Virus record (IMG/VR): IMGVR_UViG_3300044711_000045
Coordinates: 5,300-69,299 of that record
Reading direction: 5' to 3' (one strand)
From: a virus
Lineage: Duplodnaviria; Caudoviricetes
Length of the DNA: 64,000 bases
Below the pieces are notes generated by a model that saw only the letters and a list, made by a program, of their open reading frames with translations, searched no databases and was not told the DNA's origin. Each line of letters starts with the position of its first letter. Positions within the stretch are counted from its first letter, which is position 1. Shown piece by piece: positions 1 through 64,000 of the stretch. The translations under genes and the position numbers were made by a program.

Positions 1-2187
1 GGCGATCTTACTTATGTCAACAACTACGCAGGCTCCCTTTCTCTCTCTGAGACAATTGCAACGTCTGACCTTACAGGAACCTTAGCAGTTACATCAGGAT
101 CAGCAACCGTTACAGGTACGGCAACAGTGTTTACGACGGAATTGAACCCCGGTCAATTTGTAATCGCAGTCAACACTTCTACTCACGAATCCTACTGGTT
201 GGCAGTTAAGCAGATCGTTTCAGATACCTCATTCATTGCGTGGCGCGCGGTTACGTCTTCACGATCAGGCATGACGGGCAAGCGTACTCCAGTTATCTTC
301 GCCGTAGACCAACAACGGGGCACACAAATCTGGGGCAACACAATCCGTCTTGACCGTGGCACGTTGCTATCAGTGGGAGATGGAACGTTTCGACTCAACG
401 GAACGGCAATCAGCGCATCTCTCACCGTCACGCGAGCGCCTAAAATCTCGCTCTACAATTCAGGTGCGGGTACGTATACCAACTTTACGTTGGGAATGAC
501 GTTGAGTAACGTAACGATTACAGCAGCATCCAACACGAATCCGGTTTCCTTGACTTCAAATGCTCATGGTCTATCCACGGGAGATGGAATTACGATCTCA
601 GGTGGAACGGGTAATTGGACGGCTATTAATGGGTCATGGACCATCACCGTCACGGGAGCAAACACCTTCACAATTCCAGTTGACTCGACTGCGTTTGGTG
701 CGTTAACTGGCACACCTGTTTACCCTTCTCGCCCCATACTCGTAGCAGCGGCGGGTGGGACTAAGAACATGCAGGCAGGTGTGTATTCAGTCGTTATCAC
801 TCCTGCTCGTACGCAAACATTAGGATTCAATAATCCTTCACAACGGGCTACCGTAACTCTCACCGATAACCAGCGGATTCAAATTACCTTCCCAGCGATG
901 GACACTACAAACGGTCAAAACGCATGGGGAGTTTGGGTAACGCGATACGCGGATACACTCGGCGCGGATAAAAACAATCTACTTGGTCCTTGGTATTACC
1001 TCGACCAGTACAGTGGCTCAACGTCGGGGTTCTCGACTTTCATTGAATGGTACGACGCGGAGGTAGAGCGCAATGATCTAGTTACTTACGAAAACGATCC
1101 ACCTCCGTCTGCTAATTTCGTTGCGTTACTTAATAACGTCCCCGTGTGGATCAGTTGTCAAGGGGCGAACGGATCATCTCCCGGCCCGTTTATCTTCCCT
1201 GCGAAACCGGGGAACATTGAAGCGGCCCCGGCGATCATCGCGTTTTCATCGTCGCCACCTGAGACGATTGTAGGCGCAGTATCAGCGGCGGGGCGAGTCT
1301 ACCTGATGACTACAAATCATCTGGAGATTGCACAAGGAACGCCCGACTCGTCTGTGCCCGTTCTCATCCGTCCATTTTGGACAGTGGGATTCACTCGTCC
1401 TGACCAGTTAGCTTTCATCAACGACACGCTCTATGGTCACTCAGTTCAAGGTCCGGCTCGCTCCGCTACAGACGGCGTGCCGGGGTCAGAAGAATTTGAT
1501 TTTGCCATAGACGTAAGCGAGTTTACTGACACGTGGGTAGCGGGTCACGCGCTCGTGGCTTACGATCCCGTCAATAATATAGTTTGTTATTTCCATGTAG
1601 CAGAATCAGTGAATGCAAGCGGATTTTGGACGACTCGAATACTTGGATATGGGCTAAGACAGCAAGCGTGGATAGCGGACATTACACTCTCATCGACTAC
1701 TCAAGATATGATCGTAACGAGTTGCGCGATGGTGCAAAATCGGCTGCAATTTCTCTGCGGTGGACGATTAGCAAACGATTCCGTGAGTGTTGGTAGTTAT
1801 CAATTTGATTCAATCTCAGGTGATACAATAGCAATGTACATCGCGCCTCCGTTTACCGATTACAACAGCGAGCTAAGAGCGCACACCGTTAAACGCATTG
1901 GGGCGCGCTGCAAGTCAACGAGTGGCTCAATAGGGGTGTTTGGAGCGCAAGCATCAGAAGCGATTCCAGTCACCGCGCTGGAAACTGGCAATTCTTCAAG
2001 TTTGACAGGTGCAGTCAGTCTTACGCCTAACAGTACAAGTGTTACTCAATATCCTCAACTGCAAGTGAATTGCTCAGGGTTGGCACAGAGTACGATACGG
2101 TTTCAGTCAACTTACTCAGGGTCGGGAACACTAGAACGGGTTGACGAGATTGTGGTTGAATCAAGTTCTATCGGTTGTCGTATATGA
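1..2187 (+). CDS. Tail tubular / packaged-DNA stabilisation protein (P22 gp10 / T7 gp12-like), 5'-truncated by window
   Basis: Frame 1 is open from base 1 (GDLTYVNNYAG...) into the tracked ORF. Beta-rich and lies upstream of GNAT and pilot-like genes as in podovirus tail modules. Contains an FCCH-like insert (TNPVSLTSNAHGLSTGDGITISG...NTFTI). Confidence 0.65.
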   Translation, partial: GDLTYVNNYAGSLSLSETIATSDLTGTLAVTSGSATVTGTATVFTTELNPGQFVIAVNTSTHESYWLAVKQIVSDTSFIAWRAVTSSRSGMTGKRTPVIFAVDQQRGTQIWGNTIRLDRGTLLSVGDGTFRLNGTAISASLTVTRAPKISLYNSGAGTYTNFTLGMTLSNVTITAASNTNPVSLTSNAHGLSTGDGITISGGTGNWTAINGSWTITVTGANTFTIPVDSTAFGALTGTPVYPSRPILVAAAGGTKNMQAGVYSVVITPARTQTLGFNNPSQRATVTLTDNQRIQITFPAMDTTNGQNAWGVWVTRYADTLGADKNNLLGPWYYLDQYSGSTSGFSTFIEWYDAEVERNDLVTYENDPPPSANFVALLNNVPVWISCQGANGSSPGPFIFPAKPGNIEAAPAIIAFSSSPPETIVGAVSAAGRVYLMTTNHLEIAQGTPDSSVPVLIRPFWTVGFTRPDQLAFINDTLYGHSVQGPARSATDGVPGSEEFDFAIDVSEFTDTWVAGHALVAYDPVNNIVCYFHVAESVNASGFWTTRILGYGLRQQAWIADITLSSTTQDMIVTSCAMVQNRLQFLCGGRLANDSVSVGSYQFDSISGDTIAMYIAPPFTDYNSELRAHTVKRIGARCKSTSGSIGVFGAQASEAIPVTALETGNSSSLTGAVSLTPNSTSVTQYPQLQVNCSGLAQSTIRFQSTYSGSGTLERVDEIVVESSSIGCRI

Positions 2188-2736
2188 CGGAAACACTCTT
2201 GGGTTTTGAACGTTGCGGGTGCCGTAATACCAATTCCGTCTCCGTGCATTTGTGCATTCTCGACAGCGCCGCGCTCCTTGAACCCATATTGTATTTTCAG
2301 AGTCAAACTCGTGATTGCGCTGACAATGGGTTCTACGCTCTACGGTGCGCTGGATGTTGACGGTTTTAGGGACAGCCTCTAAGTGAACGGGATTACAACA
2401 TAAGGGACGTTGACAGAGGTGGTCTACCTCAATTTGTTCGCGGGTAACTTTCAGGGAAGAAGGCAATGGCGCAATAAGCCACGCATACATCAACCGATGA
2501 GTAGATTCATACTTACCTCGCCAAGAACAAGATCCGTACTTCAGATTGTGAAGTCGTCCTTGCCAAATCCAACAAGGGACATCGTTCCATGCGACTGCGG
2601 AATCAATCTTTATTCTGGAAAAGATTCGGATCAGGTCTTTTGTTGGGATGTGATTTACGGTAAGGTATTTAATGATCATGCGCTGAAACTCCTTAAGCGT
2701 TGGTTCAGTGTGTGGTCGGGCTCGTTGGGCGTACAA
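2161..2736 (-). CDS. HNH homing endonuclease (HNH_3 type) with C-terminal Cys/His motif
   Basis: CWIWQG...HRLMY...VDHLCQRPLCCNPVHLEAV, then THCQRNHEF...CREC. Inserted antisense between structural genes. Confidence 0.9.
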   Translation of the reverse strand: MYAQRARPHTEPTLKEFQRMIIKYLTVNHIPTKDLIRIFSRIKIDSAVAWNDVPCWIWQGRLHNLKYGSCSWRGKYESTHRLMYAWLIAPLPSSLKVTREQIEVDHLCQRPLCCNPVHLEAVPKTVNIQRTVERRTHCQRNHEFDSENTIWVQGARRCRECTNARRRNWYYGTRNVQNPRVFPSYTTTDRT

Positions 2737-2768
2737 CCCTACGGGCCATTTTCACGGGAGATTATACC

Positions 2769-3488
2769 ATGAGAGATTCAACGATAGTTGATAATGATAT
2801 TACCTATATTGAGTACGGGCAAAATGAGTTTGACGTTCCCGCGCAACAGGTCATTACGGGTACGGCAATAACCAGCTTGAATGGCCTTACTGGGCCGAAT
2901 GTTAATTCAGTTGGTGGTACGTCTGGCTTTAGCTACTCGCCTTCAGGTATAACAATCATCCTTGTCAGTCCACTTACAACCAAAGGTGACATCTACACGC
3001 ACGACGCTACCAACGGTTCACGCCTCGCAGTCGGAACCGACGGCCAAGTGCTCACCGCCGATTCTGCGTCAACGAATGGAATCAAGTGGGCAGCGGGAGC
3101 CAGTAGCACGTCTCTTCCGGTTCTAAACACGCAATCATTCAGCCTCAACAACGCTGCCGCGCAGACTCTCTACACTGTCCCGCCGGGAAAGTCGGCTATT
3201 GTGACTTTTGTTGTAGGACGAGCACCTAGCGTGGATCTTAGTGGGGGCACGACAACGTTTCTGACCTTTGGCTTTAATGCGGGAGCAAACGACTGGAGTA
3301 CAACTAACAACTACTCTACAACCGCGCTGACTTCCGCGACCTTTTATCAAATGCAAAGTCAGGAGGTTGCCAGTGGCAACGGGCCAGCAGTTATCGGAAC
3401 AGCGGGGCAGGCGTTCAAGGCAATTGTGGATGCGGCGTTTGGCTCGGCGGCCACGTTGACTATTTCAGTTTTAGGCTATGAGTTCTGA
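2769..3488 (+). CDS. Virion fibre-like structural protein
   Basis: ATG 2769 after GGGAG (2756-2760). Has the fibre-type motif TTKGDIY...RLAVGTDGQVLTADS...GIKW and is G/S/T-rich. Confidence 0.55.
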   Translation: MRDSTIVDNDITYIEYGQNEFDVPAQQVITGTAITSLNGLTGPNVNSVGGTSGFSYSPSGITIILVSPLTTKGDIYTHDATNGSRLAVGTDGQVLTADSASTNGIKWAAGASSTSLPVLNTQSFSLNNAAAQTLYTVPPGKSAIVTFVVGRAPSVDLSGGTTTFLTFGFNAGANDWSTTNNYSTTALTSATFYQMQSQEVASGNGPAVIGTAGQAFKAIVDAAFGSAATLTISVLGYEF

Positions 3489-3975
3489 GCTGATCATTTG
3501 TCGCCTTGATCCCGCCGTGGATCGTGAGTTGTTTGAGATTGCGTATCACTGGGATGAAAACAGCCCTCGGTGGTATCGTGAGTCGGATGGTATTTTTCGG
3601 CCAAGTTTAGAAGAGCTAACAACGCCAGATGATAACCAATCCTTCATTGGCGTATTCAACGGATCGTACATTGGACTTCTCGCTCTTAGCTTACGCGCCA
3701 AGGGAATATTTGAACTGCACATGTGGGCCAAGCGAGGGTCGGACGCAGCCACGATAGCGGAAGCGGCGTTTCACGTGAAACGTTCACTGTTCAAAGACCT
3801 AGACGCCAAGAATCTCTTTGCGATGGTCGCGAAAAAGAATTACAAAGTCAGAGAAATGTGCAACAATGTTGGACTGGTGGAAACAGGTGCGGTAATGATC
3901 AAGGGGACCTACGGAAATCGTTGTATCGAGTGGTTAGAACATGCTGCAATAGATGAGCAAGAACAAAAAAACTAA
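3478..3975 (+). CDS. GNAT-fold protein of the podovirus tail/ejection module
   Basis: FIGVFNGSYIGLL...FELHMW...NLFAMVAKKNYKV..MCNNVGLVETG pattern, in the position typical after the stabilisation gene. Confidence 0.65.
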   Translation: MSSELIICRLDPAVDRELFEIAYHWDENSPRWYRESDGIFRPSLEELTTPDDNQSFIGVFNGSYIGLLALSLRAKGIFELHMWAKRGSDAATIAEAAFHVKRSLFKDLDAKNLFAMVAKKNYKVREMCNNVGLVETGAVMIKGTYGNRCIEWLEHAAIDEQEQKN

Positions 3976-4438
3976 AACCGATCAGACGCAGAACACCAAT
4001 TACAATAACACCTCTGGTTACAATTGGTTTACCCCGACTGATACAGCGGACACCAAAGCTTTTCGTGACTGGAAACCGCAAATTGATCCGGGGCTAGGTT
4101 ATCAATATGGGCGAGCGCGTAATGATCTTAAGAATTCATTTCTGAATCCTCTCGGAGGTTTCAGTTCTCCACAAATTGCGGATGCTCAATTACGAACCGG
4201 CATGAGCCGACTAAACGAACAGGAATCGCAGTCGTTCCGACAGGGACAAAATGACGTTAATACGCAACGTGGCAGTCAATTAGGATCGTTGGCTGCTTTG
4301 ACGGCTCCACGCCTTGCGCAGACGAGTAGCAGCGGGAGCAGTACAGGAACGGGAACTTCAACGACAACGCAACCAAGTGGACTATTTGGCGATCTGGCAA
4401 GTGGTGCAATGACGGGAATAATGGCGCTTTTGATGTAA
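3953..4438 (+). CDS. Putative internal virion / DNA pilot protein
   Basis: S/T/Q-rich with a hydrophobic Gly-rich C-terminus (GLFGDLASGAMTGIMALLM). Follows the GNAT gene. Confidence 0.5.
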   Translation: MSKNKKTKTDQTQNTNYNNTSGYNWFTPTDTADTKAFRDWKPQIDPGLGYQYGRARNDLKNSFLNPLGGFSSPQIADAQLRTGMSRLNEQESQSFRQGQNDVNTQRGSQLGSLAALTAPRLAQTSSSGSSTGTGTSTTTQPSGLFGDLASGAMTGIMALLM

Positions 4439-5094
4439 TGCTCATCGATGAACTCCGAGACTCAATACGATGCCAATTAGAGAAGGCAAAGAATCCGACA
4501 GTACTCAGTTCGTTTCAGCGCGATTCCACACTCCTTCTCCACCTGCTCGCGCCAATAGTCAATCTCCCTGTCATCTGGTTTCGGGAGCGAATGAACAAGT
4601 GCGCGGAGCGAACGATACAACAATTGAATCTCACCGTGTACTCCTATCCACCCGCCGACCAATATTTGATCCAATCGGAGAGTACGATAACCTTAGTCTC
4701 GGAATACTCGGTCGGTACAGCGCGATTGCCGAGGTTGCAGGACTTGATCGTGGGCGAAGGGGAATTGAGGATTAACGAGAAGCGTATGGCCCACTTCGAC
4801 TACCCTTTCGATTTAACCCTCTACGGCTATCGGCGGTGTGATCGTCATCCGTTGATCGACGTTGAGTTTGAGCAGGAGTTGGTGTTTGGACCAACGAGAT
4901 TGTTTGCACCGTTGTACGATTTAACCGACGAGCAGGTGCAGCAATGCTGCGATGACTTGGAAATCGCTTGTGATGAATTTGTAGACGATGACATTCCCGT
5001 GAGCGCAGAAACATTTGCACTTATCGAAAGTTGGGAGTGGGATAAAGACACTGCACTTTCCAACTTTAAGACACGTTTCGGACTACCGCATTAG
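4438..5094 (+). CDS. Hypothetical protein
   Basis: 218 aa ORF coupled to both neighbours. No motif recognised. Confidence 0.6.
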   Translation: MLIDELRDSIRCQLEKAKNPTVLSSFQRDSTLLLHLLAPIVNLPVIWFRERMNKCAERTIQQLNLTVYSYPPADQYLIQSESTITLVSEYSVGTARLPRLQDLIVGEGELRINEKRMAHFDYPFDLTLYGYRRCDRHPLIDVEFEQELVFGPTRLFAPLYDLTDEQVQQCCDDLEIACDEFVDDDIPVSAETFALIESWEWDKDTALSNFKTRFGLPH

Positions 5095-5106
5095 AAGGAG
5101 ATCGAT

Positions 5107-5655
5107 ATGTCAATAGACGCCATAGGACGCCAACAGGTAACGCTTAGCGCATCGGCAGCGGCTACTGTCGGCCCCGAAGTCACCCAAGTTATCTGCAACG
5201 CTACCTCAGCAGGATTTACGCTGACCTTAACCGACTTCAACGATGGCGCTAAGCACCAATTGGAAGTCTTAATGTCTCCTTCTGACTCCAGTGGAAATGA
5301 CGTAACGATTTCCGGCAATGCGGGAGCGTTTACAACCACGGTGAGCAGTGATGGGTCTACTTCAGTTCTGCTTGAGACGCAATACAACGGGACATGGTTT
5401 GTGGTGGCGGATGTATCCACTGGCAGTGCGGCTGCGGCTAATTCTCGCGCAGTGTCGGCGGGTTTGGCAGCGTCTGGTTCAACTTCAGTAGCTACCAGTC
5501 AGAATGGCTCACAGAGTCAGAACGTTTCCAGCACGCAATCTATCGCTACCAGTGCGGTGCTGAGTGGTGTTTCTGCCACAGCGTCCATTGCCACAAGTCA
5601 GAATGCGTCACAGTCATTGAACGTGTCATCAGCAATGAGCTTGGCTTCATCGTGA
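5107..5655 (+). CDS. Ser/Ala-rich putative virion protein with C-terminal ATSQNxSQSxNVSS repeats
   Basis: RBS AAGGAG upstream. N-terminal beta-rich domain, then two imperfect repeats. Confidence 0.6.
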   Translation: MSIDAIGRQQVTLSASAAATVGPEVTQVICNATSAGFTLTLTDFNDGAKHQLEVLMSPSDSSGNDVTISGNAGAFTTTVSSDGSTSVLLETQYNGTWFVVADVSTGSAAAANSRAVSAGLAASGSTSVATSQNGSQSQNVSSTQSIATSAVLSGVSATASIATSQNASQSLNVSSAMSLASS

Positions 5656-6632
5656 AGGTTGTACATCTTACAGCTTTCAATATGTCCGGGATGAACCGCG
5701 TGGCTGAGGCAATGTCTCTGGCCGAACGCCAACTAGGACTCGATTCGTATTTAGTCAATGTTCAGGAAACAGTAGTTGGTGAATGGGATAAATATTTGGA
5801 TGCGGATATTTTCGTTGCGCATACTCACTTCCCGAATGAGATTCGTTACGGTGCCACCAAAAAGTACAAACTGGTTTTCCCGATTCATGGAACGATTGAG
5901 TACATTTTTAATTCTGCGATTGAAGATGGACAACGTGGCTACGGACATGGTGATGGCTGGATGTTGTTTCAATACTGGCTGCAAAATGCAGATGTAATTG
6001 TAACTTTTTGGCCTCGACATCAGGCCATTGTGCAGACGATGGTGGACAAGAACACGAGAGTAAACCTTGTGCCATTAGGAATTGATAAAGCTCATTGGAG
6101 TGGAGGAAAGAGTAAGGGGAAGTTTGCGGGCGATCCATCGCTGTTCACGGCTGAGAATTGCCACTCGATTAAATGGCCGTTCGATCTTTTTATTGCGTGG
6201 CCGATGGTATATAGAGAAGTACCGCGAGCGTCGTTACATGCAAACTATTTACCGCTTGATAAGCATAGATGGTTTTTCCCCTTGATCAATCGAAATGGAG
6301 CAAGTTACGGATCGTATGTGTCTCCGTTGACATTTCCACATGATGAATTACCGAATGTACTGAAGTCGGTTGATTTCCAGATCGGCCTTGTACAAAAAGG
6401 GGATTTCAATAGGTTATCGCTTGAATCCAACGCGGCTGGATGTAAGACCATTAGCTACGAGGGAAATCCCTACAGTTGGTTTTGGGTGCGTGAAGGTGAT
6501 CAGCGAAGGATCGCGCAAGACTTGATATCAATCCTGAAAGGCGAAGTTGAGCCACGAGTGGATAGACTGGAACCGCCCGACGCCAAAGACATGGCCGAGG
6601 CGATGATGAAGGTTTATGAGTCGGTTCTATGA
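5652..6632 (+). CDS. Glycosyltransferase, GT-B fold (GT4-like)
   Basis: MKVVHL...SGMNRVAE, ADIFVAH, ADVIVT, NLVPLGID, VLKSVDFQI...LSLESNAAGCKTI pattern. Confidence 0.8.
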   Translation: MKVVHLTAFNMSGMNRVAEAMSLAERQLGLDSYLVNVQETVVGEWDKYLDADIFVAHTHFPNEIRYGATKKYKLVFPIHGTIEYIFNSAIEDGQRGYGHGDGWMLFQYWLQNADVIVTFWPRHQAIVQTMVDKNTRVNLVPLGIDKAHWSGGKSKGKFAGDPSLFTAENCHSIKWPFDLFIAWPMVYREVPRASLHANYLPLDKHRWFFPLINRNGASYGSYVSPLTFPHDELPNVLKSVDFQIGLVQKGDFNRLSLESNAAGCKTISYEGNPYSWFWVREGDQRRIAQDLISILKGEVEPRVDRLEPPDAKDMAEAMMKVYESVL

Positions 6633-7147
6633 AGCATCCAACTGCACAGATCCATCCCCTTGCTTATGTTAGTGAGTACGCTCACATTGGTGCTTATTGC
6701 GTAGTGTGGCAGTTTGCTTCTGTACTTGAAAACGCAACCTTGAGTACCTGTGTCTCCGTAGGCGCGGGGAGTGAGATTGGTAAGGGAAGTCGGATAGGTC
6801 ATCATTCGCGGATTTCGGCGCAGGTGTTTATTCCGGCAAATACGAGGATAGGGCATCACTCTTTCATTGGCCCTCGCGTGGTGATGACGGATGATAAATT
6901 CCCGCGAGCGGGGAACGAGAACTACACCGCTCAGTCACCGCGTATTGGTAACGATGTTTCGGTTGGCGCGGGAGCGGTAATTCTGCCTAATGTGACCATT
7001 GGAGATCGCGCCCGCATAGCTGCCGGAGCTATCGTCACTCGTGACGTTCCCGCAGATGGATTTGTTCGTTGTGAACCAGCGCGAGAGTACGAGATGCCGT
7101 TGGAGTTCATTCACCGAGAGATGTTAGATGTAGTGGGAGAGAATTGA
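6629..7147 (+). CDS. Hexapeptide-repeat (left-handed beta-helix) acyl/acetyltransferase
   Basis: IHPLAYV..., PRIGNDVSVGAGAVILPNVTIGDRARIAAGAIVTRDVP. Confidence 0.9.
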   Translation: MKHPTAQIHPLAYVSEYAHIGAYCVVWQFASVLENATLSTCVSVGAGSEIGKGSRIGHHSRISAQVFIPANTRIGHHSFIGPRVVMTDDKFPRAGNENYTAQSPRIGNDVSVGAGAVILPNVTIGDRARIAAGAIVTRDVPADGFVRCEPAREYEMPLEFIHREMLDVVGEN

Positions 7148-7148
7148 G

Positions 7149-7475
7149 ATGGCAGAACAATATCCGTTTGTGTTCTTCAACGCGTCGATTACAAATGACG
7201 CTACGGCGGTATCAATAGACGCGCTTATTCGGGCAGCGGGCTATTCAGTGACAGGATCGTGTGTGTCGTTGAATGTGACCTGCAACACTGATGTCTACTG
7301 GGGTAATGCTTCAACTGTAACCAATACTAACGGGGCGTTGGTTGCGTCTGGTATTCCGGTGTCTGACGGCGCAGTCGGGGCAGCGAGTGATTGTATCCCC
7401 ATAGCACGCATGTTTATTTTTAACCATTCGGGCGGCACTTCAACTGCAACCATCTACGCTCGTTTCATTCCCTAA
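7149..7475 (+). CDS. Small putative structural protein
   Basis: RBS GGGAGA upstream. Beta-rich, 108 aa, in virion cluster. Confidence 0.55.
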   Translation: MAEQYPFVFFNASITNDATAVSIDALIRAAGYSVTGSCVSLNVTCNTDVYWGNASTVTNTNGALVASGIPVSDGAVGAASDCIPIARMFIFNHSGGTSTATIYARFIP

Positions 7476-7511
7476 CATGCATGGCCCAACTAACCCTCTC
7501 ATCGTTTCAGA

Positions 7512-7570
7512 ACGTGTTACAATGTAACCAGATAAATGCTCCGACGACTAAGCCAATAGTCCCGGAGCGT
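7512..7570 (+). promoter_or_regulatory. Extended -10 promoter within a palindrome, plus hairpin leader of the HNH gene
   Basis: TG-T-TACAAT at 7515-7523 lies inside the palindrome GTTACA-A-TGTAAC. Downstream hairpin GCTCCG..GACTA/TAGTC..CGGAGC. Confidence 0.45.
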
Positions 7571-7608
7571 GGTCGATTCATTCACGGATTAAGGAGAAAT
7601 GAACCAAC

Positions 7609-8442
7609 ATGGCTGATAGTACCACGACAGTTCGCAATCGCAAGAAAAACTATCTATGCGTTCGATGTGGCGTTAATCCGTCTAAAGAGGGCACGTTTGT
7701 TTGCGCGGTATGTGCCCCATTGGACGTTTCCCGATCACGTAGATTACAGATTCGACTTAAGGCTGCGGGGCGTTGTATTCAATGCGGTAAGAAAGGTCGC
7801 CCAAATAAGAATCTTTGTTTATCTTGCAATGCTCAACGAACAAAACACAGTGCGGTTGTTAGAGAGAGACGTAGACAGCAAGGGGTTTGCGTACGATGCA
7901 GAGTTCGACCACCCCGGAACGGTATTCAGACGTGTTTGCAGTGCGGTCAGCAAGACGCTGCTAACAGCAAAGCGCAGATATCTCGACGTAGGCAAAATGG
8001 TAAATGCACAAGTTGTGGTAAGAATCCTCCGAAGTACGTAGACGGGGCCATATGTGAGGACTGCCTAGATAGGAGCAGAATTAAGGCAGACCAGGAGCGC
8101 CAAGAGTTATTTAGTTGGTATGGTAGTAAATGTGAGTGTTGCGATGAGTCCAATATTTATTTTCTAGCAATTGACCATGTTAACAATAACGGCTCAGAGG
8201 ACCGTAAGATTAGGGGTGGCACCCAAGGGGTATTGCGTTGGCTTTACAAGCAGCGCCAACGAATTGAAGGTTATCGATTGCTCTGTCATAACTGTAACGG
8301 CTCAAGAGAGTTTTATGGAAGTTGTCCACACACATGGGAGAATCCGCGAGTACGTCCACATTATGCCGTAAGACGCGCTACTAGAAACGATTACTATGGC
8401 CGAAATCACACTCGACCAAATTCAACCTTTCCCGCAAGCTAA
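7609..8442 (+). CDS. HNH-type endonuclease with tandem N-terminal CxxC zinc-finger repeats
   Basis: Repeats of K/R-x-G-x-CxxC-G. C-terminal CECC...LAIDHVNNNG...YRLLCHNCN...CPH. Confidence 0.8.
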   Translation: MADSTTTVRNRKKNYLCVRCGVNPSKEGTFVCAVCAPLDVSRSRRLQIRLKAAGRCIQCGKKGRPNKNLCLSCNAQRTKHSAVVRERRRQQGVCVRCRVRPPRNGIQTCLQCGQQDAANSKAQISRRRQNGKCTSCGKNPPKYVDGAICEDCLDRSRIKADQERQELFSWYGSKCECCDESNIYFLAIDHVNNNGSEDRKIRGGTQGVLRWLYKQRQRIEGYRLLCHNCNGSREFYGSCPHTWENPRVRPHYAVRRATRNDYYGRNHTRPNSTFPAS

Positions 8443-10762
8443 TGGCTACGCAGTCAACGGCACGGTGCTTCGTGTTTGGTATTCGCAGTCATTTCTAGAC
8501 AGTGATGGAACGTTCATAGAAGGTGGCAGTGGGCAGAATGGGTTCTATATTCCCGTTCAATGCACTGTCACCAATACTGAAGTAGTCATACCGTCCTTTA
8601 ATCTTTGGAGCACAATCGATGCGCAAGACAACAATCCCGCATCAATTCGCTGTTTTGCTCAACTCTACAGTAATGGAACCCCAAAAGCTCACGTGTTCTC
8701 AGGGGCGTCTACGCCTACAGGGTGGACTATCTTCAATCCTGATCCCGCTAACTCGTGGACATTTGAAAATCTGCTGATATTGAATCAAGTCGGAGTACTC
8801 ACGAATCCGCCTAATAATCTCTACCCTACAATTCAGGAGATGATTGACTTTCAGAATAGCATTACGTATGCAAATGCTTCTGCGGTCATCAAAGGCATCA
8901 CCTACCTCTCCGACGCGCCGACAATCTCCACGGTGCCGAGAGCGTATGGGACGAATAGTGTGTTACAGCCTTCACTGACAACGCCCACCTATTACGTTTC
9001 GCAATTCGCTAACTTCCTCACGGCGTTAACGTTCATTGGCACTGATGAGTCCACGTTGGTGATCGATAAAGTTACCGCTGTAGGCACGTCCTCCGTCTCC
9101 ATTCCCGCCACGATGCGTATTCGCTGGGAAGGTGCGGGGATGTTGACGTTGACTACGAGCAGAACCCTGACTGTTCGTAGCAGCACAAGGGACTGGCCCG
9201 TACGCCAGTTGTTTAGTAACGCGCTGAGTGGGCAGGGGACGGTGAGTTTTAGTGGAAATCTCACCGCTACGGATTTTCGATCAGAATGGTGGGGAGGTGG
9301 GGTAGGGATCTCAGCTACGATCAATACCGCAGCGTGGAACGCTCTTGCCGCAGCCGTAGCCTCAGTCGCGGGAAATGGCGCAGGGACTATTCTCGCTTCC
9401 ACTGGTCAGTATGATTTCAATGGCTTAGTCACCTTCGGCACGGATGCGAACTTCAGCGACGTTAGCATCAAAGGAACGGGACTGTACACCTTATTTAACT
9501 GGACGGGTGCGACCAATGGAACTATGTTCCGAGTCAACAAGGGCCGAAACAATCGCTTCGATGATTTCCGGCTAACCAGTAGTGTCGCTATAGGAACAAC
9601 CATCGGGATGATCCTCACTGGACCATCGGGTAGTCTGCAAACTTCGGGATGCACATTTACCAACGTAACTGCTAGAGGATTTAGTAAGGGGCTATCCATC
9701 GGTGAGGGCAGCGCCTCGGCGGCAGAACTACAGTTTAATAACTGCAACTTCTCTGAGAATGCTACAGGTGTATTTCAGTCTGGCAATGGTAATACAGTAG
9801 TCATTTCTTACGTTAATACTTCGTTTGGTAATAACACCACAGCGGGATTGAATCTTGGCGATGGCAGTGGGGCGACTCATCTATTCGGTTGTAGCTTTGC
9901 CGCGAACGGGACAGCGGGTAACAACTCCACGGGAGACCTATTGCTTAGTCTGGGGTGGAACGGCACGGTACATATCGGTGGAGCGCGGTTTGAGATTGGC
10001 AATGGAACCACTGATGCCTTTCGCGGAGGCGTTATCAACTTAGGCGGAATGGGGTCGGTGAGCCTTCTTAATGCAGTGATTACTTCCGACGGTGTTCCCA
10101 CAGCGGTGCCTTTCATCATGGGGACTGGTAACTGGTTGATCGATGGTATGGCAGCCTTTGGTGACGGTGCCGATGGATTCATTTTAATTAACGTAGATGG
10201 TAATCAAAACGGCGCGTTAACGATCCGCAACTCCCGTATTCAAAACAGCAACACGCGCACGGTGCCGGGAGGTGGAGTCAACACTACGATGTTGGGGATT
10301 CAATTCGATCCCACCAACACCGGATCAATAGGACTGAGGATTAAAGCGGAAAACAACTTCGCTGGGGGTTTCGCTAAGTTTGACGACATTGATGCGGTTA
10401 TCGGGGAAGCGATTGGTGGAACGGGAAAAGTGATTGCAAATCGGCGTATTAACGCTGTCAGTGCTCAGGTATCGCAAGACTGGCAGACGTTTGGCAATCA
10501 GGACGCCACGCCCTCAGTTAAATGGGGCAACACATTCAAGACCAACGACACTGCGCCTGTCTCACAAACCACAATGGATGACGGGGTAGATGGTCAATTG
10601 GTGACGATCTATTTCGCAGACGGTAATCGCACGCTGGTTGATGGAGCGACACAACAATTAGCTGGTGGAGTGAACTTCGTTGCTACTGCGAATGACATGA
10701 TAACACTTCGGTACGTCTCTAGTATTCCAGCATGGATTGAAGTGAGTAGGTCGGTGAATTAG
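8396..10762 (+). CDS. Tailspike / receptor-binding protein with right-handed beta-helix (pectate-lyase-like)
   Basis: 788 aa. GTILASTGQYDFNG...VSIKGTG start of a beta-helix with repeated N/F/T ladder motifs, and a C-terminal LVDGATQQLAGGVNF...DMITLRY module. Confidence 0.8.
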   Translation: MAEITLDQIQPFPQANGYAVNGTVLRVWYSQSFLDSDGTFIEGGSGQNGFYIPVQCTVTNTEVVIPSFNLWSTIDAQDNNPASIRCFAQLYSNGTPKAHVFSGASTPTGWTIFNPDPANSWTFENLLILNQVGVLTNPPNNLYPTIQEMIDFQNSITYANASAVIKGITYLSDAPTISTVPRAYGTNSVLQPSLTTPTYYVSQFANFLTALTFIGTDESTLVIDKVTAVGTSSVSIPATMRIRWEGAGMLTLTTSRTLTVRSSTRDWPVRQLFSNALSGQGTVSFSGNLTATDFRSEWWGGGVGISATINTAAWNALAAAVASVAGNGAGTILASTGQYDFNGLVTFGTDANFSDVSIKGTGLYTLFNWTGATNGTMFRVNKGRNNRFDDFRLTSSVAIGTTIGMILTGPSGSLQTSGCTFTNVTARGFSKGLSIGEGSASAAELQFNNCNFSENATGVFQSGNGNTVVISYVNTSFGNNTTAGLNLGDGSGATHLFGCSFAANGTAGNNSTGDLLLSLGWNGTVHIGGARFEIGNGTTDAFRGGVINLGGMGSVSLLNAVITSDGVPTAVPFIMGTGNWLIDGMAAFGDGADGFILINVDGNQNGALTIRNSRIQNSNTRTVPGGGVNTTMLGIQFDPTNTGSIGLRIKAENNFAGGFAKFDDIDAVIGEAIGGTGKVIANRRINAVSAQVSQDWQTFGNQDATPSVKWGNTFKTNDTAPVSQTTMDDGVDGQLVTIYFADGNRTLVDGATQQLAGGVNFVATANDMITLRYVSSIPAWIEVSRSVN

Positions 10763-10772
10763 GGAGATTGTC

Positions 10773-10946
10773 ATGGAAGAGGTCGTTGATGGAATGGTTG
10801 TTCTAGTCTTTACCCCTCCCGGTGGAGGGAACTATCTGGTTTCGCTACCAGACAACCCGCATGTTCAGGGAGCAGGGGCAACCAAGCAACTAGCTGTAGA
10901 TGATTTACGAAATAAGTTAGCGCAAAGTGATGCACTTTCCGGGTGA
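10773..10946 (+). CDS. Small HicB-like (antitoxin N-domain fold) protein, not in ORF track
   Basis: RBS GGGAG, ATG 10773, TGA 10944-46. MEEVVDGMVVLVFTPPGGGNYLVSLPDNPHVQGAGATKQLAVDDLRNKLAQSDALSG resembles the HicB Y-x-V-x-x-PD-x-P...G-x-T-x-x-x-A pattern. Confidence 0.55.
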   Translation: MEEVVDGMVVLVFTPPGGGNYLVSLPDNPHVQGAGATKQLAVDDLRNKLAQSDALSG

Positions 10947-10950
10947 ATCA

Positions 10951-11727
10951 ATGAAATACTTCCTTGCACTTGTTTGCTTAATCGTTCTCTGCTTGACCAC
11001 GCAAGCGCAAAACCAACGCATCGAACTCACCACAGATTCAAATAAGGTTGTAGACCTCTCCACGACGACTTACGACTTCGGCGCCTACAAAAACAACACC
11101 TTCAAACTAGGCTACAACTCTGACGTGGCGGGAAATAAGATCGTCGATGGAGAGGTGGATTTCGCGGTTCGCTTTGAACCGAAGTGGTCCATGAGTGAGG
11201 GGTATCACACTGAGATCTACTTGGAGTGGACTTCAGCTAATGGAACGATACTCAAGAAGCGTCCGTGGGGATTCAACATCGTTGACGCTACGGGAGATGT
11301 AATTGGCCGCATGCAGGGGCGCTGGTCGTTCTTCGACAACGCGGGGAACCAAACTGGCATGTGGTTACAGGAGGGCGTGCTGGACTTCTACACAGCAAAT
11401 GGCGCGGTACGTTTCCGCAACAATGTGAATGCCATCCGAGCTTACAATACCGCTCTCACCGGCGATGTAACCTTATTGAAATTCGATAACCAAAATCGTG
11501 TCGTGCTTTCGCCGGACGGTGCGCCCATCGTTCTCGGTGGCCCAATTGAAAACATCTACTACACTGGAAGGGTGTACAAGCGCGGTGATACCGACGTGCA
11601 GATACTTGGAAAGCAGTGCAGTTTGGTCGCCGAGCCAGACAGCACCTTGACGGACATTCGCCGGGCTCTGATAGACACACTGAACTGCTTAAAAGATCAC
11701 GGACTCATGGCGAAGCCGTTGATGTAG
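10951..11727 (+). CDS. Protein with Sec signal peptide and fibre-like C-terminal helix
   Basis: MKYFLALVCLIVLCLTTQA|Q. The C-terminus RRALIDTLNCLKDHGLM resembles phage fibre/decoration tails. Confidence 0.6.
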   Translation: MKYFLALVCLIVLCLTTQAQNQRIELTTDSNKVVDLSTTTYDFGAYKNNTFKLGYNSDVAGNKIVDGEVDFAVRFEPKWSMSEGYHTEIYLEWTSANGTILKKRPWGFNIVDATGDVIGRMQGRWSFFDNAGNQTGMWLQEGVLDFYTANGAVRFRNNVNAIRAYNTALTGDVTLLKFDNQNRVVLSPDGAPIVLGGPIENIYYTGRVYKRGDTDVQILGKQCSLVAEPDSTLTDIRRALIDTLNCLKDHGLMAKPLM

Positions 11728-11804
11728 GGTATGGTAAGATAACTCAAACATTCTGGGCACGTAGTTCAACGATTACGTTGGCCTTAGTCGAAAGGCTTGT
11801 AAAG

Positions 11805-13085
11805 ATGCAAAACTCTCTGGTTGGACCTCAAGTATTCAAAGCTAACAGCGTAAGAAGTGGATCGACATTACCGTCGTCGCCTGCGGCTGGGGATGTGTTC
11901 GAGAAAACATCCGGCGGCAATGAGGGGTTTTATGCCGCTGCCAGTGCGGGAGTGTGGAGTGGGCCATTTGGAACAGGCAGTGGCACCGTAACAAGCGTAG
12001 ATGCATCTGGCGGCACCGAGACAACCACCGGCTCTCCCATTACCACTACCGGCACCATTCGTAGTTCAGAGTTGGTAAACGCACGTGGTACCGCCGCGTC
12101 ATACACCATCGCCGATTCTGATCGCGGCAAAGCCATAACCTCTACGCGGGCTTCGGCGGTAGCGTTCACACTGCCTCAGGCGGGTACTGCGGGAGCATTC
12201 GCGTCGGGTTGGTGGTGCGACGTTGTAAAGCCGGGTGGCGCGGGAGTCATAACCATCACCCCTACGGTTTCCACTATCAACAATGGCTTGTCATCTTTGA
12301 CGGTGAGTCAGGGCCAAAGCGTCCGCATTATCAGCGATGGCACGAACTATCAAGTAGCTGCATTGACAGTACCGTATCTAGCGGCTTCGACCTTATGGGG
12401 GCGAGGTTCTGCAGGAGGAACGGGCTTTGGGGAACCGATTGCCCTCGGTGCTAATTTGACAATGAGCGGCACAACGCTGGTGGGCAGCGGCATTTCCGGC
12501 ACCGGCACTGAGAACACTCTGGCTAAGTTTGGGGCGGGAGGAACAAGCGTAGGGAATAGTCAGATAACAGATGATGGAACAGACATTGCGGCGTCTACGC
12601 CGGGAAGCGTTCTTCTTACTTCTACCAATGGACAACACGTAACTTTGGGCGCGGGCACTAACACCGTTGATGTTGATGGAGCAAATGATCAAGTAACCAT
12701 CACGGGACTTTTAGCCTTCACCGCCGCCGCCTCAACAGAATCTCTAGCCATAGACGGAGTAGCACACACAGCAACTCTAACCGCAGCTACCAGTGCTGGG
12801 TTTGTCAGTCCCATCCTAAAGCTATCAACCACTTCAGACCTAACCGCCACACCTACGATCAATACGCCAAGCGGCATTGTGCGTATCGCTGCTGCTGCAT
12901 CTACAGTTACGGTCACTGTCACTGGCATGACCTCTGCTTGGACCGTTCAAGCGACTGTGCGCAGTAACGATACTACTCTCAAAACCGTTAGCGCTCTCCC
13001 TGGTTCCGGCTCCGTAGTTCTAACCGGCAATGCTGCGGCTACGGGAAACACAGACGTGCAAATTCTCGTACTAGCGCCAAACTAA
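11805..13085 (+). CDS. Tail-fibre-like structural protein
   Basis: Likely start ATG 11805 after GAAAGG. G/T/S/A-rich with SYTIADSDRGKAI and STLWGRGSAGG...LGANLTMSGTTL fibre motifs. Confidence 0.65.
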   Translation: MQNSLVGPQVFKANSVRSGSTLPSSPAAGDVFEKTSGGNEGFYAAASAGVWSGPFGTGSGTVTSVDASGGTETTTGSPITTTGTIRSSELVNARGTAASYTIADSDRGKAITSTRASAVAFTLPQAGTAGAFASGWWCDVVKPGGAGVITITPTVSTINNGLSSLTVSQGQSVRIISDGTNYQVAALTVPYLAASTLWGRGSAGGTGFGEPIALGANLTMSGTTLVGSGISGTGTENTLAKFGAGGTSVGNSQITDDGTDIAASTPGSVLLTSTNGQHVTLGAGTNTVDVDGANDQVTITGLLAFTAAASTESLAIDGVAHTATLTAATSAGFVSPILKLSTTSDLTATPTINTPSGIVRIAAAASTVTVTVTGMTSAWTVQATVRSNDTTLKTVSALPGSGSVVLTGNAAATGNTDVQILVLAPN

Positions 13086-13116
13086 GGAGATTCTTGATGA
13101 AGGAAAGGGGCGTAAC

Positions 13117-13308
13117 ATGAAATTCTTTCTTACTATCGCAGTGCTGTTGGTCGCGTCATTTACGGCACATGCTCAATGCCAGAACGGCGATCTCTGGAAG
13201 GTCAACACTTCAACTAAGTTAATGGAGTGCGTTGCTCCGGCTGCGCTACCTGTTTCCAGTGCGGCTCAGGCCGGAACAACGAAGGTGGGTTGGGTAGTAA
13301 TCAACTAA
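13117..13308 (+). CDS. Small secreted protein
   Basis: MKFFLTIAVLLVASFTAHA|Q signal peptide, two Cys. Confidence 0.55.
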   Translation: MKFFLTIAVLLVASFTAHAQCQNGDLWKVNTSTKLMECVAPAALPVSSAAQAGTTKVGWVVIN

Positions 13309-13318
13309 AGGAGTAGCT

Positions 13319-13768
13319 ATGGCAATCAGCGTTCTCACTCTTGATGATTCAGACAAACTCTATAAGTCGGGCACAGGTGCGGCTAAGTCCATATTTCAGT
13401 TTGTCTATGATTTTTCCGTTTTGGGCGGGGCTACCGGCTCCATTCCTCTCACTCAAATCAATGGTCCACTACCAAACAATTTCATCGTTCAGAACGCCTT
13501 CATTGATACGATCTCAGGGCTAACAGGTGGGGCTGGATCGACCGGTGCAGTTACGACCGGACAGGGCGCGGGAGATCTGGTTATTGCTACCGTTATCGCG
13601 GGAGCGCCATTCTCCACGGTTGGGCCTAAGATCACCATTCCACTCTTGGGCACGATTGCCACGTGGATCAAGACTACTGCGCAACGTACTCCAGCGTTGG
13701 TTGTAGCGGTTAATGCTGTGACGGCGGGGAAATTCAACCTTTGGATCGAAGGCGTGCTCAGCGCGTAA
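13319..13768 (+). CDS. Putative capsid decoration/cement-like protein
   Basis: RBS AAGGAG. Beta-sandwich-like composition, YDFSVLGGATG...AGKFNLWIE. Confidence 0.45.
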   Translation: MAISVLTLDDSDKLYKSGTGAAKSIFQFVYDFSVLGGATGSIPLTQINGPLPNNFIVQNAFIDTISGLTGGAGSTGAVTTGQGAGDLVIATVIAGAPFSTVGPKITIPLLGTIATWIKTTAQRTPALVVAVNAVTAGKFNLWIEGVLSA

Positions 13769-13811
13769 GTATGTCTGAATTGTCAGCATCACGCACTAGG
13801 AGTGGTTGTGA

Positions 13812-14234
13812 ATGAATCCATCTCAGTTAATTCAAAGCGTAGTGGCGGCGTTGATTATCGCGGCCATCCTTGGTCTGGCGAAGATGGTCATGGGCAAGGC
13901 CGACAAGTCCGACGTAACCAAGAACTACAATGAGCACAAAGCAGATGATCTCAAAGAACACAACGACATGCGTGAGCTTGTGTCCAAGATGGACGTTAAG
14001 CTGGACGCCGCACTGCTTATTGTCGGGGCGGCGATTACCCGACCAGAACTGGCAGAAAAGATTCTCGCTATGACCGGTCGCTCTGACGACAGGATGGCGC
14101 GGGTAACGGCAGACATCGTGCAACTATTCACCAAGGTTGAGGCTAACGCTAAATCGGGGGTTGAAACGGAAAAGAAGTTAGACGACCTGCCTAGTCGGGT
14201 GCGGACGTTGGAAGAGAATCAAAAGAGAAGCTAA
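13812..14234 (+). CDS. Membrane-anchored coiled-coil protein (possible lysis accessory)
   Basis: N-terminal TM (LIQSVVAALIIAAILGLA) followed by a helical charged region. Confidence 0.5.
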   Translation: MNPSQLIQSVVAALIIAAILGLAKMVMGKADKSDVTKNYNEHKADDLKEHNDMRELVSKMDVKLDAALLIVGAAITRPELAEKILAMTGRSDDRMARVTADIVQLFTKVEANAKSGVETEKKLDDLPSRVRTLEENQKRS

Positions 14235-14298
14235 TTTCCTCACCTACCTGAAGCCTGAGAGGGGGCATGGGACTAAACGACTAAACTTTAACAGAGTA

Positions 14299-15000
14299 TT
14301 AGTTGAGGTGAGGGCGCACGTCAACAAAGTGCGGCACAAACTCGCCTTGAACGCATCCCGGTACGGGGATTAGGTTGTCACCTCGCACGTCAATTCCTTC
14401 TAACGTACTCATTTTTTGATGCCACGACTTCGAGAATTCTTCTCGAATTCCTTTTAAGTTTACTAACAAGTGAAAGCCCGAATGAGTTTTGAGAACCTTC
14501 ACGCAATCGAGATTCAAAATACCGTCAACCTTGGCGAGCGTTGTGTCTAACTCAACGTTATCGAAGTCGAAGTCGTACCAGACTTTGCGACTACAAGCAC
14601 GGTGAATCTCGCTCATGATTTCCTGATGCGGATTGTAGCCGTTATATTCCTGAGTCATGAGCGTGGCAAACTTGATTAGCCCGTTCTTGGTAGCAGCATA
14701 CATATCACGTGGGTTGACGCTGATATACAAAGCTAGTGCCTCTTGCGGAATTGTCTCGCCCTTAATCGAGTATGAATCTAGCGGGCACTCAAGCTGTAGG
14801 ATCTTCTCTCGCAGTCGGTTGGTCTTGGACGTAAACCGTTTGCATTGCGCTTTGTCAGTTTTGATGTTCTTAATCTCAGCGCAATACTTCTTGCGAGCGA
14901 ACAGCGCAACGTAAAAGATTTCATTCTCACGCAATTCGGGAAGCCATTCAATAAAGCTATCCAACAATGCGGAGTCCTTGATTATTTGGTAGTGGCTCAT
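14299..15000 (-). CDS. Archaeo-eukaryotic primase (AEP/PrimPol) superfamily protein
   Basis: Motif I YDFDFD, motif II KTHSGFHLL, motif III GDNLIPVPG. Start overlaps the ligase stop. Confidence 0.7.
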   Translation of the reverse strand: MSHYQIIKDSALLDSFIEWLPELRENEIFYVALFARKKYCAEIKNIKTDKAQCKRFTSKTNRLREKILQLECPLDSYSIKGETIPQEALALYISVNPRDMYAATKNGLIKFATLMTQEYNGYNPHQEIMSEIHRACSRKVWYDFDFDNVELDTTLAKVDGILNLDCVKVLKTHSGFHLLVNLKGIREEFSKSWHQKMSTLEGIDVRGDNLIPVPGCVQGEFVPHFVDVRPHLN

Positions 15001-15620
15001 GCGAAGTCCTTCGTCTTAAGTTTCACGATGAGCCGTGCACCCTTCTTGTCGAACAGAGGTTCAGCCGTTCGGCCTACAAGTCCCTCTGCGGCCATTGGTG
15101 CCATTGCTAACGGTGACTTAAATCCCACTCGCACCATCTCAGTTGCGGCTTCCAATGACATCTCACCAACGAAAGGTACTACATCAATTTCAAGCTTCTC
15201 CGCAACGTCGCAAGTGTTCTCCCAGTTGAGCCACCACTTACCACCAACGAGAACGTCAAACGCAATGAATTTCTTCGACGCTGAATAGCCGCCGCCCTTT
15301 TGAATTCCCGCGCCATAGCCTTCGCCGTAGATTACAGCGGTTGTATCAGGGAACACTTCGGCCAACTTTACGGGGCTAATCAGCTCGTACAGGTGTTTGA
15401 TTAAATCGCCGTGAATCTGCGCGTTGTCAGTCTTGCCGCCAAACGACAGTTTTCCGTCCTGCCAGATGATACGAATGTTCGTACCGTCAATCTTCTCTGT
15501 CCACTGCCAAGTTTTGATTAGTGAGTAGGTACGGTTCTTAAGCTTCGATGGATCGACTTTGAAAGTCGCCATGTCGCGCTCGTAAAGGGTTTCGATTTTG
15601 TGAAAGGGATAGGTTTCCAT
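14997..15620 (-). CDS. ATP-dependent RNA ligase (Rnl2-like adenylyltransferase domain)
   Basis: TEKIDGTNIRI (motif I), YGEGYG (III), FIAFDV (IIIa), EGLVGR (IV), IVKLKTKDF (V). Confidence 0.85.
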   Translation of the reverse strand: METYPFHKIETLYERDMATFKVDPSKLKNRTYSLIKTWQWTEKIDGTNIRIIWQDGKLSFGGKTDNAQIHGDLIKHLYELISPVKLAEVFPDTTAVIYGEGYGAGIQKGGGYSASKKFIAFDVLVGGKWWLNWENTCDVAEKLEIDVVPFVGEMSLEAATEMVRVGFKSPLAMAPMAAEGLVGRTAEPLFDKKGARLIVKLKTKDFA

Positions 15621-15643
15621 TATTCAGTCTCCTGCTGTGACTT

Positions 15644-15730
15644 TGGTGCTAGCGGCTGGACTTGAACCAACACGGCCATAAGGCCAACGGCTTTTAAGGC
15701 CGTCGCGTCTACCAATTCCGCCACGCTAGC
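15644..15730 (-). tRNA. trnL: tRNA-Leu (anticodon UAA), CCA encoded
   Basis: Reverse complement GCTAGCG-TG-GCGGAATTGGTAGACGC-G-ACGGC CTTAAAA GCCGT-long variable arm-GTTGG TTCAAGT CCAGC-CGCTAGC-ACCA. Confidence 0.95.
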
Positions 15731-15788
15731 GTTAATTGTTAATTGATGAATCTAACGACAAGTCCATTAATCAGCCTCCTGTGGCTTT

Positions 15789-15868
15789 GGAAGAACGATG
15801 GTTGCGGTCGCCGGTAACGCTCACGGCTTTCGAGGTTATGAGCCTCGTGTGACCTTGTTCACTTCCCC
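15789..15868 (-). ncRNA. Compact structured element upstream of the tRNA (three-way junction, possible kissing loops)
   Basis: Stems GGAAG.GAAC/GUUCUUCC, GGUC/GACC, CGAGG/CCUCG and GCCG/CGGC. Loop sequences GCUCA and UGAGC are complementary. Strand inferred from the downstream tRNA. Confidence 0.45.
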
Positions 15869-15935
15869 GCACGAGAATAATAACACAGTTGTCAATATCC
15901 CCTTCAATAAAAATCATTTGTACGATAACCGAACT

Positions 15936-16157
15936 ATGCTACACTGCGCACCAATGGGCGACGAGCATCGACATGAGCAGGAGCACGTAATCCGCTTTGA
16001 TCGCGGGCAGCTCAAGGAACTCATAGCAACTGCGAACAAGCTTATTGACCTCTTCGCCGCTAAGGACCAAGCAATCATCAACCGACTCACTCAGAAACTA
16101 AAACAATCAAACGATTCCGTGCAGAAGGCGGAACAAGCTAACGAAGGAGACTTATAA
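15936..16157 (+). CDS. Hypothetical coiled-coil protein
   Basis: Start probably ATG 15936 or 15954 rather than 15798, which lies in the structured element. Coupled to the next gene. Confidence 0.5.
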   Translation: MLHCAPMGDEHRHEQEHVIRFDRGQLKELIATANKLIDLFAAKDQAIINRLTQKLKQSNDSVQKAEQANEGDL

Positions 16158-16366
16158 TGGCAGACTTTAATTCACTTCAGGCGGAAGTAGACCGCGCCGT
16201 GACTTTGGGCAATCGAGCAATCGAGATGCTGCGGGCGATACCGGGCCGTATTCAAGCCGCCGTAGACGCTGACAACCTTGCAGACAATTCAGCCGTAGCG
16301 AAGCTTGCGGAGACGTTGAAGACGGAGAATGATGCACTGTTGGCGGAAGAAGACGCAAACGCCTAA
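16157..16366 (+). CDS. Small acidic helical protein
   Basis: RBS AAGGAG, TAATG coupling on both sides. Confidence 0.65.
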   Translation: MADFNSLQAEVDRAVTLGNRAIEMLRAIPGRIQAAVDADNLADNSAVAKLAETLKTENDALLAEEDANA

Positions 16367-16500
16367 TGCGTCCACGGGCAACTAAAACCTGCGCCGAATG
16401 GTTGACCTACTGCTTATCAATTGGTTGGCAGAAGGACGATCTAGACGCACTTGAAGCATTGTGGTGGAAGTACCATGATGAGTATGGGCGACTAATCTGA
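16366..16500 (+). CDS. 44-aa hypothetical protein (not in track)
   Basis: TAATG coupling. MRPRATKTCAEWLTYCLSIGWQKDDLDALEALWWKYHDEYGRLI. Confidence 0.55.
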   Translation: MRPRATKTCAEWLTYCLSIGWQKDDLDALEALWWKYHDEYGRLI

Positions 16501-16588
16501 TGTGCCACAACGGACGCCATTTGTTTTTCAACAACTCGAAAGTCTGCGCGTGCAAACTCGTGGACTTAACACGATTTCCATCGACACA

Positions 16589-16804
16589 ATGACGATCCTC
16601 TTAATCACACTGGCACTATGGGGCGCGTCAGGTCACGCTGCTTACCATCTCTGCGCACGAGCACCACAGCAAGACCGCAGACCTGATAAGCCCGTGATGC
16701 CGTTACCAGTGGTAGTGTTTTATTTAGGAGGGCCACTGGCACTATTGGTGGAGATTGCGGCTCATGTGCGCTTGAAGCGGACAGGATTGAAGTTGGTCCA
16801 CTGA
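16589..16804 (+). CDS. Small membrane protein
   Basis: Two hydrophobic segments. Confidence 0.45.
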   Translation: MTILLITLALWGASGHAAYHLCARAPQQDRRPDKPVMPLPVVVFYLGGPLALLVEIAAHVRLKRTGLKLVH

Positions 16805-16910
16805 CGACTAACGACTTTCCAGCAACTCACCCAGTCCCGCCTTCTTCAACAGGAATGCGTGTCGTGCATGGGTGAGTTGATGGGAGCCTTAGTTGAAGGA
16901 CGGTGAGGTA

Positions 16911-17225
16911 GTGAAGAGGTTTCGCAAAAAGCCGATAGTGGTTGAGGCGGTCCAATGGAACGTAGGCGGTGCGCTTCTGGGCCGTGAATGCGAGGATTGT
17001 GACGCTGTAAGAGGCACAAGCTACCTCGAAATCAATCAAATGCTTGGGACTTCCGGTTGCTCGAACGACGAGACTATGTGGGATTGGTCGCGCATGGGTA
17101 TAATCGAGACATTGGAAGGCAAGCATGTCGTAACGCCAAACGATTGGATCATCAAGGGCGTTAAGGGTGAGTTTTATCCGTGCAAGTCGGACATCTTTGA
17201 GGCGACCTACGAGGCGGTAGAGTAG
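16911..17225 (+). CDS. Conserved phage hypothetical protein (KKPIVVEAVQW...GEFYPCKxDIFxxTYE type)
   Basis: GAGGT RBS then GTG 16911. Motif frequent in phages. Confidence 0.75.
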   Translation: MKRFRKKPIVVEAVQWNVGGALLGRECEDCDAVRGTSYLEINQMLGTSGCSNDETMWDWSRMGIIETLEGKHVVTPNDWIIKGVKGEFYPCKSDIFEATYEAVE

Positions 17226-17267
17226 CGACTAACCTAATCAGGTACAACCGCAAGAAAGGTTGATTGA

Positions 17268-17846
17268 ATGTTTGAATCTCAAATACTTGGGCCGAGCGTG
17301 GAAGAATTGAACGATCCATCCTCAACTCAATACGCGCCGCACGTCTCACGCCGTGACTTGATTAAGGGTGCGGCTATCGTTGGCGGTGTGACTCTTATCG
17401 GCGGTGGCACGCTCTCGCAGGTTGCTTGTAGTGGGCCTAAGCTCTCCACGTGGGTACAGACGATCATCGGCGCACTGGAAGAACTTAAGCCTCTTCTTCC
17501 GGCGCAGACTTCCGCCATCACGAAGATCATCAAAGTAGCGACGGATTTCAACGCAGCGTATCAATCAGGTAAATTCAAGGACGCCATCACGATCTTCGAG
17601 AATCTATCTACCTTGGTCGATCAACTAATCAGCGACCTTGGCACCCCATCTCAACAAGTGAAGGTGATCGTTGCGGTGGTGGGAATTGCGCTTCGTACGA
17701 TTGCGGTGTTGTTGCGCAATCAAGCATCTCAACCTGAAGTCGCCGCCACGGTAGCTGCTGCGGGCGAGTCGAGCGCGGTGAATGTGGTCAAGCGGCTTAG
17801 TGAGCCGTCTGCTATAGATGCGCTGTTCAGGACAGTCAAACCGTGA
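17268..17846 (+). CDS. Twin-arginine (Tat) signal-bearing helical protein, possible lipoprotein
   Basis: SRRDLIKGAAIVGGVTLIGGG...QVAC. Confidence 0.6.
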   Translation: MFESQILGPSVEELNDPSSTQYAPHVSRRDLIKGAAIVGGVTLIGGGTLSQVACSGPKLSTWVQTIIGALEELKPLLPAQTSAITKIIKVATDFNAAYQSGKFKDAITIFENLSTLVDQLISDLGTPSQQVKVIVAVVGIALRTIAVLLRNQASQPEVAATVAAAGESSAVNVVKRLSEPSAIDALFRTVKP

Positions 17847-18037
17847 CGCAGCGTGTCGTGCAATCCCTCCGTTACGCCAACATGGAGGATGTGTATGCGG
17901 TGGCGCGACGAAAGATAACGTGCAAATGTGGCAAGTGCGTGAGTTGTCGAGCGCGGAAGGCGACACGATTGATACTTGACGTGAAGTGCGCGCTCAATCC
18001 TGAGTTGCGACGGTTTGTAGAACGGGAGACAGCATGA
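17843..18037 (+). CDS. Small Cys-cluster protein
   Basis: CKCGKCVSC. Overlapping start/stop coupling. Confidence 0.55.
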   Translation: MTQRVVQSLRYANMEDVYAVARRKITCKCGKCVSCRARKATRLILDVKCALNPELRRFVERETA

Positions 18038-18234
18038 TCATTCAAATTCAAGACGTTACCTATCCTGAAGGAAGTACTGTTCCCGAAGATGAGCGAGCGG
18101 TAAAAGTCCTTGTTGTCAAAGGACAGTTAGAGGGTTATAGTTTGGAGTTACAATACGCATTGAACTATGCTGAGGCGTCGAAGTTAATTAACGATCTCCA
18201 ATACGAGAGTGAGAGAGAAGAGGAAGCAGCCTAA
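18034..18234 (+). CDS. Hypothetical protein
   Basis: RBS GGGAG, ATGA coupling. Confidence 0.6.
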   Translation: MIIQIQDVTYPEGSTVPEDERAVKVLVVKGQLEGYSLELQYALNYAEASKLINDLQYESEREEEAA

Positions 18235-18416
18235 TGCCAGCACCAACACCTGAAGAAATCACCAATCCAATAGACGAGCAAATGTGGCGCAACCTATCAC
18301 GGCTATTTGAAGACAATCCTTCGTCTTATATGTTTGTCAGTGAGCTGATTGCTGATAAGCTTCATTGCGTGAAAGAACAGCGGCGTCAATGTTCTGAGAA
18401 TCAAAAGGCAGCATAG
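18234..18416 (+). CDS. Hypothetical protein
   Basis: TAATG coupling, GAGGA upstream. Confidence 0.55.
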   Translation: MPAPTPEEITNPIDEQMWRNLSRLFEDNPSSYMFVSELIADKLHCVKEQRRQCSENQKAA

Positions 18417-18446
18417 TCCTCGTTAGAACACCAAGGAGGTGTAACT

Positions 18447-18611
18447 TTGCCACTATCTATGTTCTTCTGGGTTGTATTTATCATCTGGGTGTTGGTAGGC
18501 GGATGGGCGTACTATCAACCGCCGAACTGGAAACCGCTTGGCGGTCACTTTTTACTGGCGTTGCTAATCTTCCTGCTTGGTTGGGGAGCATTCGGCTTTG
18601 TGATCAAGTGA
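18447..18611 (+). CDS. 54-aa two-TM membrane protein (holin-like candidate), not in track
   Basis: AAGGAGGT RBS then TTG. LPLSMFFWVVFIIWVLVGGWAYYQPPNWKPLGGHFLLALLIFLLGWGAFGFVIK. Confidence 0.55.
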   Translation: MPLSMFFWVVFIIWVLVGGWAYYQPPNWKPLGGHFLLALLIFLLGWGAFGFVIK

Positions 18612-18681
18612 GCCGTTATTGTAATCGTAACAGAATTACCAGCCCCTCGTAATCAAATGGCTTAGTTCCCTGATATATCGT

Positions 18682-19110
18682 GTGAGCATGCCGTCAACAA
18701 GCAATGCAGCCAAACTCGCTACCTTACCAACTGCGGCTAAGAATGGAACCGACGCTGGCAAGGTATCTGACATTACACCCAAACCTCAACGTTGGTATTC
18801 CAAGCTTATACCTCATGGGAGGCCACGAGTAATGGCCGAAGAACAAGCTAAAGCTCAAGGCATTTTTGTGCCTAATTGGTACTTTGCGGTTCTATTAATT
18901 CCACTCTGCGGAGCGGTGATTTGGCTGGTCAGTACGCTTACGGAAATCCGTTCCAATCAGGCCAACCTGCAAAACACCATTGAGTTTCGCTTGCGCATTA
19001 TCGAACGGGACGTAAAGCTAAACGATGAACACCTGCGTCAGGTTGAGAACCGAGTGGCGCGAATCGAAGGCAAGAAGAATATTCCACAACCAGTCGAACC
19101 CGAACAATAG
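18682..19110 (+). CDS. Single-TM coiled-coil protein
   Basis: TM WYFAVLLIPLCGAVIWLV followed by a coiled coil. Confidence 0.6.
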   Translation: MSMPSTSNAAKLATLPTAAKNGTDAGKVSDITPKPQRWYSKLIPHGRPRVMAEEQAKAQGIFVPNWYFAVLLIPLCGAVIWLVSTLTEIRSNQANLQNTIEFRLRIIERDVKLNDEHLRQVENRVARIEGKKNIPQPVEPEQ

Positions 19111-19119
19111 GAGACAACT

Positions 19120-19371
19120 ATGGGCGGCATTCCCTGTTCCATTATCATCGACGGTGAAGGCGCACAAGGCAACGCGGCGGCGCTGATTCACTCCCTCAAT
19201 TCATCTTGCTTGCTGGTGGACTACCTTGAACACGATGACGAGGTAGAGTTCAACGAGCAAGACGCTAAATCAATCTCAGACTTTCATAAGAGAGCAAAGG
19301 GACAATTGAAAGACTTGCGCGGTGAGATTGACGAGCTGGTTAAGGTTCTGGCGGCGAAGTATAATCGTTAG
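19120..19371 (+). CDS. Hypothetical protein
   Basis: AGGAG RBS. Confidence 0.6.
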   Translation: MGGIPCSIIIDGEGAQGNAAALIHSLNSSCLLVDYLEHDDEVEFNEQDAKSISDFHKRAKGQLKDLRGEIDELVKVLAAKYNR

Positions 19372-19520
19372 ACTGATTAGCCTTCTGAAGATCCGGCAAT
19401 ACGATACAGAGCGCAATTAGAACGCCGCCGCAGAAGCCAAGCAAAGTACCCAATCCTGCAACACTGGCACCAGCCGTTAAGTAGATGAATCCGGCAAGTC
19501 CAATTAGAATACGCATTCAC

Positions 19521-19909
19521 TCACCCCTGCTCCACTGTGGTGTTGGTAGTGGTGTCAATTGCTGTCAATGAAGCTAGACAAATTGCGCGTGGAAGTGATT
19601 CATTATCTGCTCGATACGGCGTAATTCCTTTAGCAAGAAATACCACTTCCCAATTTGTCGCTGAATTACCAATTCCAATCAGATAGTAACGTTCGCGCAT
19701 CTTCTCCACAACAAGCATGGCGTGCGTAATGAAATATGCAGGTAGCCACTGTTCGGCGCATCTGTCAGCGTGAAACCGTCCAACACCTTTACTATCCACC
19801 CAATTATCAAAGTATTCATCCGTATGCGGGTAGTTAACAGATTCAATATGCCAACATGCCAACCCATAACCCGCTCAGCGATTAAGGCCGACAACTGCTC
19901 ATCGTTCAT
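19521..19909 (-). pseudogene. Phage ABA-sandwich-like protein frameshifted by an 8-bp tandem duplication
   Basis: ATGCCAAC-ATGCCAAC at 19848-19863. Removing one copy gives MNDEQLSALIAERVMGWHIESVNY...AMLVVEKM...LPRAICLASL. Confidence 0.75.
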
Positions 19910-19928
19910 TTCGTTGTAGGGGGGGTGG

Positions 19929-20213
19929 TCATTGGGTAAACACGCATCCTTTGAACCACGGATCGTCCAACATCTTAAGCCGTTCATATTCAGCGAACTC
20001 GTCAACCAATGACTGCCAGTAGCGGTAGCGTGGTCCAAATGGGCGTCCCGTACTAACAATCACCGACGTACAACCACAATGTTCACACGAATGTCCGTTG
20101 CCTAACTCGGCGTTCATCCATTGAGGGAGTCGTCCCAGCCATCGTTTGCACCCGTTGCAGCGAATCGCATGCGAAGGAACAAGTCGTAGACATTCGGCTT
20201 TAGTTTGGGACAT
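19929..20213 (-). CDS. Zinc-ribbon protein
   Basis: CNGC...CEHCGC. Confidence 0.55.
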   Translation of the reverse strand: MSQTKAECLRLVPSHAIRCNGCKRWLGRLPQWMNAELGNGHSCEHCGCTSVIVSTGRPFGPRYRYWQSLVDEFAEYERLKMLDDPWFKGCVFTQ

Positions 20214-20256
20214 CGCCCTCCCCCTCACTTGCAGTGGGTGGTGGTAGTGGTGGTGG

Positions 20257-20505
20257 CTACGACTTCTTCTCCAACGGTTTCAACCACGCCTTATCCATGC
20301 GTGATAGTTCATTCAGAACTAATCGTAGTTGAGTTCGATTGACCTTCGCTCCGCATTGTGCCTGAAGAAGAATGATTACACCGTCTTGTTTCAGCCGTGT
20401 TGAGTTCACGCGCTTCATTGCCGCCGCGATGTCCACAATGGATTGCGCGACTTCTTCAACAGGTGGTAGCGATTCCAGTTGAACTTGCGGTGACTGTTTC
20501 TTCAT
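20257..20505 (-). CDS. Hypothetical protein
   Basis: GAGG RBS, coupled in the minus operon. Confidence 0.6.
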   Translation of the reverse strand: MKKQSPQVQLESLPPVEEVAQSIVDIAAAMKRVNSTRLKQDGVIILLQAQCGAKVNRTQLRLVLNELSRMDKAWLKPLEKKS

Positions 20506-20506
20506 T

Positions 20507-20704
20507 TTACCTCACTCCTAGCGGCGGCCTGCCGCGTCCTCCCCTGCGCCACGGCTTGAATCCCAACCGCTTACGCTGCGCGTCCATATTCGCCCGATGA
20601 TGCTTTAGACAGTAGGAACTCGACTTAACGGTTCTCTTTCTTGAGCAGCTTACACATAGTCCTTGTTCTTTGTGTCGTCTTTGATAATCTCGCTGTCTAC
20701 TCAC
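20507..20704 (-). CDS. Small basic Cys/His protein, likely DNA-binding
   Basis: GLCVSC...YCLKHH and C-terminal GRPPL. Likely start GTG 20704. Confidence 0.55.
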   Translation of the reverse strand: MSRQRDYQRRHKEQGLCVSCSRKRTVKSSSYCLKHHRANMDAQRKRLGFKPWRRGGRGRPPLGVR

Positions 20705-20711
20705 GGAGATT

Positions 20712-20741
20712 ATACTAATTGACTGCACGATGTATTGTCAA
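20712..20741 (-). promoter_or_regulatory. sigma70-type promoter (leftward)
   Basis: TTGACA (20741-20736), 18 nt, TAGTAT (20717-20712). Overlaps the inverted repeat ATTGAC...GTCAAT (20718-20742). Confidence 0.6.
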
Positions 20742-20753
20742 TGATTATTTCTC

Positions 20754-20782
20754 TTGCCACCTCCCGCTGGTGAGAGTATGAT
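20754..20782 (+). promoter_or_regulatory. sigma70-type promoter (rightward) for structured RNA locus
   Basis: TTGCCA, 17 nt, TATGAT. Confidence 0.75.
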
Positions 20783-20788
20783 GTGATT

Positions 20789-20985
20789 GCGTCGGAGTAC
20801 GTCCTCGGTCGCAGTGGTTGGAGCAGGTTGGAATCGTGGCGTAAGCGCGATTTAGGTGTGAGTCTTCGGACTTGCAGGACGCGAACTTCCTACTCCAACC
20901 ACGAAGCTCGTAGCTTCCGAAATCACAGTAACGTTACCCATGCGTGGCGGTAATCAGTCCCGCCGCTAAAATGAGACTGACTAAA
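20789..20985 (+). ncRNA. Structured RNA / 5' leader with UUCG and GNRA hairpins and 3' H-type pseudoknot
   Basis: 10-bp stem 20814-23/20893-902, C(UUCG)G 8-bp hairpin, GC(GUAA)GC hairpin. Pseudoknot GUGGCGG/CCGCCGC with UCAGUC/GACUGA. Confidence 0.7.
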
Positions 20986-21013
20986 TCATGTTCGCAACTT
21001 GGAGGTAGAACCC

Positions 21014-21172
21014 ATGAATGAAACGATAGAAGCCACAGAAGAAGTTAAGTCACTGGTAAAGAAGGCGGCAGACACAACGGACTCAAACGACGCGCTGAAG
21101 TTCTCACAAGCGGCCTTGAATGTCGCACACGCGATGGCAACTTTGCGTAACTTCGACAACAAGAATAATTAA
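21014..21172 (+). CDS. 52-aa helical protein between two structured RNAs (not in track)
   Basis: GGAGGT RBS. MNETIEATEEVKSLVKKAADTTDSNDALKFSQAALNVAHAMATLRNFDNKNN. Confidence 0.75.
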   Translation: MNETIEATEEVKSLVKKAADTTDSNDALKFSQAALNVAHAMATLRNFDNKNN

Positions 21173-21178
21173 GCCGAC

Positions 21179-21347
21179 ATTGAGACTGCGGCGGCGTGGA
21201 GGTCTGAGACTATAAATCGTTCGCAGGAACGACGAAGGACACGCTGACATGGAGTGCACTCCGAAACATCAAGCCAGATAGTGAGCGAAAGCCATACTTG
21301 TGCGAATGCTGGCATAGTTGGTATCAAGCCCAACTCGCAGTCTCAAT
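21179..21347 (+). ncRNA. tRNA-like ncRNA copy A
   Basis: 12-bp terminal stem ATTGAGACTGCG/CGCAGTCTCAAT, D-like arm GCGT-GGA[35 nt]AGGAC-ACGC, T-like arm GTTGG-TATCAAGC-CCAAC. Confidence 0.75.
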
Positions 21348-21374
21348 CTAATTCACAACTCACTAGATGTTTGA

Positions 21375-21383
21375 TGTTATAAT
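21375..21383 (+). promoter_or_regulatory. Extended -10 promoter
   Basis: TG-T-TATAAT, 8 nt before ATG 21392. Confidence 0.6.
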
Positions 21384-21391
21384 CATGGCCC

Positions 21392-22873
21392 ATGAAACAT
21401 CTAATCATGGCCTTGTTGTTGTTGACGCTGACCATCCCGCTTATTGCTCGTTCAAGTAATCCATCGCCACCTCCTCTCCAATGGATTCAAATTCCCAACT
21501 CCCCCTCCGAAGTACTTAGCATCGCTTTCATCAACGCCACCCTCTACGCCGCCACTCGCACTCAGGGACTATGGAGTTACGACGGCACGCAATGGACGCA
21601 GGTGCAGGGATTAGCCGCTGGGCCGGTGTGTCAACTACAAGTCACACCAGCTAAGTCGCTAATAGCTTGCGTGGTAGACAGTTCGAGCAATCCCTTCACT
21701 CACGATTACCGCTACGCCAATGGGCAATGGAAGCAGGTTGTCAACTCAGGGGCGTACTATGAAGCTGACCACGCAATTGACGTAGACGGGGCGATAATTC
21801 AAACCTCGGAGCACATGATCCGGCGCTCAACTGATGATGGGCAGAGTTACACAGACATCGGGCCGGTTGATCCACAGGTTGCCGCGTACTGCATAGCGGT
21901 TGGTTCAACGGGCATATGGTACGTCGGCAGCGAAAATACGGGGATCTATTACTCCACCGACAAAGGAAAGACGTGGAAATCACTGGGATATATGGAAGTG
22001 TATCCTGACCAACTATATCCCTTCGGCAATCCGAGTTCAATAAGATTCGCCAGCGGTCAACCAATCGTAACAACAGGTCAAGGTGGGGTGTTTCTGCACA
22101 CGGGGATCGCAACCGCGCCAACATGGATGACTGGTAATTGCGTGAATCCACCCAACCCGCAGACGTTGTGTTATCCGGTGGTGTTGCCACCTTATCCTGA
22201 TCCCGCAGCGAGAGATAACACCGCGCATGATGTGTTGAAATTAACAGACGGCACCCTGCTACTGCACGGTGGGCATCTATACACCTCACCGGATGGGTCA
22301 GCGTGGACACGTAACGATCAGGGACTTCCCGACACACTGCTCAACACCCCCTATCCCGCAGGCCGCTACTCGCTCATGTCCCATACTCTAGCTTACGGGC
22401 CGGATGGTCGGGTGTATGTTGGCATTCCTGCCCCCGGATTAGGCGTTTGGCGCACCACGACTGTTTCTCCGTCTCCCTCGCCTTCCGCCTCTCCTAGCCC
22501 CGCTACAACGCCAGCAACGGGCATTCAGGTGGTTAGTGCGACGTATGGAGGGAATGTGGGGGCAACTGTGGGGAATGCGACGACCCCCATCGCCTCAGTG
22601 TGCAATGGAAAAACGGGGTGTGTGTACACGGTGGATTATCGCGTGTTGGGAGACCCCGTTCCAAATAAAGCCAAAGATTACGTGGTCAGATATGATTGCA
22701 ACGGTAGTACGCAGGTAGCAAGTGCAGCGGCTGAGGCAGGATTGGGGTCTACGGTTACGTTGACGTGTGTGGGTGGGACACCTTCACCGTCGCCACAACC
22801 ATCCCCCACTCCCACTCCCACAACCATCCCCTGCACCATCATTAACAAGGTGTTGACGTGTCCGTTGCCGTAG
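21392..22873 (+). CDS. Secreted Asp-box (BNR) beta-propeller + Pro/Ser linker + SUEL-type (Gal/Rha-binding) lectin-like domain
   Basis: Signal peptide. Asp-boxes RSTDDGQSY, YSTDKGKTW, TSPDGSAW. SPSP linker. IQVVSATYGG...CNGKTGC...GDPVPNKAKDYVVRYDC. Confidence 0.7.
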   Translation: MKHLIMALLLLTLTIPLIARSSNPSPPPLQWIQIPNSPSEVLSIAFINATLYAATRTQGLWSYDGTQWTQVQGLAAGPVCQLQVTPAKSLIACVVDSSSNPFTHDYRYANGQWKQVVNSGAYYEADHAIDVDGAIIQTSEHMIRRSTDDGQSYTDIGPVDPQVAAYCIAVGSTGIWYVGSENTGIYYSTDKGKTWKSLGYMEVYPDQLYPFGNPSSIRFASGQPIVTTGQGGVFLHTGIATAPTWMTGNCVNPPNPQTLCYPVVLPPYPDPAARDNTAHDVLKLTDGTLLLHGGHLYTSPDGSAWTRNDQGLPDTLLNTPYPAGRYSLMSHTLAYGPDGRVYVGIPAPGLGVWRTTTVSPSPSPSASPSPATTPATGIQVVSATYGGNVGATVGNATTPIASVCNGKTGCVYTVDYRVLGDPVPNKAKDYVVRYDCNGSTQVASAAAEAGLGSTVTLTCVGGTPSPSPQPSPTPTPTTIPCTIINKVLTCPLP

Positions 22874-23077
22874 CTGCCACAACTGTATCGAAGCCATGCT
22901 GGTATCCCTGCTCAAAGGTAGTGAGCGCAAGGTAATAAGCAGCCGCTCCTTCTTTACGTTTCTTCTCAGTCATTCCGCGTCGTCGCATCATGGATTGAAT
23001 TCGACGCATCAGTTTAGGTTGAGTGGGCTTGGTGGAAATAGACCTGCGACGAAATGACAGTTTATGTTTGTGGGTAA

Positions 23078-23608
23078 TCATTGGTTCTCGTTGTCAGGTG
23101 ATGAAGGGGAGGGTGGTTGAGTGAGTTGCTTTCGTATCCACGCCAGCATTTTCTCGTAACGCATTTCCGGCGAAATAAAATCTCGCATTTGTGGACGTTC
23201 AAACTCCCAACGGTACGGGCCTTCACAATTGAACCACTCCATTCCGTCGAAAGCAACGTCATTCTTTTCCACAACCTTCCACGCAACGAGACGCAGCATT
23301 CCGAGTTCAACGCCAAACTCTTCCATCTCGCCGCTCAGGTCATATTCATCATACTCGCCTTCTTCGCACTCGTCGGCTAACAATGCGTGGCCCTTGTACT
23401 TTGCTAGCGCACCAAGCGAGCAAACCTCGCCGTCAGCGTCTTGCAGTTTGCCAGCAATGAGCCTCTTGTCCGGCATTGCCAACAATGCAGCTTCCAGTTC
23501 TCTAAGTGCAGCTTGGCCCTTCTTGCCTTTTAGTGACCGCCGACAATTGGCTTGCCATAGCTCAAACTGTCCACCAAATTCTTCATCTTCGGAATAACCA
23601 ATTCTCAT
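23078..23608 (-). CDS. Hypothetical phage protein
   Basis: AGGAG RBS. GKKGQAALRELEAALLAMPDKRLI...CSLGAL. Confidence 0.7.
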   Translation of the reverse strand: MRIGYSEDEEFGGQFELWQANCRRSLKGKKGQAALRELEAALLAMPDKRLIAGKLQDADGEVCSLGALAKYKGHALLADECEEGEYDEYDLSGEMEEFGVELGMLRLVAWKVVEKNDVAFDGMEWFNCEGPYRWEFERPQMRDFISPEMRYEKMLAWIRKQLTQPPSPSSPDNENQ

Positions 23609-23855
23609 AATCGTCTCCTACCAACACTCCCACCTTCGCCCCTGTCTCACCATTCGCTTTCTCAGAAACGGACAACTAAACGGTGTTGCTTCCTTCAACC
23701 TCACCCGCTCCAGTCGTGGTTGAGGTCGTGGTAGATTATACTGCCTCACTAGCGACTCCAATGGACGCGTAAACTTCAACGCCTCGGCGTTGCGAGGGAG
23801 GTGGGGGTTAGGGTCGTCGTTATTCATTAGCGATCTTCTTCGGTGCGTATTAGGG

Positions 23856-24587
23856 CTAACCAATAGACAGAACCGCAGGATTCAAAACACCGCCGCTTTT
23901 GTTCGCTCGTTCGCCTTCGTCTTTGATTTGGGTTTTGAGGTTGTGCCAGCGTCGGAGTTCTTCGCCGTGTTCCCAAGCTCCAGCGAGCATTGACACCGCC
24001 GCGCCGTACATGAATCCTGTGATTCCTTCGTCGTCCGCCACGCTCGAACACTCTTCGGCGTTATCAACAAGCCATCGCGTTATCTGTGCCGACTCCAACC
24101 CTTGTGGCATTCGCGCTTGCATCAACCGCCCCCACTTCTCGGCGTATCGAACACAGGCTGCGCCGTACCCGTCTGAATTGGCGTCAACCCATGACTGCCA
24201 CTTGCCGACATCGCGTAGAGCCAACGGAGGCGCAGATGCTAACGCTCCCTGAAGTGTCGCCGTCTTAATCGCTTGGCTCTTGTCGTATTCCGCTTGCCGG
24301 ACGCGCTGGCGTTCGTCGCGCTCATCTGTCAGCCGTTTATCTTCCGCCAACTGTTCCGCGCTCAATTCGACAGGCGGATAGGGTTCGACCGTGAAAGTAT
24401 TTGACGGTCGCAACATCCCGCGCCACCAATCGCGTAGAATCAGCTCAGGATTCGAGTCACCAGCGACTTGAACTGTCACGCCATTGAATTCAAATTCAAC
24501 CGTGTCGGAGTGCTTTCGCGCTTCATCGATAGCGAGAGCAATAGCTCCGTTAATTCTTGACCCTGCGTATGATTCAAACTTCCTCAT
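23856..24587 (-). CDS. Hypothetical phage protein
   Basis: AAGGAG RBS. EGITGFMYGAAVSML motif. Directly downstream of tRNA-like RNA B. Confidence 0.75.
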   Translation of the reverse strand: MRKFESYAGSRINGAIALAIDEARKHSDTVEFEFNGVTVQVAGDSNPELILRDWWRGMLRPSNTFTVEPYPPVELSAEQLAEDKRLTDERDERQRVRQAEYDKSQAIKTATLQGALASAPPLALRDVGKWQSWVDANSDGYGAACVRYAEKWGRLMQARMPQGLESAQITRWLVDNAEECSSVADDEGITGFMYGAAVSMLAGAWEHGEELRRWHNLKTQIKDEGERANKSGGVLNPAVLSIG

Positions 24588-24612
24588 GGTTTTCTCCTTC
24601 TCTCAAAGAATT

Positions 24613-24745
24613 GAATTGCGCGGGGTCGGGCTTAATACCGACTATGAGTTTGCTCCACGGCGCTACGAACTTAATCTGCTGGCCCGTGCGGGTTCGCGCC
24701 TCCAGCGCCCCTGCCTGCGTGTCCTTCCACGCCGCCCGCGCATTC
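24613..24745 (-). ncRNA. tRNA-like ncRNA copy B
   Basis: Reverse complement GAAT-GCGCGGG-CG-GCGT GGAAGGAC ACGC-...-CATA-GTCGG TATTAAGC CCGAC-CCCGCGC-AATTC. Confidence 0.75.
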
Positions 24746-24804
24746 TTCCCCGCAAATAACCGCCCTCCCCGGAGCCGTTTCGTGCGGGAGAATTGTCAAA
24801 AGTT

Positions 24805-24942
24805 AGGGATGCGTAGACTGAGGTCGCTCGGTTCTACTTTGGACTTATCGAATTGCCTTTTCGATCCGTCAGTGCTCGCAATCGCGTAGGTAACGGTTTT
24901 AGCTTGCGGCCTCTACCGCCCTCAATCATCTACGCATTCCCT
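24805..24942 (-). ncRNA. Multi-stem structured element upstream of tRNA-like RNA B
   Basis: Terminal stem AGGG.AUGCGUAGA.UUGAGG / CCUCAG-UCUACGCAU-CCCU. Inner GCGGU/ACCGU and AUCGAA/UUCGAU. Confidence 0.55.
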
Positions 24943-25006
24943 CCTCCCCACTGCGATGCACCATAGGTCTAGCCAAGGAGCAAGAGTGGGAGAGATTGTT
25001 AGATAC

Positions 25007-25261
25007 TTAATTCACGTTTAGCCTTCTGTCGCGCCATATCACGTCGGACGCGGCGTGGAATAGCTTTACAGTGCTGTCGAGTTCGCGGCGGCTCAACTTC
25101 AACCTTTGCGTCATTGCTTCAAGTCCTGCCTGATACATATTCGTTACGATAGTTTTAGGCGGAACGTCTTCATTGCTCGTTGTCCACGTTTCCCACAACG
25201 GCATCGACACAAACGCTGATTGAAACGCTTCTCGTCGGTGTACTTGTCTGGAATTATTCAT
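25007..25261 (-). CDS. Hypothetical protein
   Basis: GAGG RBS, minus-strand operon. Confidence 0.55.
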   Translation of the reverse strand: MNNSRQVHRREAFQSAFVSMPLWETWTTSNEDVPPKTIVTNMYQAGLEAMTQRLKLSRRELDSTVKLFHAASDVIWRDRRLNVN

Positions 25262-25283
25262 TGTGCCTCTTAGACCTCGCTGG

Positions 25284-25715
25284 TTAAGTTTGTTCGCGTC
25301 TTCGCGCCCATGTCTTACGCCTTGCAGCCTCTACTGCTTCGTGTAAGTCCACCTCAGCCTCAGCATGTAATTTGGACTCGGTTAGATCGTGCCACATTAT
25401 CGCTCGATTAACGATAGCAAAATCCTCATTGTCCATTCCGGGGCTGAAATGCAATCCATCGTCCTCAACGTGAATCGATTGCTTAAACTTCCGCATATGC
25501 AGTTCCAATGCGTTACACGCTTTACGGGCCAACGCGTCAGACTGAAGTTTAATAAGCAGCAACCCATATGGACGCAGCGCAAAGGTGTTTTCGTCTTCGT
25601 CGCCGTCAACTTCCGTTAAGACTCGTGGCATTTTCTTTTTACTCCCCCACCGCCACCATTGCACACCACAGCACGAATCCAATTGCAGATACCAACGCTG
25701 CACCAAGTAGATCAC
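25284..25715 (-). CDS. Hypothetical protein
   Basis: 143 aa in minus operon. Confidence 0.55.
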   Translation of the reverse strand: MIYLVQRWYLQLDSCCGVQWWRWGSKKKMPRVLTEVDGDEDENTFALRPYGLLLIKLQSDALARKACNALELHMRKFKQSIHVEDDGLHFSPGMDNEDFAIVNRAIMWHDLTESKLHAEAEVDLHEAVEAARRKTWARRREQT

Positions 25716-25877
25716 GAAGTATGGAGCGGGTGTGCGGGGTCATTGCGGTCGTCTCCGTTGCAAGAGGCGCTGTAATCGACCTACGCCGTAACCGATAAAC
25801 CAACCACCAACTGCACAGCTGGAATAAATTAACGCTAACTTCATTCCTTCCCCTCCCTAATCGCGGTGCAGATGGAG

Positions 25878-26078
25878 TTAGCGGGAAACAAGACTAATAA
25901 TCAATAGCCCAATTAACAAGCAACTTGTAATTAGCCAACACCAAAACCCGGCATTCTTCTGCCGTTTGTACTGCGCGTTGGACATCAAGAGACGTTCGTT
26001 CTCGTGCAACAACGCAAGAGTTAGCTCTTCACCGTCCAGTCCACATGCGCCCGCTAAATGTTCTTCGGTCACACTCAT
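25878..26078 (-). CDS. Small protein with C-terminal TM
   Basis: GFWCWLITSCLLIGLLIISLV. Confidence 0.5.
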   Translation of the reverse strand: MSVTEEHLAGACGLDGEELTLALLHENERLLMSNAQYKRQKNAGFWCWLITSCLLIGLLIISLVSR

Positions 26079-26486
26079 CCGTGCTACACCTCCGTAGTTC
26101 TCACTTCGCCAATCTCTCCGCTAGTGCAATCGCTAAAACTATCACTGCCGCAGCCAACGCCATCAGTAAGCACCCTGCTACATCTGGATGGTCAGCCATG
26201 AAATACCTCGGTAATTTCTGCGACCGTTCGCATCGCCGCCGCCACGCCTAAGTTGTACGCTTCCGTCCCGCCGCGCTCGTACTCGTAACTCCAGCCGCAC
26301 TCCAGCGATGCACAATAGAATCTCACCGCACTATCGAGTATCTCGACGCGCAAAAAGTAGTTACACGTTGGACATTCGTCGCGCTCGATTGCTTCTTTGA
26401 TGGTAGTGGTGTCCATTATGCAGCCGCCAATCGTTGTAGCGTAGGCGAACATTTACCGCAGCCAACGTTGCCGCAGTTTTGCCGCC

Positions 26487-26816
26487 CTACCAAATCCCTC
26501 TCAACCGTCGCAGAGCCCGCCTCCACCAACTCGCCTTCCCTTTCACATACATCCAGTGAGTAAAGCGAACGGAGGAGGTGAGTTGAAGTGGGGTATATGG
26601 TAAAGGCGTGAGATAGCGGCGCAACTCTCCCACGGCCCATTGTGCGTTCTGATGATTAAACGCATAGCAAACGAAATATCTCGCCGTCTCCTTCGATTGC
26701 CAGTGGTCAATGCCGTCTACTTGTTCATCGGTGGAGAGGTACACTGCATACGACAACGGCCTATGACCACGATGATCGGGGAAGTGTTGTTGTTGAATTG
26801 AAAGGGAGCCGATCAT
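26487..26816 (-). CDS. Hypothetical protein
   Basis: Coupled ORF in minus operon. Confidence 0.45.
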   Translation of the reverse strand: MIGSLSIQQQHFPDHRGHRPLSYAVYLSTDEQVDGIDHWQSKETARYFVCYAFNHQNAQWAVGELRRYLTPLPYTPLQLTSSVRFTHWMYVKGKASWWRRALRRLRGIW

Positions 26817-26992
26817 GCGACTTTCTCTCCTGTCTCAAAGTCGATCAACTCCAACTCTGCGCCGCACGCCTCGCATTGCTTACTACTACATCCGACAATG
26901 TTTCCCGTACAGCAACATTCATCCCACTCGTTTACTTCGCCAACGCAGAGACAGAATGGTTGCGACATGCAGACTCGTTGTGTATCGCTCAT
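26813..26992 (-). CDS. 59-aa Cys-rich protein (not in track)
   Basis: ATGA overlap with the MTase stop. MSDTQRVCMSQPFCLCVGEVNEWDECCCTG...CEACG. Confidence 0.55.
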   Translation of the reverse strand: MSDTQRVCMSQPFCLCVGEVNEWDECCCTGNIVGCSSKQCEACGAELELIDFETGEKVA

Positions 26993-29283
26993 GCAAGTGC
27001 TTCCTTGAACAATGTATCTTGCTCCATTGCGGATTCGGCGTTGCGCAAATTAGCAACAGCCTGTTTCCAGTACGAGAACTTTAATTCATCTCCCTCAAAT
27101 CTGCGCCCCATTGGAATTGCCTTATAACCTTCTGATCCTATGCCCGCGAATGGGGAGTAAACCAGATCGCCGGGATTGGTCCATAGTTGCAATGCTCGTT
27201 CAATAACTTGTAGCTGGAGGGGTGCGATGTGGCGCTCATCGCGTTCTTCTCTAGCCGATTCGCGTTGCAGAGTGTCAGATGGATCAATGTCCATCCAGAC
27301 AGGTGAAGCGTATCGTTGCCAGATGTTGATTGAGTTCCGTGTTTCTGTTGTCGGGACCGGAAACTCTGGGTTCCAATGATTGTCAGTCTCCATTGAAGGA
27401 TCATCGCCAACATAATAATTAAGCGCTCCTGTTACTCGTTCAGGATTGTCACCGGGCTTGCGCATAGTGACAAGATAATCCGGTATGCCCTGCCGACTCA
27501 TGCACGAGTCTTTCACTAACTGCCTATGCAGCAATCCCAGTGCTTTCGTTCGTTGCATAGCCGTGACAGGATTTTTCCAAATACATACCTCACTATGATA
27601 GATAAACCCCGCGTCCTGAAATATGCGAATCAGATCCCCGCGAAAGTCACTGATCCCGATTACTCCGTCACGTTCTTTACTTGTTGGTAAATTCATACAA
27701 TGCACTGACATTAATCGTCCCGGCATGAGAATGCGATACAACTCACTGGTAAGGAATTTGAAGTGTTCGTAAAACTCTGCGTGGGTGCGCACGTTGCCCA
27801 TGTCGCGTCCGCTGGCACTGTACGTATATAAGCTAGCAAAAGGCGGAGAGTAAATAGAAAAATGGACTGAATCATCAGCCATGCTTCTCGCGCCTTCAAC
27901 GCAATCACCCAATCTCACTTTCCATCCCTGCCCACTTTCAACTTTCGTCTGATAGCTATCCGACTGCTTCACGGTTTGATGTAACGCTTCCACGCTGTAC
28001 ACACTCATATGTTTAACCATTTCCTTTGCCATTCGTGCGGCGTCAGCTTCTTTCCGTTCTATATTCCTCACGACTGCGCCTTCCGCTTCACTGCTGAATA
28101 CATGACAGTTGACGGGCTTGGTTTGACCAAATCGCCAACACCTGCGAATGGCCTGATACCATTGCTCCCACGAGTCGCTTAGACCTACGAACCCGACATT
28201 TGCACAATGCTGGTAGTTCATGCCCCACCCGCAGATCGACGGCTTACTAACGAGAACACGAAACCTTCCCTCACTGAATCCAAGCATCCGATCTTCTTTA
28301 TCAGTATCCTTATCGCGTCCGGCAACTTGTACCGCGTCAGGGATCAGCTTGGTTAATTGATCTCCCTCATCGTTGAGATCGCACCAGATCAACCACGGCT
28401 CCGTTGACTCATTCACTAATGCCGCGCACATTTCAACGCGTTCATTCAAACTATTACGTCTGGCCTGCCGTCGTTCCATAAGAGATTGGGCCTCAGTTGC
28501 GAATAGGAATCCGTCAAGGTGCCGTGTGTTCTTAACGACGTGGTGATGGTAATTGAGAGGCGGTAGTACGAATCCATCGTTGTCGTAGCCAAGGTCTGAG
28601 GGTTGCCGTAGCATCACCGCCCAAGCGCAAACCCATTTCCAGTATTCTTCTTCAGCATGGCCCTTCAATCTCCACTTGGAAGTCTCACCGCCATCGTGGA
28701 CGAAGAACGTAGATAGCATTTCCGTCCTTGTCAGTACCCCTAGAAACTCACTATGGTTTCCGAGTTCCATATGATCGTTCGGGGCTGGAGTCGCAGTACA
28801 CGCTAACCTCATAGGTGTATTGCCAAACGCTTCGATTAATTGATTGCGTGTTGTGCCTGTGAATGATTTGAGGATTGAGCTTTCATCGAGTACTACGCCG
28901 CCAAACGCAGACGGATCGAAGTGGTGCAACTTCTCATAATTTGTAATGTAAATCCCCGGCCTAACTACGTCCGATTGTTCAACGGCAACGTGTGCCTCAA
29001 TTCCAAACTTCTGCCCCTCTCTTACTGTTTGTTTTGACACCGCAAGCGGGGCGAGAATCAACACCGGCTTGTTCACGCGCCTCACGACCTGCTCAGACCA
29101 GTCCAATTGTTGTAAAGTTTTCCCGGTGCCACAATCTTCAAATAGGGCTGCTTTTCCGCGCTCCAGCGCCCATCGCGTAATGTCCGCTTGAAATGGAAAT
29201 AGTGCGGGGTTGAGAGCGTCAGGCGTAAACCCACTCGCTGTAATCTCAATTCGCTTACTGGCTAGGAAGTCGTTGTAATCCAT
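26989..29283 (-). CDS. SNF2-like helicase fused to amino-DNA methyltransferase (N4C/N6A, beta class)
   Basis: DCGTGKT, VLDESSIL, TATPAPND, QAIRRCWRFGQ helicase motifs, then SPPF (motif IV) and SPFAGIGS (motif I). Start ATG 29283 coupled to the clamp stop. Confidence 0.9.
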   Translation of the reverse strand: MDYNDFLASKRIEITASGFTPDALNPALFPFQADITRWALERGKAALFEDCGTGKTLQQLDWSEQVVRRVNKPVLILAPLAVSKQTVREGQKFGIEAHVAVEQSDVVRPGIYITNYEKLHHFDPSAFGGVVLDESSILKSFTGTTRNQLIEAFGNTPMRLACTATPAPNDHMELGNHSEFLGVLTRTEMLSTFFVHDGGETSKWRLKGHAEEEYWKWVCAWAVMLRQPSDLGYDNDGFVLPPLNYHHHVVKNTRHLDGFLFATEAQSLMERRQARRNSLNERVEMCAALVNESTEPWLIWCDLNDEGDQLTKLIPDAVQVAGRDKDTDKEDRMLGFSEGRFRVLVSKPSICGWGMNYQHCANVGFVGLSDSWEQWYQAIRRCWRFGQTKPVNCHVFSSEAEGAVVRNIERKEADAARMAKEMVKHMSVYSVEALHQTVKQSDSYQTKVESGQGWKVRLGDCVEGARSMADDSVHFSIYSPPFASLYTYSASGRDMGNVRTHAEFYEHFKFLTSELYRILMPGRLMSVHCMNLPTSKERDGVIGISDFRGDLIRIFQDAGFIYHSEVCIWKNPVTAMQRTKALGLLHRQLVKDSCMSRQGIPDYLVTMRKPGDNPERVTGALNYYVGDDPSMETDNHWNPEFPVPTTETRNSINIWQRYASPVWMDIDPSDTLQRESAREERDERHIAPLQLQVIERALQLWTNPGDLVYSPFAGIGSEGYKAIPMGRRFEGDELKFSYWKQAVANLRNAESAMEQDTLFKEALA

Positions 29284-30389
29284 TAAAGCCTCATGCTCGC
29301 AATCACGCACTTAAAGTTAGATTCATTCTCACTAAACAGCGGCCATGAGTTACTGTCACCTAGTTCGCACGTGACATTTTCGCCCGCGTGAGTTAAGTAA
29401 CTATTCAGGTAATCAGGATTGATGCCTATCTCGATGTTGTTACCGTTGAGATTACTGGTAATGGTTATTGGCTCCGACGCCTCACCTTTTTGGGTAGCAG
29501 TTTCGATGATTAATGAATCTGATGAGAACGTGAATTTCATCCCACTGTTAGCGCGTTCGTCTCTGGTCACGGCAGCGCGTTTCAGCGCGGAAGTAAACGC
29601 CTTGCTGTTAAATTCCACTTGATGCGAGTGCTTAGGAATAATCATGCGCCAGTTGGGTAAACTACCCTCTATCAAGTGACAGACTACCTTACGCGGACCA
29701 CGTTGAAAGCCAATGAGCGTGGAGCCAACTTCGATAGTAACTGACCCATCTTCCATGCCTAGTAGCGGTTTTAATCCGACAGCGGATGCTAAGATTGAGA
29801 AGGTTGGTGCAGTTCCTTTAATTGTCTCGTAACCCAGTCGATGCGAGTCGGACGCCGCTAATGTTAACCCATCCTCACCGCCTTCAAACTGCACACCGTA
29901 TTGCCATGCGGGACAGTTATCTTCAGATGATGCACATGGGATAATGCGAGTGAGCGCGGCAATGAGGCCATCGCTTACAGTGAACGTTTGCGGGTGACTA
30001 ACCACATCAAGCTTCGGATACTCCTCCACTTCCCAAAACGGTAACTTATGCTTCGACTTCCCACCTTGTACGAGGATGCGGCCTGCGCCCTTGCCGTCGC
30101 GGTCAATAGTGAATGAGACATCTTCACACTCAAACAACGATACAAGACGATGCAGCTCTCGTAACGGTAGACAGAATGCATCATGCTCAACGGTTAGTGC
30201 CGCTGGCAACTCCACTTCACTGATCATGGTAATATCCAACGATGACGCAGTGAGAGTTAATCGCTCGTCCCAACCCATCATGACGGATTCGAGTACGGGG
30301 ATCGTGGACTTCTTTGCGAGGACAGTAACTAACAGCGCCAACTCTTCCCGCAAAACTTTTCGGTTAATTGAGAAAGTGGTGGTGGTCAT
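29283..30389 (-). CDS. dnaN: DNA polymerase III beta sliding clamp
   Basis: KSTIPVLE, LTASSLDITM, LAASDSHRLG, LIEGSLPNWRMIIP, IGINPDYL, VIASMRL. Confidence 0.9.
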   Translation of the reverse strand: MTTTTFSINRKVLREELALLVTVLAKKSTIPVLESVMMGWDERLTLTASSLDITMISEVELPAALTVEHDAFCLPLRELHRLVSLFECEDVSFTIDRDGKGAGRILVQGGKSKHKLPFWEVEEYPKLDVVSHPQTFTVSDGLIAALTRIIPCASSEDNCPAWQYGVQFEGGEDGLTLAASDSHRLGYETIKGTAPTFSILASAVGLKPLLGMEDGSVTIEVGSTLIGFQRGPRKVVCHLIEGSLPNWRMIIPKHSHQVEFNSKAFTSALKRAAVTRDERANSGMKFTFSSDSLIIETATQKGEASEPITITSNLNGNNIEIGINPDYLNSYLTHAGENVTCELGDSNSWPLFSENESNFKCVIASMRL

Positions 30390-30567
30390 TGCGCGACCTC
30401 GTAGTATGCCTTTGCCGCTTTCCATCCCGCTTCGTAGTCCTTACACAATCCGTGCGGGTGCGTCTCGTGGAACATAAACTCCGCTTGTGCGCGCAAGTCG
30501 CGCTCAGCATCAGTCTCGCTCACCGTCTCCGGTGCTTTGATTGCTATTTCAACTTTGGCTTCCATTC

Positions 30568-30813
30568 CTACTCTCCCCTTCCTTTACAATACCTATCAAT
30601 AGCGCGGTGTAAGTCGATCTTATTATTGACATGATCGTTCCCGTGCCACTTCTCAGCAGCAACGACCACGGGCACCATGCGTTCCACGGCTTCAATAAGC
30701 ACGCTTAACCATGGACCGTCGAAGTTCCACGCTTGAGTAACGTCGTGTTGCCACTCTTTTGCGTCTTGTAATGCTTGTTCAATTGTCAGTTTCGTAGTCT
30801 TCGTCTCGCTCAT
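30568..30813 (-). CDS. Hypothetical protein
   Basis: Coupled ORF (MSETKTTKL...). Confidence 0.5.
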   Translation of the reverse strand: MSETKTTKLTIEQALQDAKEWQHDVTQAWNFDGPWLSVLIEAVERMVPVVVAAEKWHGNDHVNNKIDLHRAIDRYCKGRGE

Positions 30814-31046
30814 TCTGTAACCTCTCGCAACGGACATCTCTCTGGTGGTTCATGATCCTGCTCTACCCGACGATAACGCCAATGGTAGCGATCCACGTCA
30901 CCCTGATTTGTGAAACTTTCAATAGAATGCCTATGTCCACAAGTCGCCTTGGGACCACCCGGCGTAAACGCTCCTGAGTGACAAACAAACGGACACTCGC
31001 CGCAAGTATTGATGGTTAAAGTTACCGACCTACCCATTACGCGCAC
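30810..31046 (-). CDS. Cys-rich small protein
   Basis: CGECPFVCH...CGH...CPL. Confidence 0.55.
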   Translation of the reverse strand: MRVMGRSVTLTINTCGECPFVCHSGAFTPGGPKATCGHRHSIESFTNQGDVDRYHWRYRRVEQDHEPPERCPLREVTE

Positions 31047-31414
31047 CCGTCGATTAGTTGCTGGATGCGGGCGGCGGCTTGCTTGGGCGTGTGAATATCC
31101 ATGTCATAAAACAGAGTAGATTCACGCAGAGTTAGCCCTACCTCTTGTCGCGCCGCCTGCAAAGGGTTACTCACCTTGCGTCCGGTAGGAGACAGAAAAT
31201 CAACACCAAGCACGGAGTCGAGATAGCGATTTCTCTTTCCCGTACGAGGTCGTGTCTTATAGCCGCAGAGGTCGAGAATGTGTCCACCAATGCACATCTG
31301 ACTGCCGCAGTCTGTTTCAACTGCGATTACAGCCATGTTGAAATGTTTCGGATGCCGCATTCTCAAAAATCTCATTCGCAACCGTTTCAGTAGTTCAACA
31401 TTCTTCTTTGCCAT
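31037..31414 (-). CDS. Hypothetical phage protein
   Basis: AAGG RBS. HFNM...CGSQMCIGGH. Confidence 0.65.
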   Translation of the reverse strand: MAKKNVELLKRLRMRFLRMRHPKHFNMAVIAVETDCGSQMCIGGHILDLCGYKTRPRTGKRNRYLDSVLGVDFLSPTGRKVSNPLQAARQEVGLTLRESTLFYDMDIHTPKQAAARIQQLIDGCA

Positions 31415-31463
31415 TGTTACCTTCCTTCCTCACTCGATTACAGCGTTGGCACTGGCGTCTTCG

Positions 31464-31868
31464 TTACCAATCTCCTCCCGCTCCACCCCCTCCAAAATCT
31501 CCGCCACCGCTTGAGTCGCCCACACTTGAACCGCTGTCACTTGAATACGAATCTGACGACGGCGATGAGTAGTCACTAGCGGAGCTAATGATTGAGTCTG
31601 CGATGAAGAAATCAGTTAGCGATGAGTCTGATAGCGTATTAGGTTGCTGTACAAGCTCATGAGTTCTCGACGTGTAAGTTTGCGGCACGTACGTTGACGC
31701 AGCGCGTTTCTCGTAAGGCTGAGACGGCATGTATTGTGGACGATAACGCCGTGGCGATATAAGGTTGTCACTTAACCGAGTCGTCCGCTTTGGCTTTCGT
31801 AGAATCAATGCCAATAGCCCTACCGAACCGATAATCACAATCGCGCCAACAATCAATAACGTAATCAT
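31464..31868 (-). CDS. Membrane protein with Ser/Gly-rich tail
   Basis: N-terminal TM, C-terminus SSGGGDFGGGGAGGDW. Confidence 0.7.
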   Translation of the reverse strand: MITLLIVGAIVIIGSVGLLALILRKPKRTTRLSDNLISPRRYRPQYMPSQPYEKRAASTYVPQTYTSRTHELVQQPNTLSDSSLTDFFIADSIISSASDYSSPSSDSYSSDSGSSVGDSSGGGDFGGGGAGGDW

Positions 31869-31940
31869 TTTAATCTCCTTTTAGTCGTCATCACCCTCAC
31901 CCACCCCTTCGCTTCCGGCGCAGTGGTAGCGCCTCACTCA

Positions 31941-32444
31941 CTACTCGCTCACAATCTCTCTCAACCTCACCTCAACGCGCTCGTTCACATCGTCAACACT
32001 TGACCAACTCCCACTCTTAACTCGTGAGTCGTCAAACCCGCACTTCTCCGCAATCAAATCCAGTATCACCTTGACGCAATTGTGCGTGTCTAACCGCCGC
32101 AACTTCCCGTTCTTGCAGTGTTGGCGGTAGTGGAAGGTTAGATCCACGTTGAGCAGCGAATCCGTAGTCAGCCGTAGACGTGGAATAGAAGGTTTCGATT
32201 GACTGCGCCATAGTCTCACTTCCGGCTTCAATTCTACCTTGCGTTGACTCCAGATCACCTGATGAAGCGAATTCACGCTAGGGGGTAGGTCGGGAATGAT
32301 GAAGGTGTAGACTCCTTGCTCGTCATTGCTGTCACCCTCACCCACACTGCCACCATTCCCGTACCCACCCGCCATCACGTGCCCCCTTAACTTGCAGCGC
32401 GGAAATTCGCCACGATATTGGAGTAGTCCCCTGTCCCAACCCAT
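31941..32444 (-). CDS. RusA-like Holliday junction resolvase
   Basis: LPPSVNSL...RLDTHNCVKVILDLI...GFDDSRV. True start probably internal. Confidence 0.75.
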   Translation of the reverse strand: MGWDRGLLQYRGEFPRCKLRGHVMAGGYGNGGSVGEGDSNDEQGVYTFIIPDLPPSVNSLHQVIWSQRKVELKPEVRLWRSQSKPSIPRLRLTTDSLLNVDLTFHYRQHCKNGKLRRLDTHNCVKVILDLIAEKCGFDDSRVKSGSWSSVDDVNERVEVRLREIVSE

Positions 32445-32962
32445 TTACCGCCCGGTTCCGCTGGCGGCGTTTGGATTTCCTTGCGCTGAATGTCCGCGAC
32501 GACCTCCTGATTCAACAATCCTTCAAGAAACTCATCGTTGATCCTTGGCGGCGCAGCAGGATCAAACCCCATCGCTTTCAAAAACATCTTCGTTTGAAAT
32601 CGCGCCTTCGTTTTGTAGTGGTCAGTGTTGAGGTCGGGGTAGTCGGTTGTGTTCGCCACAAGCAGCAAGTCTTGAAAGAAGTGCTTGTTGGCGTACTTGC
32701 CCTCACCGTCAACCCCAAGTGGACCAACCACCAGATCCAACGCGAGAAACTTCTTCCGCCACGCAACCTCACCCTGCTTCACGTAGTCGCGCACTGACGC
32801 CTTGCGAATCTCGAAGCGAACCTTACTCGCCTTCTCAATGACATCATTCCCCTCTTGGTCTGAGAGATCTCCAATATCCACGGGATCGGTAATATCGAAT
32901 CCCTCATCCCCATCCGTCTCACCGTAATCAATTGCTGATGCTGATGCTGATGCTTCTGACAT
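32387..32962 (-). CDS. Putative ssDNA-binding protein (DUF669-like)
   Basis: Acidic N-terminus, OB-like pattern, adjacent to AAA_24 and nuclease genes. Confidence 0.6.
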   Translation of the reverse strand: MSEASASASAIDYGETDGDEGFDITDPVDIGDLSDQEGNDVIEKASKVRFEIRKASVRDYVKQGEVAWRKKFLALDLVVGPLGVDGEGKYANKHFFQDLLLVANTTDYPDLNTDHYKTKARFQTKMFLKAMGFDPAAPPRINDEFLEGLLNQEVVADIQRKEIQTPPAEPGGKWVGTGDYSNIVANFRAAS

Positions 32963-32999
32963 TTGTTTTTAGTCTCCTTGTTTAGTCTTGTGTTGCTGG

Positions 33000-33938
33000 T
33001 TAATTGACTTTAGCCGCCGTTGTAGGCGTGGCCGTGGGAGGTGGAGCAATTGCAGGCTTAGCTGTTGTCGCTGTCGCCGCAGTCGCACTACCCTTCACTC
33101 GTAGTGAATTCATAATAGCTTCATAGAGAGATTTATCGGTTAAGTCCAATCGCGCCGGGAGGCCGAAGCGGTTCTTAGCGTTCACGATTGTTCCCAATCC
33201 CGGCGCAAGTCCGCAGATCGCTTCATAGACAACCTTCCCTTCCTTAATTCTTCTATCAAGGTAGATTGACGCACCAAACAGCCCTTCTGCCCGTGCGCGA
33301 AAACCACCCTCAATCAATGGCGCAATGTCGGAGTTTAACGCCACCTTCTTAGCGCGGTTCTTTATCTTGTCCGACCCTTGCACCGTCTCCTCACTCTCGC
33401 GTTTCAAGTGGAAGGTGCAGATTACGTTTAGCCCGTTGCGCGTTGCCATTGTGAGTAGGTCGGAAGCGAAGAAGCGTTGCAGATATAGACCAAGATTCCT
33501 ATACATTGCCTGTGAATTTTTTTCCCCCGACTTCTCGCTGCGCACTTCTTCAAACTCACAGATTGCTTGCCACTTCATGTCTACGAAATAGTTAGCGCCG
33601 TCCATAACAAGCGTGTCGATTTCGCCTTTCGCCGCTAGTTCCCTACAGTGAGCGAGACAGCCATAGACGGAATCGCGCTCATCGCTCCTTGCTGTTTCTC
33701 GAAACAGTTTCTTTAATTCCACTTCACTCTCGTTGTGCAGTTCCTCAAACCAGACAAGATTATCGAGAAACTTTTTATTCGTGGGTTGTCGCAGTGTTTC
33801 TAATCCCGCCGGGTCGCAGGAGATCGTATAGCAACGCGGGAACGAATGCGCTTGCAGGGTCTTACCGCCTCCAAAGTAGGAGTTAATCATCGCGGTAATC
33901 GTAGGTTTGCGGTTAAGGAAGTCGGACGGAGATGGCAT
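33000..33938 (-). CDS. AAA_24-type P-loop ATPase (recombination module)
   Basis: SYFGGGKT Walker A, TLVMDG Walker B, AKNRFGLP. Confidence 0.75.
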   Translation of the reverse strand: MPSPSDFLNRKPTITAMINSYFGGGKTLQAHSFPRCYTISCDPAGLETLRQPTNKKFLDNLVWFEELHNESEVELKKLFRETARSDERDSVYGCLAHCRELAAKGEIDTLVMDGANYFVDMKWQAICEFEEVRSEKSGEKNSQAMYRNLGLYLQRFFASDLLTMATRNGLNVICTFHLKRESEETVQGSDKIKNRAKKVALNSDIAPLIEGGFRARAEGLFGASIYLDRRIKEGKVVYEAICGLAPGLGTIVNAKNRFGLPARLDLTDKSLYEAIMNSLRVKGSATAATATTAKPAIAPPPTATPTTAAKVN

Positions 33939-34123
33939 AGAATTCGTTTACCTTTCTTGTGCTTGTATCCACGGCATATGAGCCATTGGAGAAGGTTTGT
34001 GGTTGTAGTTTTCAGTTAAGCAGAGACGCAACTTTGCACGATATTTAAACACGCCCATGCGGGTCGTAAGTTAAGACACGTCTAAGGTGCCTCATTGCGT
34101 CTCCTTCCCCTTGCAAGGGATTT

Positions 34124-34336
34124 CTAGTTCGATTTGCTTCCGTTGGCAGAAGCCGATTCCTGCAATTCCAAATACGTACCCCACGGCACAAGGACGGCGA
34201 GAGGCTCACTATCGCTATCCTGAATCACCACGGGTGAGCCTAGCGCGGCTTCAAGGTCAGGTAGTAGCAGTTTCTTTAACGCCGCCACGCTGCGATAGCG
34301 TACGTTGGGATTTATTGTGGGAATAGTGCTGGACAT
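34124..34336 (-). CDS. Phd/YefM-like antitoxin-fold protein
   Basis: PVVIQDSDSEPLAVLVPWGTYLELQE matches the Phd PVxIT...AVLxxxxxY pattern. Confidence 0.55.
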   Translation of the reverse strand: MSSTIPTINPNVRYRSVAALKKLLLPDLEAALGSPVVIQDSDSEPLAVLVPWGTYLELQESASANGSKSN

Positions 34337-34482
34337 CAGTTCTCCTTATCTTCAATCGTAAACAGTTTCTGGGATGAACACTCAGGACACTGCTCAACAT
34401 ACGCCGTGGCGAAATCAAGTCCTACCGCAACCGCCTCATCGTCATTGAACGTTAACGCGCAATTGCTACAGTAGATCATCAC

Positions 34483-35430
34483 TCACACCTCCACGGTAAT
34501 GTTGAATTCGCTCTCGTTCTCACTCGGCACTTGAGCCGCACACTCGCCTTCATGATCAAGGTCTAAAGCGCATCTTCCGCCCGCACTCTCACCCTCAATC
34601 CGCCTCTCACAGACTTGGCGAAATTGCAGTTCAATGAGGTCGCGGTCATTCTCCCAAGTCCATCCCGGCGCACAGAGTGACTTGTAACTACAGAACCTAC
34701 ACGCGCCTGTATTCGTGGGATAGAAACCGCTCTCTCGCGTGCGCTCCAGTGACTCCACCCATGCTGCTCGACTTGCACGCTCAAACTCCAATTGACTCTC
34801 ATTGCGATTGAACACCTGCCGCTCAAACGCATTCCAGAATCCAGCGGGGCCGTCCTTACTTGCGCGTTGGCGGTAGCGGAAGGAAATCGCGTTAACAATG
34901 AAGCCTTCAATCTCACCGTACTTACTTTGACCGTAATCAATGTAGTAGGTGAGTTGGCTGTTCGGTTGAAATTGATTCCAGTAGTTGTAGTTGAGATAAC
35001 TACCCGTGGTCTTGTGGTCCACTAAGTATCGCCCACCATGCTCCAGATTCTCGATAATCAAGTCCGGCTTCAGGTTGTACCCTTCATCTTCACTGTAGGT
35101 TTCAATCTCAACCACGCCCCACTTGCGATCTTCCTCACCCCAACGTGCGGCATAGTCCTTTAGTGTAACGAGCGCATTCGGCAACGTCTTAGCGAAGTCG
35201 CTCACGTCCAATTGGCGCGGATACCCTGCTCTCACCGCGTCCATTGCCGCGCTCATGCCATTACCACGATACAGTTGTTCCAATCCCGCGTGAAAGGCTG
35301 CGCCAAACCGCAAATGATGGTCGCCACTTTCATCCTCAATGGAGCGCAAGTGGAGATCGTATTGAAACCTCCACTGCATAGGACACATCTTAAAGCTAGC
35401 AAGTTCGCTATTGGAGTAGGTCTTCGTCAT
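34483..35430 (-). CDS. PD-(D/E)XK exonuclease, Cas4/RecB-like with Fe-S cysteines
   Basis: YSNSEL..FKMCP, KPDLII...LVDHKT, QLTYY, ACRFCSYKSLC. Confidence 0.85.
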   Translation of the reverse strand: MTKTYSNSELASFKMCPMQWRFQYDLHLRSIEDESGDHHLRFGAAFHAGLEQLYRGNGMSAAMDAVRAGYPRQLDVSDFAKTLPNALVTLKDYAARWGEEDRKWGVVEIETYSEDEGYNLKPDLIIENLEHGGRYLVDHKTTGSYLNYNYWNQFQPNSQLTYYIDYGQSKYGEIEGFIVNAISFRYRQRASKDGPAGFWNAFERQVFNRNESQLEFERASRAAWVESLERTRESGFYPTNTGACRFCSYKSLCAPGWTWENDRDLIELQFRQVCERRIEGESAGGRCALDLDHEGECAAQVPSENESEFNITVEV

Positions 35431-35440
35431 TGCGAGGGAC

Positions 35441-35469
35441 ACTCTAAACCAGAACTAATCACGTGTCAA
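35441..35469 (-). promoter_or_regulatory. sigma70-type promoter (leftward, early recombination operon)
   Basis: TTGACA, 17 nt, TAGAGT. 10 nt to ATG 35430. Confidence 0.75.
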
Positions 35470-35503
35470 CTAAAATCTTTCAAATTCTTTCTTAAAATTC
35501 TTA

Positions 35504-35533
35504 TTGACGGCTAACTGTGAGTTATGTTAGCGT
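35504..35533 (+). promoter_or_regulatory. sigma70-type promoter (rightward)
   Basis: TTGACG, 18 nt, TAGCGT with extended TG. 8 nt to ATG 35542. Confidence 0.65.
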
Positions 35534-35541
35534 TTTGGAAT

Positions 35542-35733
35542 ATGAGCACCGAGAAGAAATCCAAGGCAGTGAGAGAGGATAAAGCAATCAGTATCCTGCT
35601 GAATAGTGACGATCAAGATTGCTTAGATCGCATCGCTAAAGAGTACGGATTAATCAAGTACACTGATTGTTTGCGGCTGGCTGTACGTGAGGCCGTGCGC
35701 AATATTGAGGCACAGCAACCGACGGCGGCGTAA
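35542..35733 (+). CDS. Ribbon-helix-helix (CopG/Arc-like) regulator
   Basis: AISILLNSDDQDCLDRIAKEYG...TDCLRLAVREA. Confidence 0.7.
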   Translation: MSTEKKSKAVREDKAISILLNSDDQDCLDRIAKEYGLIKYTDCLRLAVREAVRNIEAQQPTAA

Positions 35734-35744
35734 TTTCTCTTCTA

Positions 35745-36074
35745 ATGGAAAAAAGCGAGCGGCTTAGCGACCTCCTCGAAGTTCGATACAAGTTTGGTTC
35801 GTTGCCTCTTATTGATGCGGCGCACGGACTTTTGTCGAACTGTTCCGGTATCTATTTTGTGATCCATCCAGAACACGGCATTATCTATATTGGGCAAGCA
35901 AAATCCCTAAAGGTTCGATGTCGAAAAAGACCTTGGTTTGCAGCCGCAATTCACATAGTGTGGGTGCGGGTAGCAGCCGAGAATCTAAATGAACTGGAAC
36001 GATATCTAATTCGTCTCTACCGACCCTCGTGGAATATCGCCCACAATCGGCCAAAGAAAACTAAAGCAGCTTGA
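35745..36074 (+). CDS. GIY-YIG nuclease
   Basis: SGIYFV...IYIGQAKSLKVR...ELERYLI...PSWN. Confidence 0.85.
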   Translation: MEKSERLSDLLEVRYKFGSLPLIDAAHGLLSNCSGIYFVIHPEHGIIYIGQAKSLKVRCRKRPWFAAAIHIVWVRVAAENLNELERYLIRLYRPSWNIAHNRPKKTKAA

Positions 36075-37066
36075 GGATGAACCCTCTCAAACTTATTTCG
36101 AGAGAGCAGATTGCTTGTCTCCCGCCTACTGAGTATCTCGGTAATACTAAATTTATCTCACGCGGCTTCAATGTGGTGTTTGGTCCCAGCGGCGTTTACA
36201 AATCATTCTACGTACTGGGTTGCGCTCTGACACTGGCGCGAACGGCTCCAGTTGTATATGTAGCAGCGGAAGGCGCAGGGGGATTGGATAGGCGGCTTAG
36301 TGCGTGGAGTCAACACTATGGAGAATCAATAGAAAATCTTCATTTCATTTGTCAAGAAGTAAATCTGCTCAGTGCGCCCATTGTAAAATCCTTAATAACC
36401 CTTGTTAAGCCCTTGAAACCTCAGTTGATCGTGTTTGACACGCTAGCCCGATGTCTAGTTGGCGGCGATGAAAACTCAGCGCGGGACATGGGCGTAGCTA
36501 TTCAGAACACGGCTATTGTTCAGCGTGAGGTTGGCTGCGCTTCAACATGGGTGCATCACTCTAACCGAGCGGAACGCGGAGAACGCGGTTCAGGTTCGTT
36601 ACGTGGTGCGGCAGATTCGATGATCGAGATGACAGCTAGCGGTGACGGCGTTATTCGCGTGTCATGCTCGAAGGTGAAAGATGACGAAGCGTGGCCCACG
36701 AACGAATTAAGATTTTTCAGTGTTGGTAGTTCCGGCGTTCTCATACCTAGCGATGCTTTCAGCGGTTCCAAGTTCTCGCCGCAGGAAATGCAAATCTTGG
36801 AGATGTTGGCGCTTGAAGTCTTCGAGGGATGCGGTGCGCGTGCAACTCAGATATCAAATACCACTAACATTCCTGAACGCAGCCTTTACCGTGTATTATC
36901 TAACCTAGAACGTAAACTGACAATCACGCATGGCAAAAGAGGCGACCCGTACACCCTGACAGACGAAGGCCGCGCTCTTGTCCGCCAAGCACCTGCCAAG
37001 AAAGCAAAAATTCTAACTCTTGTAGATATTGAAGTTGACGTTAGTTCTGTCAGTTCTGCCAACTAA
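36071..37066 (+). CDS. RepA-like replicative helicase (AAA_25) with C-terminal winged HTH
   Basis: GPSGVYKS, VYVAAEG, LIVFDTLAR, VHHS, RGSGSLRGAAD. Confidence 0.85.
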   Translation: MRMNPLKLISREQIACLPPTEYLGNTKFISRGFNVVFGPSGVYKSFYVLGCALTLARTAPVVYVAAEGAGGLDRRLSAWSQHYGESIENLHFICQEVNLLSAPIVKSLITLVKPLKPQLIVFDTLARCLVGGDENSARDMGVAIQNTAIVQREVGCASTWVHHSNRAERGERGSGSLRGAADSMIEMTASGDGVIRVSCSKVKDDEAWPTNELRFFSVGSSGVLIPSDAFSGSKFSPQEMQILEMLALEVFEGCGARATQISNTTNIPERSLYRVLSNLERKLTITHGKRGDPYTLTDEGRALVRQAPAKKAKILTLVDIEVDVSSVSSAN

Positions 37067-37165
37067 CTGCCAAGTGAATATGACAGACGCTGAATGTTCT
37101 GCCGCCAAATGCCACACACTTAAGTGTGGCAGAAGGCAGACAGGAGTGGCGGACAGTAAGAGAAA
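37040..37165. other. Candidate replication origin
   Basis: Repeated CTGCC/GGCAG units and inverted repeat TGCCACAC..GTGTGGCA (37110-37131) right after the RepA-like gene. Confidence 0.35.
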
Positions 37166-37184
37166 AGAGAGAAACAGATGAATA

Positions 37185-38528
37185 TCAAATCCACGGCCTA
37201 ACCTTCGGATCAACGCTGCACCTCTGCGCGAGTAGACGCTCAGTACCAATGATGCGCAATCCCTCTGCGGATCGGCATCGACTAACCGCAACATACGCCA
37301 TCGCTGGTTTACCGAAGAAGGCGTTACGGAGGTCAAGTTGCACGCGATCCAACGTCAAGCCCTGACTTTTGTGCACCGTACTCGCCCAAGCGAGGCGCAA
37401 CGGCACGTACCGCACAGTTCCAATCACGTATCGCCCACTGCGCTCATCAAACCACGGACGGCCCCAGCCGGAGAATTCTTTGCACTTGCTTTCATTGTAG
37501 TCTGTTGTTGTTGCGTGTCGTTCAATCGCCACGACATCCACCACCTTCTCGTTACGCGCCAACTTCACGCTAATCGAGTCCTTGTTTCGTGCGACAATCC
37601 ATCCGCAGTCGCCATTTGCGTAGGCAAGATCCGCACTATCCGCCGCTCGCGCATTTGCCAATATCATCACGTATGCACCGATCTTCAACTCCAGCGACTC
37701 CGGTATGTTCTTCCAATCATTCGGCGGCCAGCGTGCATCATTTTGTGCTTCATACCAGCGACGCGACTCCACACGAAAACTCTCTCCCTTCACCTTTCGC
37801 AACGCTACCCAATTGAAGCGGTCCACCTCATCATTCTTCGCCATGATGGTCGTGCCGGGGAAGGAAAGGTCGAGGGCGTTGGTGAAGGTAGCGTCCGTGA
37901 AGGAGAGTGCATTGGCTCCAGCGACACCCTCACCCGCTCGCAGCAAGTTAATCGCGCTAAGAAACTCACCCTCACCTTGTCGCCAGTTCTTTGTCAATCG
38001 CTCAGTGTGCGCTTCAAACTCCGGCCAGCAATCAGCCTCAAATGCCCAGCGAGCGTTAATCGGCGGCAACTGGCACCAATCTCCGCAAAGTGTAATTCCC
38101 AACCCCTCTGGCCTCACCTTCTGCACACCCTTCTGCTTGTTTGCTTCACCTACCGCTTGCCAGAGGATGTCCAGTTGCTCAGCGGCCATCATGGACACTT
38201 CGTCCAGATATAGATTGCGATAGGATTTCGCTAGTCGTGCGAGTGTGGTGGTAAGTCGTCCACTGATAAACGCATTTGTTAGCGATTCCGTATCGTAATA
38301 CTTCAACAGTGAGTTAATCGTCACCGTGCCGAGATTTACCGCCGCAATCCCTGTTGTGGCGCACAGTACGCCGTCTGTTGGGTCTGCCGCGATACGCTCA
38401 CGAATCATGTAGGTTTTGCCCGTACCTGCCGCTCCCGTTATCATGGCGCATCGTGTTGGTGGTAGTGCGTCCTCTGCGAGATCGTCAATGTCAACGTCGT
38501 TGATTTCGTCTGTTGCTGTCGTAATCAT
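37185..38528 (-). CDS. Pif1/RecD-like SF1B helicase
   Basis: GAAGTGKT, CATTGIAA, LDEVSM, GDWCQLPP, LTKNWRQ, AWASTVHKSQGLTLD, YVAVSR. Confidence 0.92.
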   Translation of the reverse strand: MITTATDEINDVDIDDLAEDALPPTRCAMITGAAGTGKTYMIRERIAADPTDGVLCATTGIAAVNLGTVTINSLLKYYDTESLTNAFISGRLTTTLARLAKSYRNLYLDEVSMMAAEQLDILWQAVGEANKQKGVQKVRPEGLGITLCGDWCQLPPINARWAFEADCWPEFEAHTERLTKNWRQGEGEFLSAINLLRAGEGVAGANALSFTDATFTNALDLSFPGTTIMAKNDEVDRFNWVALRKVKGESFRVESRRWYEAQNDARWPPNDWKNIPESLELKIGAYVMILANARAADSADLAYANGDCGWIVARNKDSISVKLARNEKVVDVVAIERHATTTDYNESKCKEFSGWGRPWFDERSGRYVIGTVRYVPLRLAWASTVHKSQGLTLDRVQLDLRNAFFGKPAMAYVAVSRCRSAEGLRIIGTERLLAQRCSVDPKVRPWI

Positions 38529-38771
38529 AACTTTTCCTCAACTCTTAACTTCTACTTCCACCCTCAGGGGAAATTCATCGTAGGTGGGTGGTGGAGGATA
38601 CTTGGTTAGTTGCATTGCTTTAGTTTAGCCCTACGACCACGCGGGCCGGATGGTGGCGCACAAGGGCCGAGTAATCCCAGTCCCGCTCGTTTGCACTTAA
38701 CGCACTTCCAGATCAGTGAGTTGTCAAACTTGCGCGTACCAGTGATTTCGCACTGATGATTGCTTAGCGAC

Positions 38772-39950
38772 TCATTCCCCTGATTCATTTTCTTCTCCTG
38801 TGTTGGTTAGAGCAGTGCGAGCGGTTTCATATTTCTTCATCGTAGTGTCCAAATCTTCAACGCCTGTGACCAAGATGCCTTTCTCGTGGGCTAGTCCGCG
38901 ACAGTGGGCAACTACGTCAATGGCTGCTGAATAAACCTTACGCAGCTCTTTCGCTTCTGTTTTAAGGGCATCGCGTTCAGCGTCTAACCTTTCGACTTCT
39001 CGCTCTGCTTGTTCCAGTCTTATGTTTTGCCCGGCGAGTAATCGCCTTACACGGTCGGGCGAGTCGTATATCGTCCTGAGACGGTCTAGTGCCTTTTGCG
39101 CATTCTCCCTGCCTACAAACACCTCTCCCGCGCTAACCCACTGTCCTTGATTCCAAAACTCCCAGTAGGGCTCGTTGGTTCGGATAAGACGACCAATGCA
39201 ATAGTGATCGCTCACCCCGTCACCTCTATCCAGCAGTGTGGGCCAATAGCCCCTTTCTACCTCTCCCCTTGGTGAGACTGAAGCGCGGGCTAAGTCAGAG
39301 CGGATAAATTCCACATCGCCCTTGTCATGCCCCGCACATTGCGTCCAGTTTTCGTGACCGTCGCGTTCAACTTTGCGGAGCCAGATTCTTTCCGGCGCAT
39401 CCGGCTTGAGTTCCGATGAGACTGGAGCACGAGTATAGAGCGCGAGATTGACCGCCGCCTCAACATCGTCAACGCGACTGACAAGCGGGTGAGCTATCCA
39501 CGATCCGATAGGGCGAAACGATTGCGTAAGTGTGACGTTCGGTAGACAGACAACGACCGGGACTCCTAAGCCAAGAGCAATACCCGCTTCAATGAATGCG
39601 CCTTTTAGCGGGAAGTCGTCATCCTCGGCGTAGAGCACCACCGCATTGCTTGACTTGATTTCGTTCGTGATGCGTTCCCAAAGCTCGCCAAAGTCATCCG
39701 TTTGGTTTTGTCCGTCTTCGTCAATCCATGATGAGCTGATAGGTATTCCCTGTCGTCGAAACTTCCGCCACATTTCCCCGCGTTCTGGCACGCTCGCACG
39801 AGACGCGACGTATATCGGCTTGAGTTCTGGCCCATCCTCAACAGGAGGATCGTCGTCAAAGTCTTCGTGGACGCCAAAGAACTCTTCACGTTCTACTGAT
39901 TCTTCACCTTCACTTAACCATTCGTTACTCATTTCTAATCCTTCCCGCAT
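38772..39950 (-). CDS. Multidomain protein with nucleoside 2-deoxyribosyltransferase-like domain
   Basis: IYVAS...SSWID...EIKSSNAVVLYAE...KGAFIEAGIALG. The C-terminal half is unrelated and coiled-coil. Confidence 0.6.
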   Translation of the reverse strand: MREGLEMSNEWLSEGEESVEREEFFGVHEDFDDDPPVEDGPELKPIYVASRASVPERGEMWRKFRRQGIPISSSWIDEDGQNQTDDFGELWERITNEIKSSNAVVLYAEDDDFPLKGAFIEAGIALGLGVPVVVCLPNVTLTQSFRPIGSWIAHPLVSRVDDVEAAVNLALYTRAPVSSELKPDAPERIWLRKVERDGHENWTQCAGHDKGDVEFIRSDLARASVSPRGEVERGYWPTLLDRGDGVSDHYCIGRLIRTNEPYWEFWNQGQWVSAGEVFVGRENAQKALDRLRTIYDSPDRVRRLLAGQNIRLEQAEREVERLDAERDALKTEAKELRKVYSAAIDVVAHCRGLAHEKGILVTGVEDLDTTMKKYETARTALTNTGEENESGE

Positions 39951-40267
39951 TTATCACTGTCGTGTTGCTCGTCTTCGTAAGGCGAGACATAACGCTCGCC
40001 GCAGTTTACCGCAAAAGTAGAGTTCGCCGGGAATCCCCTCGTAGCGTCCCAGACTCCCGGAGTCTACGTAGATACAAGCAGAAGTCTGATCGCGCACACC
40101 CAACGACGGGAAAGGGCCAATTTTATGGCAAATACCCACTTGGGTTGGGACGGTTTCTAACTGCCATTGCCCCGGCGTCCACGGTTGGTCATTCTTTGCC
40201 TCTCGTGCAGTTTTTGACTCGTACGGCCCGTCGCCTTCATACTTATTCTGTCTGGGGTTGTCGTAGC

Positions 40268-40837
40268 TCATAGTTGTTTTCCTGCTGTTTTCTTACGCGG
40301 ACCACGTTTACGTTTCGCGGCTAACTCGCGTTCCTCAATCTCATGCGGTTTCAACCGCTCAGTCGGCGGACACGAAACACTGTCAAAACTTGTCCAGCCA
40401 TGCATCAGACACCACGATCCCGCTTCATCTGAGTTAGCGTGACTCAACGCATATGCCGCACCCACTCCATCTACCTTTGGGCATCCCAACGCACACGAAA
40501 CACGCCTTCTAACCCAAAATTCTGCCGGATTGCGTCTCATTCGTGCCAATTCGACTTCTAACGCCTCTGGAATTCGCCCCTGACTTATAGGACTGTCCGA
40601 GTCAGCGTTTAGGTCTACGACTTCGGACTTCGCTCCTATAACCACAGGACGCAAATTAGGGCTATTTGGCAGGTTGTTCATTTTCAGGTTCTCCTCGTCT
40701 CGTAGAATGGCGCTATTTGCTTCACAATTGCCCTCAGAGCGCCGAGAAGGGGTGAAACGCGACTTCTGACACGTGTTGGGCGATTCTGAGGGCTTCCAAT
40801 CAGTTGAATACCAACTCAGCGTCAATGTTATGCTCAT
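40268..40837 (-). CDS. Hypothetical protein
   Basis: Basic C-terminus. True start uncertain. Confidence 0.45.
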   Translation of the reverse strand: MSITLTLSWYSTDWKPSESPNTCQKSRFTPSRRSEGNCEANSAILRDEENLKMNNLPNSPNLRPVVIGAKSEVVDLNADSDSPISQGRIPEALEVELARMRRNPAEFWVRRRVSCALGCPKVDGVGAAYALSHANSDEAGSWCLMHGWTSFDSVSCPPTERLKPHEIEERELAAKRKRGPRKKTAGKQL

Positions 40838-41015
40838 CGCAATATTCCACCCCTGCGTCTAAAGCCGTTTCAGGGGTCGCAAATCCTGCCTTGGCGCGGT
40901 CAGTAACGATTTCCTGATCAGCGGCGTTGTAGTGGTAAATCTTCCAATACCAATCAGGATCGCCGGGACGTTTGTACGCTTCGCAGAAGTTGATTCGTTT
41001 GTTTGTTTCGCTCAT
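40800..41015 (-). CDS. Hypothetical protein
   Basis: AGGAG RBS, MSETNKRINFC... Confidence 0.55.
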   Translation of the reverse strand: MSETNKRINFCEAYKRPGDPDWYWKIYHYNAADQEIVTDRAKAGFATPETALDAGVEYCDEHNIDAELVFN

Positions 41016-41039
41016 GGTTTTTCGTCTCCTTGAAATCAC

Positions 41040-41777
41040 TCAGGGCAACGCAACTCTATCCCCACACTTCTCACAGACCATTTGTAGTTCTGTTTGACTA
41101 CCACACTTCACGCACACCCGCACCTCACTGGTTGACTGAGCCATAATGCGTTCCATCTCACTCTCGATTACTTCTCGCTGGTCAAGGTATGCGCCACCCG
41201 TGTGTTTGTCGATCTGAACGCCAACTTTCTTTGTTGGTGACTGAGCCACGGCAGGCTTTCGTGAACGTTCTAACCACGGCGGTAAGTGTTTGTTTAGTGG
41301 TTGTTGGGTCGTTAGCCAGACGCCTAATGGCTCGCCACCTTCAACCCATTCACCCGCATCGTGATCGTATCGCTCACAACGCAAATCGCCGTCGTCGTCA
41401 ACATAGGGCACGGTGTAGCTATCGAATGGCCCTCCGTAGGTTGGTACTTCTTCGCCGTCAGGATTCTCCATGTCCAAGAACCACTCACGGCGGGTAATGG
41501 GACAGGGTGGACGGTAAGCAGGTTGCGGCGACTGTGTCACTCGAGTCCAGCAATGCTTGAGCGCCGCGCTAATTGAGCAGCGTCCCATCTCAGGATGGTT
41601 AGGATGTCTCCACCAATACGGATAACCCTCACCCGATAGTGGCTTCCATCCAGCCGCTTCCAAGACTTTGATCGTCTCTGAAAACAGCACTGCTGCAACT
41701 TCTACGCTGCTCGTCATTAGCGGTCTAGGCATAAGACCGTCGTGCTGTAAGGTGATTTCCTCTTGTGGGTTAGTCAT
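41040..41777 (-). CDS. Hypothetical protein with C-terminal zinc ribbon
   Basis: CVKCG...CEKCG. Confidence 0.55.
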   Translation of the reverse strand: MTNPQEEITLQHDGLMPRPLMTSSVEVAAVLFSETIKVLEAAGWKPLSGEGYPYWWRHPNHPEMGRCSISAALKHCWTRVTQSPQPAYRPPCPITRREWFLDMENPDGEEVPTYGGPFDSYTVPYVDDDGDLRCERYDHDAGEWVEGGEPLGVWLTTQQPLNKHLPPWLERSRKPAVAQSPTKKVGVQIDKHTGGAYLDQREVIESEMERIMAQSTSEVRVCVKCGSQTELQMVCEKCGDRVALP

Positions 41778-41977
41778 TGGTGATCCTTTAGTTGCTTATT
41801 GGCCCACTTGATAAATCCGCGCAAACTGAATCTATCTATTGGCTCATATGTCAGACCTTGGTCAATCATGTCGTTACACCACACAATCATGTCCCGTAAA
41901 TCTTGCTCCGTGTAGCCATCGAATGCTGGCATGTCTTTCCAGATGTAAGCCAGCATTGCTATGCGACAGATTGCCAT
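41774..41977 (-). CDS. Hypothetical protein
   Basis: Coupled ORF. Confidence 0.5.
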   Translation of the reverse strand: MAICRIAMLAYIWKDMPAFDGYTEQDLRDMIVWCNDMIDQGLTYEPIDRFSLRGFIKWANKQLKDHQ

Positions 41978-43238
41978 CTACTCACCTTTCCTCTTCTCCA
42001 TCAATAACTGCGAGAACATCGTCAAATTCAGCGCGTCCGTGACCATCCCAAATGGGAGCATCCTTGATACTCGTTTTAATTCGCTCCCGCTCTACCCGCC
42101 TCACCTCATCAGCGTATGAGTGTGAACGGCTGAACACGAAGCCGCAACAATGACAGCGATCAGAAAGAGAAATAGCAGCATGGTTAGGACTTCTCCGGTG
42201 GTACGGGTAATGGCAGGAACTCAGCATTTTCGTAGTCGCCCTTATAGCCGCAACCAATCTGGTACGTCATCCAAACCTCGTCGCCCTTAATCTCGACGGG
42301 AAGTGCCCGCGTGCGCTCAGTGCGCATCCAATAGAATCCATCCACGGTAGGCCACTCGCTGCTCCATCCCGCTTCTACTCCGTACTCAGGTGTAGCAGCG
42401 TACTTTGCAACCGCGCACTTACCGCAAGCGCAAACACACCAACCGTGCGGCATTGCTGGCGTAGGGTATTGCAAGCAACAACCCTGTCGAGCGTCCTCGC
42501 AATGGCGAGCGATGGAAGTGACTGACGGCTTTTTAGTGGCGTAAACTTCCATGCAGTGCTGAAAACAGAAGTGCTCTTGTGGGTTCTCGCAGTCAGCCAT
42601 CAAACATTCCGACTCTTTGGCATATTCAAATTCAATAAACGCGGCAACGTCGTCTTCATGGCCCCACAGTGCATCCCGATAGGCGTCAACGATCTTCTCC
42701 GCCGCTTTCTTTATCCACGCTGGTGATATTGGTTCAGGCGTTGATTTGATTTCGTTAGCCAAGGCAGTTCTCCTTGTGTTCTTCAATTGCCAACTTCTTA
42801 GCCGTGGTGCCGGTGACGGCCATAACGGTATGCTCGCAGCAGCCGGGCAATTGCGGGTTGTACCAAGTCGTGTAGGCGCGGAATCGCGATACCGATTGTT
42901 TGCCAAAACTGCCGCGATGGAATGGAAATACACCAACTTTAATTGACCTCATTTGCGGCAATCGTGGATAGTCGCTATCGAACTCTTTGCTCATATTCAT
43001 AATCCCTCTGGCTTGCGCAATCCGTGCATAACACGGTCTTGTGAACAATAGCTGGCGTACTAACTCCGACTCGACCAGCTCGCTCACAGTCGGGACAGGT
43101 CGCAGCAACCATTGTCATTGATCTCGCCGCCGAACTCTTCAGCGTTGTTACACGTTGCACACTTAACCTCGTTTGTCGGCAGTGCTACTACCCATGTGCC
43201 GCTTAGTTCCGCTCGTGGTTGTTTCCATTGTTCAGGCG

Positions 43239-43472
43239 TCATTGCTCTTTAACCTCCACCGTTAGACCGTTCAATCTCAATTCACTGTATTTGCCGCCAA
43301 CGACAATTCCACCTGTTAATAGTAAGTACTCCGCGCCCCACGTACTTACTGGCTCAAATCCAATCATGATATCCCCGTCCACAAGAATGCGCAGATCCGG
43401 CGCGAAAGCTTCATCAATTGCGGCCACTACTTGCGACAGACTAGGTGCGTGTGTGTTCATTTGGAATCCCCC
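43239..43472 (-). CDS. Hypothetical protein
   Basis: GGAGGGG upstream of MNTHAP... Confidence 0.45.
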   Translation of the reverse strand, partial: GGFQMNTHAPSLSQVVAAIDEAFAPDLRILVDGDIMIGFEPVSTWGAEYLLLTGGIVVGGKYSELRLNGLTVEVKEQ

Positions 43473-43714
43473 TCCAATTCTCCATCTCGTCAATTGGAAT
43501 CAGTGACCGCAATCAATCCCGGCAATCAATAGTTGGCTTCCCTCATCAGTACAAAGCCATTCAGCGTACTCACCACAAACTGGACAGTGTTCCTTGTTCA
43601 CCCAAGATGTCGGGGTATCGCAAACGTCCGTGCTTAAGACTTCTGTTACCATAGCTATTTCTCCTTCAGTTGTACCTTGAATTCTCTCGTAATCCAGGTT
43701 TGCGGTTAGTGCGC

Positions 43715-44107
43715 CTATGCGCGTTTTACGTAATAGAGTTGCGTTCCAAATCGCGTATTCTCTCGCTTGACCTTTGCTCGGATGGTTATCTGCTCACCCG
43801 CTTTTAGCTTAGGTTCCGGCTTGGTGCCGCACGTGTGGCCGATTGGGTCATCGTACTCAACTGCCGCAATCCAATCGTTCTCGTGGACAATGCAGACCGC
43901 TAAGGGGCATCCAACTGGACAGCTAACACAGTAGTCAGCGGGCGGAGTGTAGAACCAAAACTGACCATTCTCCGTTTCAACCGCAACCAAGAGCTTGAAT
44001 TGATAGTAACTACTGTTTTGACTGTAGCGACCGATGTATGGATCGGGATGGTCAAACCGCTTCAATTCAACCTTAGTAATCGTTCCTGAGTAATCTTGTA
44101 GAGCCAT
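43715..44107 (-). CDS. Hypothetical protein (OB-fold-like pattern)
   Basis: YSGTITKVE...GEQITIRAKVK...TQLYYVK. Confidence 0.55.
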   Translation of the reverse strand: MALQDYSGTITKVELKRFDHPDPYIGRYSQNSSYYQFKLLVAVETENGQFWFYTPPADYCVSCPVGCPLAVCIVHENDWIAAVEYDDPIGHTCGTKPEPKLKAGEQITIRAKVKRENTRFGTQLYYVKRA

Positions 44108-44181
44108 AGTCTACCGATACCTTTCTGCAAACCTGATTATCAAAGAACTCAAACTCTCATCTCACCCAACAGTGGAGGATA

Positions 44182-44382
44182 CTACCGCTCAACGTCCCTT
44201 CTGTCTGCGCCCCACATGCGAGCGGCCACAGGCGAGTCCCACCAGTTTGTCCCGTTAGAGACTGGCTTGTCCGTAGCGCGGCGAGCGGTATCTAGTTGAA
44301 TGTATTCAGCCTCAAGTTCCGGCGTGGAGTGACCCGTTCGAAGCAAGTCGGCAACTACCGCGTATCGTGATTTGGTTTTCAT
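44182..44382 (-). CDS. Hypothetical protein, first gene of leftward early operon
   Basis: AAGGAG RBS. Confidence 0.6.
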   Translation of the reverse strand: MKTKSRYAVVADLLRTGHSTPELEAEYIQLDTARRATDKPVSNGTNWWDSPVAARMWGADRRDVER

Positions 44383-44419
44383 TTGCAGTCTCCTTTTGAG
44401 CTAACCATCGAACGCGGCG

Positions 44420-44448
44420 AGATTAGCACGCTTACTAACACCTGTCAA
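44420..44448 (-). promoter_or_regulatory. sigma70-type promoter (leftward)
   Basis: TTGACA, 17 nt, TAATCT. Confidence 0.7.
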
Positions 44449-44471
44449 TACTAAATATCAATTATTTTCAC

Positions 44472-44500
44472 TTGACAGCAAATTATTTATCCACTATCGT
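44472..44500 (+). promoter_or_regulatory. sigma70-type promoter (rightward)
   Basis: TTGACA, 17 nt, TATCGT. 8 nt to ATG 44509. Confidence 0.75.
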
Positions 44501-44508
44501 ATTTGTTA

Positions 44509-44733
44509 ATGAAAACGCTATCAATCAGTGAGGCGGCGCGGGTAAAAGGATGCACACGGGGAGCAATTCTACATGCTATAACAAAAGGTCGTCTTCCTTT
44601 TGAAGAGGTAATGTCAACCACAAAGCGAGTGCGCGTGGCCGACTTAAAGAAACTAGTAATCAATCCCAAACGCCAAGCGAGCGGAGAACTTAATGGCAAG
44701 AAACGTAAATTAAACGGCCATCAACTACGTTAA
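44509..44733 (+). CDS. HTH DNA-binding protein (excisionase/MerR-like)
   Basis: LSISEAARVKGCTRGAILHAITKGRL. Confidence 0.8.
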   Translation: MKTLSISEAARVKGCTRGAILHAITKGRLPFEEVMSTTKRVRVADLKKLVINPKRQASGELNGKKRKLNGHQLR

Positions 44734-44772
44734 ATAATATTTTACTTCCCCTCCATTGGTATAGTGTGGTAG

Positions 44773-45243
44773 TTGTGGTTCAAAATGTCGTCACGTCCTC
44801 CATCTGAAAGCTACCCCGAACATACGCCATTTCACTGGACTGAGCAGAGGTCCGAAGCTGCTATTGAGCTTGCTATGGGCTATTCGTGGCAGCATACAGC
44901 TAACAAAGTCGGTGTAATTAAGAAAACTATTGGTAATTGGCTGTCCCATCCTGACTTCGCCGCCGAAGTAGATCGCCTCACGCTAATGGTCGGGATTTCC
45001 GCGAAAGCAGAACGTCTACGCTTGTGCATGCGCGTAATCCGACAGAAAACCGCTGAAGATGGGACGATTATCACTAAGGCTGATGTGATCGATTGGGTGA
45101 AACTCGCCGCTGCCGAACTCTCCGGTCTTGGCGATCTTGGTCTGGCCGCGCAACAATCAGAAGCTATATTGAACAGCGAGACTCCTGCCATTATTCCACC
45201 ACCCACCACTGAGCCAGTGAATGATTCGGAGGTGGTGAATTAG
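44773..45243 (+). CDS. HTH protein, putative terminase small subunit
   Basis: AAIELAMG.SWQHTANKVGV..KTIGNWLSHPDF followed by helical oligomer region. Confidence 0.55.
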   Translation: MWFKMSSRPPSESYPEHTPFHWTEQRSEAAIELAMGYSWQHTANKVGVIKKTIGNWLSHPDFAAEVDRLTLMVGISAKAERLRLCMRVIRQKTAEDGTIITKADVIDWVKLAAAELSGLGDLGLAAQQSEAILNSETPAIIPPPTTEPVNDSEVVN

Positions 45244-45276
45244 CGCCACCCCTAAAGCTAAATAGTAAATCTATAG

Positions 45277-45305
45277 TTGCAATATAGCGTGGACGGTGGT
45301 AAGAT
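45277..45305 (+). promoter_or_regulatory. sigma70-type promoter
   Basis: TTGCAA, 17 nt, TAAGAT with extended TG. 9 nt to ATG 45315. Confidence 0.7.
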
Positions 45306-45314
45306 CGTCCTGCT

Positions 45315-45668
45315 ATGGGCAAACAACTACCAAAGACAAAGAAGCGAGTAGCGTTTTACTGTTTTGTGTCGCCCTCAACGCTGAAGCTAATCAAGCAATT
45401 TGCGAAGGACGACAGCGCCCCGGAGGGACACGTACTTGACGGGTTGGCGCAGTTACGAGCTGCTGGTGAGTCGTTTGGGTTAGGGAGCGTACGATTGTCG
45501 TCTGCGGTCAAGACAATTGAGCGAGTGCCGGATGGACTGCGCAATGGTGAGCCGGTGATGTCGTCTGAGGTGGTTGAACTTGCCAGACCTGAGAATTCGA
45601 CGGCGCGGATGGAGAAGTTGGTCAAGTCCATGCGACCGCCACGAGCAAAGGGAGATAAGAGTCGATGA
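45315..45668 (+). CDS. Ribbon-helix-helix-like regulator
   Basis: KRVAFYCFVSPSTLKLIKQFAK...EGHVLDGL. Confidence 0.55.
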   Translation: MGKQLPKTKKRVAFYCFVSPSTLKLIKQFAKDDSAPEGHVLDGLAQLRAAGESFGLGSVRLSSAVKTIERVPDGLRNGEPVMSSEVVELARPENSTARMEKLVKSMRPPRAKGDKSR

Positions 45669-46035
45669 GCTTAGCGGCAGTGACGGCAAAACTACGCAAG
45701 GTCGCGCTGCATCTTGGGCGAGCGGATACGGGTGGTTATTGGTGTCGGACTCCACGCACAGAGCGAACTCTGCATACGTGGACGCCTGAGAAAGTCACTT
45801 GCAAGAAGTGTCTCGCAAGCTACAGAAGGCGCACCGCCAATGGGTAAAGGTAAACGTGACCCCAACATCACCGACCGCAATCGTAAGGCACTAAACGTCG
45901 CGTGTACGTACTGCGGCGCTAAGCCTTACGAATCATGCTGGACGTTGTGTTCTAATTCACGTGGTGAGCCGGTGGAGTTGAGTCGGCAGCCGCATCGAAC
46001 GCGGGTCAAGTTGTCGTGGCGAGAGGTGAAGGACA

Positions 46036-46342
46036 GGAAATGAGTGAGCAATTAAACTGCCCTGAGTGTGGACTTGCGATGCGCCCTCAAACTTGGGCGG
46101 AAGCATTTCCCAACTCGGAAAGGTTGGGAGCCGACACGCGCCCATTTGAAGTCGCAACATTAGTTGGCTACTCGTCGCCCAAAGGTCATAGCCATGATGA
46201 TAACTGCCTCTCGCGGCAGTATATATGTGCGGCAGGGCATCAACGTAAAGTATCGAAGCGGCGCACTTGTCCCACGTGTGATTGGAAGGGTAAAACTGAG
46301 TGCGACTGCCATCCCGATCCGAAAGTTGATAAGTGGCCGTGA
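46036..46342 (+). CDS. Cys-rich hypothetical protein
   Basis: CPECG...CPTCDW...CDCH. Confidence 0.6.
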
Positions 46343-46367
46343 CTGTCAAAGAGCGTCTGATTATACC

Positions 46368-46670
46368 ATGAGCGCAGAAAAATTTCCGTGGCTTTATCGA
46401 GACTTGGAAAGTCGTCGTAACAATGAGACGCCGCGCTTTGATCCACCAATCCATCGTTGTCCATCGTGCGACCGCATGTGGCTTTGCTCAGATCGTTACG
46501 TTCAGGACTACTGCTCACCGCAGCGATTTTATCCGCAGTGGAATAGTATAACTTGCAGCTTGTGTTTAGCAGGGGATATTTACGATGACGATGATCGCAA
46601 GGCATGGTGGGAGGCGCATGGAGTTACGATGCGCGAATACAATGAGTCACTACAAGTGGAGAAAGGGTGA
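46368..46670 (+). CDS. Cys-containing hypothetical protein
   Basis: MSAEKFPW..., CPSC...CSLC. Confidence 0.5.
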   Translation: MSAEKFPWLYRDLESRRNNETPRFDPPIHRCPSCDRMWLCSDRYVQDYCSPQRFYPQWNSITCSLCLAGDIYDDDDRKAWWEAHGVTMREYNESLQVEKG

Positions 46671-46916
46671 ATGATGGTTGACTTAGAAGCGATCAGCGCG
46701 TGGGAACGGGCGCATTCGCGGTACTATCTGCAACTCGGCAACGGCCCAGAACGGGAAGTTACCGAGAGTGAATTTATCGCGGCTGAGCAGGCGTGTGGAT
46801 TTTACCCGAAGGTTGGATGCGGACCAATTGCAACGAGTGGATTTAGCATGGGCGATGTTCATGGACGGGTGAAGTACGTTGACGATGACGCGCTGCGAGT
46901 GGAAGGAGAGAAGTGA
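46671..46916 (+). CDS. Hypothetical protein
   Basis: Coupled ORF. Confidence 0.55.
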   Translation: MMVDLEAISAWERAHSRYYLQLGNGPEREVTESEFIAAEQACGFYPKVGCGPIATSGFSMGDVHGRVKYVDDDALRVEGEK

Positions 46917-47158
46917 TGGCGATAGAAACCATTGAAGTCGAATATTTGACAACTCCTGAGGTTGAACAACTAGAGGCTCGTTACGATTCTATTATCAGAG
47001 GAATATACGCCGAAGCCTCAGAGCAAATGATCGGTGTGTCATTGCGTAGTCAACAGCATATTCATCGGTGCGCCGTTGAGCGAGCGCGACCTTACGTTGA
47101 AGAAATTGGACGACTGCGATCACGCTTGCTAACTCAGGCCGTAGTCAAGCTCGCCTGA
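46913..47158 (+). CDS. Hypothetical protein
   Basis: GGAG RBS, coupled. Confidence 0.55.
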   Translation: MMAIETIEVEYLTTPEVEQLEARYDSIIRGIYAEASEQMIGVSLRSQQHIHRCAVERARPYVEEIGRLRSRLLTQAVVKLA

Positions 47159-47188
47159 CCCACCTTTACCGAAAGGAGTGAGAGAGTA

Positions 47189-47506
47189 ATGGGAGAACAC
47201 GCGGATAAGCACTTTCTTGACGTGGACGACTTCGAGGTTGCTCGTTCAGTACACCGGATTGTCCGAGCTATGCATGACGGCGAATGCCCCAAGTGTCACG
47301 CGCTTACTGAAAGTCAGAACATGCGGCCAAGGCGATACGACAATCAAGCGTCTTTATTTGACATGCGGTGCCTTGGTTGCAGTTTCACGATTACAGCCGC
47401 TGAGCAGCATGCAGCGATGCTGGCATTCGGACCCGTCATGGAGCGCAACTTGGAAGTGTTTGAATCATGGCGCTCGCAATTGTCAAAGACCAAAGCAGGA
47501 GAGTGA
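47189..47506 (+). CDS. Zinc-ribbon protein
   Basis: CPKCH...CLGC. AAGGAG RBS. Confidence 0.6.
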   Translation: MGEHADKHFLDVDDFEVARSVHRIVRAMHDGECPKCHALTESQNMRPRRYDNQASLFDMRCLGCSFTITAAEQHAAMLAFGPVMERNLEVFESWRSQLSKTKAGE

Positions 47507-47611
47507 GCGTTGCTTCTACTTACTATCGTTGTCGCCGTCATCTTAATTCGCTTCATCGTCTCCATCCTTGACGTGCCGAGTGATCCTGATTGCTGCGGCT
47601 GAGGAATTCAA

Positions 47612-47803
47612 ATGACCACCACCACTCGCACACTTGAACAAGCGTTGGTCTGCGCGGAAACGTGGCGAGATAGCTCTGAATCGAGAGGAGAGAAATACTT
47701 TGAACTTCTTTACGATGATTCGTTGCAACTCGTGAACGATCTTGTTCTCCTCGCAAATGAAGTCAAACGACTACAAGCGGAGAATGCGCGGTTACAAGTC
47801 TGA
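47612..47803 (+). CDS. Hypothetical protein
   Basis: GAGG RBS. Confidence 0.55.
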   Translation: MTTTTRTLEQALVCAETWRDSSESRGEKYFELLYDDSLQLVNDLVLLANEVKRLQAENARLQV

Positions 47804-47820
47804 CGCACTCACATTCCCAT

Positions 47821-47850
47821 TTGCCTAACTCACCCACTTCACCGTAACCT
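47821..47850 (+). promoter_or_regulatory. sigma70-type promoter for terminase
   Basis: TTGCCT, 18 nt, TAACCT. 7 nt to GTG 47858, no SD. Confidence 0.5.
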
Positions 47851-47857
47851 ACCTCCC

Positions 47858-49984
47858 GTGCTACCCCCATCGCAACGATTCAAACACCTGTGGCCGCAGA
47901 AGGATAGGGAGGCGGCGGCACAGGCTAATGGTGGGAACGTAAAACAGAAACAACTGGCACTTGAATTAGCCGGATGGCGCACTTGGCTAACAACCCTATT
48001 CCCTTTTGCGTTCGATTCAGCTTTTAGTGATGACCATGCTCTATTCTGGAATCAATACTGGTCAGTGCTATTACGCATCAGAGAGAATCTAGCCGCGCTC
48101 TCAAAGAACCAACCTCCACCGCATTTTATCCCTACAAGTGAGTTAGTTATTCTCTACATCCTTGGGCGTGCGCTGGGTAAGTCGGCCTCAGTGGAACCCT
48201 CTGCCGTGATGCGTGGTGCGCTGCTTCATGGCGGGTATTCATTGTTCATCTCAGAGTCCGACGATCAAGCTCAGGAGCACCTCGGCAACACGCGCATCCT
48301 CATCGATCATCCCGACTCACGACTACTCGAATACTATCCCGACATGGCGGTAACTGACGAGCCGTTGCGTGGCTTACCCGCGTTAGACCGTCGTGAGCTA
48401 TTCATTACTCGCTGTGGGTGGATTGCGCGTGCTAAGGGACTAAAGGCCAAGATGCGCGGTCTGCGTGTGGGCACGAGACGGCCGGACGATCTCAACATCG
48501 ACGACATCGACGACATTAACGATGGCATCGATCTCTCCGTGAAGAAATTGAAGGTATTGAAAGCTTCTATCCTCCCAGTGCAATCAAAACAATGGACCAC
48601 GATCAAGTTCACGCAAAACCTCATTCTTGAGCAAGGTGTAATGAATCAAATTTACACGGGACGATCCGACGCCCTCGCTGAGCGTACGACCATTGGGCCA
48701 ACGAAGACGTTTACACAATTCGACTATGAAACCGTGTTCGATACCAGTGATGGACGTAATAAGCACCGCATTTTACCTACATCAAAAACCTCATGGGTTG
48801 GCGTGAGTTTAGCGGAGGCGCAGAAGTTTCTTTCTGACAGTGGACTGGCTACGTTCAAAGCGGAATACCAAAACGACTTTGAAGCCGCTCGCGAGGGTCG
48901 AGTGTTGCGCAACTACAACGACTCCCTTATGGTAATTACAAAGTCGCAATTTGCGCTCGTGTTCAATTCACGCGAGATACCCGACAATTGGAACAAGTAC
49001 ATGGCCCACGACTGGTCACGAACGAAATCAGAGTACCATGCGTGCGTCGCTGGTTCACTCGCAATCAGTTCACAGAACACGCCACTACCCGGCAAGTTGT
49101 TTCTATTCAATCTCCTCTCGTTTGACGAAGGCGCACAAGCCGACACAGTAGCGCAACGAATGCTCAAAACCATCTCACCTGATTACAACTGGGATGGCGT
49201 ACTTGACGCTTCACTCTCACGGGCGGGCCTCGAAGCGTATATAAAAGACATCACACAACTAATGGTTGCTCGTCGTGAGACACTGGCCCAAGTGCTCCCA
49301 CCAATCGTGCAACCAATCATCTCCAGCCTCCACTATCAACGGTTCACGGGTTCGCATGAGCAAAATAACGACGCATTACAAGTTTATCGCAACGTCTACG
49401 GTCTACCCTTTCAACCAAAGAATCCCGGTACAACGGGTGGATTAGAGTGGGCGGATCACTACATGACCGTGGACCATTCGCGCCCACATCCATTCAAAGA
49501 CGACGCGTTAATCAACGGTAAATGGGAGCACGGTTGTCCCGGTATCTTCCTTGTAGTTGATGACGATAAAGCGGAATACCCAAAGGCTCCTATACCTGAC
49601 CAACTCACTGACTCTGACCTCTGGCGCTACCAATTCAACAATTGGCTCATGCAACCTTTGAAGGTGACGGAAGGTGGCGTCATTGAACATGGTCCCATGA
49701 AGATGAATGACGATTGTGGGCAGGCGTTACAACAACTATTAGACGGTAATCGCATTCAAGCCGCACCGTTGACGACAAAGGAAATGGTTGCGGAAGTCAT
49801 ACCGCCTCGTTATCGGCCTGAGGCCATGCGTGCCGCAACCGGATCACTTACTCCCGAACAGGAGCTCAGTTATGAATTCCAACTGGCACGAGCAAAGAAG
49901 ATTGTGGGCCGGACCGGGATCGTGGAATTTAACGACAGATTGGAACGGGTTGGTAACGATGACGACGCGGACGAATGGGGTTGA
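47858..49984 (+). CDS. terL: Terminase large subunit
   Basis: ILGRALGKSA (Walker A), LFISESDDQA, RGLR...RPDDLNIDDIDD (Walker B), EYQND, AHDWS nuclease motif. Confidence 0.8.
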   Translation: MLPPSQRFKHLWPQKDREAAAQANGGNVKQKQLALELAGWRTWLTTLFPFAFDSAFSDDHALFWNQYWSVLLRIRENLAALSKNQPPPHFIPTSELVILYILGRALGKSASVEPSAVMRGALLHGGYSLFISESDDQAQEHLGNTRILIDHPDSRLLEYYPDMAVTDEPLRGLPALDRRELFITRCGWIARAKGLKAKMRGLRVGTRRPDDLNIDDIDDINDGIDLSVKKLKVLKASILPVQSKQWTTIKFTQNLILEQGVMNQIYTGRSDALAERTTIGPTKTFTQFDYETVFDTSDGRNKHRILPTSKTSWVGVSLAEAQKFLSDSGLATFKAEYQNDFEAAREGRVLRNYNDSLMVITKSQFALVFNSREIPDNWNKYMAHDWSRTKSEYHACVAGSLAISSQNTPLPGKLFLFNLLSFDEGAQADTVAQRMLKTISPDYNWDGVLDASLSRAGLEAYIKDITQLMVARRETLAQVLPPIVQPIISSLHYQRFTGSHEQNNDALQVYRNVYGLPFQPKNPGTTGGLEWADHYMTVDHSRPHPFKDDALINGKWEHGCPGIFLVVDDDKAEYPKAPIPDQLTDSDLWRYQFNNWLMQPLKVTEGGVIEHGPMKMNDDCGQALQQLLDGNRIQAAPLTTKEMVAEVIPPRYRPEAMRAATGSLTPEQELSYEFQLARAKKIVGRTGIVEFNDRLERVGNDDDADEWG

Positions 49985-50027
49985 ATTCTATTGCTAAGTG
50001 ATTGATTAACGTCGTAAACTGCGGTGC

Positions 50028-51278
50028 ATGTCACAATCCCCGCAAGAATTAGATGAGTATCGAGCACGGCAGAAGCGCATCTTCGATCTCATGCGCGGTG
50101 GGCAACCGTCACCTGCGACAACTCCGGGATTTGCGGGTGGGACGCTGCAAGACCAACTCTCTCGCTCAACTCAACAGCAACAACCACTAATCAACCCTGC
50201 CCGCATTGGTCCCGCACCGATTGAAGATCCTGGTGCGCCTCCAGTTGCAGGAACACCGCAGTATGAGCAGGCTATGGCAAGTGCGTATCCGGTGAGTGCG
50301 AGCGCGACGACGACAGCGGGTACAAACGGCAACAACCAACCACCACCTCCACGACTGCAACTCGGCTCACGTGGGTTCTCTGGTGATGAGTCGTTGGTTA
50401 AACTACAGACTCTCCGTAATTCACCGTTGCCTGAGTATGGTCACGCGAAAGGTGCAGGCTACGGCGCACTCGCGGGCATTGCGGCGAATCAAGGTGGGAC
50501 ACTCGGTGAGAAACTAGGTGGCGGACTCGCTGGACTCATCGCAGGTGGAATCAAACCCAACATCGCTGCGTCCATTAAGCGGGATTACGAGATCAAGGCG
50601 GCGACGCAACAAGCGCAACAGGATCAATCGTTAGCGCAGGAGCAAGCGCAGACTGAGGGCATGTTGGCGCAACCGGAAATTCAACGGCAACGAATTGAGC
50701 AACAGCAGAAGGAAGCGGAGCAACAAACTACCTATCGTAACCAACAGTTAGAGCAGCAACAAACGCAACAGCAAGCAGCGGCTGAGCGTGCGTTGGCCGA
50801 CCGCGAGGAACGGAAACTACTACGACAGGAAACTGAGCGTCATCACCGTGAGGACGAGCGATTGCGTGGCCGAGAGAAACCCTCGAAGTCGTCAACAAAA
50901 TCCACCGACACAAGTGGGAAGTATCGCGCTGCGCAGTCAGAACTGGACTCACTTGCGCAAGAGGAGAAAGCGGCGCAGAGTGAGAAGGATCGTGCCTACA
51001 AGTATCTCGCTGATCTAAAAGCTTCCACAACTGCAACCGATAAAGACATCGCGCAAGCCGAGAAGGAAGCACAAGCCAAAGACATTTACTATCAATCATT
51101 CGCAGACAAGAAACGTCAGGCGCAAGCGAAGTTGCAGGAGAACTATGTTGAGCCGGAGTCCGAAGTGAATACGGACTTAGTTGACCCGCAAATCAAGGCA
51201 TACGCAGATAAGTTCTTCAAGGGCAATTATGCCGCAGCACAGGCTGCGATTGAGAAGCAGAGGAAGGGTGGGCAGTAG
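50028..51278 (+). CDS. Putative internal virion (ejection) protein
   Basis: Q/P-rich, Gly/Ala amphipathic segment (GALAGIAANQGG...GGLAGLIAGG), long coiled coil. Confidence 0.55.
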   Translation: MSQSPQELDEYRARQKRIFDLMRGGQPSPATTPGFAGGTLQDQLSRSTQQQQPLINPARIGPAPIEDPGAPPVAGTPQYEQAMASAYPVSASATTTAGTNGNNQPPPPRLQLGSRGFSGDESLVKLQTLRNSPLPEYGHAKGAGYGALAGIAANQGGTLGEKLGGGLAGLIAGGIKPNIAASIKRDYEIKAATQQAQQDQSLAQEQAQTEGMLAQPEIQRQRIEQQQKEAEQQTTYRNQQLEQQQTQQQAAAERALADREERKLLRQETERHHREDERLRGREKPSKSSTKSTDTSGKYRAAQSELDSLAQEEKAAQSEKDRAYKYLADLKASTTATDKDIAQAEKEAQAKDIYYQSFADKKRQAQAKLQENYVEPESEVNTDLVDPQIKAYADKFFKGNYAAAQAAIEKQRKGGQ

Positions 51279-51281
51279 GCA

Positions 51282-51560
51282 ATGGGTCTTAAGACGCCAA
51301 ACTCTAGACTAGGAGAACTCGGATTGTCACAGTACCAGATCGTCTACGACGACGAGGAAAGCTATCCCGATGGTTATCGAAGTGCGCCTGAGACGAAGAT
51401 GGTTGCATGGTTGTACGACGAGTGCGGTAAGGACGTTGGTTGGTGGAACGGGCTATCAACGTATTTCGGCAACGAAGTCTTACCTGAACATTTAGCGCAA
51501 CTAACACTTACTGTCAACGAACTACGCTTACGTCATAATTCCTCGTTGTTCTTTGGTTAG
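51282..51560 (+). CDS. Hypothetical protein
   Basis: Small ORF between virion genes. Confidence 0.5.
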   Translation: MGLKTPNSRLGELGLSQYQIVYDDEESYPDGYRSAPETKMVAWLYDECGKDVGWWNGLSTYFGNEVLPEHLAQLTLTVNELRLRHNSSLFFG

Positions 51561-51563
51561 CGC

Positions 51564-51773
51564 ATGTCCACTCGCAGAGAACAGGAATCCGGGATAGCGG
51601 AATTTTTAGCAGCTGAATTCACGGCGATTTGTGACAACTGTGGGCACAGAGAATCTCTCACGGCTTGCGACGATGACGAAGCGGCGTGTGGATTCTACGA
51701 GGGCGGATGGAGGATTAGTAATGGGCAACTATGGTGCCCTACTAAGATTCATCGCGTCTCAGAAGAAAGATAG
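51564..51773 (+). CDS. Small zinc-binding protein
   Basis: CDNCG...GWRISNGQLWCP. Confidence 0.55.
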   Translation: MSTRREQESGIAEFLAAEFTAICDNCGHRESLTACDDDEAACGFYEGGWRISNGQLWCPTKIHRVSEER

Positions 51774-51778
51774 TTGCC

Positions 51779-54700
51779 ATGTCCACTCCCCCCACTGCCA
51801 TTCCACGGTTTGACGATTGGTTGAAATTCCAACCTCTGCCTGATCAGATCGCGTCCGCTGAGCGTGATGTTGCCCGTGCCAAGCAGCGTCAATCGCAGGT
51901 TGCGGGTGAACTTGATAGTGAGTTGTCTCACTCGCGTCAGGCTCGTGGCGTACCCAACTTCGACGACTGGGTAAAGCAACAGCGACAACAACCAACGGCT
52001 GCGACAACTCAATCTACTCCTCGCACCCTTGCAGGCACCACTACCACACCAATGCGACGGCGTAATGCTCAAGTAGGCGTCGATACTGGGTTACATTTGG
52101 GTCATCGTGTACCGCAAGTCGGTTATGCCGATATGAAGAGTAATGAGTATCCGGCTGACTTAAGCACTGCTGACATTCGTCGTATGGACGATGAGATTCC
52201 GCAAACTAATTACTCCGTTCCTCGATCTCGTGGTGTGTTACCTATACGCCAGATAGTCCGTGAAGCGCAAGAGGACCCAATCGGACGACGCAACGCCTCT
52301 ATTCGTGAGCAAGTCGTAAAAGAACGTCATCCGACAACCTTACGTGGGCGAATCGGACAGACGTTAACTACGGCACAGCAAATAGCTAATTTACCAATGG
52401 CAGGTCAGTTGCCTGACGTACTTCGTAACGAAGATGACGCCGTTGGCGAGGAAACTAACCGACGCATTGAGCAGGCGGATCGCGCGAACACGCCGGAGAT
52501 GATTCAGGCTCGCAAGAAGTTTGGTGCATTAGATCCCGTCACTCGTACGGCGGCGTCTATTCCGGCAACGTTATATTCCGACGTACTGAAAGGCGGTGCG
52601 GGTGCGATTGAGACAACTGATCTTCTCAGTGGGGGTGGGTTGTCGAAGGTTGTAAGTTTAATTGGCGTGGACGCGAGACAAATTCAGGACTACTTGAATC
52701 AGAAGGGGAATCTATTCAAAGAGTCTCAACAGATGCCGCTCACGGCGGAAGGTGAGGATGTTAAGCGTTCACTGATAGAGAAGCTGGGTTCTACGGTGGG
52801 AGAAATGAGCGTCGGTATCGGTGAGTTGATGTTGTTGAAGAAGTCCACGGGCCTCTCAATGGCGAAGATCATGGCACTGGAGACGGCATTAAAGACCTCC
52901 GATCAACCCGTGCGTGTACGAGCTAAGGCCGTAGCCGTCGCAACCGCAATGGGCAAGGTGCTGGATGGGCATCTATCACGTACTTCCAGTGCGGCGTTAT
53001 TTGGAGCACCAACTGCCGTGCAATCAGGGACGGAAGTCGTAAAAGGTAACATGGAGCCGTTAGAGGCGGTATTACAGACGGGGTTGCAAGCAGGAACAGG
53101 ATTTGCTCTCGGTGGCAAGCCTGCGCCTCGCGGTGAGACGTCGCTAACTCGCGTACCGGACATAGACGCCACCATTGCCGCACGTGAGGCGAGAGTGGGT
53201 CCACCAGTGCGAGCGAATGATGCGCGGATTAATGATGCGTTGGCGAGAGAGTTGCAACGAGTGGGGGTGGTGAATGAGAAGCCAAGTGAATTAACAGAAC
53301 CTCAGCCTTCATTACCTCAATCATCTCCATTAGACCAAGCAATTCAGCAACGTGCAAATGTTCGTGATCGCATCAGCACTCTGGAAAAGGAACTCTCTCA
53401 GTGGCGACGTGCGGGAGGTCGTGGCCGAGGCGGACAGCAACGTATCCGAGCGATAGAGAACGAGTTGTCTCAACTACGAGGTACGGTGGCGCAAGAGGAT
53501 CAAGCAGCGGCGCAAAAGTTAGCAAGTGAGCAACGATCTGCTATTGAACAAACTCGCTACAGTCCTACTCCACGCTTCGACGAATGGGTAGAGAATGAAA
53601 GTGGTCAACGTGCAAGTCAACTAGCACCCGAAGAACTAGCAACGTTACGTCAACGATATCAAGCAGAGTTTGCTAACGCTCCCGCGCCTCCAGCGTTAAG
53701 GGAGATGCCGCCGTTACAAGAAGGGATTAATGAAAATGAAACCGCAAATGAAACACAATCAACAAAAGCGAAAAGTGAGCAACCAGCAACTCAACAAAGC
53801 GTGTCGCCAAGTGCTAAGGGAGATGGAATTCGAGAATCCGCCACAGCCGCAACAAGTGAGCAAGCGACTTCGGTCGGTAGTGGGTTGGGCACGGAACCGC
53901 CTCACCACAGCCAATCACAAAATCGCAGAGTAAGGAATACCGCCACGGGTAAGCGCGGACAATTCGCCAAAGGCAAGCTCGTAGAACCATCAGCAGAAGG
54001 GAACCCAAATGACGTTACTGATTCGTCTCTAACTCCACCAGCAACCAAATCCAAAGCAGAGGGCGTGGAGCGATCTGTGCCTTCATTACCAACAGAGTCA
54101 TCTCTACCGCAAGGTCAACGCGCCACCCCTCTCACGCTGGAACGTGCGGGATTGGAAGGCGGCACAGACCGCACCTACGATGTTGTCACCAACGAAGCGT
54201 CAATTAAGAAAGCCAATGACACCATTGAGCGGTTGGGCGTGGACGATGCGGTGGATGCAGTGAAGTTCGCGGACGGTGCGGATAAGACCGCGCTTGGAAT
54301 CACGTTGATTAAGAAGTTGCAGGATGCAGGTAAACATGATCAAGCGGTGGATGTGGCTAGTGACCTCGCTCGTGAGTTAACGAAACAAGGTCAGGCGATT
54401 CAAGCGGTAGCGATTGTTAACCGTCTTGCTCCTGAGCGTGTCGTCATCGCAGCAGAACAAATGGTCAGCAAGCACACGAACGGTAACGGTCACTTGAAAG
54501 CTGAGACGGGCAAGAAGATTCATACTGAGGCGACTAAGTTAAAAGAAGCAGAGGCGCGTATTGAATCCGCCAACGATGAGATAGCGAAGCTGCAAACAAA
54601 GCAACCAAAGGCGAAGATACTCACGTTGCAAGAGCGTCTCGCTAAAGTGGAAGCCGACGCTCGTGCGCGTATAGCGGAGAGACAAGCAAAGATTGACGCA

Positions 54701-56314
54701 GGCGAACTGGAATTCCGCGCCGCTGGCCCTACTCCTTCTCCCCACTTCAACGATTACGTCATTATTGGTGCGGCGAAACTCGCTCAACGTGGGGTGTCGT
54801 TTGCGTCGTGGTCACGGGATATGGTGGCGGATTTCGGAGAGCAAATTAAGCCGCAGTTACGCGCTATCTATCAGCAATCGTTCAGTAAGTATCGGGATGA
54901 GCAGAGACAAATGCAAAGGGAGAGTCAGGAGCGGGGTGCGACGAAGGAAGCAACTGCGGCAGGTATTCCCATCACTGATAAGAAGCAATTGGACGATCTG
55001 ATCGCTCAACGCATTCAAGCGCGCAAAGATGCCGCCTCGTCCCGTCGTGAGTTAGCGAAAATCTTCCAATCTCTTACGCAATCACGCTGGCAACGGGCGA
55101 AGGGAATTGCGGTTGATACGCTATCTGTACCACGGGCACTAAAGTCGTCCATTGACCTCTCTGCGCCTCGTCAAGCGTCTATGTGGATGTTATCGCACCC
55201 GGTTGAAGGAGCGAAACTGTTCTTTGGCAAACAACTGAAGGCAATGCGTGAGGTGAACTACGATAAGTTTGTAGACCAACTTGAGAGTGACCCCGACTAC
55301 CAACTCATGCGTCGGAGTGGGTTGTCATTAGCATCTGTAGCAAAGGACCGTGATCCATTCAACATCACTGCACGTGAGGAGGCGTTTGCATCACGACTTG
55401 CAGGGAAGATTCCCGGCGTGTCGCACTCCGAACGTGCGTACACAACATTCATCGACACCGCACGTTCATCGTGGTTCAAACAACTCGCACGTCAAGCTGA
55501 ATCTGTCGCGAAAGCTAAAGGTTCCACTGTCACTCCTGAGCAATACCAAGCCATCGCCAACTTCGTCAACGTCGGCACCGGACGAGGCAATCTCGGTCGT
55601 GGGCAATTGAGTAAAATCTCACCCTTTCTCAACGCCGTATTCTTTGCGCCACGATACGCCGCAAGCAAGGTGCAAGTATTTGATCCTCGTGTTTATTCAC
55701 GTCTGCCACCCGGCGCACGTGCGTCCGCGATGAAGTCCGCTGTAGGTTACTTCGGCGCGATGGCAACAACCGCACTAATACTCAAGTATGGCATGGGCCA
55801 AGATGTTTCACTTGACCCTGAGTCGTCGGAGTTTATGAAATTGAAGGAAGGTAACACGCGCTACGATCTCACCTTTGGTCAGGGGCAATATTTCGTACTG
55901 GCATCACGTCTCTTGCGTAACGCGGAGAACAAACGAACAGGTAAGAAGGACGATTTCGGTAAGTCCGCAATGGAGAATGTGGATCGATTTCTCAGGTATA
56001 AATATTCCCCACCCGCCGCAATGGCCCGCAATCTCTGGGAAGGGAAAGATGCGGTAGGCCAGCCAACGTCGTTAAAGAAGGAATCAATTGAAGCGATTAC
56101 GCCGCTGTTTCTCAACGATCTCTATCAAGCCTATCAACAGGAAGGAGCAAAGGGGATTGCTAAGACTGCACCGGGATTCATGGGAGTCGGTGTTAATACT
56201 TACAACGCCGACAAGTCTCGAACCGGCAGTGATGGCCGTCCCACCCGTCCGACACGCCAATCAACTCCTCGCCCTACACGTACGCCATTGCAGCGGATGG
56301 GGATATTTAGATAG
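51779..56314 (+). CDS. Large internal virion / ejection protein (1511 aa)
   Basis: Helical, FDDW repeats. C-terminal GNTRYDLTFG...FLRYKYSPP...PLFLNDL...GFMGVGVNTY typical of large podovirus internal proteins. Confidence 0.7.
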   Translation: MSTPPTAIPRFDDWLKFQPLPDQIASAERDVARAKQRQSQVAGELDSELSHSRQARGVPNFDDWVKQQRQQPTAATTQSTPRTLAGTTTTPMRRRNAQVGVDTGLHLGHRVPQVGYADMKSNEYPADLSTADIRRMDDEIPQTNYSVPRSRGVLPIRQIVREAQEDPIGRRNASIREQVVKERHPTTLRGRIGQTLTTAQQIANLPMAGQLPDVLRNEDDAVGEETNRRIEQADRANTPEMIQARKKFGALDPVTRTAASIPATLYSDVLKGGAGAIETTDLLSGGGLSKVVSLIGVDARQIQDYLNQKGNLFKESQQMPLTAEGEDVKRSLIEKLGSTVGEMSVGIGELMLLKKSTGLSMAKIMALETALKTSDQPVRVRAKAVAVATAMGKVLDGHLSRTSSAALFGAPTAVQSGTEVVKGNMEPLEAVLQTGLQAGTGFALGGKPAPRGETSLTRVPDIDATIAAREARVGPPVRANDARINDALARELQRVGVVNEKPSELTEPQPSLPQSSPLDQAIQQRANVRDRISTLEKELSQWRRAGGRGRGGQQRIRAIENELSQLRGTVAQEDQAAAQKLASEQRSAIEQTRYSPTPRFDEWVENESGQRASQLAPEELATLRQRYQAEFANAPAPPALREMPPLQEGINENETANETQSTKAKSEQPATQQSVSPSAKGDGIRESATAATSEQATSVGSGLGTEPPHHSQSQNRRVRNTATGKRGQFAKGKLVEPSAEGNPNDVTDSSLTPPATKSKAEGVERSVPSLPTESSLPQGQRATPLTLERAGLEGGTDRTYDVVTNEASIKKANDTIERLGVDDAVDAVKFADGADKTALGITLIKKLQDAGKHDQAVDVASDLARELTKQGQAIQAVAIVNRLAPERVVIAAEQMVSKHTNGNGHLKAETGKKIHTEATKLKEAEARIESANDEIAKLQTKQPKAKILTLQERLAKVEADARARIAERQAKIDAGELEFRAAGPTPSPHFNDYVIIGAAKLAQRGVSFASWSRDMVADFGEQIKPQLRAIYQQSFSKYRDEQRQMQRESQERGATKEATAAGIPITDKKQLDDLIAQRIQARKDAASSRRELAKIFQSLTQSRWQRAKGIAVDTLSVPRALKSSIDLSAPRQASMWMLSHPVEGAKLFFGKQLKAMREVNYDKFVDQLESDPDYQLMRRSGLSLASVAKDRDPFNITAREEAFASRLAGKIPGVSHSERAYTTFIDTARSSWFKQLARQAESVAKAKGSTVTPEQYQAIANFVNVGTGRGNLGRGQLSKISPFLNAVFFAPRYAASKVQVFDPRVYSRLPPGARASAMKSAVGYFGAMATTALILKYGMGQDVSLDPESSEFMKLKEGNTRYDLTFGQGQYFVLASRLLRNAENKRTGKKDDFGKSAMENVDRFLRYKYSPPAAMARNLWEGKDAVGQPTSLKKESIEAITPLFLNDLYQAYQQEGAKGIAKTAPGFMGVGVNTYNADKSRTGSDGRPTRPTRQSTPRPTRTPLQRMGIFR

Positions 56315-56348
56315 ACGTGGGAGTGGAAAAGGGTGGTAGAATGCGCCA

Positions 56349-56543
56349 ATGAACATTAACGAACTGCATCAACATATACGGGAACTACTTGGACCACGAG
56401 GTGCGGTTGACGTAGCGAGTGCCATTCTAGACGCTGAAGCGCAGGTAACGGCAGCGATCTGCGGTGTTGAAGTTGAGGATCTTGATGTTCTACGCGCTAG
56501 GGTCGTACTTGATGACGTTCTCGATGCAGAGATAATTGGATGA
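56349..56543 (+). CDS. Hypothetical protein
   Basis: Coupled ORF. Confidence 0.5.
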   Translation: MNINELHQHIRELLGPRGAVDVASAILDAEAQVTAAICGVEVEDLDVLRARVVLDDVLDAEIIG

Positions 56544-56809
56544 TCCGCTTCCCACTCCAACAACAGCAACCCATTGGCCCCGACATCGCGGCGCAGTACC
56601 AGCAGCCGCAATTCATGAATATTCAGCACGCACCAATGGAACAGCGGCAACAGAATGACGGCGGTGGAATAGCAAGTGGGGCACTCAATCTTGGTGCCGC
56701 ACTACTCGCCAAGTACGGCAAACAGCCAATGTCAAGGAAGATGACGGACGCGCCGTTGCGACCACGCATGATGATGGATGGGATGGGTGGAAGTGGAGAT
56801 TACGTATGA
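56540..56809 (+). CDS. Q/M/G-rich putative virion protein
   Basis: GGGIASGALNLGAALL. Confidence 0.5.
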   Translation: MIRFPLQQQQPIGPDIAAQYQQPQFMNIQHAPMEQRQQNDGGGIASGALNLGAALLAKYGKQPMSRKMTDAPLRPRMMMDGMGGSGDYV

Positions 56810-57021
56810 GCTTTCTCAAGGCGTCACAACGAGCGAAGTTGAAGAAGTCACAGTTTGCTATCCCTTCTCGTGCGCCAAAATCAGGAAGCTATCCGGTAAA
56901 TGACGCAAATCACGCTCGCAATACCCTTGCTCGTGTAAGTCAGCACGGTTCATCTTCAGAGAAGGCGCAAGTACGTGCGGCAGTGAGAAAACGATTTCCG
57001 AATATTAAGGTTGGTAAGTAA
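56806..57021 (+). CDS. Small basic phage protein (YPVNDxxHARxxLARV motif)
   Basis: LKASQRAKLKKSQFAIP...YPVNDANHARNTLARVSQ, a motif commonly seen in phage head modules. Confidence 0.7.
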   Translation: MSFLKASQRAKLKKSQFAIPSRAPKSGSYPVNDANHARNTLARVSQHGSSSEKAQVRAAVRKRFPNIKVGK

Positions 57022-57033
57022 GGAGAATCAATC

Positions 57034-57387
57034 ATGCCTTTAGCTGGATTGCATTTCGATGCTCAACAACTGTCACGTCAGCAGATAGGGGCCGCATGTA
57101 AACAGGCCGTCGCTGCATACGGCTATTATCCGTTCTTAACCGACGGAACAGTTAGTAGCGCCGACACGAATAGTGGGCTTCAATCCGCCGTGACTGCCGC
57201 CGCTGCCACTCGACACGCGGACGAACGTTACGCTGCGCCGCGCATCAATCTCGGCATTACGTTAGGTCTATACTCAACCGAGTTGTCTAACGCTCGCATC
57301 TTGGGGCTAACGACAACGACGGGGCTGATCGATTTAACTTACGCGAACTCGGCTAACATTGGCGGTGGGTCGCAGCCTCCAGAGTAA
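57034..57387 (+). CDS. Hypothetical protein
   Basis: AAGGAG RBS. Confidence 0.65.
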   Translation: MPLAGLHFDAQQLSRQQIGAACKQAVAAYGYYPFLTDGTVSSADTNSGLQSAVTAAAATRHADERYAAPRINLGITLGLYSTELSNARILGLTTTTGLIDLTYANSANIGGGSQPPE

Positions 57388-57749
57388 TGCGCTGGCCTTG
57401 GTCCAATCGATCTGAAATCCTCCGCCTGCTTGAGCAGGTCGCAAAGGCAGAGAAACGCGCAGAGCTAGCGGAGTTGCGTTTAGAAACTGAGCGCAAGTCA
57501 AAAGACTACCTCACTCTCGAACTCGCTTCCCGTGTCATGACAGCTTCACGTCAGTACGGGATCGTGGAGCGCGTGGAGGAGAAGCGAGAGGCGAGGCCAC
57601 AAGTGGAGGCGTTGACAGCGTTTCAAGAAGCGGAGCGTGAGCAGTGGGCTAACTTTGCTGTCGCGGAAGGACTTGAAAAGGAAGACGGTTACGCCAAATG
57701 GGAGGCGCATCAACGCGGCGAACTGTTGCCGTATGAGAGGATGAATTGA
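57387..57749 (+). CDS. Coiled-coil hypothetical protein
   Basis: TAATG coupling. Confidence 0.6.
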   Translation: MRWPWSNRSEILRLLEQVAKAEKRAELAELRLETERKSKDYLTLELASRVMTASRQYGIVERVEEKREARPQVEALTAFQEAEREQWANFAVAEGLEKEDGYAKWEAHQRGELLPYERMN

Positions 57750-57952
57750 GCGGCATAATTCGGTTTAACAACGATGTCATAATGGAAGTCGAGGGAGACG
57801 TACACAATCGACGTTATCTGCTCAAGGTTGCCGACTGCGGTGAAGATATCGTTATTGACTTAACTTCATTAGTGATTAAGCCCCTCATTTGTGACTACAA
57901 CTGTTCCGTTTGCTCTGAGCGTGTAAGGCAAGCCTCTACACGCCTAAATTAG
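57746..57952 (+). CDS. Hypothetical protein
   Basis: Coupled ORF. Confidence 0.45.
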   Translation: MSGIIRFNNDVIMEVEGDVHNRRYLLKVADCGEDIVIDLTSLVIKPLICDYNCSVCSERVRQASTRLN

Positions 57953-57960
57953 ATCTCCCT

Positions 57961-60546
57961 ATGGCCGCAGCCCTTCAACAACCCCCGCAGCAGTCAACTA
58001 ACCTAGCGCCTTTGAAGCCGCTTTTAGAGTTGCGCGATGGTTCACGTAAACCTGATTCGCGCATCTCGAAAGCATTAAAGGAAAAGTTCACTTACTACAA
58101 TAAACTGAAGTCGGAAGTCTGGAACGAAATCTATTCCGTAGGTCAACTAGTCAGTTCCTTCTGCGAAGGCAACCAAATCCTCACTCGCAATCCCTACACG
58201 GGAGCCTATGCCATTGTCCCGGTTAAGCGTCACGATTCCTCCACTCCCTACGCCATGAACTTCATGCAGTTCTTTCGTCAAAATCTCATTGAGAAGTGGG
58301 AAGAGGCGACGCCGGATGTGAATATAACTCCCGGTCGTAACACTGACCAATCCGTGATTGCGTCCAAGGGTGCGAATGTTATCTGGAAACACTATCAGAA
58401 GAAGTATTACGACGCGTGGTTCTCACAGCAACAGTGCATTCTAGGACACAGTTATGGCACCTACGTTGATGAAGTCCGCTACGACGACTCCGAAGCCACT
58501 CTCACTGTTATCCGAGACGTGTTTGAGCAGAAGCAGGTCACAATGGGGGATGGGTATGGCTTCTGTCCTGATTGTCAGAATGGTGGGCCAGCGAGACAAT
58601 TTCAACCGTTAGGCGAAGTCAATGCCGCGATGATTCCCGCGAAGTGTTTAGAGTGCGGCGGTGAGTCGGCGGTAATCGAGTCGTTAGGTCAAGGTACGGC
58701 GCAGTCGGCATCTGGAACCCGTAATGAATCCATCGGGGATCTCGTCTGTCGTCAACATCCGTTGCCGTCGTTGAAGTGGGATCTAATGAAGCGGCTTGAG
58801 GATTCGTCCTACCTGATTGTGCGTCAACGAGTGCCTAAAGGCGCAGTAATGCGTCTCATTGGCAACCTCGCGCTTCCATCCAACGATGATCGTGATCAGG
58901 GACTCGACATCATCGAGCAATCAGGCTGGACGGGACAGGCGCTCCGTGGTCGCGGCGGATACGGGTATGGCAATCTCTCAGATGAATTAAAGAAGGAGCA
59001 GATCACCTACGATGAAATGTATCTCATGCCGGAGTGTTATGCAGACATCAACCTCATGGGTGACGAGGAGACGGTGGGTGGAACGACGATCCCGAAAGGT
59101 AAGTTAACTGACATCTTCCCAGATGGCATCTGCGTTGTCGGACTTAATGGCATGTCCGTCATCCTCGCCATCTACCCTGAGAAGCATCGCGATCACTTCG
59201 TGTCCGGCGTGTGGTTTATGAAAGCAATGACAGGTGCGGGACGTGGAATAGTTGACTCCGTTGAAGTGCAGAAACGCTACAACAGTTTCGACTCCCAACG
59301 AATCAACTATTGGGGTACACTGGCGACTCCGGCGACGTTCTATGATCAGGAAATGATACCGGGCTCACGGTTGAAGTATCTTGGTACACCGCGCACGAAC
59401 ATACCAGTTAACCTTACCAAGTTACCTGAAGGCCGTAAGTTGGCTGAGATGCTGCACCAGTTCACTCCCGCCTCCATTCCCGGCGCATTTCTCCAATACA
59501 CGGACGAGAACCTGCAAAAAGCTTTCCAGTACACCACAATGGTGACGAACTACAGCGGGAGCGGGACGGCGGGTATCACGGAATCCAACGACACCGCGAC
59601 AGCCGCGCAGATCGATCAATCCAACTCTGACGCGATCAATGGACCAATCTTTCAAATCAAAGGTGAAGTATGGAAGCGCGAGGCGGAGATCACTGTAGAG
59701 CAATTCCGTCGTCACTTTCCAATGGGCCGATTTTTCTCTATCGGAGGCAAGTACGGCAAACAGCAAGGGCAAATGATCTACGGAGCCGACCTCTGCGACG
59801 ATCTAAACTACGAAGTCGCTAAAGGCTCACACTTGCCCAAGGGACCAATGGCAACGCGACAGAATCTCATGGGGCTGTTTGGCGTGACGCAAGGGGCTGA
59901 AGGTTACGTGATGTTGAAACAGGCTGATCCGAAACTTGCTGACCAACTGCGTCAAGGCTTTGACGTGGACATTGACGATGAGGAGTTCGGCGCAGTGGCG
60001 GAGATTTGTCGGAGGCGATTGGATCAGATGAAGGAAGCGGAGAAGGTGGGCGTGACGGAGGCTGAGGCGTTAATTGAGGCGATTCAACCGCCGATTAGTT
60101 CTTACGAATTACACCTGAAAGATAAAAGTCAATGGTTTGCTGCGAGTCTTGATACTGATGAATTAATGGACGCCTCGCCTGGACTACGGGGCGCTTGTGA
60201 ACTATTAGCCGCTGGACAGTTTCAAGGGAGTGTTCAACAGGGGTCGGTTATTGCTGCGGGTGCAGGAGCGGTTCAAACGGCTGGCTCTATGCCGCAAGCG
60301 TTAGGGCAGAAAGCCCTTGAACCTGAGCCAGCGCAAGAGGAGCCGCCGCAAATTGATCCCAACAATGTGCTAAACTTGCAAGGTCAGCAAGCGCAAGGTG
60401 AGATGGATGCGGTGGAAGCGGAGAAGCAACGCACTCACGAGAAGCAGCAAAGAACGCACGAGAAAACCATGCAAGCGGCAGAACACAAAAACAAACTTGC
60501 ACTTGTAAAGGCTAAGCCGAAGCCTAAGGTGACGGGGAAGAAATGA
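57961..60546 (+). CDS. Portal protein (P22-like) with zinc-ribbon insert
   Basis: 861 aa upstream of scaffold/capsid. GAGRGIVDSVEVQKRYN, TATAAQIDQS, Q/E-rich barrel C-terminus, CPDC...CLEC insert. Confidence 0.8.
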   Translation: MAAALQQPPQQSTNLAPLKPLLELRDGSRKPDSRISKALKEKFTYYNKLKSEVWNEIYSVGQLVSSFCEGNQILTRNPYTGAYAIVPVKRHDSSTPYAMNFMQFFRQNLIEKWEEATPDVNITPGRNTDQSVIASKGANVIWKHYQKKYYDAWFSQQQCILGHSYGTYVDEVRYDDSEATLTVIRDVFEQKQVTMGDGYGFCPDCQNGGPARQFQPLGEVNAAMIPAKCLECGGESAVIESLGQGTAQSASGTRNESIGDLVCRQHPLPSLKWDLMKRLEDSSYLIVRQRVPKGAVMRLIGNLALPSNDDRDQGLDIIEQSGWTGQALRGRGGYGYGNLSDELKKEQITYDEMYLMPECYADINLMGDEETVGGTTIPKGKLTDIFPDGICVVGLNGMSVILAIYPEKHRDHFVSGVWFMKAMTGAGRGIVDSVEVQKRYNSFDSQRINYWGTLATPATFYDQEMIPGSRLKYLGTPRTNIPVNLTKLPEGRKLAEMLHQFTPASIPGAFLQYTDENLQKAFQYTTMVTNYSGSGTAGITESNDTATAAQIDQSNSDAINGPIFQIKGEVWKREAEITVEQFRRHFPMGRFFSIGGKYGKQQGQMIYGADLCDDLNYEVAKGSHLPKGPMATRQNLMGLFGVTQGAEGYVMLKQADPKLADQLRQGFDVDIDDEEFGAVAEICRRRLDQMKEAEKVGVTEAEALIEAIQPPISSYELHLKDKSQWFAASLDTDELMDASPGLRGACELLAAGQFQGSVQQGSVIAAGAGAVQTAGSMPQALGQKALEPEPAQEEPPQIDPNNVLNLQGQQAQGEMDAVEAEKQRTHEKQQRTHEKTMQAAEHKNKLALVKAKPKPKVTGKK

Positions 60547-60839
60547 GCGGAATTGACGTAAGGCTAACAAGGGTGGGGCCGGGAAGGTCGCAAGGCTATA
60601 CGGTGTTCTTAGGCACATCTCCAATTGCTTACTATGACCGCGATCCTGTTCAGTTTTCACAAATGTTCCATGTCTTAGTCCTTGCCCAAGGAAAAGAACT
60701 AGGCTACCGCTCCGTGGACACCGAAGACCCTCTGATAGCATTTCTCCGTCAACACTGTGAAATAGAGGCGCGTAAACAACTTGCCCAAGAGCTACCAAAT
60801 GTTTCGTTCCCGATGATCGTAATTGAGGAACGAATGTGA
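60543..60839 (+). CDS. Hypothetical protein
   Basis: ATGA coupling with portal. Confidence 0.55.
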   Translation: MSGIDVRLTRVGPGRSQGYTVFLGTSPIAYYDRDPVQFSQMFHVLVLAQGKELGYRSVDTEDPLIAFLRQHCEIEARKQLAQELPNVSFPMIVIEERM

Positions 60840-61096
60840 AAGATTGCAGGAGACCGCTAGGTTTGAGTGTAATGACCAACGACTCCAACTTCCAACGTGC
60901 GCAGTTCAAGTCGCAGATGGTAATTTTGCGTCACCTTGCAAGCGTGGCTGAACCTGAACAGGCGTCGTACATGTACGATCAATTAACGGAGACTTGTCGT
61001 TTTCTGGCTCGTCGCCGCAACGCCCAAGAGCAACCCACGGATGTGACCTTTAAGAATTGTGTTGCCGAAAACAATAGTTACGCTATAGAATCGTGA
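60836..61096 (+). CDS. Hypothetical protein
   Basis: Coupled ORF, start uncertain. Confidence 0.45.
   Translation: MKDCRRPLGLSVMTNDSNFQRAQFKSQMVILRHLASVAEPEQASYMYDQLTETCRFLARRRNAQEQPTDVTFKNCVAENNSYAIES
61062..61091 (+). promoter_or_regulatory. sigma70-type promoter for scaffold/capsid
   Basis: TTGCCG, 18 nt, TAGAAT. Confidence 0.5.
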
Positions 61097-61135
61097 CAAG
61101 TTAAATAGGCGGTTGGCGATTTATATCGCAATGGC

Positions 61136-61193
61136 CCGTTGGTGCGAGTGGCTTGCTGAATAGTCAGAGGTTGCTTGATGCCAGCGGTTTTTT
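61136..61193 (+). terminator. Terminator/attenuator-like hairpin with U6 tract in scaffold leader
   Basis: CCGTTGG (61136-42) pairs with CCAGCGG (61181-87), followed by TTTTTT. Confidence 0.45.
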
Positions 61194-61207
61194 CGTTTAG
61201 AGGAAAC

Positions 61208-62722
61208 ATGAAAATTCCCTTTTTGTTCCGACCGAGTTTATTTAATCTCTTATTCTTCACTGAGCCATCATCTCTCGACGTAGGCACCTCTTCTCCGAGT
61301 GCAGGGGCTTTGGCTAACGAAGCTTTGGAAGGCTCGTCACCTTCCGATACGGAGCCATCGGTACAATCGCAAGGCAGCGTTATAGCCACCGATGATCAGA
61401 CGCAGACCGCAGGTAACCCTGATCCCTTAGAAGGATTGCCGACCCTTGAGGAATTACAAACTCAAGCCAGTCAGAATATTCCTTACGCTAAGGCGTTGGC
61501 CCAACTGCGCCCTGCTTACGAAAGCATCAAAGCAGCCCACGATACAGTCAACGGTCAGTTTCAGACTTGGAAAGACCCAATCGAGAAGATCGGCGACCCC
61601 ATTCAAGCCCAATACTACCACGACGTATTCTCCGGTCTGCACCAACCTGTAGTCGATCCTTCCAGTGGTCAGGCAATTCTCCGCAACGGTCAACCTGTTT
61701 ACTCGTCAGAAGCGGCACTCATGCGCATGGAGCAGGAGCAGCCGGGCATTGTGGATGAGATCTACGGCGATCTCCTCAAACTTCGCATTCCAGACGAGAA
61801 TAACCGTGTTGACACGCTGGAGAACCACTACTGGCGAGCGAAAGGGTTAGATCCCAACCGACTCGACGACTACCGCAACATTGATGCACGCTCCAGTGGA
61901 ATCGTAACCGCTGAGCAATTGAAAGAGATTCCTGAAGCTTATCATTCCGCGTTCAAGTCGCTACCTGAGTCACTTCGACTCGCGTGGCCGCAATTGGACG
62001 ACGCGGAGAAGCAATACCATCTCAACACTGCTAACGCTGCTATCAAGGCGCAGGAACTTGAAGATCGCATTAACCGCGATCAGCAAGCTCAGCAACAGCA
62101 ACGTCAGCAAGAGATGGAGCAGCGCATTGCTACTAAGCAGGAAGAATCCCTTTCTCAAGTAACTCGGACGATTTACGATTCCATCAACACGAATCTAGCC
62201 TCGCAAATCAAGTTCTCTGAGGCTGATCCGACACTGAATGATTCGCTACGCACGGGGGTGATGGCCCAACTCTATGTCGCCATTGACCCCGCAGGTTATT
62301 TCCTTGTTGAGCCGCAGTTCAAAGCACTAGGTATCAACATGGACTTTCCTGACGCCAAGTGGCACGACGTAATTGAGCAGTTCTCGATGAAGGACAGTGA
62401 GGCGGTGAGACTGGCTGAAGAGGGGCAGGTGGCGTTTGCTCGTCAAGCCCGTGGTCAGGCTAATCAACTCCAGTCCCGCATCGTAGCGAAGCTCAATTCC
62501 GTTGGACTCCAACTAGCTCAACGCGCAGCCGGACATGCAGTGACACGACCAGCGCAGCAGAACAACGGGCCCGTCGCCCGCACGGTGGTTAATGGGAATG
62601 GGTATCAGGGGAATGGGAACGCAAATCCCTATTTGGATAACCCGCATCCCTTTGGCTCACCGGAATACAAGGCTTTCAATCGACAGCTTGATAAGCAGTT
62701 GTATAACGCGGCGAATACTTAG
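61208..62722 (+). CDS. Capsid scaffolding protein
   Basis: GAGG RBS, ATG 61208. Acidic P/S-rich N-terminus and long helical Q-rich region, directly upstream of MCP. Confidence 0.7.
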   Translation: MKIPFLFRPSLFNLLFFTEPSSLDVGTSSPSAGALANEALEGSSPSDTEPSVQSQGSVIATDDQTQTAGNPDPLEGLPTLEELQTQASQNIPYAKALAQLRPAYESIKAAHDTVNGQFQTWKDPIEKIGDPIQAQYYHDVFSGLHQPVVDPSSGQAILRNGQPVYSSEAALMRMEQEQPGIVDEIYGDLLKLRIPDENNRVDTLENHYWRAKGLDPNRLDDYRNIDARSSGIVTAEQLKEIPEAYHSAFKSLPESLRLAWPQLDDAEKQYHLNTANAAIKAQELEDRINRDQQAQQQQRQQEMEQRIATKQEESLSQVTRTIYDSINTNLASQIKFSEADPTLNDSLRTGVMAQLYVAIDPAGYFLVEPQFKALGINMDFPDAKWHDVIEQFSMKDSEAVRLAEEGQVAFARQARGQANQLQSRIVAKLNSVGLQLAQRAAGHAVTRPAQQNNGPVARTVVNGNGYQGNGNANPYLDNPHPFGSPEYKAFNRQLDKQLYNAANT

Positions 62723-62733
62723 GAGAAGAAATC

Positions 62734-64000
62734 ATGCCAGCAGCAGAATTCAGTCAGTATACCGATCTGAAGCGTCAGGCGGTCGAAAAACAAGTCTACA
62801 AATTCTACGAAGACAACGATCCCGGCATGCGAGCCTTTGGCGAGGCTGTGGATAAGCCGCAACTTACTGAGAAGGGTTATCGCTTGCCGGACTACGCGCA
62901 ACGCCCGACAGGTGGCACGTGGTTTACTCCGTCACAGTCGGACTTCAATGCAGCCAACGCAGGTCAGACGGCCTCCATGTGGGTTTATCCTACAATGATG
63001 GCATACCCGATCCAATGGACAGGCTCAGCCATTGAGTCGTTTGAAAACGACACCGCCGATAACGTCAATGGATTTGATGAGATAATGGGAACCTATACCA
63101 GTGCGGCGCAGAAGTGGTTGGAATTATTCTTCTTCCGCAATGGGAATGGGGCGCTAGCATATTCAGCGTCAACTATTAGTTCTCTTGGTTCACAAACATT
63201 GACAGGCTCAACCACGTGGGGCGGTTCGCCGGGGTACACGAAAGGTACATCCTACCTCTGGCCTAACGGACAGTTTCAGGCAATCAACGCCTCCACCAAT
63301 CAAGTACGAGGCAACTTTACCGTTACGACCGCTGGATCAACATCCTGCACGATCAACCTAACCTCTGGAACTATTACCAGTGGCGATCCAATCGTCCCGC
63401 AGGGTGCGTGGCAAATGGCAATGCGTGGTCTGGATTGGTTGATCTCGCCTACCAATCGCGTCTTGCAAGGGTTGGACACTTCTGTCTACACCGATCTCAA
63501 TGCTCCCGGCATTGATCTCGGTGGTGCACTTCTAACCCCGGCTGCCATTGAGAACGCTAAGGCGCTTTTGCAAACTCGCAACAACATGACGGACGCCAAG
63601 AACAATCTGACGGCGTTTATCACTCCCGGCCAGTGGTCCACCATCCGCAAGCAGGGCTACAACTTCTCCTACTACGTGCGGAATCAGGAAAACTCCGACA
63701 CGATGAAGGGTGTTCAACAGGACTACACGGATGGTGATACACGGTTTATTCTGTGCGCCGATCAGGATGACTGCACCGTGCAGTTCGCCGTCACCGCTAA
63801 GATGAAGATGTATACCCAGAAGAAGTTTGGAACGTACAACTTCGACAAGCAGGAGTGGCGTATGTTGCTGGGAGCAAATAACACTGGTAGCGACAACTAC
63901 CAGCGCGCAATTGGCGCAAAGATGAATCCGGCAACTCTTTCACCGAGGGCGACTGCGTATCTCTGGCAGGCTCAACAAGCGGTGGCAACCACAGTGACAG
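62734..64000 (+). CDS. Major capsid protein, 3'-truncated (absent from ORF track)
   Basis: AGGAG RBS, ATG 62734, frame open to the window end: MPAAEFSQYTDLKRQAVEKQVYKFYE...FFRNGNGALA...LTAFITPGQWSTIRK. The HK97-like layout has an insertion domain. Confidence 0.8.
   Translation, partial: MPAAEFSQYTDLKRQAVEKQVYKFYEDNDPGMRAFGEAVDKPQLTEKGYRLPDYAQRPTGGTWFTPSQSDFNAANAGQTASMWVYPTMMAYPIQWTGSAIESFENDTADNVNGFDEIMGTYTSAAQKWLELFFFRNGNGALAYSASTISSLGSQTLTGSTTWGGSPGYTKGTSYLWPNGQFQAINASTNQVRGNFTVTTAGSTSCTINLTSGTITSGDPIVPQGAWQMAMRGLDWLISPTNRVLQGLDTSVYTDLNAPGIDLGGALLTPAAIENAKALLQTRNNMTDAKNNLTAFITPGQWSTIRKQGYNFSYYVRNQENSDTMKGVQQDYTDGDTRFILCADQDDCTVQFAVTAKMKMYTQKKFGTYNFDKQEWRMLLGANNTGSDNYQRAIGAKMNPATLSPRATAYLWQAQQAVATTVT

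Follow-up and report, generated by a model that had tools for sequence, protein, structure and literature searches.

A phage cassette joining a tRNA, a minimal RNA ligase and a stand-alone AEP-fold protein: a candidate RNA-repair module

In the contest between phages and the bacterial defences that cut tRNAs, RNA repair stands at the front. A complete phage genome of 69.3 kb bears a small inverted operon in which a tRNA-Leu(UAA) is joined by an RNA ligase and by a protein of the AEP (primase-polymerase) fold, and this combination raises a question: does the AEP protein work with the ligase on RNA, does it prime DNA synthesis for the phage, or do the three genes lie together by chance? The window, to which all coordinates refer, is the whole stretch of 64,000 nucleotides of that genome that was analysed (positions 5,300 to 69,299 of IMG/VR record IMGVR_UViG_3300044711_000045).

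Architecture of the cassette

The three elements share the minus strand and, since the genes on either side (13812-14234 and 15798-16157) are both on the plus strand, form a cassette that runs counter to each of its flanks. First comes the tRNA-Leu(UAA) (15644-15730, minus strand), a class II tRNA with a long variable arm and an encoded CCA that can be read at 15646-15644. It is the only tRNA that ARAGORN finds in the window, as tRNA-Leu(taa), and the Rfam model RF00005 confirms it over 15647-15730, scoring 59.4 bits where the gathering score is 29. A spacer of only 23 nt (15621-15643, minus strand), with an AGGAG ribosome-binding site 8 nt upstream of the ligase ATG, separates the tRNA 3' end from the ligase gene (14997-15620, minus strand, 207 aa), suggesting that tRNA and ligase are co-transcribed. 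No promoter-like or terminator-like site was reported in this spacer, and a scan of 13700-16300 stayed at background level. The ligase ORF in turn overlaps that of the AEP protein (14299-15000, minus strand, 233 aa) by the four nucleotides ATGA (GCA-TGA / ATG-AGC), which indicates co-translation of the two, the AEP gene being predicted to be translationally coupled to the ligase. Both the orientation of the three elements, antisense to their neighbours, and the 4-nt overlap had been part of the original prediction, and both stand. When 13000-17000 was compared with the phage collection by megablast, nothing matched.

It could be argued that these are three independent "morons" brought together by chance: the tRNA would merely add to the decoding of UUA/UUG, the ligase would act on its own account, for instance in RNA repair or circularisation, and the AEP protein would do something unrelated, perhaps in DNA damage tolerance or by making small oligonucleotides for defence or counter-defence. 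The tRNA does have an ordinary use, because UUA and UUG make up 36.6% of the leucine codons of the phage. The co-translation indicated by the ATGA overlap argues against a chance assembly, which we consider doubtful in view also of the gene neighbourhoods described below.

A minimal ligase and an AEP-fold protein

The ligase ORF belongs to PF09414 (RNA_ligase; E 2.9e-17, 63.8 bits, cut-off 27) and also matches the RNA ligase family phrog_548 of PHROGs. It contains motif I (K43-x-D-G-x-N), motif IV (E179-G-x-V-G-R) and motif V (K200-x-K202), and residues K43, D45, G46, N48, E100, F121-D122, E179-G180, K200 and K202 are invariant in the alignment of its family (A4). The ligase profile aligns with the N-terminal domain of T4 Rnl2 (1S68/2HVQ) over motifs I, III, IIIa, IV and V, but the protein ends five residues past motif V, at 207 aa versus 334 aa in T4 Rnl2, and scores only 28.7 bits with TIGR02307, the model of Rnl2 proper, well short of the equivalog cut-off of 197.15. 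Judging from its sequence, it is an Rnl2-like nucleotidyltransferase domain alone, with all ligase motifs intact and the Rnl2 C-terminal domain absent. That domain is required in Rnl2 for the RNA-adenylylation step. AF2 modelled the ligase poorly (pLDDT 60.6), and this model was left out of the fold searches. As had been noted from the window, no Pnkp or phosphatase accompanies the ligase: the PNK-type kinase family AAA_33, the calcineurin-type phosphoesterase family Metallophos and the RlaP family have no member in the whole 69.3-kb genome, and the cassette neighbours show no end-healing kinase or phosphatase domain in Pfam or PHROGs.

The 233-aa protein escapes the curated sequence models, with no match in Pfam (E<=0.1), PHROGs or NCBIfam; phmmer and profile searches against PDB sequences returned only noise and no AEP protein, and neither PF09250 (Prim-Pol) nor PF24387 (AEP-like) matches anywhere in the genome. 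Its assignment comes from motifs and fold. With the motif definitions of PMC5862659, all three AEP motifs are present: the metal-binding motif I (hhhDhD/E) as V-W-Y-D143-F-D145-F-D147, the nucleotide-binding motif II (sxH) as S/G-G175-F-H177 and the metal-binding motif III (hD/E) as I-D204-V-R-G207-D208. Residues D143, D145, D147, T172, G175, H177, D204, G207 and D208 are invariant in 21 diverse homologues of the family (alignment A1). In the AF2 model (pLDDT 93.3), motif I lies on strand 141-147, motif II on 175-181 and motif III on 203-207, and the model contains the N-terminal alpha/beta unit and the RRM-like unit of the AEP catalytic fold. The best 12 PDB rows from VIA-align are all AEP enzymes and span residues ~5-231. 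The scores were Z 9.6 for RepB' (rmsd 3.2, 143 aligned), 9.1 for S-2L PrimPol, 8.4-8.5 for PriS, 7.2 for the M. tuberculosis LigD PolDom and 6.7 for Prim-PolC, bearing in mind that Z values of 8-10 are only moderately above the stated background of the tool (7-8). Foldseek gives a probability of 0.98 to 6zp9, with nothing in the PDB at E<=0.001; eIF4E and others came first by its E-value and were rejected, given a TM of about 0.2 versus 0.4-0.57 for the AEP matches. The third gene is thus predicted to encode an AEP-fold enzyme that has intact catalytic motifs. The original description of the two proteins as an "Rnl2-type" ligase and an "AEP primase-like" protein can therefore be kept in part: the first label fits the nucleotidyltransferase domain but neither the C-terminal domain nor the TIGR02307 score (28.7 vs 197), and the second is backed by the invariant motifs and a high-confidence fold although no profile library confirms it, the suggested comparison of an AlphaFold model with PriS, PrimPol and LigD-Pol having come out as an AEP fold.

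Such a fold could mean that the protein is the DNA primase or primase-polymerase of the phage, serving its RepA-like AAA_25 helicase and beta clamp and lying beside the ligase and tRNA only incidentally. The best structural matches are indeed replicative or plasmid primases (RepB', S-2L PrimPol, PriS), and the phage encodes a RepA-like helicase without a primase domain (36071-37066), a beta clamp and a Dda-like helicase, while a search of the 69.3-kb genome for another primase or DNA polymerase gave no Toprim_2, Prim-Pol, PF24387 or PolA match. There are, however, a number of points that make such a role distinctly improbable: (i), 21 kb separate the AEP gene from the replication module, and the gene is on the strand opposite to its neighbours and coupled to an RNA ligase; (ii), at 233 aa the protein consists of the AEP core alone, with no zinc finger, PriCT or helicase-binding extension; (iii), other complete phages with a member of the family encode DnaG/Toprim primases of their own (clearly in G023, over the cut-off in G009, below the cut-off in G002 and G014); (iv), the family occurs in bacterial chromosomes beside tRNAs, RNA ligases, RlaP and RtcB, and helicase- or polymerase-type neighbours are rare (ResIII 2, AAA_24 2 and DNA_pol_A 2 of 138 viral neighbours).

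Gene neighbourhoods of the AEP family

The AEP family comprises about 780 clusters at 50% identity and has no Pfam model. Its members are stand-alone proteins of ~225 aa, found in bacteria and phages and annotated "hypothetical" everywhere; the long members, checked for domain fusions, have only short Cys-rich or unassignable extensions. Cultured carriers are the Chryseobacterium phages MA9V-1, where the orthologue is gene MA9V1_229, and MA9V-2 and isolates of Emticicia, Chitinophaga, Runella and myxobacteria. We surveyed the neighbours of the AEP gene in 70 other loci (43 from bacterial genomes and 27 from IMG/VR), plus 7 close metagenome relatives.

RNA ligases are the commonest neighbours in the 70 loci, of the Rnl5 type in 11 and of the Rnl1 type in 3, every neighbour cluster other than Rnl5 reaching 6 at most. 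They are followed by RlaP, RtcB, Ro60/TROVE, Band-7 and EndoV-like genes, and by tRNA genes or arrays. On the upstream side the top family is PF09414 with the PHA02142 OB domain (7 members), and on the downstream side the top families are RlaP (5), EndoV (4) and RtcB (2). RNA ligases are again the top family when the viral loci are taken alone (PF09414 with 3 members, PF09511 with 2), and at the genome level 10 of the 25 AEP-positive viral records hold a PF09414 match. Ku and DNA-ligase families are absent from the 25 most frequent neighbour families in the three tallies. The position beside the AEP gene can be filled by different ligases, minimal Rnl2-like, Rnl5 (TIGR02306, 178.6 bits), Rnl1 (PF09511) or RtcB; tblastn with the window ligase found nothing in the bacterial loci and was misleading because other ligase families are present there, as the Pfam search showed. 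The order ligase then AEP with gaps of at most 20 nt is found in three lineages (the window with its 4-nt overlap, L151, the Emticicia islands and L057); in the Emticicia islands and the viral L057 the gap is 12-20 nt and the ligase is of another family than that of the window. AEP is followed by RlaP after 7-10 nt in L036, L037 and L050.

In 12 of the 70 loci a tRNA gene is found no more than 1 kb from the AEP gene; some of these have a single AEP gene with tRNAs on one side and housekeeping genes (cheA-like, dnaX) on the other, and the genes inspected there include no integrase. That such adjacency stems from mobile elements integrating at tRNA genes was considered and rejected for L001 and L002, where the genes beyond AEP are cheA-like and dnaX and not integrases. 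The richest loci are the Emticicia-type islands, in which AEP is accompanied by Rnl5, RtcB, Ro60/TROVE, Band-7, an EndoV-like gene and up to 14 tRNA genes, with a calcineurin-like phosphoesterase also present in one of them (L043); being closely related, these loci amount to one or two events.

The link to the ligase is nevertheless facultative. About one quarter of the AEP loci have an RNA-repair gene within 6 kb, most AEP genes being solitary in varied contexts, and the flanks vary even among relatives that are 70-82% identical. Four of the seven close metagenome relatives (L152, L153, L154 and L156) have at least 1 kb upstream of AEP and no ligase; in L153 and L156 this upstream region encodes a pentapeptide-repeat protein and a WD40 protein, neither RNA-related. 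Seen from the ligase, the family of the window has no conserved neighbour at all, and AEP is found in 0 of its 80 phage loci. The tRNA is missing even from L151, the nearest relative with both ligase and AEP protein. The conservation of the pair, which the original prediction had made a point to check, thus extends to AEP with RNA ligases in general (Rnl5/DRB0094, Rnl1, RtcB) but not to this particular ligase. That ligase and AEP mostly occur apart, that AEP flanks change between near relatives and that most loci lack repair genes is what a set of unrelated morons would predict. Yet the ligase-then-AEP order recurs with another ligase family, RNA-repair families rank at the top on both sides of AEP in independent samples, and a quick tree of the family requires the linkage to a ligase to have been gained or lost about 6 times, well-supported branches forcing at least 3 of these changes, so that the linkage with RNA-repair genes appears to have arisen several times.

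All in all, a role in RNA or tRNA repair is better supported than DNA priming because the family recurs beside RNA ligases, RlaP, Ro60, Band-7 and tRNAs and because other phages that have it carry DnaG/Toprim primases. That the AEP protein is an RNA-end polymerase that works with RNA ligases on damaged tRNA, rather than a DNA primase, is a proposal to which we give an even chance. In one variant of this proposal, AEP would be a true primase that synthesizes a short complementary splint on the broken RNA. Nicked duplexes are what Rnl2 and DraRnl/Rnl5 ligases seal, and the splint would act by creating the nicked duplex that Rnl2- or Rnl5-type ligases prefer. Partner ligases of these types are found beside AEP and its fold is closest to de novo primases, but RtcB and Rnl1, which need no splint, are partners too and the adjacency to RlaP suggests end-filling chemistry; we see only a slim chance for this variant.

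Proposed role and comparison with known systems

We hypothesize that the cassette is an accessory module that keeps tRNA usable during infection: it would supply a spare tRNA-Leu(UAA) together with a minimal nick-sealing RNA ligase and a stand-alone AEP polymerase acting on RNA ends. A tRNA or another translation RNA would be cut or trimmed by a host nuclease, the AEP enzyme would restore or extend its 3'-OH end with NTPs, and perhaps also bridge the two fragments, much as LigD-type AEP polymerases do with broken DNA, and the co-translated ligase would then seal the 3'-OH/5'-phosphate junction. The substrate of AEP is presumed to be RNA, in particular tRNA cut by host defence nucleases, and the enzyme would add nucleotides or fill gaps instead of priming de novo; it may also compensate for the missing C-terminal domain of the ligase. 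A healing-independent route, and the tRNA-like RNAs of the window as substrates, both suggested in the original prediction, stay purely speculative. Extending this to the whole family, we tentatively propose, with somewhat less than even confidence, that it is a dedicated RNA-repair polymerase which, with nick-sealing RNA ligases, does for RNA what the LigD machine does for DNA breaks: phages would use it alongside a spare tRNA, in Bacteroidota it would be part of islands that also contain a tRNA array, Rnl5, RtcB, Ro60 and Band-7, and it may stand in for the C-terminal domain of minimal ligases. If so, it would be the first prokaryotic AEP enzyme with a demonstrated physiological RNA substrate, taking the primase-polymerase superfamily beyond DNA into prokaryotic RNA maintenance and explaining a widespread family annotated "hypothetical". 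An AEP-fold enzyme for RNA ends would also be a new enzyme class in RNA repair: to our knowledge the enzymes that restore nucleotides (RlaP, the CCA-adding enzyme, Thg1) are all of other folds. The Emticicia-type islands, with their tRNA arrays and RNA-repair genes, are of interest in their own right.

The closest functional parallel is RlaP (PF10127), also a small stand-alone nucleotide-adding enzyme that is found beside RNA ligases (ATP-dependent ones and RtcB) in phages and bacteria (PMC12776372, PMC7824862). Damaged RNA 3' ends receive 1-2 NMPs from RlaP ahead of ligation, and over-trimmed tRNA does not regain its function without this enzyme (PMC12776372). It is nevertheless a Pol-beta nucleotidyltransferase, of a fold unrelated to that of AEP, and the two are not simply interchangeable since AEP lies directly beside RlaP genes in L036, L037 and L050. 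The polymerase domains of bacterial LigD/NHEJ (PolDom, Prim-PolC) share with AEP the fold and, if the proposal holds, the work alongside an ATP-dependent ligase on broken ends; LigD, however, acts on DNA with Ku, whereas the partners here are RNA ligases, RlaP, RtcB, Ro60 and tRNAs, and sequence similarity between LigD and the AEP protein is undetectable.

AEP domains have been tied to RNA repair before, from genomic context as here, by Burroughs and Aravind (2016); according to Kazlauskas et al. (2018; PMC5862659) these are divergent domains inside multidomain proteins, primarily of kinetoplastids, a description that sets them apart from our stand-alone family of ~225 aa in bacteria and phages. 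The RNA-repair systems of Burroughs and Aravind combine a ligase, a nucleotidyltransferase, an end-modifying enzyme and a scaffold, of which the window has only the ligase and, with AEP, a candidate nucleotidyltransferase. T4 tRNA repair (Rnl1 with Pnkp) and phage tRNA replacement are comparable in that a single phage genome encodes both an RNA ligase and a spare tRNA, presumably against host tRNA nucleases. The phage of the window does not belong to the T4 type since it has neither Pnkp nor another end-healing enzyme, and it differs further in that its ligase has an Rnl2-like nucleotidyltransferase domain, not that of Rnl1, and in that an AEP enzyme is added. Finally, tRNA arrays co-regulated with rtcB have been described in cyanobacteria (2021, PMC8421152); that paper makes no mention of a primase, and three mentions of "RNA ligase" in it concern RtcB. 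The Emticicia-type islands similarly join up to 14 tRNA genes to RtcB and other RNA-processing genes, and the cassette of the window resembles a one-tRNA version of such an arrangement.

Anatomy of the cassette and its AEP-fold protein

The virus record is complete (69,299 bp with direct terminal repeats; the window covers its bases 5300-69299), and the predicted three-element cassette is real, ORF calling, ARAGORN and Rfam placing it exactly where it had been drawn. On the minus strand, tRNA-Leu(taa) (15644-15730; ARAGORN and the Rfam tRNA model, 59.4 bits) is followed after 23 nt by the 207-aa RNA ligase ORF (14997-15620; preceded by AGGAG) and then by the 233-aa archaeo-eukaryotic primase (AEP)-fold ORF (14299-15000; identified by fold and motifs), ligase stop and AEP start overlapping in ATGA; both flanking genes lie on the plus strand. 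The tRNA is the single one that ARAGORN finds in the window, and the sole Rfam match there; the "tRNA-shaped ncRNAs" also proposed (21179-21347 and 24613-24745) match neither by ARAGORN nor by the Rfam tRNA model at its gathering threshold. UUA and UUG make up 36.6% of the leucine codons of the phage, and tRNA-Leu(UAA) may act as a replacement tRNA, a codon supplement, or both.

The 233-aa protein has no match in Pfam, PHROGs or NCBIfam, and the Pfam Prim-Pol and AEP-like models hit nothing in the whole genome. The AEP assignment holds up at the level of structure: the AlphaFold2 model (pLDDT 93) places motifs I-III on three strands, and the first twelve matches in a search against representative structures are AEP enzymes, spanning residues 5-231, with Z scores of 9.6 for RepB', 9.1 for cyanophage S-2L PrimPol, 8.4-8.5 for human and archaeal PriS, 7.2 for LigD PolDom and 6.7 for Prim-PolC. 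Foldseek agrees weakly (6zp9, probability 0.98, TM 0.47/0.57); in a viral structure library the closest models belong to stand-alone phage proteins of ~230 aa that are uncharacterised, and primase-helicases come next. The family is large (946 sequences by word-indexed search; 783 clusters at 50% identity by exhaustive search, 206 of them below 1e-30), and nearly all of its members are unnamed proteins of 220-250 aa; public records give the gene as hypothetical, as in the Chryseobacterium phages MA9V-1 and MA9V-2. Invariant residues among 21 diverse members include D143, D145 and D147, T172, G175 and H177, and D204, G207 and D208, whose order and spacing are those of AEP motifs I (hhhDhD), II (sxH) and III (hD) (PMC5862659). 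Zinc finger, PriCT and helicase module are all absent; judged from alignment and model, the protein consists of the AEP catalytic core alone, its predicted active site intact. In 14 loci (within L001-L047; one of them L001:5965-6666, minus strand) long ORFs that run antisense to the AEP gene form one cluster, most likely because the sense gene is so well conserved and not because they are genes in their own right.

A ligase reduced to its catalytic domain

The ligase scores 63.8 bits against PF09414 (cut-off 27) and also matches phrog_548; more than 7,900 of the 8,000 candidates scored match its family, whose alignment shows 72% mean column identity and invariant motifs I (K43xDGxN), IV (E179-G-x-V-G-R) and V (K200xK202). 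Its designation as Rnl2-type stands for the catalytic domain, where all motifs align to the nucleotidyltransferase domain at the N terminus of T4 Rnl2, but fails beyond it: the family profile stops at the end of that domain and the Rnl2 equivalog model scores 28.7, far under its cut-off of 197, so that the protein is an Rnl2-like catalytic domain lacking the Rnl2 C-terminal domain. The isolated N-domain of T4 Rnl2 reportedly self-adenylylates and seals pre-adenylylated nicks while being poor at RNA adenylylation; by analogy, if this behaviour holds here, the minimal ligase may need a partner. This ~205-aa nucleotidyltransferase-only ligase (window 14997-15620; loci L071-L150) is a very widespread and highly conserved phage gene. 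Across 80 IMG/VR loci of its family no conserved neighbour was found, and none of the 80 has an AEP within 5 kb; tRNA genes lie within 5 kb of it in 14 of these loci and abut it in three (L072, L117, L137).

AEP neighbourhoods and the primase alternative

From the side of the AEP, 43 bacterial-genome loci (mostly Bacteroidota, also Myxococcota, Acidobacteriota and one Pseudomonadota), 27 IMG/VR loci and seven close metagenome relatives were sampled. ORF clustering within 6 kb gives an Rnl5-type ligase as the commonest neighbour (11 of 70 loci; the next cluster is in 6). In Pfam tallies of the two genes on either side, RNA_ligase with a PHA02142 OB domain leads upstream (7), then PcfJ (5), and RlaP leads downstream (5), then EndoV (4) and RtcB (2); in viral loci alone RNA ligases lead (PF09414, 3 members; Rnl1-type PF09511, 2). 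The AEP precedes RtcB in L010, RlaP in L050 and two successive RlaP genes in L036 and L037; it ends a tight Rnl1-Rnl5-AEP operon in L057, sits between Rnl5 and Rnl1 in L063, and has calcineurin-like phosphoesterases nearby in L059, L061 and L067. The ligase-then-AEP order with gaps of at most 20 nt occurs with the minimal ligase (the window and its metagenome relative L151) and with Rnl5 (the Emticicia clade and L057), and in 12 of the 70 loci the AEP gene has tRNA genes no more than 1 kb away. On a quick maximum-likelihood tree, ligase linkage changes about six times, and well-supported branches force at least three of these changes. Four RNA-sealing enzyme families thus alternate as partner from one AEP clade to another, and such a swap of equivalent partners is a classic signature of a functional link.

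Emticicia-type islands carry, co-oriented, ClpP, PcfJ, Rnl5 (TIGR02306, 178.6 bits), the AEP, up to 14 tRNA genes with EndoV-like, Ro60/TROVE and Band-7 genes between them, then RtcB. Such combined tRNA-array and RNA-repair islands occur in Bacteroidota loci L004, L006, L009, L011, L013, L015 (2059-12661) and L043. In three, an EndoV-like gene directly follows tRNA-Arg(ACG) (L011:7488-8111, L013:3764-4398, L015:8149-8783); this is the bacterial tRNA with inosine at position 34, EndoV cuts next to inosine, and a functional pairing is possible. The L013 array also holds two ARAGORN 'tRNA-???' genes with two-base anticodons (4965-5038 and 5173-5262), possibly unusual or degenerate tRNA-like genes. 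The islands and AEPs of L004 (filed under a Chitinophaga pinensis MAG) and L013 (filed under a Cyanobium MAG) nest within the clade of Emticicia and have very short branches there, reflecting either mis-binned contigs or very recent transfer.

Repair genes are an optional companion of the AEP: roughly three quarters of its loci have none within 6 kb, and PF09414 matches anywhere in 10 of 25 AEP-positive viral records, many of which are fragments. Of the seven metagenome sequences closest to the window AEP, L151 alone carries the ligase, four others (L152, L153, L154, L156) have at least 1 kb of upstream sequence without it, all seven lack the tRNA, and flanks are unrelated. Pairing with the minimal ligase is not conserved, but pairing with RNA ligases as a class, the commonest AEP neighbours, recurs. 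Five contig sizes shared by the AEP and ligase match lists (16547, 1624, 7041, 1685, 47730) suggest that at least five more contigs may carry both genes. In Pyrinomonadaceae the AEP gene stands alone, with co-oriented tRNA genes on one side and housekeeping genes (cheA-like, dnaX) on the other; none of the genes checked is an integrase.

Could the AEP instead be the DNA primase of the phage? Gene content alone would allow it: DNA polymerase and primase families could not be recognised anywhere in the complete genome (Toprim_2, Prim-Pol and PolA gave no match), which does possess, in a replication module at 26989-44382, an SNF2 helicase-DNA methyltransferase fusion (26989-29310), a beta clamp (29283-30425), a RepA-like AAA_25 helicase with a winged-helix tail (36071-37066) and a Dda-like helicase (37185-38528), as well as a Sak4-like protein and a Cas4-like nuclease. 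Yet this module lies 21 kb from the AEP gene, which is coupled to an RNA ligase; of five complete AEP phages checked, one (G023) has a clear DnaG-type primase (DNAG_N 71.5 and Toprim_2 36.4 bits, both within a single 606-aa frame), another (G009) has a primase match over cut-off and two more have sub-threshold Toprim matches; and bacterial carriers have their own DnaG. We thus consider a primase role unlikely. Immediately upstream of the RepA-like helicase gene, and overlapping its start, a 109-aa GIY-YIG-like ORF (35745-36074, plus strand) may be a homing-endonuclease remnant.

A possible role in RNA repair and comparison with known systems

We propose that the AEP would extend or fill RNA 3' ends so that the adjacent ligase could seal them, possibly also holding the RNA fragments together during repair. 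Extension or filling appears the most economical reading by analogy, because RlaP occupies the same genomic niche and LigD-type AEP polymerases do an analogous job at DNA breaks, where they use ribonucleotides and bridge ends. RlaP, for which a role in replacing nucleotides lost to nucleases such as RloC had first been predicted (PMC7824862), extends damaged RNA 3' ends by one or two NMPs, and over-trimmed tRNA is not restored without it (PMC12776372). A rarer alternative, to which we give very little weight, would have the AEP prime a short splint and so create the nicked duplex that ligases of the Rnl2 and Rnl5 types prefer. The window phage encodes no kinase or phosphatase, as the original prediction had noted for Pnkp, and ligase and AEP would therefore handle breaks with 3'-OH and 5'-phosphate ends or rely on host healing enzymes; a "healing-independent route" is a conjecture.

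RNA-repair systems that join a ligase to a nucleotidyltransferase are already known. In the searchable literature no account was found of a stand-alone prokaryotic or phage AEP family tied to RNA ligases, RlaP, RtcB and tRNA arrays, a prior mention in a key 2016 paper being possible. AEP domains predicted to act in RNA repair are reported to belong to multidomain proteins, primarily of kinetoplastids (PMC5862659); the present family differs in being stand-alone and prokaryotic or phage-borne, and its interest lies mainly in a prediction that is directly testable.

What the first reader, a model, noticed from the sequence alone, without database searches (positions are those of the whole stretch)
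20754..21172. Promoter-driven ~200-nt structured RNA with terminal pseudoknot, ahead of a 52-aa ORF
Seen: a near-consensus promoter (TTGCCA-17-TATGAT) gives a start near 20789. It is followed by a 5' hairpin, a multibranch domain closed by a 10-bp stem with C(UUCG)G and GC(GUAA)GC loops (fixing + orientation), a GAAGC/GCTTC hairpin, and an H-type pseudoknot (GUGGCGG/CCGCCGC; UCAGUC/GACUGA; A-rich linker UAAAAUGA) about 20 nt before the RBS. The transcript would continue through the small ORF into tRNA-like copy A. Inference: an unknown riboswitch-like leader or stand-alone ncRNA forming an RNA-peptide-RNA unit.
Basis: partly seen in the sequence, partly recalled or inferred. Interest (0 to 1): 0.7.

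Follow-up and report, generated by a model that had tools for sequence, protein, structure and literature searches.

The report
Orphan structured 5' leader in a phage
A 225-base untranslated stretch ahead of a small phage gene is predicted to fold into a neat set of hairpins and a pseudoknot, but it has no relative anywhere, so it is a plausible yet unproven regulatory leader; the tRNA-shaped RNA just downstream of it belongs to a widespread phage RNA family that is absent from Rfam 15 and unannotated in GenBank phages.

Summary
The window is a complete 69-kb IMG/VR phage genome.
- a sigma-70-like promoter at 20754-20782
- a three-way junction at 20814-20902 with GUAA and UUCG loops
- a small hairpin
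- an H-type pseudoknot at 20944-20980
- a Shine-Dalgarno site and a 52-aa gene

The helices are robust in the folding ensemble. The pseudoknot pattern is unique in the window.

The statistics are modest:
- whole-leader z is -1.4
- the junction ranks about 10th among plus-strand windows
- tetraloop hairpins occur at chance frequency

No homologue of the leader was found, using Rfam, a covariance model, pattern scans of IMG/VR and JGI metagenomes, or a structural descriptor.

The 52-aa gene is a real and widespread small phage protein. In about 90 other loci it has a median upstream gap of 53 nt and no such leader.

The downstream tRNA-like RNA is a real family with covariation: 86 IMG/VR loci, 20 bacterial-genome loci (at least one a likely chance match) and partial matches in 4 GenBank phages. 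It occurs without the leader or the peptide gene. There is therefore no conserved RNA-peptide-RNA unit and no support for a riboswitch.

Best reading: a lineage-specific structured 5' UTR, confidence about 0.45.

The parts
20754..20782 (+). sigma-70-like promoter TTGCCA-17-TATGAT; predicted start about 20789
   Evidence: 10 of 12 matches; one of 8 sites with at least 10/12 in the window; lies at the strand switch between the minus-strand genes ending at 20728 and the plus-strand genes from 21014
20719..20748 (+). second, weaker candidate promoter TTGACT-18-GATTAT, face to face with the minus-strand promoter TTGACA-18-TAGTAT (20741-20712)
   Evidence: 9/12 and 10/12. A transcript from here would carry ACCUCC at 20759-64, which pairs with the SD in the MFE and centroid folds
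20789..20812 (+). weak 5' hairpin
   Evidence: -7.9 kcal/mol, z -0.9; not above chance
20814..20902 (+). three-way junction: P1 20814-23/20893-902 plus 20825-27/20889-91; P2 20831-53 with GUAA loop 20841-44; P3 20857-76 with UUCG loop 20865-68; 12-nt junction strand 20877-88
   Evidence: MFE -39.6, z -4.1, 0 of 200 shuffles; pair probabilities: P1 about 1.0, P2 0.75-0.79, P3 0.71-0.96; rank about 10 on the plus strand
20903..20917 (+). P4 hairpin GAAGC-UCGUA-GCUUC
   Evidence: z -2.4; probability above 0.93
20944..20980 (+). candidate H-type pseudoknot: S1 GUGGCGG/CCGCCGC, L1 UAA, S2 UCAGUC/GACUGA, L3 UAAAAUGA
   Evidence: the only instance of this geometry on either strand of the window, 0.25 expected per strand; S1 alone -12.3 kcal/mol, S2 stack -6.6
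21001..21005 (+). Shine-Dalgarno GGAGG, 8 nt before the ATG; nucleotide similarity to other phages begins at about 20998
   Evidence: 15-nt RBS block 93% identical in 5 unrelated loci; P(unpaired) 0.3-0.47
21014..21172 (+). 52-aa gene of a widespread small phage protein family (motif [FY]SQAA[LC]N[VA]A)
   Evidence: 10 IMG/VR, 2 Logan and 124 metagenome matches at 40-72% identity
21179..21347 (+). tRNA-like RNA copy A (core 21185-21341), probably co-transcribed; member of a widespread phage RNA family
   Evidence: no terminator between the ORF and the element

Best explanation
The stretch 20789-21013 is a lineage-specific, structured 5' untranslated leader.

The transcript starts at the sigma-70-like promoter 20754-20782. 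A weaker promoter about 35 nt upstream may also fire. It runs through the 52-aa gene and, with no terminator in between, into tRNA-like RNA A.

The leader folds into independent local modules: a three-way junction, a hairpin and an H-type pseudoknot. These leave the Shine-Dalgarno site roughly half exposed.

The most likely role is in cis:
- a stable 5' structure that protects this early or accessory transcript from 5'-end-dependent decay, and/or
- a docking site, the pseudoknot 20 nt before the SD, for a protein that tunes translation.

Shown: the sequence features, their thermodynamic robustness, the non-coding status, the reality of the downstream gene, and the absence of the leader from every other locus that carries that gene.

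Inferred: that the promoter fires, that the RNA adopts this fold, and any function.
For: - The gap 20729-21013 has no credible ORF and no protein-level or tblastx relative. The genome is 91% coding.
- A plus-strand promoter is needed here because the upstream genes are on the minus strand. The best site in the gap is 10/12.
- P1-P4 and S1 have pair probabilities of 0.75-1.0 whether or not the ORF is included. They appear in the MFE and the centroid of every context folded.
- Junction z is -4.1 with 0 of 200 shuffles.
- The pseudoknot geometry is unique in the window.
- Three G-U pairs in P2 and P3 would be A-C mismatches on the other strand.
- Elsewhere the same gene has a median upstream gap of 53 nt, or 44 nt in the closest relative. 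The extra 225 nt is therefore an addition in this phage.
- The phage carries other structured non-coding RNAs close by: two tRNA-like copies and a 140-nt multibranch element with z -4.3.
Against: - There is no homologue, so no covariation. One sequence cannot prove a fold.
- Whole-leader z is only -1.4.
- About ten plus-strand windows, mostly coding, fold as well after GC correction.
- The minus strand of the junction scores as well, z -4.5.
- Tetraloop hairpins are at chance frequency.
- About 0.5 pseudoknots of this kind are expected per window, and the search criteria were set after seeing this one.
- Promoter-like sites are not enriched in the region: 4 found against 2.6 expected.
- There is no transcript evidence of any kind, and the host is unknown.
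Confidence: 0.45

Rival explanations
1. Incidental structure. The gap is a divergent promoter and spacer region, perhaps left by recombination when the 52-aa gene cassette was acquired. The predicted helices have no selected function.
For: - The leader has no relative in IMG/VR, JGI metagenomes or about 3.4 Mb of fetched loci.
- Stability is not exceptional genome-wide.
- Tetraloop hairpins are at chance level.
- Homology with other phages starts abruptly at about 20998, as expected at a cassette junction.
Against: - Four separate high-probability modules plus the window's only pseudoknot of this geometry fall together in 0.4% of the window.
- Phage genomes rarely keep 225 nt of functionless DNA.
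Confidence: 0.3
2. Stand-alone, trans-acting non-coding RNA. The junction, with or without the pseudoknot, is cut out of the precursor and acts on a host or phage target, for example as a decoy in this accessory and anti-defence region.
For: - The module is closed by a 10-13-bp stem, like the second multibranch element that precedes tRNA-like copy B, z -4.3.
- A Tad4-like anti-Thoeris gene lies 3 kb away.
- The adjacent tRNA-like RNA offers an RNase P-type processing site (the processing step is inference).
Against: - There is no terminator or defined 3' end.
- There is no long complementarity to anything else in the window.
- The two upstream elements are not significantly alike: 48 of 500 shuffles score as well.
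- No family members exist.
Confidence: 0.12
3. DNA-level element. The inverted and direct GGTTGGA repeats (20816, 20826 and inverted at 20894) are protein-binding sites, such as an operator, or part of a replication origin.
For: - Three of the nine GGTTGGA copies in the window lie within 85 bp, two of them 10 bp apart.
- The region sits at a strand switch and at the turn in GC skew.
Against: - The sites lie 30-110 bp downstream of the promoter rather than over it.
- The heptamer is not over-represented in the window: 9 found against 7.6 expected.
- Two of the three copies are already explained as the arms of P1.
- GC skew follows transcription direction throughout the window.
Confidence: 0.08
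4. Ligand-sensing riboswitch. The pseudoknot, or the three-way junction, controls translation of the 52-aa gene.
For: - It is an H-type pseudoknot with an A-rich third loop close to an SD, a geometry shared with small pseudoknot riboswitches (the comparison is from general knowledge).
- The 3' arm of P1 can pair with the SD region at -10.2 kcal/mol.
Against: - No Rfam family matches at E<=10, even in a 236-nt search.
- No conservation at all, whereas riboswitch classes are widespread.
- The SD lies 20 nt outside the pseudoknot and is about 30-47% unpaired.
- P1 at -19.1 far outcompetes the anti-SD pairing.
- The downstream gene has no link to any metabolite.
Confidence: 0.04

Closest known systems
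Phage T4 gene 32 mRNA leader (H-type pseudoknot upstream of the ribosome-binding site, used as a nucleation site for translational autoregulation)
   Same: An H-type pseudoknot a few tens of nucleotides 5' of the SD in a phage mRNA leader, followed by an A/U-rich unstructured stretch. The comparison is from general knowledge.
   Different: The downstream gene here is a 52-aa helical protein of unknown function, not a single-strand binding protein. There is no evidence of autoregulation, no sequence relation, and a large three-way junction lies upstream.
5' stem-loop stabilisers of bacterial and phage mRNAs (for example the ompA 5' UTR)
   Same: Stable structure at or near the 5' end of a long leader, with the SD left accessible.
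   Different: Known stabilisers are simple hairpins at the very 5' end. Here the 5'-terminal hairpin is the weakest module (z -0.9), and the strong modules start 25 nt in.
Small pseudoknot riboswitches (preQ1-I/II, SAM-II/V) and three-way-junction riboswitches in Rfam
   Same: Pseudoknot with an A-rich loop crossing a G-C-rich stem; a junction with a GNRA loop.
   Different: No covariance-model match at E<=10. No L2 or ligand-pocket nucleotides, the SD is not part of the pseudoknot, and there is no family.
tmRNA (tRNA-like domain, pseudoknots and a short reading frame)
   Same: Pseudoknotted RNA, a short ORF and a tRNA-like element lacking an anticodon arm lie on one transcript.
   Different: ARAGORN finds no tmRNA. 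The ORF has its own SD and ATG and has protein homologues in unrelated phages. The tRNA-like element is contiguous and complete on its own.

Membership tests
Any Rfam 15 family (riboswitches, ribozymes, leaders, sRNAs) | Covariance-model score at or above the family's gathering threshold | tested here: not met
   (whole window: only tRNA-Leu). (E<=10 on 1001 nt and 236 nt: only two noise hits of 13 bits).
Riboswitch (generic) | Aptamer conserved across many genomes with covariation | tested here: not met
   No homologue in IMG/VR or JGI metagenomes. None in 166 loci searched with model R1. None in 3.4 Mb searched with a structural descriptor.
Riboswitch (generic) | Expression platform that sequesters the SD or forms a terminator | tested here: not met
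   No terminator. SD P(unpaired) is 0.3-0.47, and the pseudoknot ends 20 nt before the SD. Anti-SD pairing is -10.2 against P1 at -19.1 kcal/mol.
Riboswitch (generic) | Specific ligand binding | not testable with these tools
   Needs in-line probing or ITC.
tmRNA | tRNA-like domain formed by the 5' and 3' ends, enclosing a tag reading frame without an SD or start codon | tested here: not met
   ARAGORN finds none. The ORF has GGAGG-8-ATG and is a protein family.
Structured cis-acting 5' leader (generic kind) | Lies between a promoter and the start codon on the coding strand, is non-coding, and has a well-defined fold | tested here: met
   Transcription itself is not testable here.
Structured cis-acting 5' leader (generic kind) | Conserved together with the gene it precedes | tested here: not met
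   About 90 homologous gene loci have short upstream gaps and no R1 match.
Phage tRNA-like RNA family (adjacent element, not the leader) | A 7-bp closing stem; a 2-nt spacer; a GCGUG/CACGC hairpin; a variable domain; a 5-bp stem with the UAUYAAGC loop abutting the 3' strand | tested here: met
   Copies A and B both fit. On 89 sequences 97.5% of cells pair, and all 7 closing-stem pairs and 3 T-like-stem pairs show changes on both sides. The GCGUG/CACGC stem is invariant because the search pattern required it. 0 of 500 shuffles reach the observed covariation. The leader itself is not a member.

The most novel reading that the evidence does not exclude
This phage expresses a set of modular, stem-closed structured RNAs from its accessory and anti-defence region. 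They are the three-way junction plus pseudoknot described here, the 140-nt multibranch element at 24805-24942, and two tRNA-scaffold RNAs.

On this reading the leader is a new trans-acting RNA, such as a decoy or sponge for a host defence or RNA-binding protein. It would be released from a polycistronic precursor by cleavage at the tRNA-like element, and would not be a passive UTR.
Probability: 0.1. Interest if true: 0.65.

Novelty: new member of a known kind. Interest (0 to 1): 0.3.

Why it matters
If the fold is real, it is an example of a phage adding a large structured leader to a mobile small-gene cassette that elsewhere has none. That would give a clean natural comparison for asking what such leaders do, whether stability, translation control or protein docking.

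On present evidence it is a single-genome candidate and should not be catalogued as a riboswitch or as a composite RNA-peptide-RNA system.

The more consequential result of this follow-up lies next door. The tRNA-shaped element downstream has these properties:
- it is a covariation-supported RNA family
- it has no Rfam 15 match
- it has a core that is invariant within the pattern-selected set, in phages and prophages of at least five bacterial phyla
- cultured phages contain partial matches to it, and nothing is annotated at those places

Tried and rejected
1. Known RNA family. Rfam at gathering score and at E<=10 gave nothing.

2. Conservation with the 52-aa gene. I fetched 10 IMG/VR, 2 Logan and 80 metagenome loci. 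Only the 15-nt RBS block is shared, and upstream gaps are short.

3. Related phages. The large terminase, the 82-aa, 73-aa and 493-aa proteins have no or almost no relatives. The five phages that share the small gene share nothing else.

4. Direct search for the leader.
- Six degenerate 24-nt patterns, obtained by submitting the spurious frame 20783-20953 as a protein, found nothing in IMG/VR or JGI metagenomes.
- The junction pattern CTTCGG-N5-11-GGACGCGAACTT gave 7 hits, about the number I estimated by hand for chance, and none matched R1.
- The single-sequence covariance model R1 was run over the window, 5 whole phage genomes, 86 tRNA-like loci and 80 ORF loci. Only the self hit was found.
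- A structural descriptor (GNRA hairpin, UUCG hairpin and a closing stem of at least 8 bp) over 3.4 Mb found the leader itself and one chance hit inside a gene.

5. Decayed gene. tblastx found nothing.

6. Paralogy with the element upstream of tRNA-like copy B. Not significant: 48 of 500 shuffles score as well. A shared GGCGGTA..CCGC..CTAAAA motif occurs only at these two places, but it was defined after the fact and the pseudoknot topology is not shared.

7. Trans target. There is no extended complementarity within the window.

8. tmRNA-like reading. Rejected.

9. Host identification failed.

Full report
**Context**

The window is bases 5300-69299 of a 69,299-bp IMG/VR virus record with direct terminal repeats, rated complete. 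It is about 50% G+C and 91% coding. It has few recognisable proteins:
- a weak large-terminase match
- a sliding clamp
- a PIF1-like helicase
- a helicase-methylase
- a Tad4-like anti-Thoeris protein at 23856-24587
- a phage ABA-sandwich protein

The finding lies in a 285-nt gap (20729-21013). On one side is a minus-strand block ending with a 73-aa gene (20507-20728). On the other is a plus-strand 52-aa gene (21014-21172), followed by a 219-nt gap and a 493-aa secreted protein gene. The host is unknown.

Yes at the level of sequence. The promoter scan returns TTGCCA-17-TATGAT at 20754-20782 with 10 of 12 matches. It also returns a weaker plus-strand site (20719-20748) that sits face to face with a minus-strand promoter (20741-20712). 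No intrinsic terminator is found between 19.5 and 22.5 kb. Only eight sites in the whole window, both strands, reach 10/12.

- a 10-bp closing stem, plus three further pairs across a C-A mismatch
- two enclosed hairpins capped by GUAA and UUCG
- then GAAGC-UCGUA-GCUUC
- then the 7-bp GUGGCGG/CCGCCGC hairpin, whose loop UCAGUC is complementary to GACUGA eight nucleotides downstream

In the partition function these helices have probabilities of 0.75-1.0, whether the leader is folded alone or with 90 nt of the ORF. They persist when the transcript is started at the upstream promoter.

**Is it more than chance?**

Only moderately.
- The 94-nt junction has z -4.1 (0 of 200 shuffles), but its complement has z -4.5.
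- The full 215 nt has z -1.4.
- The 5' hairpin has z -0.9.
- I folded every 100-nt window of the 64 kb on both strands. After GC correction the junction ranks about tenth on the plus strand. That is level with the genuine tRNA-Leu and behind several coding windows.
- Stems of at least 6 bp capped by UUCG or GNRA occur 9-10 times per strand, against 6.8 expected.
- A scan for H-type pseudoknots of this geometry finds exactly one in 128 kb, this one, against about 0.25 per strand in shuffles. The criteria were set after seeing it.
- Strand choice is suggested, not fixed. Three G-U pairs in P2 and P3 favour the plus strand. The C-A in P1 would be a G-U on the minus strand.

Taken together, four robust modules plus the only such pseudoknot fall in 0.4% of the window. 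That is suggestive, not proof.

**What it is not**

- Not a known RNA family. Rfam 15 gives nothing at gathering thresholds over the window, nothing at E<=10 over 1 kb, and only two 13-bit noise hits in a 236-nt search.
- Not a tmRNA. ARAGORN finds only tRNA-Leu(UAA).
- Not coding. The 56-codon frame 20783-20953 starts inside the -10 box, has no SD and has no relative. tblastx against all fetched loci is empty.

**The downstream gene**

It is real. Its product aligns with small proteins from unrelated phages around an invariant SQAA..N.A core. I found 10 loci in IMG/VR and 124 matches in JGI metagenomes, of which 80 were fetched. The 5.8-billion-protein collection gave one relative at 72% identity, encoded on two Logan contigs.

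Nucleotide similarity to those loci begins at about 20998, the RBS block. Elsewhere the gene sits in operons, with a median upstream gap of 53 nt and 44 nt in the closest relative. The phages that carry it share nothing else with this one. The 225-nt leader is therefore an addition specific to this phage.

**Search for relatives of the leader**

All attempts failed:
- blastn and nhmmer against the gene's homologous loci
- five whole phage genomes by DNA search
- a covariance model of 20812-20925 run over those genomes, 86 tRNA-like loci, 7 pattern hits and 80 metagenome loci
- degenerate-pattern scans of IMG/VR and JGI metagenomes
- a loop-plus-junction pattern, which gave 7 hits, about the number I estimated by hand for chance
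- a sequence-free structural descriptor over 3.4 Mb
- this scan's own index

The phage has no close relatives: TerL and the 82-, 73- and 493-aa proteins have none or one.

**The proposed RNA-peptide-RNA unit**

The tRNA-like copy A (21179-21347) and copy B (24613-24745, minus strand) are true paralogues. Their local alignment scores 53, against 22 +/- 3.8 in shuffles.

A pattern built from their shared blocks retrieves:
- 86 IMG/VR loci
- 20 loci in bacterial genome contigs, probably prophages, of Alpha-, Beta- and Gammaproteobacteria, Chloroflexi, Bdellovibrionaceae, Verrucomicrobia, Syntrophus and a CPR lineage; at least one of them, L134, does not pair and is probably a chance match in a coding region

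Separately, a blastn search with one family member (L099) gave partial matches in GenBank. Caulobacter phage DMCA matches in two pieces covering 40% of the query. Komagataeibacter phiKX1/2 and Pseudanabaena Pan3 match only about 25 nt at the 3' end. Nothing is annotated under any of these matches.

On 89 sequences the 7-bp closing stem and the 5-bp T-like stem are 95-98% paired. Ten pairs change on both sides, and 0 of 500 shuffles reach the observed covariation. Rfam has no match.

None of the 86 IMG/VR loci contains the leader or the 52-aa gene. Only one of 80 gene loci has a tRNA-like element within reach (L156). The three parts are independent modules that happen to be adjacent here.

**Mechanism**

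The SD is about 30-47% unpaired and lies 20 nt beyond the pseudoknot. The 3' arm of P1 could pair with the SD at -10.2 kcal/mol, but P1 itself is -19.1. An equilibrium switch is therefore unlikely. If the upstream promoter fires, the longer transcript carries ACCUCC (20759-64), which pairs with GGAGGU in both the MFE and the centroid. The two isoforms could then differ in translation, but this is speculative.

I rank the readings as follows:
- a cis-acting structured leader, for stability and/or a protein-docking pseudoknot: 0.45
- incidental structure at a cassette junction: 0.30
- a processed trans-acting RNA: 0.12
- a DNA-level site: 0.08
- a riboswitch: 0.04

**Verdict**

This is an orphan candidate leader of ordinary kind, with no comparative support. 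Interest is about 0.3.

The neighbouring tRNA-like family is the discovery worth following.

Noticed in passing
window 21179-21347 (+) and 24613-24745 (-); L038-L123, L131-L150: The 'tRNA-like' elements belong to a widespread phage RNA family.
- Architecture: a 7-bp closing stem, 2 nt, a GCGUG-GAAGGA-CACGC hairpin, a variable 60-90-nt domain in place of the anticodon arm, a GCCGG-UAUCAAGC-CCGGC hairpin, and the 3' strand.
- Distribution: 86 IMG/VR loci and 20 loci in bacterial genomes of at least 5 phyla (at least one, L134, looks like a chance match).
- GenBank phages: Caulobacter phage DMCA matches both conserved ends. Komagataeibacter phiKX1/2 and Pseudanabaena Pan3 match only about 25 nt at the 3' end. 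Nothing is annotated at these places.
- Covariation is strong in the closing stem and the T-like stem.
- There is no Rfam match and no literature hit for the core strings.
- One member (L082) nests a whole tRNA in the variable domain.
- Idea: a natural tRNA scaffold that carries variable payloads.
   Followed up: partly
L053:3432-3751 and 3774-3893: ARAGORN calls a permuted tmRNA (tag ANDEVYDNRLAA) 22 nt upstream of a tRNA-like family member. Several other members lie within 1 kb of ordinary tRNA genes.
   Followed up: no
window 24805-24942 (-): A 140-nt multibranch element closed by a stem of about 17 bp (z -4.3) lies upstream of tRNA-like copy B and the Tad4-like gene. It is not significantly similar to the leader. 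It shares GGCGGTA..CCGC..CTAAAA with the leader, a motif found only at these two places in the window and in none of 854 kb of family loci.
   Followed up: partly
window 21014-21172 (+); A3; L151-L230: The 52-aa protein belongs to a widespread family of small phage proteins, mostly 44-60 aa. It has an invariant SQAA..N.A core and no Pfam or PHROG match. There are at least 124 matches in soil and groundwater metagenomes.
   Followed up: partly
window 21375-21394 (+) and 20700-20741 (-): Two genes may be expressed as leaderless mRNAs. TGTTATAAT ends 8 nt before the ATG of the 493-aa gene. The minus-strand TTGACA-18-TAGTAT(AAT) is followed within about 8 nt by an in-frame GTG of the 73-aa gene.
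   Followed up: no
window 20718-20742: ATTGAC-N13-GTCAAT. The -35 boxes of the two divergent promoters form a palindrome, a possible operator.
   Followed up: no
window 23856-24587 (-): A 243-aa protein whose C-terminal half matches Pfam Tad4, a Type I Thoeris inhibitor (E 1.9e-26). It lies directly downstream of tRNA-like copy B.
   Followed up: no
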